A stretch of DNA of 64,000 bases from Cyanophora paradoxa CCMP329 (taxonomy: Eukaryota; Plantae; Glaucophyta): assembly GCA_004431415.1 (NCBI GenBank), contig QPMI01000496.1:1-64000 (forward strand), given 5' to 3'. A program made the translations under genes and the position numbers. Within the stretch, counting starts at the first letter, position 1, and each line of letters begins with the position of its first letter. Under the pieces are notes generated by a model. The model worked only from the letters and a program-made list of their open reading frames with translations. It did no database searches and was not told the origin of the DNA. This document shows positions 1 to 64,000 of the stretch, one piece after another.

Positions 1-260
1 GTTTAGCTGCATTCAGGCCTTCGAGCCACTCTGTAGTATAGTGCTAGTGCGCGGGCTGAGGCTGTAGCACTTCTCAATAGCTCATAGACTTGCCGGTACC
101 TCCGCAGTACCTAGGACTCCTCCGGCGTTGCCGGTTCGTAGACAGATTCTGTACCCCCCCCACGTTGTTCGATACCCCCTCAGTCCTGTAAGAAGCCCAG
201 CTGCGACCCGTTCGTGCTACGCCTGCGCGCCTGCTGCCTAGGCATGGGGCTGGGATCACA
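1..260 (+). repeat. 5' LTR of the giant Gypsy element (first ~13 nt outside the window)
   Basis: Matches 20135-20395 except for two 1-nt deletions (gtttagc[t]tgc; cccc[t]acg). Ends ...GATCACA. Confidence 0.9.
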
Positions 261-926
261 TTGGGACACTAACTAAGCCTATTTGACCCTCGCCGGGACG
301 ATCGCTGGCCTGACGGCGGTTCGACAACGACCCGCCGCCACCTGGCGTGAACCCGCGGGAGGAGAGTGCGTCATCCTCGACGGACGTGCTAGACTACACG
401 ACCGCGTGCCCGCTGGACGCGCCGACCGGCCGGAGCACGACCTAACTGACGGAGCTGACTTCCTTGTCCCTTCGCCAAACTTGTCGCGCGGCGTGCCTTG
501 CTCTACGCAGGACACGTGCGGGAACGAACACTCGCTGCAGGCAGTGACCCGTGTCTTGCGGCTCGCTGCCCCAGTGCAGGAGAGAGTGAGGCGAAATCAC
601 TCGACCTTTACGTGTAGCGACCCGTGACTTGCGGCTCGTTACGCCTAAAGGGCAACGTGTATCGGTGCGCGATCTGCACTGCACGTTGCTGTCGCTGTCG
701 TGTCGTACTCTCGTCGCGATCGTCGTGCTCGTGCACGCGCGCTGAGAGCTCCGCAGCTGTTGACAACACTGTCAGCAGCTCGGCCAACGACACGCAGTGA
801 CTGCTCGACTGCCCTCGCCCTCGTAGTCGGCCACACCGGCGGCCGCGATCGCGACGCAGTACGTTACGGACACACCGGCATACGCCGCGTACGTGACACG
901 CAGGACGTAAACGAGCAACCTGTACG

Positions 927-1560
927 GATCGCACCCGCTCACGTACGGTGAAATCTGTACGCGATCTTCAGAGCACCCCGCTCAGAGTCACCGTCACCCC
1001 GTCTCAACTTGTACGATCCACGCCACGTAGCGTAATCTGTACGTCGATCTTCAGGCACCCGCTCAGAAGATCACCGTCAACCCCGTCGTCAACTTGTACG
1101 GATCGCACCCGCTCACGTAGCGGCTGAAATCTGTACGTCGATCTTCCGAGCACCCCGCTCAGAAGGCCACCGTCAACCCCCTCGTCAACTTGTACGGATC
1201 GCACCCGCTCACGTAGCGGCTGAGATCTGTGCGTCGTCGATCTTCAGAGCACCTCAGCTCAGAAGATCATCAACCCCGTCATCTATTTTTACAGATCACA
1301 CCCGCTCACGTAGCGGCTGAGATCGTGCGTCGTCGATCTTCAGAGCACCTCAGCTCAGAAGATCATCCACCCCGTCATCTATTTTTACAGATCACACCCG
1401 CTCACGTAGCGGCTGAGATCTGTGCGTCGTCGATCTTCAGAGCACCCCGCTCAGAAGATCATCCTCGACTTCGTCGCCGGTCTACGGAGCACCTCAGCTC
1501 TCAGGACCATCACCACCGTACATCTTACTTCAGATCACACCCGCTCACGCAGCGGCTGCG
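927..1560 (+). repeat. ~96-bp tandem repeat, ~7 degenerate copies, in the element leader
   Basis: Unit core GATC(G/A)CACCCGCTCACGTAGCGGCTGAGATCTGT...GATCTTCAGAGCACC recurs at ~927, 1016, 1101, 1197, 1293, 1389 and 1532. Confidence 0.85.
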
Positions 1561-1610
1561 CTCCGTTCACCGACGGTCTTCGAAATCACTCAGAGACCAT
1601 CAACGTCAAC

Positions 1611-3480
1611 ATGAACCGCGACGAGCATGGCGGCTCCCGCATCCGGAACCCGGTGCCGACGCACGCGTACGGCGACTCGGCTGAGATTGCGGCGACCAAC
1701 CGTGCGGAGTCCTCGCAGTACGCGCGGAGTCGACGCAGAGCCCCCGACGCGCGTGAAGATTGCGGAGGGGCTCATCGCCACCAGCCCCGGCCAGCCCCTC
1801 AAACCTGAGGGCGTCATTACTCATATCAACGACGCCGCGCCATTGCTGCATCGGACCCAAGAAGTACTCGACCGAGAACGACGGCTCTCAGAAGAGCCTC
1901 GCCCTCCTCCTTGTTCTACTGCAAGCCCTGTCGGCAGGCCTCAGGTCCATCGTATCGACCCTTGTGCAAGGCACCGCTGTCAAGGTCAACGCCAAGGAGG
2001 CGGCCGACGAGAGATGCCAGGAGCTCGGCAAGCGCATCTTGGCCATGAGCAAGACGGAGAGGCAGGCTTCAACGGCAGCGGTTACTGGAACGCCTTAAGA
2101 AGGCCAACGCCGAACTTGAGAGCGCTGAAGCCGCGCTCGATCAACCCGGCACGATCAAGGCCTCCCCTCATACATGCGATTCCTCATCAGCAAGATTAGC
2201 CCGAGGAGAGTGAGGCCTTGGACACGCGCCTCAAGTCACCTTACGACGCAGTCCTTTACCCGACGCGCTGAAGGCCGTACACGACTTACTCCCATCCTCG
2301 ACCCTCCTCCCAGACGGACAGAAGATGAAGCCCATCGACATTGTGAGACGCTGAGAGCCAGATCAACCGACGCGCTGGCACAGTGGGGGATCTTACACCA
2401 ACATGAACACCCAGGAGGGTCACAACCGGTACCGTAACTTCCTGAACGCCCGCGACAAGATACCTGAATTGAAGCGGATCGCCCTCGAACACGAACCCGA
2501 GGACGACGCTTCAGCAGACTTCAGGAAATGAAGCTTGCTTCTTTCATGACCGACGCCTTCGCCGCTATACCACCTGGCCTCTTCGTCGAGGTCCGCTCGG
2601 CATCGACTGGGAGCTAAGTCTTCCAAGAAGATCTCTCGAGTCGAGCGGAACAGCGCCGGGAACAACGACGGGAGCAACGTGCACGACGGCAATCGCAGAG
2701 CTCAGACGACTCTGACGGCTCTGACTCCAGCTCGGGACATTCGAAGCGTAGGAAGAGTTCAAGCCGGGCACCCCTCGGGCGTCCGCGGTTACACTCATCC
2801 AAGCTCCGGACAACCGAACCGAACTCGGCATACACGGCAGCTATACTGCACCGGCCAACGACAAGAAGCAGACGGGGAAACCCAATTACAATTACCCGCG
2901 CGTTGAGAAGATTACTGCAATTAAACAACGGGAAGGTTACCACCGAGCAGAGAAGCCTAAACACCGCGGTACCAACCACGACTTCTACTGCTGGCGGTGC
3001 CCTGACAATTTACCGCCGGCCGAACGCCACCATTACGCTGACGATTACCTGGAATGCCCACGGCATGACTACCGGTATAAGCTACTGGAGATGATCCAGA
3101 GCGGCGACAACAACCCAATTGTACGAATGGCGCAGAAAACCTGCAAGATTCCCACTGGCTCAAACGGACAGACGGCGCCGACGCAGCCCACGCAAAATGC
3201 AGCGGCTAACCCGACGTCGAACCTCCAATGCTTTAACTGTCAAGGTTACGGACATCGCCAATCGGAATGCACTCAACCCAAGAAGTGCCGACTTTGTAAC
3301 TCAACTGAACACCTCCAAGCAAACTGCCCCCGGAACGGCAACCGTGACGGCGGTGCGGCGCAGGAGGCGGTAATAAGGACACCTACCCCTGGGTCGCGGT
3401 GACCGTGGTGGCCGCGGTGGACGAGGTGGCGGACGAGGCGGCGGACGAGGCGGCGGTCGCGCGGTGGTGGAGGACCTTCA
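1611..3480 (+). CDS. gag: Gag-like region, frameshifted in this assembly, with two CCHC zinc knuckles and an RGG-rich tail
   Basis: CFNCQGYGHRQSEC and CRLCNSTEHLQANC (CX2CX4HX4C twice) in ORF 3091-3402, followed by GRGDRGGRGGRGGGRGGGR in another frame. The start ATG at 1611 is tentative. Confidence 0.8.
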
Positions 3481-6400
3481 TCGCGCCCCCCCTCGGCATC
3501 ACTGCCAATGACAATCCTACAACGACGACGGACGCACCAAAGACCCCGGCCACGACGCCGGCGCCTACGTGCCCGTCTGACACCACTACGCCCCTCACAA
3601 CAGGTGTACCACAGACCCCGGCCACGACGCCGGCCCGTGGGCCCACCTGAACTACGGCTTCATTACACACGCCGACAGTGCCAACCACTGCAACGCAGGC
3701 CCCGGCCACGATGCGGCGCCGACGAACCCAGTGGAGACACCAGTCTTGCAAACTGTGCCGTACACGTCGCACAGCCAGTTCCAATGGAGAAGTGCCAGCC
3801 CCGACCACGACGTCGGCGCCAGCACCTACCTCACGCCTACGGAACAGCAAATCGCAGAACTGGTGCAAGAAGCTAGAACGCGGGCTACTAAACCACACTT
3901 CCAGCCCAGACCTGTTAACGTAACACAAGCTCTATACGACTTGCAGCGAGAAGAAGTACGAGTGTCGGCAGTGACATCGACCGTCCTCGACAAGGTCAAC
4001 AGAGCACTGGCTAAAATGGCCAACCTTGGAGCGCGAGCTGCACCCCAACCGCCCCAAGAGCAACAAGTATACAACCAAATTTGGCTTCATTCGGGAACGT
4101 ATCTCTGCAATTAACAAGCCGCGGCAATCCCAGTACGGGGATCGAAGTCGACAAGAACGCGACAAAGACCTGCTGGAACACGGACACGTGCGCTGAACAC
4201 CTCCAAGGCCTCTGGTAAGACGCTGCAGGACGTTACGGCGCGGGCCGCCAACCTCGGTCTCGAGATCGCGGCAACGAAGGCGGCACTTACCAGCAAAGGG
4301 GCAAGACCACAACGTCTCGACGGCAAAGGCTCATGACGGCAGCCACCCGTTGCCTCGACGGCGCAGAAGCCGGTAGTGGAGCACGCAACACCGGTCATCT
4401 CGCCTACGGTGAACCAGATCGTGGAGCGGCCGAATGTATCGCTGAGTACGTAGGGCCGCTCACGACGTACCTACGAGAAGTACTGGGCTACATGCACAGA
4501 CGACGCCTCGCAACCCCGTCTACTTCGCGAAGTGCCGGAAGTGCATGGTTCACACATGGCTTCCCTGGCTGCGACTTCCGACAGGCGTTCATCGACGCTG
4601 TCCTCTATTGCCCCAACTGAAGCACATTACCATACTCTTCGGACACAAGGGTGCGGGACTGTGTGCGACAGCAGCGGGTGCAAGAGAGCAGGCACTGCAG
4701 AACGGCAGTACCGACGTCGATGACGTAACGATGCTTCATCGGTACCCTATCCCTCACGAACATGTACGGCCCATCTTTCACCACGCTCTTGACTACAACG
4801 TCAACAAATTAGCTGCACCTCAACGCCAACACCACCGTTAGCGGAAACGCTGGGAGAGCGACCTTTCCACATTCCCAGACGTGGTTCAGTACGAGCCTCA
4901 CGGTGACGTTGGCGGCGAGACAACTTTCATTCACGAGTGCTGTGACCGGTGCAAGCCGATAACAATCCAGCAGTCGGCAGCCGGAGCACTGGAACCGCGC
5001 GAGATTCACGTCAGAGTCGGCAGCCTTCGAACGGACCGGCGGACCGTGCACTCCACTTGCATCTCACGACGCTTGTGATTCACTTCGCAGCTTGGGCCAG
5101 GCCCACCCAGCCAACGCAGCCGCGGGCCGACCTCAGTACATCACACTACTTAACGCACGGCAGTGCAAGCATTCTGGAACGGCAACCCAGTTGCGGAACT
5201 GACATGGATCGACCTTGCGTACCGGACGCTCGACCCCTCAGTGGTGACCGTGATCACGAACACTGGGATACGTTAGCTGAACATCCAGTCCAGCAACCCC
5301 AGACTTGACAGATCGACTTAATTTGACGACAGCTATCCGGGCTACAATCCTCAGGCGCACAACCTCCGCTGACCTCATACTGCTCAATGAGTGGGCGAAG
5401 CGGACGGCCAATGCAATCAACACTGGTGCATGGCAGCAGGCCGTGAATTGGACACGGCGGACCGACCATCCGACAACTACAACTTGGAACGAACACTTGC
5501 CCCGGCCACGGCCGCGCAGTACCAGTTCCTACGACACGAGATATTACACCCGCCCCGGCCACGGCCGGCGCGATCACCGTCCCTACTGCGCGAGACTCAG
5601 TACCTGCCCCGACCACGGCGGCGCAGTACATGTCCCGCCTCACCACACTCGACACCCACACCAGCAATAGCTGACGGGTAGCCCAGCCTCCTCCGACATC
5701 ACTTGAAATGCCATTGGACCGCGGTACCCAATGGACTTCAGAACAAGTATCACTGATACGAGGATGGGCCGAATCAGTACATAATCGCACACGGCGAGAA
5801 ACGTTGATCTTTGGAACTCTACAACTGCAGCCCAACGGCGGCACTCACATGGATCGTCACCATGATGCCCCCACGACGTACCCACGATAGCTCAAGCAGT
5901 TCTTGACGCTTATCTGGAAACGTACCCACGGAACTCGCTCGTGCCAGAGCCGACGAACTCCTCTGTCAAATGGATGCTCGCAACTCGGAACCGGAGTCGC
6001 AACGCGAAACCTTCCATGAGCTACATGCGAAGCCAAGCTAAATGCCTGACCACGGACGCTGTCAGCATCCTGCGCAGCGATTCCGGCCGGAAGCAATGGT
6101 GACTATAACATGTTTGGAGGCGATAGCTTCTTTACCAAACAGACGGTGAACAGCGTCTTTGTGAGCCCTGGCGCCCAGCAAATCTACATCCGCTGCGAGG
6201 CGGTTGGCTTTCCCGGACCATGCCCGGCAACGCCAGTCGCCCGAACGGCGCCATCACAAGGGCACGCAGCCACATGTCACACCACTGCCAACAGCTGAAC
6301 ATGTTATTTTACCGACGGCACCTTACAACCCCGACGGACAGTTCACCAGCACTCGCGTCGAGATGACTATGAACTGTGGGACGTGTGGCAAGTACCCACT

Positions 6401-9400
6401 CGTGTCTTATTGCAACTACCCAGACGCCGAGGTGACAGGCTTGTACCCCCATCCGACGCCTGTGGGCCCGGACGGCCCTTGGACCGGAGAGTAACAACTC
6501 GAGCCGAGGAGACGTTCAATGCAATCATCATGAAGCGCTCGCTTGTGGCCCGAGAGCCAGCTCGCCTGCAAGCATGGCTATGCCAATGTTTACGACCGCT
6601 TCATCAACCTTAACATGGAGCCGTTCGACGTACGTGCGTACAGAGTCCACGCCAACACAGAATGGTCCAGCACGCGACCCAACCAGCGGTTCAACTACGG
6701 GACCCTACGCACGGCAACTCGAACTCCAACCAGGACCGGGGACACGCGCAGCGCACCCCGACACCGGCTCACGGCCCATTGGTCAGCCTCACGACGCAAC
6801 CACAGCAGCACTGGCCTGAGGAAGCTCGCAATCCCCCGCGGCTGTTGAAGCCAACGACGGTCATCTCGTACCAGTCTCACGAGGCCGGAGTGGTAGACAG
6901 CCGTGGCTGCACCATTCCTTACTTCGCATCGGCGAGCACGGATCCGCCTACGAGTATTTCAATCCAATCCGAGTCACAGCCATCTTGCGCCGAATTTACG
7001 ACCCGGACGAGCAGCGGAAGTATAAGGAAGCCATGAAGATCATCCCTGAGTCATATGACTTCATTGCAGCCCAGCTGGAGACCAGTACAACCTGGCCCCC
7101 CTCATGGACATACCCGACTGACGACGACAAGCGTAACTTTATCGATCTTATGTACGAGCGGGAACGACGCCCGAGCCGAGCGCCTCAACGACCAGCTGGA
7201 ACCAAACCCGAACGGCGCCTGGATCCGTGGATCTGACGGCGAGCGTGAACACGGCGTACGACGCCGATTACGCCTTGGGTGAGGGCAAAGGTCCTTACAT
7301 GGCGGCGGCGCTTACTGGTTACGCTCGAGCACGGGACGCGAAGCGAACAGGACCGCCTCGAGCGCTACGCGGAAATACAAGCCACGACAAGTCCGGGTAC
7401 AGACCATCGCGAACAAGATGGAAGATACACCACGACGTCGTCATCTGAGACCCCGGAACGGACACCTTCACCCCCGTTCAGGCGACCTCGGCCGACCCCA
7501 AGCCCCAACTCTGGACGATCCCGGGAGTGGTGTCCTCAGCCCCAGCGACAGCGTGGCCCTTGGTTATGGCACTACGAATCCCTCCAGTCTCATTACCGTC
7601 GCCCCGGCCACGGCCGGCGCGCCGCAAACTGAGACGAATGCTACCAACGTAACAATCAACCCGAGCCCTGCATCTCCGACCCTTACGACGCCCCTGGAAG
7701 CCGCCCGGCCACGGCTGGCGTGGCTCAACCCGGCGTTATAGCTTCAGAGCAAGCGACTCCGGACATGACCATAACTGTCAGGGAGCAGACTTTGACACTG
7801 CCAACTGACAACGAATCGACCACGACCCCCGCAACTACCGCCCCGGCCACGGCCGGCGAGGTAGACAGTCGAACGTTGAGCCCACGGACACGCCCAGCAT
7901 GACAAACCCCGCCGATCACAGCCCTACGGCAAGGCCGGATGACTTCATCGTTGAGTCCGAAAGCCCTCCAGGACCCGACTGGATTGAATGCCCAGGGGAT
8001 TGCCGTCCCCGACTGTGGGCTCGCCCACACTCGCGCGCGTGGATATATGCACGTGAATACTGGCGATCCTGGAACGAGGAGGAGCCAACGGCAGAGGAAG
8101 ATGGCTCGGGACAATTCACATTTCCCGGACTTACCCTACTGTCACTGAGGATCCCCAGCGTTACATCCAAGTCGGCGACATTCCCGTCCCGATTCCGGAA
8201 CCTGAACCGCCACTTCCAGTCCCGCCGGAGACCGGCGCAATCGTGAGAACCACACACTTGGGCGAGGTCACTGCTGCAGTTTCACAGCGCCTCGGAGACT
8301 GTGGGGTCATACCAAGCACAATGCCCGGCTACGCAGAGGCAGCGGCTGCGGTCGACAATCCCAACCTGTTTGCAACCTATCGCAAGTACACGCCATGGAA
8401 TGCAAGTACGGACCCGTCCAAGACCGGCCTCTACCTCACAAACATTTCCACGCTGCCTGACGGACTCACGGAGCTGAACCCGGCTAACCGGCACGTCCTC
8501 GACAGACTCGTCACGTACGTCGATGTCGAGGAGCAATCAGCGATTTTGCTCAAACATACCGCCCATCTCCGCGCTGTCGCTTATGCGATCATGAGAATTG
8601 CGGGCACAGCCGACACTACGGATAGCTTGGAAGAGACGCTGCGTCACGCATCTGTCCTCGAGCTGCTGGGCCTTGATGCACAACAAGCAATAACCCTGAC
8701 GACTTCACGGCAAGGAATATTGCCTTGGCTCTTCGACGTCATGATCTCGTACGGCCGAAGCATGCGGGCACAATTCCCTACTTACTTCGAACCGCACGGG
8801 GACTACTATGCGCCTTTCCCCACTCTCGCCGACGCGCTGACGGTCCGCATGACGGCACTGGAACGCTTAATCCTCGAGTCGCACCTGCCGCCGCCCTTCG
8901 ACGACGAATTCGCGCCTTACCCACGGCGACACCTCCAGCGCTCGATCGAGACATCGCCCTCGAGATGCGGGTGACAGCCCTGGCCAACGCAATTCACATT
9001 GCAGCGGCTGGAGCACGCATCTACTTCCACTCGAAGCCTCGGGAGTTGGAACGGCATCACTCATGGCGCAGCCCTTGGCTTCGCTGTTCGGATCCGTTCT
9101 CGGCAAAGCCAAATAGGCTGCTGTGGCCGACAAGCCCAGACTTCTACTTCACAATGGGAGTCGAAATGGTGGAGTACATCACGCGCGTGCTCAACCTGCC
9201 CTTCGGAGGCCACTTCGCGAATAGCCCCAACAGCTGGCTGGCTACCGTCGACCGGTACCTTGACCGGACACAGACGCCCCGGAACAGGGGACCTTGGACG
9301 TTCCACGGAAGCCTTCGAGCTCCACGGTGTATTACTCGACGAGTACAAACTAGCGGTGATTGAATGTAACGAGCGACGCCTCGACTACTCCGAAGACCCG

Positions 9401-12400
9401 CTTTCTCCACTCTGGAGAGGTCTTCAGGCGTTCCGGACCGGTGCCGAGAACTCCGGCAACGTGTTCGTGACCCATCTCTCCGCGAGGACAGCCTTAGGGC
9501 GTGCCCGCGAGCTCGGCGACGTAGCAGCATTCCGACAGGCCCTGCGGCTCCATCTGGACCGTTACCCGGAGAGAGTACATGAGCGCGTCGGTGCTCGTAG
9601 CTACCCGAGCAGCTTCGAGCTCAGCCGCGTGGAACCGGGACCTGACCTGCAACTGTCACTGGTTGAAGGCTACCCTGAGGGCCCGTACACCATCCGTATT
9701 CAACATCAGGAGGCGGTACTCCTCTCCAACCCCACGTTGTGGCACGCCACTGTTCTCGACGCATTGTATTGGGCGTTGAAGCGTAAATACAACGGGGACA
9801 AATGGACGGATGCGGAGGATTGGCAGGCTCAGTGCCTGGCATACGGAATGACAAACCGCCTTCGACTGATCGACTCCCAGCCGAACACCCTAGTCCGGCT
9901 CTCCCTCGTCCGGGCGATCATGTTCGGGGCCGACAAGATTCTCGGAATTTTCCAGTACTGGAACAAGTCGAAGGAGAACCTACTTGCGGATCTTACACCC
10001 TGCGTACCGAACGATTACGTGAATCCAAGCACGGCAACCATCGACATTATGCAGGCGTACAACGTCCCATTTCCCCCGATACGTCAGAGGATCACGGAGT
10101 ACGGCCTCAATTGGGACACCCGCTTCCTCCTGCGTTGGGCAGAACTGACCACGCTCCGAATCCACGATTCCATGTTCTTTACGGCCGACGACGAGACCAC
10201 ACTGCGGAGTCACCCCCTCATGTTCTCAGGACGGAAACGACCGCCCCCGGCACCGGTGCAGCAACCACGTAGCACAACTTCAGGCTCAACTGCTAAACGC
10301 GTGGGCCTGAAAAAGGGCCGCAAGACAGTAATATCGGAAGACGAGGCTGGTGACGATTGGTTTTACGAAACTGTCGACCTCAGCCGGAACGCCCGGGCCA
10401 TATTCGGTACCCGATATTACTACAAGTTCTTCGGTGCCGACATCATCGAGAACGGCTACGTTACCGACAAGTTCGAACGCGTCGGATGGTGGGGCGACCC
10501 CAGGAACGCATCCACCGCAAGCAATCATACTCAAGTGCGGGGACTCGACGACAGCGTCGATACTCAGTGGGCATTTGAGGCGGGGCACTCGGGCCTCCAG
10601 CACGGGAGGGGACAACACAACGACTTCCGCTTGTTCACGCTGTCTTACCACAAGGATCTGCCGGCACTCGAACGTCTGGAGGACCCCACTATCCCGAGGA
10701 TAGTACGGTGCAACTCTACGACGTGACACGCTCAGACACGCGCAACGAAGTATACACGATCAACAAACAGCCGCTCGCATTCCGAGGCGTCGAATTCTTT
10801 CTCAGTACTCTCAGCTCCGCGATGGCCGAGAACATGAGATACACTCCGTGGTCTGCCGTCCTCGTGGCAGAAATGTGCAGTGCCTCGCAACCTCGGTCCT
10901 CGTTCACGCGTGACTTGACGGCATTGGAGGAGTACGTGAATACGAAGCCTGAATGGGAACACCCACTGGCAGAGAGCCAAATTCAGTACTTCATGCACGG
11001 CGACACGAACATGGACAAGTTCATGCGGAAGCTTCCAGAGTTCAGACCGATCCACGCGCTTAACCAGCTTCGTTGGCGCGGAGCACTACAGGCGCTCGAC
11101 GGCGTGGTACGCCATCGGGCACGCAATCGTTCCAACCCGTACCTGCACGGGGTGCAGACCGTGACAGATGACGGCAATACCCGCAAGAACCGTTGCGAGA
11201 TCAAGTTTACCACCTTGACAATCGCTCCCGCCAATGAGCACAACCCGTTGAATGAGCTCGGTAACTACCTCACAGCGTTCCGAAGCCCACTCGAGCGGCC
11301 TCAGGGACATGAAATGGCTCCCCCGCTTGGCAACGGCGGACCCATGCTGGCACGTTCCACGAGTTCAACTCCCCGACGATACTGAGCGACACCCTGGAAG
11401 TCTTCGCCAACGGCGGCCCGCGAATTTACACAAAGACGCGGACCAGGGACACCCAGGCTGTCGTTCACGTGTTCGATGCCAACAACCGTGACACTTGGCT
11501 CCAAATCGCCCGTTCGAACAGGCCACAACGGCCCGCGGACCAGCCTGCATACTTCGACTACAATCGCATACCAATTCTGCTTGAGGAGACGATCCTACCC
11601 GGCGGCGTCTGGAAGACCATCGAGAGGCCTACTAGGCCGACGGAGGGTGCATTCATCCACGTTATCCCCTTCAAGCCGGAAGTACATCACTGGGTCCACC
11701 ACTTCGCACATCACGTAGCAGCTTCAATCCGTTTGTACACGGCGTTCCCGTCGAAACAGATGCCAATCCACGACGGCCTGCTGGAGATTCTCGACGAATA
11801 CGTGACTTCGAATGCGAGCCTACTACACTTCCGTGTCGACGACGACGGCAACATGACCGTGTCTCAGGAACTGCAAGACTGGTACGCCCGGGATTTTGGC
11901 ACGGCAACACCACCACCCGGCGCCATGTTTGCAACGGCCTTCATGGCACTACTAGTCACGGCGATTACAACGCAACTCGCGGCAGTTGTCCGCCACGGGG
12001 CCCTCGGCAATGCCGGGCGCGCCTCCACAACAGCCAAGGAGACATGGCAACGCTACGAAGATCGCCAGTCGCAGCATGCACACTTTCCCGCTGCCTTCGA
12101 CCTCCCTGTCAACGTCATCGAGATGTTTGGACACGACGGAACCATGGTCGGCAACAGGGGCATGGACAACCTCGGCATGGGCGTGAGCCAATACACGTTC
12201 AACAGGAACGAGTTCGAACGGTCCTGGCGTCATTACGAACAGCACGTGGGTCCGGAGGTACTCCTACAGTACAATGAGATCCACGCGTCCGAGGAAGATT
12301 CGATTCCCGAATTGTTTCTCCTTGACTACGGCGCAATACTGTTCTCCGACGACCTCGTGGAGCATCGTACGCGCTGGATAACGCTGGCTTACAACGCTTC

Positions 12401-13761
12401 CGGCACGTCACGGGACGACCGCATCACCATGACAGCTGAACTGGCACCCCCTTGCGGTACAGCGGAGGTCTCACAGAAGCCGACGGAGCAAATCCTAGCC
12501 GTTTCGGGCCCCACCTCTACATCGGTGACGACGAGGACGGAGCTCCTCCCGGACCATTTGAGGGCGTCGGGTTGTCCATCAACCCGCTGCGCGGCGCTCT
12601 ACAAGTCGACCCCCGATACCCGCGGACGTACCTGTACGACCAGGCGACGGGGACGATGGAGCAGCCCAGGCTGGTACGACGGCAGAACGCGGCCGCCGCG
12701 AATCCAAGTCTAGCCGGTACGAAGCCGAGGCCGAAGCGCATGAAGGAGACAGACCTCCCGAACGACGGCGAGAAGGAGCACAAATGGGCCCTGTGGATCA
12801 CACCGCGAACAATTGACGGTGCTCGGGTCGGCGGCAAGACGCCCGTCGTGATTGACAGGGGTGACACGGCTCGGGCACTTCGCCTTTGTCGCTTCGACGT
12901 CGCACCCGAGTTCAAGCCCCGTCTGCCCCAAACAGGAGTTCACCGCGTTCGCTTCCGGCGCGTCGCCCGAACACCACCGGTAGCGGGCAGCGACAGCGAC
13001 ACCACAAGCACGACTTCTCGAACTTCGGCACTAGCTCCACGCGGAAGTAAAGGAGCCCTCCCGCCTACCTTCTACTTCCGTGCACACTACCGTGACCTCT
13101 CCCAAACGCCTGTGGACACCTCGTACACGGAGTACAGCTGGGAACGCTTCGCGGCACACGGTCAGTCTCACGAGTCCATCCCCGTACTCTGGCCAGACCT
13201 CTGGGACGAAGACGGAACGAACTTCAGGACTGAATACGATTTGTATGACTGGAGCGCATTCCGAACACCGCATCAGCTCAATGCTGACGCCCTCGTGTCA
13301 TTGGCTGAGGATCTGCGAGCACGGCCGCCTGACCTCTCCAACTCGGCGGGAGCCTCCTTGGACGTCGTGCGCACACGCGCCCTGTTCACTCGCATGGCGT
13401 TCATCATGAACACTTTGGGGTTCACCGCGTGGGACGCGGTCAAACACGCCTCGCTCGTCTCCATCCATCGGGACCGCGCTCGATTTTACTTCAACTCGAT
13501 CCTGCAGGGCGACACCCGCCTACCTCACCAGTGGAAGACGCTGGTCAGCTACTTGCGCGAGGGCCTCAGTCGCCACGGCCATCATTACGCGGAATACGAC
13601 ACGCTCGTCGACTTCGATCCCAACCCTGACTCGGATGAGAGCATCGCTTACATCTGGTTTGGCCGGAAGACCAGCGTACACGCCCAATACCTCACAACAT
13701 CCCGAGACGAGGACTCGGATTCAGCCGGCAGGACCACAGCACTCGTCCTAGCAGCGGCCCG
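3481..13761 (+). CDS. ~10 kb uncharacterised coding region between Gag and protease (fragments of a probable single giant ORF)
   Basis: Chain of protein-like + strand ORFs (8243-8974, 8725-9363, 8999-10726, 10708-11385, 11469-12713, 12452-13786). From 8999 onward the reading frame steps consistently by -1. No family was confidently recognised. Confidence 0.7.
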
Positions 13762-14520
13762 GTGCCGTCCAACAGCACCCGCCTGATTCCAAACCGACCT
13801 CGAACCTTCGCGGCGGTACATGTTTTCAACAGAGCACATGAATCGGTCTCCAAGGTGGAGAAGACTGCCCGCATCCGGGTTGCCCGCCTCCCACCTGACG
13901 CCATCTCATCGTCACGACCTTTGACGACGCCAGTGGAACGGAGCTACCAGACAGCACTTCGTGTCCGCACGGCAAGAATGCTCGGTTGGCTGGGTGACAT
14001 CGTGTCTCCTAACGACATACCTACAGCCGAGGATACGGCAATTGGACGTCGAATCGCTCAGCTGACAAAACCCGACCGGACAATGAAGCAACGGATTGCA
14101 GATGGTCGCATCTGCGTGTCGGTGCGACTCGGGTCCTATGCACCAGGACGGAAAGTCGGACCGTCCGTCAAAACTCTGGCGTTGGTGGATACGGGCGCCG
14201 CAGCTGACGTGATTGACGGAGACCTCGCTGCGCGCATCGAGGGCCTCCGTTACAGCCGCGCGCCGCCAGTACAACTGACCGGATTTGGCGACGACATGAC
14301 GGCTTACGCTCGCATCGCCTACATGGCGGTCATGATTGGTCCCGTACGGTCGGTGAGAGAGGTCCTAGTGGTGGACAAGGGCCTCATGGGGTCTACTCAA
14401 ATGCTCCTTGGATTGGCGACGCTCATTGCCATGAACGCTCACATCTCGCTCGACCCGACTAACTGGGGAATGACGATCACGGCACCTGACGCCGACAATG
14501 GCGAACGATACCATGTCCCT
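13762..14520 (+). CDS. Retroviral-type aspartic protease domain
   Basis: LALVDTGAAADVI catalytic motif, LTGFG flap-like segment and MLLGLATL motif in ORF 13762-14823. Confidence 0.9.
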
Positions 14521-15599
14521 TTTTGCTTGCGGACCAGACCGACGGGGGCGTTCTGGTCCGCCTCGCCCAAGATGTCACCGTCGGGCCAGGCGAAGCTCTC
14601 GTTCGCTGTTACGTCTCGACGGGCCCTCAAGACGCGACTGACGATGCGCCGGAGATGCTCCTCACGCCGCCGCCGCACATTGTTGGAGACGACGACGGAG
14701 CCGACGACCCCGGTGAAGGAGATGAACCGCGTCATCTTGTCCCTCACCAAATACATCGACGTCCTCGAGGAGGAGCTTTCCTCGCTCAGGTCTGCAATCC
14801 ACAACGCCGACCCGTCCGCTTGAAAGCGGGACCGTCATCGCGGAGGCGGAATTCGGCAAGTGGCCCGAGAGCGAGTTCCGACCCACGACGACGTCCATCG
14901 ATACCCGACGGGTACTTACAAGACCTGGTCGAGTGACGAGAAGCGCAAGTTCCCCATCTCTTCCATTGCCGTCCAAATCCTCTCCAATGTGCAACCCGTG
15001 ATTGTACCTGGGCGATCACAGCCTCGACGTTACGTATCCCGAGTGCACGAACAGTACCCCTCTGTTTTTGCACGGCCACCACAACCCAGACCGAGGACCA
15101 AGGCCTAGACCCGCTCACAGAGCGGCGCCGACGCCCCAGTCCTCACTTCCGAAGCTCAAACCCAACTCTCACGCTTCGTGACTGCGTTCGTCACGCGATA
15201 CACCGAGAATCACGCGCGATTCTGACGCCATCGGAGATCAACGAGTTGTGCAAGATCTTCGAACCCCACTTTGCCGATACCTATCGGCAAGGCAGGCCCT
15301 CCTCAGCCCTGTATGCATCACGTTTGCCCCGACCACGCCGTCGGCGCAACCGCGTTGCATCACCATCTCCTCCGCTTCACCCGCCGAACCCCACGCAATG
15401 GAACCTCCTTCGAGCGCCAACGCCACCCCCCACCACAGACGGAGGAGGAGGTCCGACAACTCGTCGACGATCTCATGCAGCCGTCGAAAGACGACAACGA
15501 TGTGACGGAGGAGGAGCGTGACCAACTACGTAGCCTCTTCACACGGATGGCGCACTGCTTCGCGCAGCGCATCAACCCAAAGAGCTACTGAAGTACCGT

Positions 15600-17054
15600 C
15601 ACAGCATCCGACTCCTCCCCGGCGTACCTACGAAGCATCTGCCTTTGTACAGCGTGCCCCGGCGCCTCTCTCCCCTGCTGAGAAGGCGGCCAAAGCCGAA
15701 ATCGAACGACTGCTGCAAGATGGTCTGATCGAACCCTCCCAAGCTGGATACGGTTCCCAGTGGTACTGGCGCCCAAGAAGGACGGGACAATGAGATTTTG
15801 CGTCGATTACCGCAAGCTGAATTCGCTCACGGAGCGCGACGTCTTTCCTCTCCGAGAATAGACGATCAACTCGAACGCCTGCAAGGCGCGACGTACTTCT
15901 CGACGTGTGACGCCACCTCCGGGTTCTGGCAGCTTGAACTCGACGAAGAATCCAGGCCTCTGACGACGTTTATCGTGCCCTGGGGCATGTACCAATGGCG
16001 AGTTACCCCGTTTGGTATTACGAACGGACCAGCGGCGTTCTGTCGAGCAGTGACATCGATCTTGGGCAATCTGCTGTCGACAAGCGTTGTCGCTTACGTT
16101 GATGACCTCACGGTCCACTCCCCGACGGCCTCACAACACCTTGTCGACCTTGAGGCTTTCTTCGCCGCGATCGAGCGAGGAAACCTCAAGCTCAAACCGT
16201 CCAAATGCCGTTTCATGGTGAAAGAGATCGACCTACTCGGACACCGTGTCAGCCGCAACGGCGTGAAGATGGACAAGACCAAGATGGCCCTCATCGAGAA
16301 GACCCAGGAAAAAGATCTCGGAACTGTCGAGTCCATTCGCAGCTTCATCGGCATGACTGGATTCTACAGACGGTTCATTCGCAACTACGCGAAGCGGGAA
16401 CTGCCCCTACGCGACCTAGTCACGCGAGCAACACGAGCTGACTCGCTGACGGTCACCTGGGACGATGACGCTCGACGGGCGCTGGACGACCTCAAGGCCG
16501 CCATCATGGAGGATGTCGCACTACTCTTACCCGACTTTGCCAAACCATTCGTCATCCACACGGACTGGAGCAAGCGCGCCATGGGGGCGGTCCTCATGCA
16601 GGCTGACGACTGCGGACGAGAGCGTCCCATCGCTTTCATCAGCAGGACCCTGACTGCGACGGAGCGCAAGTTTCAAAGTCCGACGGAAGGGGAATGCATC
16701 GCGGTACTCTGGGCGGTGAAAGTGTGGAGCCATTACTTCGAGTGCGGGCACCCATTTACAGTCCGGACCGATCACTCGGCACTCCAATGGTTGAAGTCAC
16801 AGGACGTGACGAACAACAAGGCGCTCTGTCGAGCGGCGCTGGGACTTCAGGGCTACAACTACACCATCGAGTACCGCGCGGGGCGCACCAACGTTGTTGC
16901 AGACTTCGAGTCGCGTCTGGAACCGTCACACGACCTCTTCCTCCAGGAGCGGGTGACGGCTCAGACCTCACGACTGACATCCCCGACGGAGCTCGAGGAT
17001 TCGGTGTACCCCGCCGAGGCGATCTCGACGACCCAACCCAGCTCTTCGCGGTAG
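15600..17054 (+). CDS. pol: Reverse transcriptase and RNase H (Gypsy-type Pol), with frameshifts near 15750-15860
   Basis: [55 protein letters not shown]; RNase H motifs [29 protein letters not shown] and NVVADFESR. Confidence 0.95.
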
Positions 17055-17431
17055 CCCCCACGGACACGCTCGACGGGCCAGCATGGGCGTTGGCGCCGGG
17101 AGCGAAGCGGCGTCGCCAAGCGCCCCCTGTAGACGAGCATCGACCCGTTGGCCAACGGCTCGGTCCCTCCTCTACAGCACCCAGCCGCCGACGTCACCCC
17201 CAGTTCGCGACGGCGAATTCGGCCCGACGGCGACAGTGACACCGGTGACGAGGACGAGAGTGCACAGCCCCTCCGCCCCGACGCACTCGCACTGAGCCTT
17301 CGCTACCACCCCACGCGGACGGAGCTCAGTCTCAGGGACAAGAGGGCTGCCCAGCCCCGTGCCCCTTTCCCGAAGCGACCACGTGGACGCCCGCGGAAAC
17401 TCCCCCTCCTCCCCCTCTAAACGACTCGTAC

Positions 17432-19666
17432 TTGCGAGCTTTGGAATCCGAACGAGATCGGAAACGCCTCCAGGCGCAAGCTGGCCCTTCTACCTCGTCC
17501 GTCGGCAACGGAATCCCCGCTCCACCTCCGCGCGACCCGCTCACCGAGCGGCTTGCACGTGGTGAGCGAGACAAGGCGAAGACGACAACCAAGCAGCAAC
17601 GCCGCGAGTCAGAGGAGCAGTACAAGCAGGCCCTCGATAACCGCCGCGAGCAGCTGTCAGACCAGGCCAAGAGTCGTCACGATGCCAACCGCCGCTCGTG
17701 CAACCGACCGGAACCGCCGACCAAGTCGACGCGACGCGAAGCGAGGAACGCCGACTGGGAAGCGTGGAAGCAGTCAGCAGACACCCCTCAGCGGGCCGCA
17801 GACCTGCCCCCTCGCCTCCCAGGGAGGAGATCTCGATCCTCTCGCCACTCCATTGCGCCCCCCGCCGTTCTCGACGTCGCCGACGAAGCTGAGTACGAGG
17901 CGTACTTACAGCAGCAACGCGACTCTGGAATTCCTCAGCCTACTCCGATGAGCACCGACGCTGTCGCGCCGCTGGACAAGTCTCCTATTGGCCCTGCCGG
18001 AGGAGACCGCAACAAGCCCGCAGTCATCCATCTACCTGACGACGTGGTGGTGGAAGATACGTGGCTGCAGGGACCCCGACCACTGGTCGACGTCCCCGTA
18101 CCACCGTCTGTCGCCAAACTCGCTGTCGACGGCGCCGCCGTCGTTGCAGCACAGGCGGAGGACCCGCTCTGTCAACTGCTGCGAGCCTTCATCTGCAAGG
18201 GCGAGAACAACGCCATGTGCCTTCGGCACCGGCGAGCGGCGACGGTAGAAACAGAGATTGTGCAGCAATGCATTCACTGCGAGTCTGCGAGACGACGGTT
18301 CGCTCGTGAAGCCGAGGGCTACACGATCGATGAGGAGGGCACTGTCCTTCGGCTACCATTCCTGCCTACCATGCGAGCTCAAATCCTCGTTCCCCCGTCG
18401 TGGCGACGCACCTTCCTCGAGGTGTATCACGACGGGTGGGCACACCGCGGCGCTCCCATTGTGGCGCGGCGTATCGCGTCTCGTTTCTGGTGGCCGGGGA
18501 TGACGAACGCTGTTCACCGCTTCGTGAAAACGTGCCGACACTGCCAGTTCGCGAAGGCGCAACGCCGCCCGAGAGTCCAACACATGGTGCTGGAATCCGC
18601 GCATCCTGGGGACTTGAGGCAGGTCGACCTGTTCCCCATGGAACCTCACAGGCGCGGGGTCCACCTCTTCACCGGCGTGATAGTCGACGTCGACGCCTTC
18701 ACCAAGTTCCCGGAGATTATCATGTACACCGCGGCTGACGGCCAGGCCCTGGAGATGGCGGCACAGATCATCTTCGCGGCTAACGGTGCTCCCAAGCGTT
18801 ACCTCTCTGACAACGGGACGGTCCTCGGACCGAAGTCTCTTTGGGGAACCTTCTGGCGAGCCAAGGGTACGCGCATGATCTACACTGGGATCAACCACCA
18901 ATCTACCAACGGTGGCGCTGAGCGTCTGGGCGGCATCTACAAGCGATTGGTGTACGCGATGTGCGACGAGAACCACGAGCCTCGCGCTCACTGGCCCTTC
19001 CATCATTACAAAGTTCTCTTTGCCTTGAGGACAACAATCCATGCGGCGACTGGGTTCTCGCCGGCAGTCTTACACTACGGGCGCGAACTGCTCCTACCCG
19101 ATGAGCTTCGACTCGATCTGGTACTGCGGGAACCAAACGAAGAGTCGATCTCTCTGTACGAGTACGCGCTGTCGGCGGCGAGGGCCGCTAAGGATCGGAT
19201 CACTGCGGTGGCCGAGCACCGGCGTCTTTACAACGAGAAGTTGCTCCGTTACGGGACTGGCCGCGAGCCTACCTATGTCTTCCAGCCTGGCGACAAGGTG
19301 TTGGTGTGGATTATCACTGCCAAGACTAGCGCGCGAATCAAGGGGCCGAGGAATGGCTGGACGGGTCCCTACGTGGTGCAGGAGATCCATTCCCGAGGCC
19401 TTCTGTACACTGTACGCGGGGAGCCATCGTCGAACATGCATCGATCCCAGTCGATCCTTGTTCACGTTGACCTCATGATCCCCTTTTACGATCGGCCGGC
19501 CGACGTGGCAGAGCCTCGACGTCAGGGCCGACCGCCTCGAGCCGCTCCCCTCCGGCCGCGAGCGATCCCGACGCCATTGATGGAGCTGTACCCCTTGACG
19601 ACGAGGTCGAAGAGGACGAGGTCGTGGTACCCCGGAACCTGTCGGCGAGGCCGTCGTTGTAGATGA
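17432..19666 (+). CDS. Integrase with a long N-terminal linker
   Basis: HHCC (YHDGWAHRG...CRHC), catalytic QVDL / SDNGT / NGGAERL, and GPY/F module (FQPGDKVLV...WTGPYVV). No C-terminal chromodomain seen. Confidence 0.93.
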   Translation: MRALESERDRKRLQAQAGPSTSSVGNGIPAPPPRDPLTERLARGERDKAKTTTKQQRRESEEQYKQALDNRREQLSDQAKSRHDANRRSCNRPEPPTKSTRREARNADWEAWKQSADTPQRAADLPPRLPGRRSRSSRHSIAPPAVLDVADEAEYEAYLQQQRDSGIPQPTPMSTDAVAPLDKSPIGPAGGDRNKPAVIHLPDDVVVEDTWLQGPRPLVDVPVPPSVAKLAVDGAAVVAAQAEDPLCQLLRAFICKGENNAMCLRHRRAATVETEIVQQCIHCESARRRFAREAEGYTIDEEGTVLRLPFLPTMRAQILVPPSWRRTFLEVYHDGWAHRGAPIVARRIASRFWWPGMTNAVHRFVKTCRHCQFAKAQRRPRVQHMVLESAHPGDLRQVDLFPMEPHRRGVHLFTGVIVDVDAFTKFPEIIMYTAADGQALEMAAQIIFAANGAPKRYLSDNGTVLGPKSLWGTFWRAKGTRMIYTGINHQSTNGGAERLGGIYKRLVYAMCDENHEPRAHWPFHHYKVLFALRTTIHAATGFSPAVLHYGRELLLPDELRLDLVLREPNEESISLYEYALSAARAAKDRITAVAEHRRLYNEKLLRYGTGREPTYVFQPGDKVLVWIITAKTSARIKGPRNGWTGPYVVQEIHSRGLLYTVRGEPSSNMHRSQSILVHVDLMIPFYDRPADVAEPRRQGRPPRAAPLRPRAIPTPLMELYPLTTRSKRTRSWYPGTCRRGRRCR

Positions 19667-20107
19667 CTGTGATGTTGACTCTGAGGATGGAGATGCTGAC
19701 GCCACCTCGGCGTGAGTCGATTGCCACACGTGACGCGGCCACGGCTGCCTCACGCTGATCAGTCGACGTTAACGGTTGGGATCCTTTCTGAGCGATGACA
19801 AATTGGATGGTGATTTGCTCCCCGTCTCTGAGGCGGTGCACCCTGCACGCGCGCTCCCCTGGAATGTGTGGCCCTGGGTTTCCCTGCTACCATTCTGAGA
19901 CGAGGCGAGTACCGGATCATGCCGGACCGATGTCGCGGGCCGAGGGCCATTGCTCGCGCTAAACTAAAACTTTTCCTTTGCGCAGCGAGCGGCTGGGTAG
20001 CGGCTGTACACCGCTGCTTGGTTTTGCTCTGTCAAGGCTGCAGCGGGGCCTCGGGGCCCGTAAGTCTGTCGGGACGGCCGCCTGGTGTGGCCGCGAGGAC
20101 GCGACCT

Positions 20108-20120
20108 AGGGACAAGAGGG
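20108..20120 (+). other. Polypurine tract of the giant Gypsy element
   Basis: AGGGACAAGAGGG lies one nt upstream of the TGTTG LTR start. Confidence 0.65.
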
Positions 20121-20121
20121 C

Positions 20122-20395
20122 TGTTGCCACTGTAGTTTAGCTTGCATTCAGGCCTTCGAGCCACTCTGTAGTATAGTGCTAGTGCGCGGGCTGAGGCTGT
20201 AGCACTTCTCAATAGCTCATAGACTTGCCGGTACCTCCGCAGTACCTAGGACTCCTCCGGCGTTGCCGGTTCGTAGACAGATTCTGTACCCCCCCCTACG
20301 TTGTTCGATACCCCCTCAGTCCTGTAAGAAGCCCAGCTGCGACCCGTTCGTGCTACGCCTGCGCGCCTGCTGCCTAGGCATGGGGCTGGGATCAC
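20122..20395 (+). repeat. 3' LTR (~274 bp, TG...CA)
   Basis: Starts TGTTGCCA after the PPT and ends GGGATCACA; direct repeat of 1-260. Identity continues ~26 nt further, to 20422. Confidence 0.85.
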
Positions 20396-20828
20396 ATTGG
20401 GACACTAACTAAGCCTATTTGAACATATTCATACATGTCGCAGCTCTGCCCTTTGTGGCATCTGCATGTCTTGTTTTTTGCTTTGAAAATCGCCTATGGC
20501 GTGCACTTACATCGACATTTATTGATTGCAAATTGTCAGGACAGCTCTGCCCTCGCGTGGCATCTGTTGCTGTATTTCTTTTCAGTGCACGGCACTAGTG
20601 CATACTCCCTCGCCGGAGATGGAGATTCGGTCGCCATTTTTCTTTCCCTTGCGCAGTTCAAGCATCTGGAGTTCAGGCACGCCTCCCCCCATAAATCGCT
20701 CGTTGCACTGACTGGCGACCGAACGCATCGATGGCATTATACATACGCATTTTACATATATGTGTGCTTCTGTGTGCCGTTAGAGGCCTTGCACTCGTCT
20801 GCAGGCTCTCGGCCTTCGCTCTTTTGCT

Positions 20829-20889
20829 CTTCATGGCAATTGTACAAGTAGTACCTCAATTGCAATATACGAAATGAGCGCTGTCCGAA
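20829..20889 (+). repeat. 61-bp direct repeat, internal copy (B1-like split repeat)
   Basis: CTTCATGGCAATTGTACAAG...GAGCGCTGTCCGAA, identical to 29945-30005. Confidence 0.9.
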
Positions 20890-21241
20890 TAGTTGTTATA
20901 CGAGGAACGTAGTATAACGTACTTCGGACAGCGTGAATAATGTATATTGTTACATAAATTTCGCACTCTTTGTTGCTTCGCAACAAGTACTTCTTGGGTA
21001 CTTGTTGCACCTGCAACAAGTCCTACGAGCTTCCTAAGAGCTGCAGCAGTGAGCTATCGCTGCAGCTGCTGCAGCTTCTCTTCAGAGTTGCTTGATAGCA
21101 GCTTCGCTTCTTGCTCCCACCCAACCCTCCCTAAATATATGGATGCTGTTCTGCTGTCTATATAATTCCCTCCCCTTGCGTGCGGCCTCGAGCCTGCATT
21201 CTCGTGCACTATTAATTGCGTGCTGTTGTTTTTTCTGTCAG

Positions 21242-23143
21242 GTTTTACTGCTCGCTGTCTCGGAAGTGCGGATGCCTTGGCGGCATGGCGTGCAATCGGA
21301 ACAAGTGATTACATCCTTTCATGGCTTCAGAACGGCTACCCTCTTGCTGGCGTCGAGCATCTGCCTCCTAGTGTACATTACAATGCTGGTCAATCTCAGC
21401 GCCCTCGTGAGAGTACTTTCATTCGGGCAGAAATTCAGAAGCTGCTCGGTACCGGCGCTATTCGGGTGGCCCCAAGCCCCCGAAAATTGTTTGCTCGCTA
21501 TTTACGGTTCCAAAGAAGACTGGTGATAAGCTCAGACTGATTTGGGATGGCCGCCCAACAAATCGAGGTCTTCCTCCTGTCCCTTTTCGCTATGAAAATA
21601 TGCGCGAGGTCATCGCCTTGCTGCGACCTGGCTGGTTTATGTTTACTATCGACCTCGAGTCGGGATATCATCATGTACCGGTAGACCCGCAATATTTCTC
21701 GTACCTGGGCTTCCAGTACGATAGTACTTTCTTCGAATACACCGTTTTACCCTTCGGGCTCTCACATGCCCCATATGCATTCACCAAGATCATACGTCAG
21801 GTCATTAAATTTCTCCGCGCACACGGTATTACCGTGGTATCGTATGTAGATGATTTCTGGTTTGCGGCTCCCACGTACCAGGCCGCTGTTAATCTTCGCA
21901 ATTTCATTCTCGATCTTTTTCGCCACCTGCACTTATTCATTAATGAGAAATCGGCCCTTGAGCCTGCACAGCGTGTCGAATTTTTAGGGTTTATTGTAGA
22001 TTCCACATCTATGATGTTTGAGGTCCCTCTGCAGAAGCTTAGTAAGCTTCAGGACCGGCTAAAGGACGCAGCTAAGCGCATCCAGTCGTGCCAGGCTAGA
22101 GGCGTGCAATTTCAGATGTCAGCTCGTACACTCGCTTCGATTGTCGGTGTGCTTATGTCAATGGCCTTAGCTATTGCACCCGCTCGCATTCATACTCGAT
22201 CCATTTATCGCAACATTGATATTACCCAGCGACAATTTCGGTGGAATGCCCCGGCGGTGGTATCGCCGGAGGCCCAGGAGGAGCTTCTGTGGTGGCATGC
22301 AAATCTCGCCCGCTATAATGGGCGGTGTGCCATCCGGCCAGAGCGAATTTTCGTTGTTACGACGGATGCCAGCAAGATCGGTCTTGGTGGTTTTGTCACC
22401 ACCGAGGTTGGCGATATCTCATTCCAACAACAGTGGACTCCTGCAGAGTCGGCCCAGACGCCTGCATGGCGTGAGATGACCGCCATTATTCGTGCTCTGC
22501 ATCATTTCAGTCCTTACCTGCAGCACGTTAATTTACTAGTTCGCTCAGATAACACAAATGCAGTGCAGTACATTCTTAATGGTGGCGGTCGTAGCCCCGA
22601 GCTTACATTAATCGCCAAGGAAATTTGGAATTTCGCCTTGCAAAATTGTGCCTTCATGGATGCTGAGTGGATACCTGGAGAAACCAATAATTTCGCCGAT
22701 TATCTTAGTCGCTGGTTTGCCCCTGCTGACTATCAGCTTTCCGATGCTGTTTTCCGTCGCATTGTTAACAGATATGGCTTGCCTGATGTCGATCGAATGG
22801 CATTAGCTTCCTCTGCACGTGTCCCTCGCTATAATAGCATTGATCCTTTTGACCGCCTTGCAGAGGCAGTAGACTGCTTCACTGTTGATTGGTCTCGTGA
22901 TTTTAATTATGTTTTCCCCGACCCTGCAGTCCTACTGCGGGTGGTTCGTCATGCTCAAGCTTGTCGAGCTCGGATGATTGTTGTAGTACCCGAATGGCCC
23001 TCACAGCCATGGTGGCCTATCTTGCAGGCTGCAGCTGTGGAGCCCCTCTGCATCTTGGTCGGGGCCACACAGTATGCCTTTTCGGTCCAACTCGTGCTGC
23101 TCTTCCTGAGTGGCTGCTCCTCGCTTTTCTAGTTCAGTTTTAG
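21242..23143 (+). CDS. DIRS-type reverse transcriptase / RNase H / DNA adenine-methyltransferase-like polyprotein (frameshifts near 21480 and 23045)
   Basis: ILSWLQNGY, EIQKLLGTGAI, IDLESGYHHV, LPFGLSHAPYAFTK, SYVDDF; RNase H TTDASKIGLGG, WREM, RSDNT, NNFADYLSR; MT-like VDCFTVDWSRDFNYVFPDP...VVPEWPSQPWW. Confidence 0.92.
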
Positions 23144-23225
23144 CTGTACCCAATTGCAAATTAGTGTCAAATAATTATAAATGCAATCGAGCGCACACCC
23201 TCATGCTTCTAACCATACCCTGCAG

Positions 23226-24147
23226 TGGATGCAGCTCGTTGGGCCCACATCTGTGCTCGCATTACGTTCTACGCAAACCAGCATCTTGCCCCATCCACGC
23301 GAGATGCATATGCAATGTGGGTTGGCCGTTTTCGGCAGTTCTGCATTCAGCTGGGTGTTCTACCTTTTCCCGTCGATGCTGAGCTTTTTCTGCAGTTCGT
23401 AATGAGTGTGAGACCTTGCGGTTTGATACCTCAGTTTTCAGCTCAGTGCTTATTCAGCACGTCCTCACGGGCTTGCGCCGAGTCCTAGGCGATGGCCCCA
23501 CTCGCCCAGCGGCCGTCCTTTCGGTCGAACATATTCGCCGGCTAGCGGTAGCTTCCGATCGTGTTCCATCACAGACCCATCGTCGCTCTATTGCTATGAT
23601 CACCGTCGGTTTCTTTGGCCTCCTCCGTCGCTCTGAGATTGTGCAAATTCGGCGGTCTCATTTATCTTTCCGCCCAGATGGCATGGTCCTCCGCGTCCCT
23701 CGCTCTAAAACAGATCAGACTCGGATTGGTCACGAGCTTTTTATTTCGGCTCTGCCAGGCAACGTGTTATGTCCTGTTTTTCGTCTTCGTGTTTATATAG
23801 CCACTCTGCCTCCTACTGTGGATGTCGTATTTGGACAGCTTCGCAATCCTAGTGTCGCCCTTTCTCCGGCGTCTGTCGGCTTCGCACTTCAGCAGCTTCT
23901 CAACCTCGCTGGTATTGACAAATCTGGTTTCGCCACGCACAGCCTGCGCCGCGGTGGGGCCTGTGCTCTTGCAGCTGCTGGTGTTCCCGACGACGTCATT
24001 CGCGCCTTCGGACGTTGGCATCCGGATTCTCAGGTCTATCGCCGCTACATTCAAGGTTCGGCGCGGCCCGGTCTCACCAGCGCCATGGTTCTCGCCGGGA
24101 ACATCCCGACTCCCTTGCCTTCGCCGTCATCTTCGCCTTCTGCTTGA
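23226..24147 (+). CDS. Tyrosine recombinase (one frameshift near 23410)
   Basis: N-terminal LAPSTRDAY...RFRQFC, then catalytic R (LLRRSE), K (RSKTDQ), HSLRRGG, GRW and terminal Y (YRRYI). Confidence 0.95.
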
Positions 24148-24516
24148 TTCCGGCGTTGTCTTTGTCTTTGGGGGCGCGGGCACCCTTGCCGCCACTGCGG
24201 ACGTGCCGCATGGCGGAGGCTGCCCGCTTACCCTTCTTTTATTATTCATATGCAGATTCATATTCCCATTCATTTGCTTTACAGCTGCATGAGCATGATT
24301 TCTCTTATGTCTGTCATGCATATGATGCATGAGCGCATTCATACTGTAGAATTAGATATAGAGTAGCTGCAGACTTTCTGCATTCATAGCTAATCATTTG
24401 TAGTCTCTATATCCTTTAGTACTCTTCTTTTCCTCAATATTCTCTTCAACCATTTATACACACAATCATTCGTAACCGAATGAATTGTAAACTAGCTGCT
24501 AGGAAATCCAAATCTT

Positions 24517-24798
24517 TGTCGCATCCGACATTATAGCGGATGCTCATTTATATTTGTGAGCCGCTAGGGCTCTAGATCATGTCAGCCTTCGAGCTGCTGG
24601 ACCGACGGCGCCTAGGCTAGTTAGAGCGCCGCGGTCACTTGTATTCGTGTCGGGGTACGCCGTATCTGGACGGGTACACCCAGAGTCGAGGTTTGGTGAC
24701 TAACTACAGCGACACTCGCCATTCCCTGCCCTGCCGAGCTTGCACTCCGCACGGGCGTCCCGCGCGCACGATTAGACACACTAATCTCGCACGCGACA
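24517..24798 (+). repeat. 5' LTR of the Gag-only element
   Basis: Apparently identical to 29607-29888; 6-bp inverted termini. Confidence 0.95.
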
Positions 24799-24823
24799 GG
24801 CGCCATTCTGCCGGAATCGAACC
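24799..24823 (+). other. Primer-binding site complementary to a tRNA 3' end (tRNA-Asp-like)
   Basis: Reverse complement GGTTCGATTCCGGCAGAATGGCGCC contains the T-loop GTTCGA and ends GGCG-CC(A). The tRNA identity is tentative. Confidence 0.7.
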
Positions 24824-25288
24824 TTCAAGGGTCTGAGTCCGTATCGCTCTCCCCAGCCCCGCCGCGCAGCGCGCATCGCTGCGCCGCCTTGCCCAGTGTC
24901 TATTGGAGCCAGAGACCTGCTTTCCGCGCGAGCGCCGTCCCCACGGTTGCTTTGCGTTTGAGTGCGCCGCCCTGTACCGCTTGCGGTTGGACGGTAGTGC
25001 ACCGGAAACGTCTCTAGTGCCTATCGCGGGCTTCGGGTCATCCCCAGACCGAAGCGCACGCGCCGAGCTCTCTCTCGAGAGTCTCATCATTGCCTGTCCC
25101 ATCGCCGGTTGCGAGCAACCGTGCCACGGAGACTGCTGCGAGCAGCTCTCTAAGTGTCCCTGAGTCGCGCTCTTGCGTGACCGCGAGATCTCCGCGCCGG
25201 ATTCTGCAGCGAGCTGCAGATCAAATCCCGCGCCTAGTGCTCTCCCTGGCATCTTGTTCTTGCGGCTTTACGTTGCAAAGAGAACACC

Positions 25289-26818
25289 ATGTCAAACTCT
25301 TCTGAACTGATCAGTTCTGAAGTCCGTAGCCGGCTGTCTGCCCTCGCGCACATCGCGCCTGTGCATGCCCAGGCTGGTGCTGCTTTGCATGTGCAGCAAC
25401 TTGCTGCCTCCGCTGCGGCGGACGATGATCCCGTGCGGATCGCGTTCCTGCCTGCGAATCCGCGCCTCGCCGATGGCGACCGGTTCCGGAAGGATGTGCG
25501 GAACTTCCAGTCGGCCCTGCCGACGAAGTACTTGTTTGGCCCGGATTCTGCCGGTGGCCAGGAGTACTCAAAGTCGGAGGCACTAGCCGGAGTGATCGTT
25601 GGGCGAATCCGCCCCGGCGCTCTCCGCGCTGAGATCGAGCGCAAGCGTGACCTCTATGAGGCCTCGGTTGCTCTCCTAGAGCGTGACCGCGCCACGCTCG
25701 CTCGTCTCGAGCTTGTCCCGGCAAACCTGCGGTCTGCCGAGGATGATGCCAATATTCTCGCTCTGCAGCAGAGCTGCGTGCGTGATGAGGCCACGATCGT
25801 GGCCGTGCGTGACTCGTACTTGCGTGCCCCCGGGCTGCTCGATACGATCACGGCGTGGATTCACAAGCTGCGCCCACATGCGGCCCGCCGGGCCCTCACT
25901 GAGCCCTACACGGGCGAGGACCCCCGCTCGTGGCATGACTGGGTCATGCCCCTTGTGCGGCACACACTGCCGCCGGGCCAGCGGCTCGCTGCGTACTATG
26001 CGGATTGCCTGCGCATCGCGCTCGAGGCCCGCTCGACGAGCGAGGACCCGGAATATCAGAACCTTGAGGTTCGGATGGCCGGCTTCGCCAAAGAGAACGA
26101 GCGCACCATGCGCGAGTTCCTCGCTGCGCTGCAGCAGCGCCTCCTTGCCCGTGACGGCGCTGTCTCGCCGCTCGAGCTTGATGATATTTTCATCGAGCAG
26201 TGCACGCGCCACGGCTGCCGCGCCGTGTTCCCGCCTGCACCGGCAGCTGCTGAGCCGCCAGAGGCAAAACGGACCCGTATCCTGCAGGCAAAGTTTGCCA
26301 AGGATGAGTCCTCGAGCTCCCCTGGCCCTGCTGCGCCTCGGGACGCTGACCCCAGGGCCCAGCCCTCGATCTCTGCACGTGGGTCCTCTTGGGCTGTGCA
26401 GTCCCGCTCGCCTGCCGCCGTCGCGGAGGTGCTGCGGCGCATGTCTGAGCTCGGGTACCCCGAGTACCCCCCCTCAGACTGCTATGGGTGCTCAGATGAC
26501 CCTAGCGTCCCCGTTGCGGCGCGGCGTCATTGGGCAAATGTGTGCCCCAAGCGCACCCCATTCGCCCCAGTACGCCCCTGGGTGCACCGCGGCCAGTACT
26601 ATCGGCCAAAGCAATCCCAAGAGGATGCTGCCGACGAGCAAGAGTACTGGTCCGACGAGGGAAAACAGGACCCAGACGAAGTCTGCGGTCGCTGTGGCGA
26701 GGCAGGGCACCACCACAGTGCCTGCTCCGACCCCCCCACACGGGCTGCTCGCCCCGCGCTTCCTGCGCCCTCAAGCTCGGCGGCTCCAACCGCACGCCCT
26801 GCGGCGGAACGTGAGTGA
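25289..26818 (+). CDS. gag: Gag-like protein, 509 aa, intact
   Basis: Uninterrupted ORF between the LTRs; coiled-coil-like middle; CYGC-x12-HWANVC and a canonical CGRCGEAGHHHSAC zinc knuckle near the C-terminus. Confidence 0.8.
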   Translation: MSNSSELISSEVRSRLSALAHIAPVHAQAGAALHVQQLAASAAADDDPVRIAFLPANPRLADGDRFRKDVRNFQSALPTKYLFGPDSAGGQEYSKSEALAGVIVGRIRPGALRAEIERKRDLYEASVALLERDRATLARLELVPANLRSAEDDANILALQQSCVRDEATIVAVRDSYLRAPGLLDTITAWIHKLRPHAARRALTEPYTGEDPRSWHDWVMPLVRHTLPPGQRLAAYYADCLRIALEARSTSEDPEYQNLEVRMAGFAKENERTMREFLAALQQRLLARDGAVSPLELDDIFIEQCTRHGCRAVFPPAPAAAEPPEAKRTRILQAKFAKDESSSSPGPAAPRDADPRAQPSISARGSSWAVQSRSPAAVAEVLRRMSELGYPEYPPSDCYGCSDDPSVPVAARRHWANVCPKRTPFAPVRPWVHRGQYYRPKQSQEDAADEQEYWSDEGKQDPDEVCGRCGEAGHHHSACSDPPTRAARPALPAPSSSAAPTARPAAERE

Positions 26819-28406
26819 GCACGTGCACTAGCTGCACTAGGGTCTGGCCGGCTTGGGCAGCCGCCAGAACAGCCCTGCTCGTAACCGCGATTCAATTTTT
26901 CGCGGAGCCTGGGCCTCCCCTGCGAGAGCCCCATGTGTCGCTGTAATAAGCGGCCAATATACCTGCCTCTGAGCAGGCTGTATATTTGTACACTTGTACA
27001 TAATTTCAGACGTCGGGGACGACGTCTTCCGAGAGGAGGAGTGAGCATGGGCATGCTGCACGAGCAGTGCAAGCGCTGCCGCTAGCCCTCCTGCCCCGAG
27101 GCTTGCTTGGATCTGTGGCCGCCGGCCAAGATCAAATAGCACTCGCGAAAGAGATCTAGAGCCCCAATCGAGTGCTGTCGAGCAGCCCGAGCGGCCACGG
27201 GTGCCCCTCTTTCCGAGAGGAGGAGTACCTCTTTCGCTGAAGCCTGCAAAGAGGCCCACGGCCGGTGCCGCAATTGCGAGCCCTCCTGCTTGCCTCAATC
27301 TAGATCTGTGGCCAGTGGCCGAGATCAGATCGCAAACCCCAAGCGGGTACCAGTCTTTCCGAGAGGAGGAGTCCCTCCAAGACTCTCTCGTCGAAAGCCT
27401 GCGATTTCGCGCGGCGCACTGCGCATGCAGTCGCTGATCATGAGTGCGTCCACGGGCCTGGCGAAGTCCAGGAAAGTGGCCTCAGGCCTTGCGGCCAGAG
27501 CTGGCCCTTGCTGTAGCTGGCCCTTGCGGCAGCTAATGCTCCGATCGTGAGCTCCTCGGCCTGAGAGCGGCCTAGCTGCCGTTGCAAAATGAGATGTAAT
27601 CCGCGGAGCCTTGAGCTCGGGATGCACTCTCAAGAGAAGCTCGATGCCAGAGGCACGATGCCCGGCCCCGCGGCCGGCGAGCGCCTGACGGCATGCCGTG
27701 AGCTTGACAGGCGGCCCGTGAGCCCCTGCGAAAATCGTGAGCTTCCAAGCTCCAATGAAGGGCGAGCTTGATCATGAGCACACAGTGCCCTCGAGAGCTC
27801 GAGCCCTGAAATAAAGTCCTGGCTCGCCCCTAGGCGTTCAGGCACCAGCAGCTCCATCGAGAGCTTTGCACTATCGTGAACTTAAAGTCCTGGTGATGCC
27901 CGCCAAGTTAGCGCCCAGGCCGCACGTGTTGGTTCCGGGGCCCGGACCGAACGTTAGTGGGGCAAGGGCCTGGTGCCCAGCCCAAAGACCTGGTGAACTG
28001 CCCGACAAGTTGGCACCCAGGCGGCACGCTGCGGCTGCAGGCCGAGCGGTGCGACGGGCCGCGAGCCCTGCTCACAAGCTAGGAGCTTGGAGACCCGGCG
28101 GCCGGCCTGTTGAGGCGGCGCCAGAAGGACACCCATGAGTCCCGTCTCGCATGCGGCCGGCCTGGCCCCAAGGCGGTCAAGGCGGCGGGTGGTCCAGGCC
28201 GGAAGCCACGGCCACAGTGCCAACGGCTCCGGCGGGAGCGGCTTGATCATGAGATCTAGAAAGCCGGCTCTGAGCTGCGTCCCGACCCCGCGAGAGGGCG
28301 AGGACAGGAGAGCGGCTGCGCTAGCCCTTGAGCAGCGCTTTGTGAAGAGCCGCCCGTGAAGGGTTGGGCTGAGACGGGCCCCAGAGCCCGCGAAACATCG
28401 CGAAAG

Positions 28407-28914
28407 TCCCGGGCGGAAAGGGTGAGCCACGGGCGGCCGGGAGCCTTGAGCACAGCTCGGCATGGCGACAGGGCGAGCGTCCCTCAGTAAGTCCCGGGCG
28501 GAAGGATGAGCCGCGGGCGGCCGTTAGCCTTGAGCACAGCTCGGCGCGGTGACAGGGCGGGAGACCCTTGCAAAGACCTAGCCGAGCCCTAGGACGCGCC
28601 CTGCGTCTGCAGAAGGGTCGGTAGGCGGCTGTGACGCCGGGTCCTGCCCCGGGTACAGCGACAGGAGAGGAAAATGCCTCCTTATGGAAGTCCTGGCGTG
28701 GTACCAGGGCGCGCCTTGCGCCGGCGGAGGTACACGCAGGCGGTCGTGACGCCGGATTCCGCTCCGGGTACGACGACAGGGGATGACCAATTCCCCCTCC
28801 GTGTAAGACCTGGCGGTGTACCAGGGCGCGCCTTGCGCCGGTGGGGGTACACGCAGGCGGTCGTTACGCCGGATCCCACTCCGGGTACGACGACTGGGGA
28901 CGCACAATTCCCCC
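28407..28914 (+). repeat. Internal tandem duplications in the non-coding 3' region (~85-bp x2 at 28407/28491; ~117-bp x2 plus a partial copy at 28623/28692/28809)
   Basis: Visible imperfect direct repeats such as AGCCTTGAGCACAGCTCGGC and GTACCAGGGCGCGCCTTGCGCCGG. Confidence 0.8.
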
Positions 28915-29594
28915 ATTCAGGGCTCTGCACCGGGGACGCTCGGTGGCAGTTCGCCTGGGAGGGTCACGTCCCCCTCGCAATGGACGTGCATGCACGGGTC
29001 GGGCAGGGCACCTGCCGTCACGCATGACGGTGGTTTGAGCCTTGTGGGCGGCGCCTAGCCTCGCCCTGGAGATTCCTAGCTCCACCGCTGTCGGGGGAAC
29101 CCGATCCGACGCCGTGATAAATGCAGTGAAGGCGCGGCGTGTGCCTGAGCAGCGGCGCTAGACGTGCTGCTTAGCCCTAAACATTGGGACGGGCATTTCG
29201 CTGTGGGCTATCGAGCGCTGTCGCGACGCTACGCCCCGCGTTGCTGTTGCAGCGTGCGCCTTTGCGGCTAACTTGCTGCGCGATGAGGGCAGGGCCCCCT
29301 CGGCTTCGGCCCCCCTTCCAATTCCGCTCGCCTCGTGCGAGTTGCCTGGGCCGCCGGCCCGAAGTTGGACCTCGCCCCCTGGGCTCTACACGCTGGAGTC
29401 GCGCCGGCACTTGCGGGGCATCAGTCTTTTCTATTCCCGGCAGTCGACGCCGGGCATGGACATGTACATAGCCGGACTTGGCGTCTTTTCTATTCCCGGC
29501 AGTTGCCAGGCACGGACGGACTCTGAGTCTTTTTCGATTCCCGGCAGTAGCCGGTCGATTTGTATTTATGTAGACCCGCGAGGACGCGGGATCC

Positions 29595-29605
29595 GAGAGG
29601 AGGAG
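29595..29605 (+). other. Polypurine tract of the Gag-only element
   Basis: GAGAGGAGGAG immediately precedes the 3' LTR. Confidence 0.8.
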
Positions 29606-29606
29606 T

Positions 29607-29888
29607 TGTCGCATCCGACATTATAGCGGATGCTCATTTATATTTGTGAGCCGCTAGGGCTCTAGATCATGTCAGCCTTCGAGCTGCTGGACCGACGGCG
29701 CCTAGGCTAGTTAGAGCGCCGCGGTCACTTGTATTCGTGTCGGGGTACGCCGTATCTGGACGGGTACACCCAGAGTCGAGGTTTGGTGACTAACTACAGC
29801 GACACTCGCCATTCCCTGCCCTGCCGAGCTTGCACTCCGCACGGGCGTCCCGCGCGCACGATTAGACACACTAATCTCGCACGCGACA
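29607..29888 (+). repeat. 3' LTR of the Gag-only element
   Basis: Direct repeat of 24517-24798. Confidence 0.95.
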
Positions 29889-29944
29889 ATCTTTGCTGCC
29901 ATTGTTGTGAGCAAGTGTGTTCGCCTGCTATCAGGAAACCTTCA

Positions 29945-30005
29945 CTTCATGGCAATTGTACAAGTAGTACCTCAATTGCAATATACGAAATGAGCGCTGT
30001 CCGAA
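29945..30005 (+). repeat. 61-bp direct repeat, terminal copy (B2-like) of the YR retroelement
   Basis: Identical to 20829-20889. Confidence 0.9.
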
Positions 30006-30265
30006 GGGCACTTAAGTACCGCGGGCACTTAACTAACGCGGTACCAAATTAACGCGCCAAAAGTTTGTTAAGACGCGGTAATTTGGTGCCGCGGTAATTT
30101 GCTGCTGAGAAAGTCGCCCCATACAGTACCCCCAGAAATTACTGCCCCATACAAGGCTCAAAGTTTTAAAACCGCGTTAATTTGGTACCGCGCGGTATTT
30201 CGCTCAGAGGAGGGCCATTTTTGAAACCGCGTTAATTAACGCCGCAGTAATTTAGTGCCCGACGG
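30006..30265. mobile_element. MITE-like element with imperfect inverted termini
   Basis: Left GGGCACTTAAGTACCGCGG...TAACGCGGT versus the reverse complement of the right end GGGCACTAAATTACTGCGG...TAACGCGGT. Internal inverted pair CGCGGTACCAAATTAACGCG / CGCGTTAATTTGGTACCGCG. The right end GACGG is followed by TA. Confidence 0.6.
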
Positions 30266-33149
30266 TAGGGAATTCGAAGTTGGCGATCGCAAAGCTTTTG
30301 TCTTGCCAAGTTGGATTCACGATTCATCCCCCGGGGCCCCACTACCGGCCGCGGCGTCTCAGAATCTGCCGCGCCGCGGCAGTACTATATGTACACTTAG
30401 AGCCGCAGTGCGCATGCCCCCCCGCGGGGCCCCGCCCCCAGCGCGGGCCCACCGGGCGGGCCCACTGGGCTAGCGGCCCCAGGGGCCCAGGCCCCCAGCC
30501 CCACCGCGGCACCGGGCACCGCCCCCGGGCCCGCCGCTGGCCATGGCCGCGGGCCGCGGCGCGGCGCACGGCCGCGGTACGTATACGCATGCCCGGCGGC
30601 CGGCGTGCCGCGCGGCCCGCGCCTCCCCGGGCCCCGGCCGCCGGGCCGGCCCTCGCGATATCGATCGGCCGGGGATGCGGCCCGGGGAGCGACCCCCGGG
30701 CCCCGGGCCCCGGCAGGCTGCAGCAGGCATGCGCAGGATTTCGAGTAAATTTCGACCCTGCCCCCGGGCCCCAGTACCCCCACCCCAAGCCCCCGACGAT
30801 TAATTAAACCATGCAGGGGAGATGCCTCTGTCTCGCTTCGCACGATGAATCACATCTGATGCTGTATTCGGAGTCGATTGCAAATAAACCCACCGCGCGC
30901 CCTGTCACGGGCTTATATGTGAAAATTTTCGCGCCACGTCAATTAATATTGTATGTGCATCTCGTGATCAGAACCAAACTCATGCGAGGGTAACTGCTGC
31001 ACCGGCGGTGGCGAGTCTCCTCGCGTCACTCCTGCACGACCGTGACGTTGCTGACTGCCGGAGCTCGAGCCCGAGACGCGAACTGCGCGAAGAGAAAACT
31101 CGGCGGCGGCGAGGATGGAATGAAAGAGCGGGGGGGCGGGTGCGCGTTCGCGCGCACGACGCCGGTGGAGAGGGGCCCCGCCGGGTCCCGCGCGACGCCG
31201 TGGGGGGCCCGCTCCCCCCGCTCCTGCTCCAGCACTTGGCTCATCATCAGACTCCTCTGCGCGCCCCGCGCCGTCAAGCCGCGTGTCGAGGCGCGGGGCG
31301 CGCGGGGGGGCGCGCGGGGGGGGTACCCTCTTGTCGACGAGCAGGGACGCCCCGCGCCGGGCGGGGAAGACCGAGGCCGCGACGGGGGCCGCGGCCGGGT
31401 CCGGCGGGCGCGCCCTGGCCTTGGCGCCCCCGACGCCGGCGCGTCGGCGGCGCCCGTCGGCCCCTCCGGCGCCCCCGCCCCCTCCGGCCCCGGGTCGCTG
31501 GCCCACGCCGCGGCGGCGCCGGCCCTCAGCGCCAGCCCTTCGCCCACCTCCCGCCGCTTCTCGCGCCTCTCCGCTCGCTCCTCCCCCCGCGGGCTCTTCT
31601 GCGGGGCGAGCCGGGTCAGCACAGCCGGGCCGCTGTGCGGGGCACAGTGATCTAGATTCAGATCTGCATCATATAATTGCGGGCGCGCACTTTGGGGCGG
31701 GGGCCGATGTCCGCGGGCGGAGCGTCGAAGGAAACGGATCCCTGCGACGGGGCGGGCGAGCAGGTCAGAAAGGGCACCCGGGGGGAGCCGAACCCGCTGC
31801 CGCATGCCTTCCGGGGGCCGAAGGTGAGCTTCGGCGGCTTTGGACGAACGCCATCCTGGAAAACCAGTGAGGAAGAAGAAGAAAACGAGGGTGGTGGATG
31901 AAGGGCGGGAGGGGGGCACGGACCTGGGGGCCGGGCGGCGCGCCGTTGGCAGCGGGGGTACCGGTGCCTTTGAGCGCCGATTTGAGGGGCCGAGAGCCGG
32001 AGGAGAGATTCGATCGCGGGGTCTCGTCGAGGATTCGGGGGGAGGGCTCGACGGAGCCGGGGCCGGGGGACGCGGAGGGGGGGCCGGAGCGGAGGGGGGG
32101 CAGGCGGGGAGGGGCGCCGACGGGGGGCAGAGCGGCGAGGGCGGCCTGCCAGCGGCGCTCGGAGGGGAGAAGCTGCATCAAGTTCCGCAGCAGTCCGGGG
32201 GCCTGCAAGCGGTTCCGCTCGGATTCGAGCCGGGGAAACCGCGCGGGGCGGGTCCTGTGTCACCTGGATGGGTGCGGGCACGGGCGCGGGCCCCGGCTTC
32301 TGGCGGGGCGGGGACGCTCGCGGGCTCGCCTGGCGGGCGGGGGCGGATCTCAGGTCAGATCTGAGCGGAGCGGCTCGAGGGTGCGGGAGGGGGGCGGGGG
32401 TACCGGCTGCTTGCCGAGGTCGCTGACGCTGCTGTTGGAGAGCCCGGGACCCGTGAAGATGCTGCTCACGACCTGCGGGGGGTACAGGGGCGGGGCGCGT
32501 CGGGCCGGCCGCTGGCGGGCGCGGCGGGCGGGGCCTGACGAGGGGGCCGCTCCAGCGATGCCGCGGCGCCAGGTCCTCCGCCCCCCCTGGCCCCGCCCCG
32601 CGCGGTCCGTGAGGGGATGGGAGCGCTGGCGGGGGCGCGGCGGGGCGGGCGGGGCGGGCCCGACCTTGGCGTCCCGGCCCCTCGCCCGTCCCGCGCCTGG
32701 CGCCGCCGCCGCCGCCGAGGCCGCCGCCCAGCCCGCCGTCTGCGAGCCCCGCGGGGCGATCGGTCAGCCGGCCGCCGGCTCGAGCCGACCGCTGAGCCGA
32801 CCGCGCGCGTCCGACAAGGCAAGGTCTGGAGGGCGTCTGGCGGCCCCGCACCTTGAAGCGGGCGAGGGCGGAGGCGGGCGAGTCGCCGGCCCCGCCCCGG
32901 GCACCGCGGCCGCGCCGCCGGCGGCCCCAGCGGACGAGGGCGCGCAGGGCGCGCGAGGAGCGCCGGCCCGCCTCCTGCGGGGCGGCGCGTGAACGGATGG
33001 AGGAATGGAGGGCAGAGGACAGGGAGGGGACGACTCTCGATTCACATCGCTCTGGACTCGCAACATTCGCGCCTTTCCAACTCCCCCCGCCCCTCGCGTG
33101 TACCCCCCTCTGCTTCATTCCCCCCCCCCGAACCTGGAGCGGGGGGCAG

Positions 33150-36100
33150 ACGAAGGCGACGACGAAGCGCTCGTAGAGGATGCACAGCGCGATCGCCACC
33201 CCACTGCGAGCGAAGCGGGGGGTACGGTTGGGCGAGCGAAGCGGGGGGTACGGGGGGAGTCGGCGCTCGTGCGGCAGCGCTGGCCGCGCCATTGTTCGTC
33301 TTCCCCAACGCGAGCGCAGGGGGCGGGGCGGGACTAGCTCAGCGCACCTCCCGACACCGATCGTGATCACGAACTCCCACGGGATCTGATGCCGGGCTCG
33401 AAAAAGGGGGGCGGGTGGCGAGGAGAAGGGCGGGGCCGCGGGCGGCGCTGGGCGGACCGGGACGAGGTCGAAGGTCCAGCGCACGTTCGCTGCGCGCGCG
33501 CCCGGCCCCGCGTCCGTCAGGCGCGCCCCACGGCCGACGCGGAGACGGGGGCGGAGAGAGATCTAGGGCGTTCCCGCCCGGGGCGGGGGCGGGGGCGGGG
33601 CGGGGCCTCCGGGGCGGACCGACGTTCTGGGGGACGGCGAGGAGGAAGAAGAGGCCAATGGCGAGGGCCCCGAAGGTCATCGCCAGGTACGCCCGGTTCC
33701 TAACGTGGCGTCAGGTCAGAGGGTTTAGTCGGGGGCCGGCGGGTGCGGGTCGGGTGGGGTCGGGTGCCTGTAGGCGCTCTCGCGGAAGGCGAGGTTCTGG
33801 CGGTTGAAGGAGAGGGCCCAGGCCACCCTGCGCGACGCGGCCCGGCCCGGCCCGCTCGAGCGGAGAAGAGGAGAAGCGGGCGGGGCGGGGGCGGGGCGGG
33901 GTGGGGCGCGCCCGACGTTGATGATGTTGGCCATCGTCCAGCTCGTCGTCTGCGGCGCGCGTCGCATCGCACCCGTCCGAGACCTCTAGAACCGCCCCAA
34001 GCCGCTTTGCGGGGCGCACGTTCTCGATGCAGGAGACCGTGTCCTCCAGCGCGACCGACGAGCACGCTGCGCCGCGAAGACGTGAGCCGGCGGCGCCCGC
34101 CCGCCCCTCCGTCGCAGCCTCTGGCCTAGTGCTAGCGGACGGCGCGGGCGGCGCGGCGCACCGTCGAAGTTGGAGCGATTCGGGGGGCAGTACCAGTCCG
34201 CCGACTGCGCGCGCGTTCAGCAACGGAGCCTCGGAGCGGCGCCTCGAGGAGCGGGCGGGGCGGGGGCGGGCTTGGGCGCGGGCGTAGAGGAAGGCCTCGA
34301 GGCCGAGGGCGATCGCCAGGTGGCCCGCCCCGCTCACCACGATCTGCCCGGGAGGCGCGGGCGTCGTCCCGAAGCGAGGATGAGGGCCAGGGCGAAGGGG
34401 GCGGGGGCGGACGGCGAGCATGGAGAAGGTGGGGGACTTGGGGGCGAGGGCCGCGCCGCCCCGCCGCGGCCGCTGCATGCACATCGCCAGCGCGATCGGC
34501 ATCTGAGGGCAGGGTTCAGAGGGGCGCCGGTGGGCCGGGGGGCGGGGGGCGGGGGGGCGGCGGGCCATGATGCCGGCGGCGCGGAAGCAGTACTGCTCCG
34601 AGCTGAAGTCGAACCCGCCGAGCTGCAGCAGCCGCACGTTCTGCGCGATCTGCCGCCCCGCCCCCGCCCGCTCGCGAGGCCCGCCCAGGGCAGGGCTCGG
34701 CGGGGCGGGGCGGGGCGGGAGGACCTGGAGGATGGAGGAGAACATGAGGAACTGCGATCCACTCGGATCAGCTTGCGATCCGTCCGAGGCGGGCGGGGCG
34801 GGTGCGGACGGTGAGGATCTCGTAGACGGTGCAGAGGCAGCAGCGCGCCTCGGCGAGCAGCGCCAGGCACGTCGCCGTCGTCGGCCGCTTCGACACGTAC
34901 TCCGCCACCTGCCGAGGGGCTCGGGGCTCGGGGAGGATCTCCAGGGGCGGGGCGGGCGGGAGGAGCGGGCCACGCGGGTCTCCATGCAGGCGGAGCCGAA
35001 GGAGAGGCCCCCCGAGGACTCCTGCATGCCCCCCAGGTCGTTCACCCTGCGAACGGGGCTCAGGCGGGGCTCAGGCGGGCCGGAGCGAAGCTCAAAGGCG
35101 ACTGACCCGTCGCCGACGACCAACGCGGTGGCGCCGGCGCGCTCGAGGAAGCGCACGATGTCCGTCTTGTTCTCCGGCTTCGCCTGCGGCGCGGCGCGCG
35201 GGAGCCCCTCAGGCGTGCGAAAGAGGCGTCCCGGAGCGCGGGGCGCACGCGGGCGAAGATGACGGCGCGGCGCATGACCTGCCGCCCGCCTGAGCGCCGG
35301 GGGGGGGGGGGGGGGGGGCGGAAGGCGCGGGGGCGGGGGGGGGGGCGGGCGGGGGGGGCGGGGGGGGGGGGGCGGGGGGGGGGCGGGGGGGGGGCGAACG
35401 GCCTCGCGGACGTCCCTGTGCGGGTCCTTCTCCCCCTCCTGCCCCAAAAAGTGAGGGGAAGGGGGGGGCGAGGGACGGGAGGGGCGCCGGGGAGGGGGCG
35501 GGGGGCGGGCCTGCTCGTCGAAGCCGCCCACGCGGTCGATCGCCGCGAACAGCGCCTGCGGGAGGGGGTTCGGCGCGTGAGGGGGGTACGGGTGCGATAG
35601 GGGGGTATGGGGCCTCGCCTCGACGCCCTCGCCCGTGACGGCCCACGCCGTCTGGTCGGCCCCCGCGAGCCCGCCCCACGCCTCCTGCTCCTCCTCTTCC
35701 CCCTCCTCCTCGCCCCACCGGTCCCGCTCCAGCTCGAGCTGCCGTCGCACCCGCTCAGTAAAGGGGGCCGGGGGGTACAGGGGATGCGGGGGGGCACCTG
35801 GGCGGAGAGGAGGCGGCCCTCGTCGACGGCGTCGTAACAGAGGGGCTTGCCGTCTGCCGCCCGGCGGGGGGACGGGGCGGATCGGAGTCAGCGGAGCGGG
35901 CGAGCGCATCATAGGAGCCTCTCCGCTTCGCAACAGCTCAGCGATTCAGCGAGTCTCAGAGGCTTCTCGGAAGGGAGCTCCCGCGGGGGCGGGGCGGTGC
36001 GGGGCGGTGCGGGGCGGTGCGGGGCGCACCCTTGCCGTCGAGGACGAGGAGGCGGGCGCGGGGGTCGAGGAGGCCGCAGGCGCGGCACACGCTCGCCGCC

Positions 36101-39100
36101 GTCGCCAGCGTGTCCCCTGTGCCCCCGACCCGCCCCGCGCTCGCTCAGCGCCCGCCCTCAGGCGCGCCTTTCTCAAGGCGGCAGCGCACCGGTGAGGACA
36201 AGGACGCGGAACCTGGCGGCGCGGAGGCTCGCCACCACCTCCGGCGCCTCCCGCCGCACAGGGTTGCTCACTGGGGCGTGGGAGGGCGAGGGGGGGGGGG
36301 GGGGGGGGGGGGGGGCCGTCGGGCGGGCGGGTCCGAGGGAGGGAGGGGTACGGCGGCGCACGCAGGAGGAGGCCGTCGAACACCAGGCCCGACTCCGCCT
36401 CCGTCCTGGGGGGTACGCGTCTCGCAGAGGTCGCGGGGGGTACGGGGTATACGTCGGGCACCGCTCGAGGTCGCGGATCTCGGAGGCGCTCATGAAGTGC
36501 ATGACCTGGAGCACGGGGACGGGCGTGAGGGGGTACCGGGGTAGGCGACCGCCGACGTCGCCGGGGGGTACGGTGTGAGTGCACCTTGTGCGCGCAGGCG
36601 AGCATGGTCAAGCCCTTCTCGGCGTGTACCCGGAGCGCCTTCTCGAAGCTCCGGGGCACTGCGAGACGCCCGCTCGAAAAGGAGGGGAGGGGGGGGGCGA
36701 CGTGGCGGGGGTACCGGTGTGGGGCTGGCAGAGCTTCGCGATGGCGTTGGGGGAGCCCTTGCAGTAGAGGACGCACGTGTTCGAAACCTGCCGGGCCCGT
36801 TTAGCAATAGTGGCTCGCCGCCTCGTCTTAGCGCCAGGGGTACCAGGCCCTGGGCGACAACGGAGGAGCACATGCGGCGCAGGTCGAAGTCGAACCGCCG
36901 CACCACCGCCCACTGCCCGCGCCGTCATGGGGGTACCAGAGTGGAGGAGAAGGGAGGGGAGAACCTCCTCGTCGCTACCGGAGGGCCGCAGGGTGTCCGC
37001 GGGCGGCTTCGAGATCGCTGACGGGAGGGGCGGGAAGGGGTTGGTTCAGGGGAGAAAGTAGGGGGTACACGCGGACCGAGGATGCCGCGGCGCTCCCTGA
37101 GCTCCGGCTCCGGTTCGACGAGGGCCTACGGGGGGTCAGGGATGCCGGGGGGTACTGCATGGGGCGGGGATAAGCGTACCCATCCCGTGGCGCGGAACCC
37201 CTGCACGTCGATGGGGCGCCCGCTGCTCTCCGCGGTTCCCGCGCTCAGCGCTGCGGAGTACGGCGTTCGGCGCTGCAAGGTACGGTGTGCACGAATGCGA
37301 GGGGGGTACCGTGGCACAGGGCGAGGCAGCGCTCGAGCTCCGCCGTGCTCTCGTCGGCCCGCAGCCGCTGCGCGACCTCTCGGAGCCTGCCGGTGCGTGT
37401 TAGGGTCCGGAAGCCCTGCTTTCGAAGGGTGGCGGGGCGTACACTCCCGCCTGAGAGGCCTGTACCCCGTGGAATGCGACCTGCGGGGGGGGGGGTTCAC
37501 GTTGGAAGTCGGCCCGCCCAGGGAAGAAGTGGGGGTACGGGCTCGCCCGCTCGGAGGTGAGTACCCCCGTCTTGTCGAAGCAGACCGTGGTCGACTGGCC
37601 CGAGGTCAGGAGCCTGCGGGGTACGTGTTGACCTGGGGGTACTGCAAGGCGCGAAAGAGCGGTGGGGGGGTACCGGTTGGGGTCCAGGACCGTCACGCCG
37701 CAGGGCTTCAGGCGAACTGCGCGTAGCGCGGCATAAATTGACGAAGGGGTGCAGGGATGTGGATGAGAGGGGGGCAGGCGAACCGCCTCCCATGACGAGG
37801 GCGAAGGATACGATAAATAGGAGCGAGGCGGGTACGGAGAGGGTCACGAAGTCTGCCCGGAGGGGGTACGTGAGCGGCGTCGGGGGTGCAAGGGTCGCGA
37901 CGGGGTATGCCCACCGACGGCGCCGACGAAGAATTCTCGGACAGTGAGGTGCTGCGGGGAAGAGGAGGGGGAGAGTGGACCTCAGACGAGCCCGGGTCGG
38001 GAAATGGGATGGGAGGGGTACGCGCACGTCCTTCTCTTGGTCCACGAGAAGCGCCGCCGCGAGGGCGAACGCCACGAGGCTGATACTGTACCCCGGGCGT
38101 CGGGACGGGGGTACAGGGCTTCGAGGTCTTCGCTCTGGGGGGGTACGCACACGAGCTGGATATAGAAGTAGTATCGCAGGCGCCATGTGACGGCGTACTG
38201 GTCCTCCCGCGCGTATAGGACCTGCCCGGATTCGAACCGGGGGGAGGAAGGTTCGCATACGGGGGCGTCGGGGAGGGGTACCTCGTGAAAGAAGGGCCCC
38301 CGCTGGGTCGCATAGCTGTGCGGGGAGGAGGGAGTGAGGTCGGGTAGGGCGAGCCGCAGCACGACGAGGATGGACGACGCACCCGGTGCGGAGGACGACG
38401 CAGAGGAGCTGCGGGTGCGTGCGATGAGCGGGGCGGAGGGGAGGCGAGGAGGGTCCAGCGATGGATATCGGACCGGCTCGCGGCTCAGGACCTGGCGGGC
38501 GGGTGAGGAAGGAACGAGGCGGGGGCGGGGGCGGGGGAGCGAGGAGCGCGAGGGGGCTGGCTCGCCTGGAGAAGGGTGGTCCCGCAGAAGAGGACGCTCT
38601 CCTCGTTCCTGGCCGCCGATCGGGTCGGGCCGGCCGCCTTCAAGCACGCGCAATCAGGCGCGGGGGCACAGACCTGGCGGGGTCGACGTTGGCGCCCCCG
38701 CCGGCGCCGGCGGCGGGGGGGTGCGCCCCCCACAGGAGCCCCTGCTTCGTCGTCGGCAGCGGCTGCCCTGCGCCCGCCCCCGCCGAGCGTAAAAGGGAGG
38801 CGGCTGCGCCGCTCTCGGCCGGAGAGGGCGGAGCACCGCGGAGGGAGGACTCGTCGACGATGCACTCGCCGCGCAGGAGCAGCAGGTCGGCGGGGAGCGC
38901 CAGCGGCAGCGGCGTCGCCCGGTTCACCTGAGGCCCCTTCGCTCGCCGGGCGGGGCGGGGGAGCGGGGCCCCCGGGGGAACGTTCACTCACCTCCTCGTC
39001 CGCGTTCGCCCGCAGGAGGCCGCCCCGCCGCCCGCCCGCCGCCGCCACCGGCCGCACCTGAGGGGGCGATGAGGTGGGAGGAGGGGATGGGGAGGGGGGT

Positions 39101-40066
39101 ACTAGCGCACCACGACCGCGTCGCCGGGTACGAGGTCCTCCGAGCGGATGAACCGCTCGCCCCCCGGCTGGAGCGTGGGAGGAGTTGGCGGGGGGTACGG
39201 GAAGAAGTGGGGGGCGAGGGAAGGGGGGTACACGCACCTCCTTCTCGGGTTTCAGCCCCGGCCTCCTCCGCACGACCACCTTTGTTGCAACCTGGGGGTC
39301 CGCAATTCAAGAAGGGCACCCCCTCCCAACGCGAGGGGAGGGGGGTACGTGCCTGGGCGAGCTTCTGGTCGAGGCGGCGAGAGGAGCGCCAACGAAGGAG
39401 CGCCGTCCAAAAGATCGTCACGACGGCCATAATCAGGACCAGGCTCTGGGGGGGTACGCCGTTCGGGCGGCGGAGGATGGTGATGCAGAGGGTGGGGGGG
39501 GTACGCTCGCACTCCGAAGAGGAACATTCCCTGGTAGAACCAGACGGCTACCGCGAAGAACTGGAATAGAAAGTACGGGTGGCTCGACTGCGGCGAAAAT
39601 CAGCATGGAAGGTACGATTTCGAGGGGACCCCGGGTCAGGGGTACGGCTGCACCTCGTAAAGGAAGCGGAGGGGTAGAGGGGTGAAGCTCGGCCGGAGTT
39701 CGTTTGGGCCGAAAAGGCAGGCTCGGCGCCGGACCTCGTCGGGTTCGAGCCCGCGCCCGTACCGCACCTCGACCCTCGCCGCGGACATTTCCAGCAGCAT
39801 CCTGTACCCCCGGTCAGCCGTGTTGGTAAGGGAATGGGTGAAAAGAGAGGCCGCGAGGGGTGCGGCGCACTGGACACGCGCGAAGGACCCGTCGGGGCAC
39901 TGGATGTAGCGGCGGCTGCGGCGAAAACGTCAGCCGGGGGTACGAGAAAGCGAGGAGCTGAGGAGGGACCTCATGAAGTCGAAGTAAACGATTTTGGTAT
40001 CCTCCGGCTCAAGCTCGGGCTGGGGGGACGCGCGGCCCCCCTCGGCATCGCCGTCCGCCTCCGTGC

Positions 40067-40104
<38 letters not shown>

Positions 40105-40689
40105 GCCGGAGGATCCGCCTCGGCGCCCCCCCGGACGGAGCCGCCGGGCGTGCCGCCTGGGGAGAGGCCGGCCACCAAAGACGCGTTCGCTCGCCGCGGG
40201 GGGAAGCGGCGGCTCCGGACGCGGACGATGTGCCAGGCCGGCCGCCCCGGCTCCTGCCCGCACAGTCAGATTCGATCCGATTCAAGAGCGGAGCCACAGC
40301 GCGGGCGGAGCGCGCGGCCCGCCGGCGCGCACCCTCAGGATGATGGCGCTCGGCTGCTCGCGGCGGGCGCAGAGGCGGTGGGTGCAGTCGGCGAGGAGCC
40401 AGCGCCAGCGCGGGTGCGCGAGGACCGCCGGGAGGGCGCCCAGCGTGAGGAGCGAGGCCAAGAGGAAGAGGGCCAGCCGCGCCGGCGACACGACGAGCGC
40501 CCTCAGGTCCCGAAGCTCCGCCCGCGAGCCATCCACGGGCTCCTGAGCGCGGGCGCGTGGGCGCCCGCTCGTGGCGTGGCGCGGGGAGGATGGCAGCACC
40601 TCCTCAGCTCCAGGCTGCCCCCAAGAGATCGATTTCGCGCTCAGCGACGGCGCCGGCGGGCGCGGGGGCTCGCTCGACGTCTCGCCCAT
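33150..40689 (-). CDS. Divergent P5-type (P5B-like) P-type ATPase, many introns; low-complexity C-terminal exons may extend to ~31030
   Basis: Exonic motifs in order: LVPGD, LPADLLLLRGECIVDESSL, VLFCGT, VCFDKTGVLT, RRFDFD, YCKGSP, VLTGD, VIFAR/KPENK, VGDG/VND, followed by C-terminal hydrophobic helices. Confidence 0.88.
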
Positions 40690-41106
40690 CCCCCTCGACT
40701 ACCGCTGATGTAAACCGCCGCCGGTCATCTAGCTATGATCTTTTGAGCCTGCTGCGCGCGTCCTGAGCCAAGCGCGGTTCTCACGGTCCGAACCGGTAGC
40801 CGGAGCGCAGAGGCCAACTTGTGGTGGTGCCCCTGCCTGACGCAGCGCTGCGCAACCTCAGAGCAGCGCTATCTAGAGGGGTCTTCGCGGCTTTCGGGCG
40901 GCGAATCGGTCCGGCTGCTGGGGTACGTGAACGAGCCGCCCAAAGTCGGCTGCGACGTCTCTGCGGGCTTCGACGCTCAGTGACCTCGCTCTATAGCTGC
41001 GGGCGACGCTCTCCAGCAGCCCTAGCCGGGCAGCGCCCGAGCGGAGCGCAACACAAGCCCCGAGGCGAGCTCGAGCGCCGTCGCGCGGCGCGCGCAAGCA
41101 GCAGCG

Positions 41107-43093
41107 ATGAAGAGCGGACGGCCTCCCGATCCGACCCCGCGGCCGGCGTCACTACCCGTGTGCGTGCCGCTCCTCGTCATCGCAGGTTCGCGCCTTTGGG
41201 CCGCACTCGGGCGCGCCGCAGCCCACCGCTCGCCGTACAGCCCAAGTGGGAACGCTGGCCCGCATCTTTCTCGGCGAGGCGCTCGTCAGGATGGGCGTAA
41301 GCCTCGCCGCGACGAGCGCCGTGCACAGCGCGCTCCTCGCCAACATCGCCGGCTGCGCGATCTTCGGGATGAGGTGCGCGACGCGCATGAACGCGTTTCC
41401 ATTAGCCCTCCGTCAAGGCGCAGCGCTAGATCGAGCGGATCCTGCGCGCACTCACTCGGGTCGATTGAATTTGATCCGCGCGCGGGCGCAGCCAGTCGTT
41501 CGCCGGGTGGAGCGCGCTCTGGCTCGTCCTCCTGCGCTCCTGGTTCTGCGGCTCCCTCACTTCCTTCTCCAACTGGATCCAGGCGAGCCGCGCGCCCCGC
41601 CCGCGCTTCGCCCAGCCGCGCCCCGCCGCTCGCTTTCTGGCCGACGTGAGAGATTCCCTCTCATCGCCTAAAGCTGACCCCGGCCCGCCCCTCCGCAGGA
41701 CGCCAACCTCAAAATACTCCGCGGCGAGGCGCGTGCTGGCCCCCCCACCCTTCAGCGCCGCGCACTGTACCCCTGATTCTGAACACCCCCCCTTCAGGTC
41801 GGCCCCGCCTCCGTCACGCTCGCGATGGGATTCGCCGTGTGCTACGGCTCCCTCCTTGCCGGCGAGCAGCTCGGCCGCTGGCTGTACCCCCCCGCCGCCC
41901 GCCTCGCCTCCCGCGCCCCCGTCCGCCCGGGCTCCGGGCCCGCCCCCGCCCCCCCGCGGGATCCCGCCGCCCCTCCCGGCCCCTTCACGGTTGTTGTTCT
42001 GAAGCCACGTACCCCCGCCGCGCCCGCCCCCCTCCGCGATTCCTTCCCTCTCGTGCGCGATCCCCGTACCCCAATCCCGCGCCCTTCCCCTGCCTCCGAC
42101 CCGGCACCCTGCCCGCCCTGTACCCCGCAGATCCTCCTTTCCTGCGCCGCGGCCGCCGGCCTCTCTGCTCTGCTCCTCGCCCTCGCTTTCATCGATCCTC
42201 CCAGGCGCGCCCTTGAAACCCTGTACCCCCCTCGCTCGCTCCGAACGTTGATTGTACCCCCAGGCGCCGCCGCTGGCTCGCGGCGCTCTGCGGCCCCTTC
42301 GGCTGCGCGGCCCGCTACGAGCTTTCCCGCCGGAACAACCGTACCCCCACCTTCCCCGTGCGGCCCGGCCCCACCCTCCCTATCTAGCTCGCCACCCCTT
42401 TGATTGTCCGGTACCCCCGGGGGCAGCTTATGACCTTCGCGGCGAACGTGGCGGGATCGCTCATCGCGGCAGCGTGCTTCGTGGTGCTGGGCGAGGCGGG
42501 CGGCGACGCCGGCGGCCGCCCCCGCGACTTCGAGGACGTGCGCGGCCCGCCTCGGCCCCTCTTGGCTCGCTGGCTCGGCTCCTTTTATCTATCGCTGGCT
42601 CGCTGGCTCGGCTCCTTTTATATATCCATCTCCCTTGCCCCCCTCATCGTCCTCCTCTCCAGTGGCGGGGCGCGGCGCTGTGGATGGCGGTCATTCCCGA
42701 CGGCGTCTGCGGCTGCCTCTCTACCTTCTCCTCCTTCGTCGGCGAGATTAAGGTGCCCGCCGTCCCCCCCCCCCCCCCTCCCCCCCTCCCCCCCGCGCCC
42801 TCGGGGCCCCCACGGCTCCTCCCGCCCAAGCCGGCCCCCTAACGAAGGGCGGGGCGGGGGCGGCAGGCGCTGGAGGCGGGGGCGGCGTGGCGCTACGCGC
42901 TGGCCTCCGTCCTCGCCGCCCTCTTCGGCGTCTTCGCGGTGCGCCGCGCCCGGGGCGGGGGCGGACGAACCTTCGACGGGGCGGTGGAGCTGTCCTCGTT
43001 ATCGCTTTCGATCTGTGACCGCCGGGGCAGGTGTGCGGGGTCTACCTGCTCGCTGCGCACCGCTCCGTCGACTCCGTGCTGGGCCCCGCCTGA
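41107..43093 (+). CDS. FEX: Fluoride export channel, FEX (double Fluc/CrcB) family; multi-exon
   Basis: Two Fluc repeats: GTLARI...LLANIAGCAIFG...FCGSLTSFS and TFAANVAGSLI...GVCGCLSTFSSFVGE. The start is approximate. Confidence 0.85.
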
Positions 43094-43467
43094 TCGTGAT
43101 CGGCGTCGGCTCCGTGGAGCGGCGCCGGCGGGCCCCTCGGCCCCGCGAAATCCCCTGCCCTCCCCCCCGCCCCCCGCGAGGGATCGGCCCCTCCAAGCAC
43201 TACCCTCTCCCTTGCCCTCCCCCCCGCCCCCCTTCCAGCTGGCCACGGCTAGCCAGGCCGCGGCAAACATCGTGATTATCAAAAAAGTTTGCTCGGATAT
43301 ATATCAGGTAGTGAACAACGTGAACAGCGTGATCATCGGATCAATAGTGCTCCAGGGGGGCGCACTGCGGCATCAATGAGCAGCTACGGAGTCGAATTTT
43401 GCGTGGAATCGAAGCTGATCAGTCGAACCCGCAGTAGTCGTTGAGAGTGCCACGCATACGCAACCTC

Positions 43468-43540
43468 TCCCCTCTCCGGAATCCCCTCGATCCTTTTTCC
43501 CTCTCCGGAATCCTTTTCCCTCTCCGGAATCCCCTCGATA
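43468..43540 (+). repeat. Short tandem repeat CCCTCTCCGGAATCC x3
   Basis: Three near-identical units in intergenic DNA. Confidence 0.7.
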
Positions 43541-43741
43541 ATTAATTTTGAATTCCTTATCTTGTTTCCCCCCCGGCCTAGCTAGAGAAGAGATTAAGCT
43601 CCTTCTATCAAGCTCCGTCCCTTCTCTTTGCGCGAGTCCCTCTCTCTCCCTATCTAGGGGCCGGCCGGCGCGGCGTTGGCGCAACCAGACGATCGTTGTT
43701 GGCAGTTGAGATCGAACATTAACGTTGCACGCAAAATCCAT

Positions 43742-46700
43742 ATGCGAATGCCATCGACATCGCTCGCCGACAGCGATGGCGTCCGCGCCCAGCTGGAGCA
43801 GCTGGTTGGCTACGTCGTTCCTTTGAAATCGATCGCGAGCGGCAATCGGGAGCTCGCGATCGAGAACATGATGGAATTTCTCATTGCGAAGCCCGACCTC
43901 TCGGTTCTGGGCAGCCAGGCGCGCGTCCGGGTTCGTCAGGACCGATATTATCTTGCATGCATATGGCCGTCGACGTCGTCTTTCGAGGAACATTAATTAT
44001 ATTCGATGTGCAGTGGCAGAAACTTTCCCACATTCCTGGAGTGAAGCGGGCTCTGGAGATTCTTGCTTTACTCGGGCGGAAAGACATATCCATGGAGCGG
44101 AAGAACGTGAATGCCATCGACGAGCTTTCGACGGCTCTGTCAGAGGTCCTGATCTGGCTCACTTGCCCGAGATTGAAAATTCTGGAGTTGCAAAATTTGA
44201 TTTAGTTGATTTTCGCAGTGTGTCACAATCCTCATCCAGGACCTGGAGCTCGCGCTATGGGGACCCGACTTCCTGATGGACTATTTCGAGCTCGATTCGA
44301 CTGTAATTTGGTGGCGCTTCAACCGCTTCATGATGCATGGCTCTCCATCTGCGATTGCATCAGCCCTGGAAATCTCGCAAGCGCGCGAAACGTTTAATTT
44401 CCCATCACGCAATGGAAATGTTGACATCGCTTTCAGGAAAACATGTTCGAGAAAAATCTTGGCATAGTCCAGGTTCGGCTTTACGATGGTATAAAATTAA
44501 TGGTTATGTTCCCAGAAAATCTTATATATGCATATCATGATCAGCAATTCGTTACACGCTCATGATCAATTACAGGACACATTACAAATGGCGCACAATG
44601 TCTTGGATATGTCGAGCTATCCAGATCTCGAACTGGATAATTTTGAAGAACGGGCCAAACAGCGTTTTCAACGGACCCAGGCATCTTTGTTCGCCTCGTT
44701 CTACTCTGGGCAGATCACACAAGCAGTGCAAGGCGATTACACGCTCGCAGTCAAGCACTACCAGGTGCCCAAAATAAAATTGAAGGCTCGGAAAATTTTA
44801 ACCCAATGCACCGAAGCAGAATGCTCTCAACCATGAGCTTTTCGGCGGTGCTTTCCATAATTTCTCGAGTCTTGTGGCCAAAGTCAGAGGCGAATTCAAG
44901 CAAAATGCGGCTCTTGTGCTTGTGCTGCGCGCAATTTTCAGGAATATCTCCATTTGCTATTGGAAGATCGGAGACAAAGAGTCTGCTTTCAAATTCATTG
45001 AGGTCCGCACTTTTGTAAGTTTAGATTAGTATCTTCTTTGTTTAAACTGGCTTGATCGATCCCGATGTCCGGATATCGATTCAGATGAGTTGGCAAATTC
45101 AAACGATTCAAGAGAACAACGAGGATGCAGCGCTAGCGGTAGCATCGGATCCGGAATCGACCAATCTCGCGAAATATTCCGAAGAGAGATTCAGAAGAAT
45201 ACTCGAAAAGACAACGGCGACGCCTCCCCCGACTGCGCCGCGGCGCAAAGCCACAGCGTCCAGCGCAAGCGCCAGCGCCAGCGCCAGCTACGACATCGAC
45301 GCGGCGCTACGCTTCTTGGGGGAGAGCGCTAGCGTGCCGTCCAGCTCCGCCAATTGCAACGAGAAGCGCAACAGGAAGAAGCTAGCTCAAGCCAAGGTGC
45401 GTCAAGATAGTCTTCACTTCGTAGATCTAGAGTTTCCCAAAACTTTCAGTTGGTCATGATTAGATATCGATCAAAATATATTCGTACAGGCGCGGGCGGC
45501 CGAGCTGATGGCACAGTCGATGTGGGGCGCGGCGAAGGAGCATCTCCTTTGCGGTTTGAAGGTTCTCCGATCCGAAACGTAATCAAATTGTTCTTGCGTG
45601 ATGCCGCGCGATGCCAGCGTGACTCGACCGACGTGGACGCCCGCGCCGCCCTGCTCGAGTGCCTCGTTCGGCTGTCGGAATTCAGAGCGGCCCGCGACGA
45701 GGGCGAGGACGTCCTCCGCTTACTTCCCGTCGCCGACGCGCGACGGAACCGGTGCACAGCGAAATTAATGTTTGGTTTTTTACCAGGATCTAGCTGTCAT
45801 AAATATTAAGACCTCAGCATGTGCAGCATTCAAGCTCTGCTCTCTGAGGTTGAGAGCGCCATTGGACAAAGTACTGGTACCGGTCCGACGGACGTCGATG
45901 CAGCCGACCAACCTGCAGGCGCGTTGCCGCGACCGGCGTCAGTGAACGTATCTCATGATCCACCGGGCTTTTGTATGCAGAAAAGCAGTCGTTGGCGGAG
46001 CAGCCTGCGGTACAGGAGGCAGCTTCCGACCACGTGCACGTCCCCAAGTGTGCGATTTCCGATCATTTTTGCGAGATTTTGAAAACCGCACGTACCTAAT
46101 TATACCGATCGTGCATGCAGAGACACGACGGCACCAGCAGCCTCTTTAAACCTGAAGGACCACGGCCGCGATCGTTCAACGTCGACACGAAAGGTCGCGA
46201 TCGCAAATTCGAAGTTGACACCCGCGAAATCCGTGTGCCGCCATTTTACGGCCGGCTTCTGTCATTTTGGAAGTCACTGCCGGTGCGCAACTGTGCGTGC
46301 ATTCTCAAGCTCTAATATAGATCTGTGGAACCTTCGCAGATACCTGCATCCCAAAAGTACCGGCTCACCGACCCCGTACGTTGTTCAACATGGATTGACT
46401 TGTATGCATAATATAAATTGTTTTTCCGCGACTCGCAGAGCTCCGAAAGAGCTTGAGCTCGAGGAATCCAAGCAGCCACCATCGAATTCAGCGCTGGGTT
46501 GCGCCCGCCGCAGCAGCACCGAAGGGGAGTGCGCTATCTGCAGCGAGCCGCTGCAGCTACAGATGGCCGCGTCGACGTCTGACCTGCAGCTGCGCGGCGC
46601 CGGCCCCGCCCGCCGCCTCCGCTGCGGCCGTGCGCTGAACCCTGCCAACTGTCCGGTATTTGTCTGCAGCTGATCATGAGCGATTTTTGCAGACGAGTTT

Positions 46701-48056
46701 CACGTCGACTGCATCGACGGCTGGGCGCGCTCGGACTTCTCGGACGGCTGCTGCCCCATCTGCCGCGCCCCGCTCGACGGACCTCCTGTCGCGTCAGCGT
46801 CGCTGGCTGCGCCGTTCTCGCAGTCGGCGTCGAGCTCCTCGGCGCACGCTTCAGCAACAGCCTCGAGCTCACCGGCCTCCTCGATCCCGGCTACCTCGCC
46901 ACCAGCTGCAGCTTCGCCCACCTTCACTTCGAACGCGGCTCCGATTGACCCGTCGCACGATCAGCTCTCCGTAGCCGCAAGCTCGAGCTCGGCGCCGGCT
47001 CCAATCCCGGCGTCCCGCCCCGCGCGGCCTCGCCCCTACCAGCCGCCGACTGGGCCTCGCCGGCCTCATGATCAGCCGCAGCCGCGGCTGCAGGGGCCGC
47101 CTTCAACGCTCTCCACGGATTCGGGGCACAGTCCGGCGCAGGCGCCGGCCACACCCACTGTCGTGCACGTGGATAGATATAGCGACGCAAACCGAGACGC
47201 CCGCGAAATCGCTTCGCTGCGGCGCCGACTGGCGGAGACGCAAGGCCTCCTCGCGGCGGCGGAGCAGAAGGGGGCGGACCTCGCGGCGGCGCTGGAGGAG
47301 CGAGACGCACAGCTCGAGAGGCTCCAGGTGCGTCGAGCGTGAATCGCAGCTCTGAAATTACAACTTCACGTACGCGAGCGCGCAGGGGCAGCGGGATGCG
47401 GAGCTGGCGGCCCACGAGGGGCGCATCAAGGCGAAGGGCAAGGAGCTCGCGGAGCAGGGGGCGCAGCTGGCCTTTTTGCAGGCCCGCGCGCGCCCCGATG
47501 GCCCCGCCCTATCTGCGGCACTAGCTGCGGCTGAGCTCGTCGATTTTAGCTGCCGCTGGACCCGCCCTATCTGCGCCCTATTTAGATCTAGATCTGACGC
47601 TCGAGCTCGTCGCAGGAGCAGCGGGAGTCGGAGCGGCGTGCGGCGGAGGTGGCCAAGGCCGCGCTCGAGGCGCGCATTGGGGGGCTGGAGGAGGAGCTCT
47701 CCGCCGCGGCGGGGCGCGAGGCGGGCCTCCTCGTCCACCTCCGCTGCCTCCAGGCGCGCACGTCGCTTTAGTTAATTTAATTTTGCGCGTCGGTCTCTGA
47801 AGAGCCGTGCTTCGAATTCGCAGGAGCAGCACGAGGTGAACCGGCGGGCCGCGCAGGACCTCTTGGCAAGCCTCCAGGTCGGCCCCGGCAGGCCGGGCCG
47901 GGCCGCATGCGCTCGTCTCTCAGACGCCGCCCGCAGATGCGCGGGGCGGAGAACGCGAGCCTCCGGCAGCAGCTGCACGCACAGCGCGAGTCTGCGGTGC
48001 GCTGGAGGGAGGCGGCCATGGCCCCCCGCTACCGGTACCTCGGGCCGGAAGCCTGA
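43742..48056 (+). CDS. Multi-exon protein with helical/TPR-like N-terminus, CCCH zinc finger, RING-H2 and C-terminal coiled coil (putative E3 ligase)
   Basis: VCRHFTAGFCHFGSHCR|YLHP (CCCH); CAIC...RCG|HEFHVDCIDGW...CPICR (RING-H2); heptad-rich exons at 47200-48056. It could be more than one gene. Confidence 0.7.
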
Positions 48057-48677
48057 TCAAGGGGGCCCCGGGGGAAAACCCCCAACTTGTATTGGATCCG
48101 GAATTCATGACCACAATCAAATGATCATGACGAAGAAAAGCCCGATCATGACGTTTCGCGGCCACGGGCATCTCGTCGCCTTTTTTCGCAAAGACTTGCG
48201 AGCACAGTCGAGCTTGAACGAGGGAGACGTGCGAGCTCAGTCGCCGAGTCGGGCTCACAACTTCCTGGGGAGACTCCTCACCTAGGTCCCCTAGCCGCGG
48301 CCGAGTAGTCCCCGTCATTTCTCAGCAGAATTTCCCTCTTCTGCGCATTTTCCTCTCACATACTAAGTTATAACTAATTACTTATGACGCAAGCGCACAC
48401 ACGTAAAAAAACACGAGAAGTACGCAGCAGCCGAGCCAAAACGCGACGGAGCCCCTCTTGAAACTCCCGACCTCGTACTCAATTGGCACTTTGAGTACGG
48501 ACCAGTAGTAAAACACCGCTGTCACCGCCTGGCGGCGCCTGCCAGTGGGCTGCCAGCTGCAGCCTGCCACGTACGCGTGCACGTGAAGCCGCACTGCGGC
48601 AGCCGCTGAGCGCACGCGCGTGACTGCGAGCTAGTCTGCCACGCCCGGCCGGCCCACGCGTACGGTCCGGTACTATA

Positions 48678-48919
48678 CTGGAGAGCTGGAAATATTTAGT
48701 GGGCTGTTTATTAATTTATAGCACTAATTTATAAATGTTTTTGGGCGATCTACTAAATATTTCCCGTCTGCTAGAGCCGAGAATTTGTAGTCCCATCTCC
48801 ACGATACAAAAGCCCTGCAGCTGAGAAGACTGACCTACTTTAACTTTTATCAGCTGCTAAAGTGGCATTTTTGGCGAAGTACTAATTATTTTCCTGCACT
48901 AAATTAATAAGTCCTCCAG
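48678..48919. mobile_element. Possible Tc1/mariner-type MITE (AT-rich, 242 bp)
   Basis: TA-CTGGAG...CTCCAG-TA, with internal inverted GGAAATATTTAGT / ACTAAATATTTCC and TTATTAATTT / AAATTAATAA. Confidence 0.4.
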
Positions 48920-49228
48920 TACCAGCCTATTACCAGGTACCGGAATTCCCTTCATGATCACTCAGGTTGATCATGACGAGTGTAACCGACACGTGGCGAG
49001 GACTTTGACCGTCAACGTCACCAGCCTGGCAGAGCGCACGCGCACTGGCAGCACTGCGGAAGTCACTGAGTGGCAGTGAGTGCTGCCTCGGATTTGGATT
49101 CCGGACAGCGTGCGCGCGTAGGCGGCGTAGCGCGCGCCGCGCGCTGCGGCGCGAGTCGAGTTTTTCCCATCATGCAGTTTAAGCTGGCCAGTGGCGTGCA
49201 TGCGATGATGGAAAGTGGCAGCTGCAGA

Positions 49229-49329
49229 TAACGGAAGTAACGGAAAGTGGCGGATAATTATAACGGACGTTTCCGGAAAGTAACGGACAGCTTAAGTGGC
49301 GGATAGCGAAAAGTAACGGAAAGTAACCG
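49229..49329. repeat. Cluster of TAACGGA(AAG) motifs ending in AACACACTG; possible DNA-transposon subterminal array
   Basis: About six TAACGGA-like units within 100 bp. The end reads CAGTGTGTTT on the minus strand. Confidence 0.45.
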
Positions 49330-49872
49330 AAACACACTGCATTCTAGCTGCAGGCCCGCTGATCATGATTCATGAGCAGCAGCAGCAGCTGTCGTTGCTG
49401 CAGTTGCGCTAAGCAACCGCGTACATACTAGTGCTGCTGCGCATGTAGCTAGCGCTGCTGCGCATGCTTGTGCAGACGGAGCACTGCGGCGCATCAGCAG
49501 GTGAATTCAAAGTCAACGCAGCGCTTGCGATCGCGAAAGCAGTGATCCTGATTTTGTCGAAGCCGCTGCTTATGAGCACCCGCTCCGGATCGTGAAGTGC
49601 GCGGCGGTCGCGACCATTATTTCAAGACGAAGCCGAGGAAGATTATTCGAATTCTTTTGTCCTGAAAACGTCCGTCGTTCTGGCAAACTGCGCAAGAATC
49701 GAAATATATAATAGCTAATTGTAATCGCTATGCCAGTATGTCCGACGGTCATGATATCGATCATGAGTAATCAGTAAATGGGGGGGTGCGGGGGGGCTTG
49801 CCCCCCTGCTTGTATTTGCTTCGCGCTTTCTTCCGAGTCTCCCTAATCTCTGCGTTTGCATCAACGATATCG

Positions 49873-51547
49873 ATGGCGCTCCCGAAGGTTTTTTTCGGTG
49901 CGGCAGGAGCCTTGAGGTCGCCATACGTGCTCTCACGTCGGTTGTGCGGCAGACATCGCGATCGACGGCGCTCCCGCGGGGCGCATCGGTGCGCAAGCGT
50001 CTCAAGCTTTTCGCGCAGCGCTGATCGACGCTCGGCGGCCGCGGCAGTGATGGAGCTCCGATCGGACGTGGTTGTGAGCCCCGGCCCGCGCCGGCCGCGC
50101 GAAAACCTGATCTTGACTCTCCCGTCCGATCTCCCCACACGTGTACGCAGCCCAAGACTGCCGAAGTGCGCACATGCTTATTTAATTAAACAGCGCCTTA
50201 GCCTTCGCCCGGTTTGATATCGCCGCCGCAGAATTTCCGGGCTCTGTGCACTGGCGAGAAGGGTGAGACCGGCCCGGCTGCTAGACCGAATTTAGCTAAA
50301 GCTTGGAGATTTCCAGTTTGGCGAATTAGATGGCCCGCCTGCCGCCTGGCGCGGCCAGATGCAAGCTAGTGCTTACTCCTGATTCGACGATCGGGCTCAG
50401 GCTTCGGATTCAAGGGCTCGAAATTCCACCGGTGCGATTTGAGCCGGTCGCACCCTGCCGCACTGCGGCAGGCAGGCATTCTCGATATCTCACTGCGAAG
50501 AACGCGAACTCCGAAACAAATTCAGAGTGATTCCAGACGTGCGCTAGCTCGATACTTCTCTCCGATATGTCAATCGATATCACCGAATGCACGCTTCGTG
50601 TATTTAATTTGAATGCTGTATCATGATCAGTTTATGCTTCAAGGCGGCGACTTCACGAAGGGCAACGGTACGCACGCCGACTCCACGCCTGTGCCGCGTC
50701 GCATGCGCAGTGCACGCGAATCTAGAGCTGTTGGATGGGCCGCGGCTGTTTGTACCTGACATGTGCATGTGCGCCTCTACATGTGATCTGCATGGCGGCC
50801 AGGCACGGGAGGCAAGGTATCTCGCAAAATTTGATTGCCGCCTCAGAATGCACTGTTGATCATTTCGTTCTGATTCGTATCGAATTCGCAGTCCATCTAC
50901 GGCGAGAAATTCGCGGATGAGAAGTAAGTCGCGGCGCTTCGCGCTCTCGCCCGTCTCCACTTGAACAGGCTTCAAACCGAAACTGCGAACTCGAAGCTTT
51001 AAGCTCAAGCACAGCGGACCGGGAACGCTGTCGATGGCAAACGCGGGTGCGCTATCGCATAATAGGTCTGGACATTTCCGAGTTCGAGTTCGAACTGAAT
51101 CAAAATCTTGGTTTCGCAGGCCCCAAAACGAACGGGAGCCAGTTCTTCATCTGCACTGTCCCGACCTCGTGGCTCGACGGGAAGGTGCGCATGCGGAATT
51201 CGAAGCTTAAGCTGCAGCTGCGAGCTCGAGTCGCGGTCCGGCCAAGCCTTGAAGGTCGATCTAGATGCCTAGTGCCCAACTATCAATTTCTGATCACCCC
51301 ACATGCGTGGCGCGCAGCACGTGGTGTTCGGGAAGGTGGTGGAGGGGATGGACCTCGTCAAGAAGGTCGAGGCGCTCGGCTCCTCGGTGCGTGCTCCGGG
51401 ATTAAAGCTCACGGGGCCGATCGCCGGCGCGATCATGAGCGAACCTTTGAGAGCTCGATTCGAATTGAAGCTCAACTAATTTGTGTGTATTCGCAGAGCG
51501 GCGCCGTAAAGAAGCCCGTCACCATCGCCGACAGCGGGCAGCTCTAG
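49873..51547 (+). CDS. CYP: Cyclophilin-type peptidyl-prolyl isomerase, ~14 exons
   Basis: Spliced reading MALPKVFF|DIAIDGAPAGRI|VMELRSDVV|PKTAE|NFRALCTGEK|GFGFKGSKFH|RVIPD|FMLQGGDFTKGN|GTGGK|SIYGEKFADE|NFKLKHSGPGTLSMANA|GPKTNGSQFFIC...WLDGK|HVVFGKV...|TIADSGQL. Confidence 0.97.
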
Positions 51548-51689
51548 ATCTAGACCGATCCGCACATCTACGCCTCTTGTAGAGTGCAGCCCCCGAGTCG
51601 CAGGTGTTGACGTAGCCACGGCGCGTACAATAAATAATGTGCACGTGATCTCTTGCGATCAAACCTGTAATGCATGCGCAGCTGAATGC

Positions 51690-52015
51690 CGATCGCTCGA
51701 ATTTCGGGATAGAAACTGCGATTACGCCGCGACGGGATAGAAATCGAAATTGCTCCTGCATTCAGAACGCCGCTTAATCTGTTCACTGAGGCTTCCGAGC
51801 AATGTCGAGATTCATAGAAATTCCTCCTGCGTTTAGAACGCCGCTTAGCTTCCAACCCAGCGTGAGGGGCGTGCAGTGCAGCCACAGCTCTATAGCTAGA
51901 TCTGGGCGTGCAGTGCAGCCACAGCGTGAGGGGCGTGCAGTGCAGCCTATCGCTCGAATTTTGGGATATATAGAAACTGATCGGGTCCTGCATTTAAAAG
52001 GCCGCTTAATCTGTA
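51690..52015. repeat. Mosaic of short imperfect direct repeats between the convergent cyclophilin and nitrate reductase 3' ends
   Basis: ATCGCTCGAATTT..GGATA..GAAACTG x2, TCCTGC..GCCGCTTA x3 and GGGCGTGCAGTGCAGCC x3. Confidence 0.65.
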
Positions 52016-52045
52016 CATTTAAACCTCCAAGCAAGCGCCAGAAGG

Positions 52046-57099
<5,054 letters not shown>

Positions 57100-57225
57100 C
57101 GCTGATCGCTCAAGGCTGCTTGCGCAATTCGCGCGCTACTTCAATCGCTTCTTACGTATGCAGCTGCAGCTAGAGGAAGAAGTGGGGAGAGAGTAAAGCT
57201 AGCTAGAGGAGATCGCGATTTCTAT

Positions 57226-57267
57226 CCGCGAAAATCTACCGCGAAAATCTACCGCGAAAATTGGCGC
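57226..57267. promoter_or_regulatory. Three tandem 13-bp units containing CCGCGAAAA (E2F-like TTTCGCGG) in the divergent promoter
   Basis: TCTACCGCGAAAA x3 followed by TTGGCGC, between the NIA and F-box start codons. Confidence 0.4.
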
Positions 57268-57371
57268 ATGCATGATGAGTGCGGCAATTAATATTGCGAT
57301 TGCAAGCTGCAATATATATCGATCGAGGAGAAATCGAACGCGTACGCTATAGCTAGAAGGCGAGCCGCGAA

Positions 57372-59170
57372 ATGGATGCGCCTTGCCTCCGACTGCCCGA
57401 CGACCTTCTCCTGCGCATCTTCGACCTCGTCCTTGATGCCGAGCGCTCGCCTTTCACCCGCATCTCCGCGGTGAGCGGACGCGCGCCTTATCAAGCCGGG
57501 CGCCGCGACGCGCGCGGCGGCGCGCACCTCATTTTTCGCCACAGGTTTGCCGGCGGTTTCGCGCGCTCCAAGGGGAGCGCCGCAGAGTTCTCACCGTCCC
57601 CGCGGGCGCCATCGTTCCGTTCGCGTCTCTGGCCCATGCCTGCGCGCGGATGCCGAACTTGGAGCGCATTGAGCTCGCCGCCTGGTGCGCGTGCCTGCAT
57701 GCATATTGGATATCTGTATGCTCGCGTTGCCTCTCGAAAAACCACATTGACGTGCGCGCGGGGGGCTCGCGGTCTGGCAGCATCATCGTCAGAGGTGCAA
57801 CATTCGCACCATTTTTAATTATGAATTACGTATACGCTATAGCTACTAGGGCTAGCGCTGTCGATGATAACGATCATGAGCTCATCGATATCCCGTCCGC
57901 GGGGCCTCAGGGAATCCGGCGCAAGCTGCAGGGCCGCCCGCGGGCAGTCGGAAACGCGTTGCACAGTGGCTGTACGAATCTGCTAAGGAGATGCTTTTCG
58001 GCACAGCACTAAAACCGGCAACAACAACAACAGCAGCGACAACAACGACGGCTTCGAAGAGAGAGCCAATTAAGGCGCTGATCGTTAGTGGCTTTACTCT
58101 CCAGCATTTCATGAACACAAACGGACGTTCCGAGCTAAGACCAGAAGCTGAGGCCAGCTTCGCGAGGGATCGCTTGCAAGCGACAAAGCTGTGGATCGAC
58201 GGCTACAAGTACAATGATCCACGGTGGTACCCCAGTGTTCGTGCCCTGCATGATTGAAATCGAAATTAAATCTTGTGTATTGGATTCGTTTTTTGAAGCC
58301 TCGTTCACATCGCGCGCAGCTTCCGACCTTCGTCGCGCTTGCCCCTTTTCCCGTGGTCCTCCACCGGTTAGAAGAGTTGCGGCTGGTGAACACTTTATGA
58401 TGCGTATGGACTTGAATTCGCAATCCGTAGCCTCGCCTGAAATAATGTCGCTCCCAGATTCGGCTCAATGATTTGTCTCTCGATGATTTCCAAGTCTCCT
58501 TTCTGGGGCGTCTCATCCTGCCGCTGTGCGCGTCGCTGCGGGTCCTGGAGGTCTCGGGCGACCACGTCGACGACCGCCTCCTCATCTCCCTCGCGGTCTC
58601 CTTCAGCGACGCTCTGGCGGAGTCCGTCCGCCTCCGGCCCGCTGGGCCGCTTGAGCAGTGCGCTGCACTTTTAAAATATATAAAGAGCTCATTATAAAAT
58701 ATACGCGTTAATTTGCTCGCGCAATCGCAATATTGCTTGCAATATTTAATTCGATGACTGAGATATCGATTTAACTGCTTTAGGCGCCGGGCGTATAGAT
58801 CAATATTGCCGAATCGAGCTAATAAGCTTGCGATTGCGGTGGCTTATATTTAAACAGTAGCATATACTGTACGTATACATGTATTACTAATTGCGCATGC
58901 GGAAACACGATCTTTGCTGCGATTTTAATTTCTAATATATAGTTTGATTCTCAGGGTCATTGTGCGATCGGGGTATTCATCGATGAGACTTGAGTCCGCG
59001 CTCGCTTTGGTTCGGTCGTTCGGCATGCTGCCAGTTCGGAGAGTGCAGCTGCAGCTGCGCACGTCTTACAACGTGCGCGAGGAGTCGAGCCGGGAGCTGG
59101 AGGCCGCGGCCGAGGTCGCCCGCCGCCGCAACCCCGTTGTGCAGTCCATCCACATTTCGGCACTTCCTTA
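57372..59170 (+). CDS. F-box protein with LRR-like segments; multi-exon
   Basis: N-terminal LRLPDDLLLRIFDLV...ISA|VCRRFRAL; later CPNLERIEL and CASLRVLEVSG. The 3' end is approximate. Confidence 0.7.
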
Positions 59171-59542
59171 GATGTTCCTTAGTCGCAGAAGTGCTGTTGA
59201 CATGTATCGCGATCGGCAACTTTGAAGGCGCTTGCAAGTTGTAACCCGTGTAGTTCCTTGCTATGAGGTCCCTTCAATTACTATAGTTCTAGGCGATGTT
59301 GGGTTTCAATTCATTCTCCCAGATTAACTTCATATGTTGATCGAAATGAAATGCATTCGAATTCGAGCTTGGCTTAGGTCTGAGGCTGCGCGCGCTTGGC
59401 TGGAGGATGGAAGATGAATCAAACAATCTTTTTCGCGTCCAAAATTTAAAGCTGCACGCTTGAAAACCTTTAGCAGTTCCCGCTTTTCGATTGAATTTTG
59501 GATTACAGGTGACGATAAAACAGGGGGAGCGTTCGAATTCTA

Positions 59543-62500
59543 TCAGGAACGAGCGGCCGCCGCCTGCAGCTGTTTCCTCGCGAAGTCGGCACAGAAGCGC
59601 CCGAGGACGGCCGCCGACTCCCCGGCCCGCGCCATGCACACCACCTCGTGCACCTGTAACGAACACCGTCTTCCACGTTCGACGTCTTCAAATTCGCAAG
59701 GCGAATTTCGCACCGCCCAGGGGAAGGAGAGGATGACCCGCGGGGGCCTGGCCCTCTCCCCGCGCCTGCGCCACTCAAAGGCCGCCTCCGGAGGGGCGCG
59801 GGCGCTCTCCACGAGGCGCCCGTACGCCACCGTGTACCTGCCAGGCAGATCAATTCGTGGCGGGGCGCTTTTGGCTTTTATTTTAACGACGCAAACAGAA
59901 AAACGAGAAATAGAGGTCGATGGACCGACCAGGCGAAGGCGAGGCGGCGTGCGGCCTCCCCCAGGCGCGCCTCCCGCAAGGGGTCGTCCGGCATCGACGT
60001 CTCCGTCAGCGACGCCGCCTGCGCGCGCGGGCGGGCATCGAAACGCGGAGCGAAGACGTCCCATTCACGTTCAGCGCTGGGACCTGTTCGAAGAAGGAGG
60101 AGCGGGTGCGGTCGAGCAGCGACCGAATCTGCGAGAATCCATTCGGATCTTTCGTCGTTGAAAATAAATCCGGGTGGGATGGAAATGAATTCGAAATCGC
60201 CAACCTCGCCCCGAATACGAATCAGGAGGTCCCTGTCCGACTGCGGGCGAGCCGTGTCGAATCTAAAGACGAGCGCAAGGACGCAAATCCCAAACCCCAA
60301 ATCTCTATTTCGAGGTCAACCACGACCGCGCTCGCCTTGTTGCGCTTCAGGGTGCTGGTGAACTTCAGAATGATGCCCGTCCAGGCCTCCACCTCGCTCC
60401 GAATCCCGTACTTCGCGAGGCGTTGCAAGCAAACTCGAAAGTCAGCTTGAGTTCCCATGCGAATATATTCCGAATCCGAATTTAGCTATGGGACCTGGTT
60501 CATGATGCGCATCAGCTCGTCGGTGTAGGCGGCGAGGCTGTGCTCCACCGCCTGCCGCGTGTCGCTGTCCACGAGCTGCGGCCAGTAGAGCGCCGGGTCG
60601 GGCTGCCACCCCTCGCCCATGTAGTTGCTGCGCGAAGAGTTAATTAAAATTCGGTTCAACGTTGCTGTCGTGGTTGCAGGTTTGTGTACTATACTAGTAC
60701 TCTGCTTACCAATAGGCTTGGCCGCTTTTGATGGGCGCGGGCGGGACGATTTTGGCGATGGATCTGAAGATGATTCCAAGGACCGTCGGCGAATCGTATG
60801 ACGGCTTTCCTTTTTTCATCAAAAAGTCGGGGTACACTTTCGGCCTGACATGTGTCCGCAGTTAAAATTGAAATCTAGATACAATATTCATCAGTGGGAT
60901 ACATTCGATGCGCACCTCAGCGCCAGCAGGGCATCAGGCTTCACGGGGACTCCGGTCTTGCAAAAGTCGACCGCGATGGAGTGCAGTTTCGCCAGCTCGA
61001 TGCAGCACGGATCGCGGGCCTTGCTCGCGCTGAAGCAGCCGTCGGCGAAATGTGCATGCATACACATACTCTAATTCAATTAATATTTCAATCTTTTATT
61101 GCCGCAGCCAAGTGTGGCACGCGGGGCATGTTAAAGTTGAATATACGAGGGTGTACCTCTTGTCTGCAAGTGCGAGATGCGCGATTGCGATGGCTCTGCA
61201 TATTAATAGTGAATATATATGCGGTGAAGTCGACGTCGTTTATCATCTTCAAAATCCATTCGCCCTTGCAATTGAAGCTTTAATTTCACGAACCCGAGGA
61301 GGTCGCTCTGCATGTACTCGACGAAGAACTCGGTGATCTCGCCCAGAGCGACCTCGGACCCCTTTGACTCTGAGCCGGCCGGAAACGAACGAGTTAGGGT
61401 TCTGCATCATTAAGTTATTTATAAGCGCGAGGGGGCTCGAGGCGCCTCTGGGGGCGGGGGCCGTGTAATCCATCGCGTCCTCCTGCTGCGGCGGGAGCAG
61501 GCGGGGGTCGTTGCTGACGAAGTAGAGGTCCCCGTCCAGGTCCGAGCCTGCGAAGCATTTATTTTTTTGATAGGTCATATCTAACTGAAACGCTTTACCG
61601 GAGCACATGTTCGGCAGTGGGCGCCTCCCCCTCTGCGAAAAAGCGATGACGTCCACGAGGTGGCTGTCGAACGATTTGAATTAGACAGGCGAACTAAAAT
61701 CACGTAGAAGGTGAACCCAGCACACCTGAGGCCGGGGCGCGGCGCGACGGCGCGTACGACTCGAACGTCGCCCGGGTGCAGGCATGGGTTCTTGGCGACC
61801 TGGCCATGGGCACATTATAATGAACATTAGAGCTTATACTCAAATCACTTGAGCTTATTTGAGCTATAGATGAACTTTGGCGCCGCTGCCCTTATATAGA
61901 TGAACTTATATAATTACACACGACGACGGGTCCCTGCATGGCGGCGACCGCCGCGGTCTGCGGGTCGCGGAACTGGACGAAGACCTCGCCCTCCTCGAGG
62001 GCGCCCGCCTCGTCCAGGACGCCCATCAGCAGCGCGCCCTTCGGCACGAAGATGCGCGCCTTCGCCTTCAGGTCCTTCAGCTGCGCGCGCGTGCGGATGT
62101 ACATCGATATCTGTGGCCGCGGCCACGGGCACGAAATAGTGTTCGGGCGCGAATCGCTGAATGCGACAGGAATGCGAGCCTGGTTCAGGCGGTAGACGTC
62201 GAGGGCGGCGAGGAGGAGCGGGTCGCGGTGCCGCGTCAGCATCCCGGCTCGCACCATGGCCGCGATCCGCCTGGAAGAAAATCATCATGATCAGGCAAAT
62301 TTGAGACAACTGGCTGAGCAAGAGAATTAGAATCGAGGACGCACCGCCCAATTCCGAATCCATCCGAGTTGCGCGCCAGAACTCTCAATGCGACCTCTTC
62401 CTTTGAAAAGATTTCGTTGAGCTGGCTAACCTGCAGCAGAATGTTGAATCGTGAAATAAATAGCTGTGCGCATGCTTTGCAAGCACGCGTGCCTGATCAT

Positions 62501-64000
62501 CTTTCAATGCCAAGAAAACATCGTCTTTCACACCGAGAGTCGAGAGCAACATGATAAGCTGCAAGAAGACGTCGACAAGGTCCGCACATATTGATTGAAC
62601 GCACGAGTAATTGAATGCACCTGGCGGCACGTGTACGCTGGGTGGAACGTGGCGGTCGAGACGACTTCTGCGACGTTGTGGCTGGAAGCGAATTTCCGCA
62701 TGCTGGGCCGCAGCTCCATGCTGTGGCGGCCCTCGAGCCGCGGGTCGACAGATACCACGCCCTGCGCGGCCCGCCTTATATTGCATTTGCATGATCGGAC
62801 ATCGCAATAGAAGAGAACTCCTGATCCGGATCCACCTCTATCTACCGATATCGATGCACTCGGTGGATATCGATCGCGCGGGCCGGCTCGTACGCATAAA
62901 CGCATGGGAACATAGCGAGCTGCATAACCGGTGGAAAAAGAACCGCGGACCTTGTATCCTGAAAAGCGAATCTGAAAGGCAGAAGGAACGGGCTCCTCAT
63001 CATAGTCGTTCGGGCGGAGCTGCCGAAAAATCTACAACAGCAATATTAATTATAAACTATCGGGTCCGACGGTCGGCGCACAAATACTACTAGGCTAAGT
63101 TCGAGTCGGCACGCATGCCTCTTTTGCAAACGACGGCGATAAGGTGCCCACTCCGTCGGAGAAGCAGTACCCGTTGCGAGAAACATCGCCGATCTCCCTG
63201 AAGGAGCGGGCCGGCAAGGTGCGCGAGCACGGCACTGTCGTTGAGAAGCACTGTCCCATGCGAGCCGCGTGTCTGTGCATGCAATTGTGTGTTAGAAACA
63301 AAACCTGTAAACCTAAATCGTTTTAAAAACTTAAACCATGAGTGTCTTCAAAAGATCTTACTTGGCTATAACTTTCACTGCTGAGAAGTCTCCCATCGCT
63401 TTCCATACAGATTTCACTGTGAGGTTCTTTGAGGGGTCCTCGTGCATGAACCAGCATCCATGCTCCCGCAACTGAGAGGAGCTGAAGCGCATTTAGCCAC
63501 GGTGCAAGTCGTTAAATGTTTATTTAATTTAATTATCGAAAGACGCACCTGAATGCGAGGAATTGAAAGACGCGCCCCGCCAATTGGATACCGCTGGCCA
63601 TCACTCTTGAGATCCGCCCATACACATCGGTCAACGATACGTCTGCGCGCGATTCATGGCCATGGTAGATTTTATTCGCTGAAAACGTGCATGTTCTATA
63701 GCGCGAGCTTGCACTTGTAGAAATGATCATGACGTACACGTTCGCGTTCCGGCCATGGCGCTTGCAAGCAGCTTGTTGCCGCGCTCGTCTCCGAAATGAA
63801 CTCGCAGGAGGCAGTCCTCCGCGTCCTGCTCCTTGAAATACCGCACGACACGATTTCCAACCTGCGCAAACGTCGGAACAGGTAATAAATATTCTGGAAA
63901 GTACTCTCGAAATATTAATATGAAAACCTCTCGCTCGAATCCCAAGACAACCACGCGTAGAGGGGTTACAAGCACCCTGCAAACCTGTACATGGGTTATG
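59543..64000 (-). CDS. RDR: Eukaryotic RNA-dependent RNA polymerase (RDR, DLDGD type); 5' part lies beyond the window
   Basis: ARMGQCFS, YCFSDGVG, LRPSMRKF, LMGVLDE.G.LEEGEVFVQ, KNPCLHPGDVR, catalytic SGSDLDGDLYFV, LHSIAVDFCKTG and LSFPW. Confidence 0.95.

Follow-up and report, generated by a model that had tools for sequence, protein, structure and literature searches.

In the ICTV profile of the Metaviridae, the protease (PR) is part of pol and directly follows Gag (PMC7879559). As far as the accessible text of PMC6431247 describes them, the planarian Burro/GYPSM1 elements carry Gag with CCHC knuckles, then extra domains amounting to thousands of residues, and then PR, reverse transcriptase (RT), RNase H (RH) and integrase (IN). 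Their polyprotein of 4,873-5,140 aa is encoded in one ORF, the internal region reaches ~20 kb or more and contains tandem repeats, and the cargo is recognisable, with MATH, BIR, ankyrin, BCL2-like and env domains (PMC6431247). The accessible parts of PMC6317226 and PMC6431247 describe Ogre elements, of the Tat lineage of plant Ty3/Gypsy, as having 1.9-6.5-kb LTRs, separate extra ORFs and an intron between the two main ORFs that is spliced out.

The window analysed here is a stretch of 64,000 nucleotides from the glaucophyte Cyanophora paradoxa, the name also carried by near-identical proteins in the database. Positions 1-20422 hold a Ty3/Gypsy-type LTR element of 20.4 kb (Table 1), with the two homologous LTRs, the polypurine tract and the Gag-PR-RT-RH-IN order expected of this group (Metaviridae). 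Self-comparison of the window aligns 1-286 with 20135-20422 over 288 columns with two gaps and no substitution, as expected from the initial annotation, according to which the LTRs differ by two 1-nt deletions only. The repeat length of 274 bp given there is too short, since identity extends 3' as far as 286/20422; the window start clips the 5' copy. The 3' LTR probably starts at TGTTG 20122, directly after the purine tract, from which an LTR length of ~0.3 kb is judged; identity stops in TTTGA rather than CA, no target duplication was recognised, and the 5' flank lies beyond the window. No primer-binding site was recognised, either as a TGG at the repeat end or as a self-priming match of at least 8 nt, and the leader at 300-900 has no coding signal (z 1.1). 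The element is a young, low-copy, multi-copy LTR retrotransposon, in keeping with the youth first proposed for it; contig depth was not taken as copy number. On balance, it is probably organised in a first reading frame (ORF1) that would encode Gag, then a cargo of ~3,600 residues, then the protease, ending at 14821, with RT-RNase H-integrase reached when ribosomes shift by -1 shortly after the protease.

Table 1. Features of the element, in window coordinates
Feature	Position	Strand	Basis
5' LTR, truncated by window start	1..286	+	99.3% identity to 20135-20422
Degenerate tandem repeats, ~90-nt unit, in 5' leader	916..1476	+	self-BLAST, 76-87% identity
Gag region: ATG 1611, likely capsid part, two CCHC knuckles ~3226-3330	1611..3340	+	PF00098 E 4e-6
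Upstream cargo	3341..8761	+	coding score z 8.8 vs 60 shuffles; frame continuity presumed
Downstream cargo, single reading frame in other copies	8762..14130	+	P0002, P0007, P0009 tile 8762-14820
Aspartic protease (LVDTGA), in frame with cargo	14131..14520	+	PF13975 E 4.9e-5, below curated cut-off
Pol frame: post-protease region, RT, RNase H, long spacer, integrase (HHCC zinc finger, D-D-E)	14490..19715	+	Pfam, read support
Predicted -1 frameshift signal: C CCU UUU, 5-nt spacer, perfect 10-bp stem	14517..14560	+	sequence prediction
TGA ending ORF1	14821..14823	+	no indel 13700-14827 in 4/4 runs; P0002, P0009 stop at same residue
81-nt GC-AG intron in 3' untranslated region	19905..19985	+	missing from X17 contig, present in X1, X3, X7
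Polypurine tract	20108..20120	+	13 purines, 1 nt ahead of TGTTG 20122
3' LTR, exact ends uncertain	20122..20422	+	self-comparison and purine tract

A single 17,773-nt contig from short-read run X1 spans 2474-20100 with 98 gaps, a net +96 letters and two substitutions over 17.6 kb, and the letter sums of the X3 and X7 contigs match it. All 12 indel rows listed (of 127) in the whole-element comparison, and all 12 listed (of 13) in the comparison around 13650-15900, are letters missing from the window. With so large a net gain and only two substitutions, the frameshifts of the window are mostly deletion errors, as had been suspected of long reads. Gene models from other contigs read through the breaks at 8921 (4/4 covering models), ~9290 (4/4), 10694 (2/2), ~11345 (3/3), ~12445 (4/5) and 13700 (3/4); the exception, P0008, has the window's own break and is not reckoned a further copy. 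The stepping of the listed ORF starts through the frames (f2, f1, f3, f2, f1, f3) is seen in the sequence, and its earlier steps are such errors, but the last one (13762 to 14523) is not, 13700-14827 being free of indels in 4/4 runs.

The TGA at the end of ORF1 is therefore real, and it recurs in the models of two other copies. A single uninterrupted ORF of ~6,000 codons from 1611 to 19660, the version put forward initially, draws on the fact that most breaks are errors and that the summed length is right; with this stop present in all four short-read runs, it is almost certainly wrong, and a product of ~6,000 aa would need a -1 frameshift. Pol lies in the -1 frame relative to ORF1, and 334 nt are common to both frames, which leave no gap. 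The heptamer at 14517, 27 nt into the overlap, is the sole in-frame canonical one within 13700-14823, none being present in 2,784 other validated codons, and a stem comparable to the one behind it follows 1 of 2,570 arbitrary positions. The 43-nt fold at this site reaches z -2.23, and the 91-nt fold around it is not unusual (z -1.09, 30/200 shuffles). Judged from sequence, frameshifting into Pol at CCCUUUU 14517 and its hairpin is likely, with a predicted Gag-Pol product of ~6,070 aa. Within the overlap (14526-14820), third-position GC is 0.86 in the ORF1 frame vs 0.58 in the Pol frame, so the tail of ORF1 may belong to a real protein. Another heptamer, at 2875, was discarded, because it lacks a stem and would be at odds with the phase sum, and so was stop read-through, as the same frame stops again near 14999. 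Rfam gave three weak matches only, far below the gathering score.

That Pol is expressed, in the manner of Ogre, through a message that is spliced or started internally is improbable here. The accessible text of PMC6317226 places the Ogre intron after GAG-PROT and ahead of RT-RH-INT, the element itself has at least one spliced intron, a Met stands in the Pol frame near 14657, and the wider fold at the slippery site is unremarkable, all of which would suit such a message. However, contigs of X17 and X19, guessed to be RNA runs (X1, X3 and X7 being DNA runs), have no splice joint over 13650-15900, with the reservation that contigs drop rare forms, and this X17 contig is the same one that skips the 3' intron. 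The overlap of the frames and the sole in-frame heptamer with its closely spaced perfect stem also argue for frameshifting. The 3' intron has an AG/GCGAGT donor and a pyrimidine tract with a CAG acceptor, and its splicing in the likely-RNA run X17 suggests that the element is transcribed. X19 has a loose end at 14947 with no match anywhere in the window.

The beginning of the Pol frame (14490-15860) is stop-free once an X is placed at 11 read-supported breaks. It opens with a post-protease region for which a dUTPase-like reading was set aside; Pfam found no match there. Pfam recognises RVT_1 and RT_RNaseH in 15729-17051 and Integrase_H2C2 in 17249-19663. From the frames, Pol probably ends near 19715 instead of at 19660, as first proposed. 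No chromodomain was detected in 17249-19663 at E 0.1 (Pfam), and the last ~50 residues, in other frames, are acidic. Ty3 is the best PDB sequence match both of RT-RH (E 3.5e-39 vs 1e-24 for the next groups; first of 12 listed) and of the integrase (E 8.2e-12; first of 6), whose D-D-E aligns to that of Ty3; this ranking expresses similarity only, and no BEL or Troyka chains are among the matches. Among the PDB matches listed, the RT is closer to Ty3 than to retroviral chains, and no close RT relatives were found in metagenome or viral contigs. In alpharetroviruses such as Rous sarcoma virus, the protease closes the Gag ORF and a -1 frameshift leads into RT-IN; a large insert in Gag is not known from them. 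The element shares with them a protease closing the first ORF and the predicted -1 frameshift, but differs in the likely large insert inside the Gag ORF and in having no env ORF behind IN in the window.

The knuckles at 3.2 kb and the protease only at 14.2 kb, from which the cargo was originally deduced, are both recovered by Pfam, the two CCHC knuckles within ORF 2752-3399 and the protease in 13639-14820. Between them lie ~10.8 kb of coding sequence, in frame with the protease from 8762 onwards and, as the initial annotation held, uncharacterised, with no family match. Gene models on five other contigs (a count of contigs, not of insertion sites) run from cargo into protease in one frame, and P0007 and P0009 each hold both in one complete model. 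The cargo, whose absence from other family copies had been named as what would speak against the proposal, is present in them, with protein-level conservation in diverged paralogs. Two Cyanophora protein models, P0013 (25% identity over 866 columns) and P0010 (31% over 580 columns), are colinear with the downstream cargo; they are known as protein models, not as parts of LTR elements.

It is highly improbable that the cargo is a passenger, i.e., that a gene family of host or viral origin, or a nested element, was captured a single time in the interval from Gag to protease and then carried along by recent transposition. Such a capture would account for paralogs elsewhere in the species that lack locus context, for sister contigs (85-92% alike) that span gag and the 3' UTR only, and for the X17 differences in cargo of known frame, three of four of which change a residue and thus give no hint that young copies are under selection. 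In gag, 13 of the 20 substitutions listed in the sister sequences are silent third positions. Against a passenger, the two complete models read cargo and protease in one frame, the cargo lies on the same strand as the element, it has neither introns (DNA vs likely-RNA contigs) nor internal terminal repeats, contig depth is even across cargo, Gag and Pol in three DNA runs, and one paralog model runs into a diverged version of the element's leader repeat.

The junction of Gag and cargo has to be approached by letter counts, because with 12 of 127 indel rows listed, 2400-8760 (~67 missing letters) cannot be corrected letter by letter. Ahead of it, 1611-2400 is stop-free with an X at 12 read-supported breaks. 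Subtracting 70 from frame 3 at 2475 leads to frame 2 at 10141, the frame that the proteins call for, and the +11 over 3303-3901 connects the frame of the knuckles with the long frame that follows; each such phase test has a chance pass of 1 in 3 and is blind to in-frame stops. From ATG 1611 to TGA 14823, 13,213 window letters plus 86 make 13,299, or 4,433 codons, for a predicted ORF1 product of 4,432 aa in all with Gag at its start. Gag and cargo are therefore in phase, and their fusion, with continuity over 2400-8760 presumed, is likely.

It is not very likely that real stops in 2400-8760 keep the two apart, with Gag, an accessory ORF and cargo-protease translated separately. The uncorrected state of this interval leaves room for them; P0001, P0002, P0003 and P0006, on other contigs, all begin at the same Met at window 8762; two stops were left in the best coding path across 3330-8760; and Burro relatives, in the accessible text of PMC6431247, shift domains between polyprotein and accessory ORFs. 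Yet the net letter counts hold ATG 1611, knuckles and cargo in one phase, and the frame is open across 8762 and homologous there to one paralog model: 8057-8971 aligns to P0013 429-679 with a score reached by 0/200 shuffles, in a test of 39 fragments. As the coding path made 32 shifts vs ~59 expected, its two stops are expected artefacts. Nor is there a non-coding gap in any sub-interval, the coding signal of 3330-8760 (z 8.8) recurring in 5/5 of them (z 2.0-5.5), against z -0.6 to 1.4 in leader, 3' UTR and flank. Left unused were fragment 5281-5667, also at 0/200 shuffles, whose frame was not taken as true, and three Pro/Thr-rich fragments with scores due to composition.

The upstream cargo contains three Pro/Thr/Ala-rich linker clusters (3.5-3.7, 5.5 and 7.6-7.85 kb) with eight copies of a 9-nt "PAT" motif. 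Pfam matched none of 11 cargo ORFs (the upstream part scanned as broken fragments), found nothing below E 0.05 in the cargo of P0002, P0009, P0010, P0012 and P0013, and gave no capsid family for two broken Gag fragments. The cargo has no match in PHROGs, NCBIfam or PDB sequences, nor in IMG/VR, JGI metagenomes or phage records, and a word-based search of proteins of up to 2,000 aa found none outside Cyanophora. The ESM Atlas gave no usable match for P0002 1-800. AlphaFold2 models from 4-5-row alignments (mean pLDDT 32.5 and 32.0) were unusable, so no fold search followed. P0002 has a single 19-mer of mild hydrophobicity (1.69), and none of at least 1.8 exists in any + frame of 2000-8800.

A cargo between Gag and protease, initially put forward as the mark of a candidate new lineage, has its precedent in Burro, as described in the accessible text of PMC6431247; the initial annotation does not mention Burro. 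Shared with it are the leading Gag knuckles, the large cargo followed by PR-RT-RH-IN, the ~20-kb scale, the tandem repeats and the cargo-protease continuity; this is a likeness of layout. Gag is in phase with the cargo. In contrast, ORF1 stops behind the protease with Pol in the -1 frame, whereas Burro has a single Gag-to-integrase ORF. The cargo also shows neither a family match (no MATH, BIR, ankyrin, BCL2-like or env domain by Pfam, upstream cargo as broken fragments) nor a strong transmembrane stretch, the LTRs measure ~0.3 kb, and the element is present in few copies, in an alga. The element thus differs from Burro in cargo, LTR length and Pol expression. Ogre resembles it in size and in a first ORF ending with protease and a second encoding RT-RH-IN, but here the ORFs overlap, no splice is seen in X17 or X19, and the element has short LTRs and an in-frame cargo. 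LTRs, purine tract, domain order and best solved-structure matches are those of Ty3/Metaviridae, from which the ~3,600 residues between Gag and protease and the protease ending ORF1 set it apart.

With cargo and protease ahead of the frameshift, one copy of each would accompany every Gag molecule. Cleavage of the precursor by the protease, perhaps at sites close to the Pro/Thr/Ala linkers, would yield several mature proteins, and the mature cargo proteins, produced 1:1 with Gag, would be enclosed in the particle that must hold a 20-kb RNA, or added onto it. Such a structural or particle-associated role is favoured over a rare catalytic one, at about even odds. A bolder reading, which we hold unlikely, makes the element part of an old separate lineage of giant reverse-transcribing viruses of glaucophytes, with families 25-31% alike and new folds building a particle that is enlarged or leaves the cell and has no classical env; each family would have a 4,400-residue Gag precursor with a 3,600-residue insert, an independently invented counterpart of the Burro in-frame env region.

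No description of the element turned up in searches of literature naming Cyanophora or glaucophytes (Repbase, subscription journals and supplements lying outside this scope), nor in the accessible part of the species' genome paper. A cargo before the protease of a giant Gypsy element has so far been described in flatworms; its presence here widens the range of giant Gypsy elements with a cargo beyond planarians, to an early-branching alga. The predicted Gag-Pol would exceed the Burro polyprotein in length, going by the accessible text of PMC6431247. The cargo amounts to ~3,600 residues of conserved protein, and for the 819 searched with phmmer (P0001) among 1.84 billion proteins (50% representatives), the only relatives are the two diverged Cyanophora paralogs (25-31%). 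With the stop lying behind the protease, cargo and capsid would be produced in equal abundance, and the limit on particle size and the role of the cargo would thus be testable in the cultured alga.

The LTR retrotransposon considered here carries an unrecognised coding region, the "cargo" (~3341-14130), between its Gag knuckles and its protease. Comparison of the window with itself reveals a sole terminal repeat, 1-286 versus 20135-20422, whose copies are separated by two 1-nt gaps and no substitution, as the initial annotation had described. The 5′ repeat is truncated by the window start. The 3′ LTR likely begins with the TGTTG at 20122, which follows a 13-nt purine tract (20108-20120), and the shared repeat sequence terminates in TTTGA. 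Repeat identity extends 27 nt beyond a possible ...TCACA end (260-286 and 20396-20422), these extra nucleotides being either a non-canonical LTR end or the remnant of a tandem copy behind the 3′ copy. No primer site was found for the element. Ty3 is the closest solved structure for both RT-RNase H and the integrase, the D-D-E residues of which align. None of the 11 ORFs between knuckles and protease matched a Pfam family. RNase H is separated from the integrase zinc finger by a second, smaller insert of ~430 coding residues (16900-18200; coding score z 3.9 for 16900-18000).

Domain layout of the element, in window coordinates
Feature	Position	Basis
CCHC knuckles	2752-3399	Pfam
Aspartic protease	13639-14820	Pfam, E 4.9e-5, below curated cut-off
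RT and RNase H	15729-17051	Pfam
Integrase zinc finger and core	17249-19663	Pfam

The window's frameshifts had been attributed mostly to deletion errors, and assembled short-read contigs bear this out. In sequencing run X1, one contig spans 2474-20100; it aligns to the window with 98 gaps, gains 96 letters on balance, and has 2 substitutions. Run X3 gives the same sum (80 + 16 extra letters), and run X7 (70 + 20 + 4, with two short holes) agrees with X1. All indel rows listed, 12 among 127 in this comparison and 12 among 13 over 13650-15900, are letters missing from the window. Furthermore, Cyanophora gene models on other contigs cross every break from 8921 to 13700, together tiling 8762-14820, and two of them, P0007 and P0009, hold cargo and protease in a single frame.

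The single 6,000-codon ORF also envisaged proved wrong, because a real stop ends the protease frame and RT is offset by -1. In 4/4 runs, the indels of 13650-15900 begin at 13700 and the next is at 14827; the protease frame therefore stops at TGA 14821-14823, the same point as the C-terminal residue of gene models P0002 and P0009. Once X stands in for the listed breaks, the -1 frame is open from 14490 into RT. Within 13700-14823, the frame of ORF1 (ATG 1611 to this TGA) contains a single canonical slippery heptamer, C CCT TTT at 14517, which is located at the protease end, 27 nt inside the overlap of the frames; 2,784 other validated codons have none in frame. A perfect 10-bp stem, found behind 1 of 2,570 arbitrary positions, begins 5 nt past the heptamer. 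The 43-nt fold has a z of -2.23 (5/200 shuffles), the 45-nt window is 12th of 3,598, and the 91-nt fold is unremarkable (z -1.09). In retroviruses, a heptamer plus stem drives -1 frameshifting, and by analogy those of this element would do the same. No splice joints were found in 13650-15900 in X17 and X19, the likely RNA runs. In the overlap, the ORF1 tail (100 codons) has a third-position GC of 0.86, compared with 0.58 in the Pol frame, so each of the two frames may have a role. An X19 contig of 1,531 nt shares 30 nt with 14918-14947, followed by sequence absent from the window.

Upstream, the ATG 1611 frame is open to 2400 with 12 listed breaks read as X. Adding 12 + 70 + 4 letters to 1611-14823 yields 13,299 nt, exactly 4,433 codons, and 11 letters added over 3303-3901 join the frame of the knuckles to the long frame that follows. 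Under a codon model fitted to validated frames, the + strand of 3330-8760 has a z of 8.8 (2.0-5.5 in each of five parts), compared with -0.6 to 1.4 for the leader, 3′ UTR, and flank. These open-frame, length, phase, and codon tests fit a single ORF for Gag and cargo; they are compatible as well with an in-frame stop placing the two in separate ORFs, an arrangement kept alive by four gene models that begin at 8762. With a single ORF, the predicted frameshift product would comprise about 4,333 + 1,738 residues.

The protein cluster matched by cargo ORF 8975-10723 consists, as far as its members are named, of Cyanophora paradoxa gene models, and a second cluster holds three further models. The matching models are spread over six named contigs; five others than the window's are counted, because P0008, which has the window's break at 13700 too, may be its own copy, and these five are distinguished by contig name and could share insertion sites. 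At least half of the words of 5000-14900 are present in 20 of the 24 listed runs. Short-read contigs ~85-92% alike cover only gag and 3′ UTR (1850-2640 and 19818-20100), which suggests a sister or non-autonomous family; in one of 2.47 kb, the linker motif of the cargo precedes the 3′ UTR match, and nothing resembles integrase at 85%.

A phmmer search of 1.84 billion representatives with gene model P0001 returned three matches, P0001 itself and two Cyanophora models. The cargo has no family, solved-structure, or Atlas match and no strong transmembrane stretch, and neither of two AlphaFold2 models was usable. Three stretches of it are rich in Pro/Thr/Ala and hold a repeated 9-nt motif; these clusters resemble linkers. 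Two diverged paralogs, known from gene models and counted as paralogs irrespective of LTR element context, align with the cargo: P0013 is colinear (25% over 866 columns, E 6e-44) and aligns further upstream, to 8057-8971 (E 1e-4; 0/200 shuffles), and P0010 shows 31% over 580 columns (E 1e-73), its end being a diverged version of the element's leader repeat. Long open frames persisting at 25-31% identity point to constraint on the predicted protein. Young copies gave no signal of selection (3 of 4 cargo differences in X17 alter a residue); in sister gag sequences, 13 among 20 listed differences are silent.

A tyrosine-recombinase retroelement adjoins (20829-30005; RT/RNase H 21411-23132, recombinase 23383-24147); a 61-nt repeat occurs in identical copies at 20829-20889 and 29945-30005. 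Within this retroelement lies a possible gag-only LTR element (24516-29888), bounded by 283-nt direct repeats that are identical and stand 5,090 nt apart. It contains a 526-aa ORF (25238-26818) that has no Pfam match and whose end looks CCHC-like by eye, together with tandem repeats (28400-28914), and lacks a long Pol-like ORF. Host-like genes occupy 46680-57135: RING finger and cyclophilin fragments have weak Pfam matches, and exons resembling cytochrome b5 and a molybdo-oxidoreductase were recognised by eye on the - strand.

The element works like planarian Burro, which has Gag, a large in-frame cargo, and PR-RT-RH-IN in a single ORF of 4,873-5,140 aa (PMC6431247); it differs in lacking the single ORF and Burro's cargo domains. 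It also differs from Ogre in LTR length and in lacking the intron that separates GAG-PROT from RT there (PMC6317226). Most Ty3/Gypsy features are present (Metaviridae features from the ICTV profile, PMC7879559), a likeness judged by features. Seven passages of the Cyanophora paradoxa genome paper put LTRs at 1.77% and do not describe the element (PMC6704402); passages on methylated repeats in this species do not name it (PMC12344493).

The element is real and unusual. A 14,982-nt contig from X17, a run guessed to be RNA, spans 6566-20100 and leaves out 81 nt reading as a + strand GC-AG intron; X1, X3, and X7 retain them. This supports transcription in the element's own direction. Gag-cargo-protease is likely translated from a 20-kb genomic RNA, with a minority of ribosomes probably slipping at 14517 to append RT, RNase H, and integrase, and the protease would then cleave the precursor within the particle. 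The cargo would equal the capsid in abundance, and for this reason we lean towards a particle-associated role.
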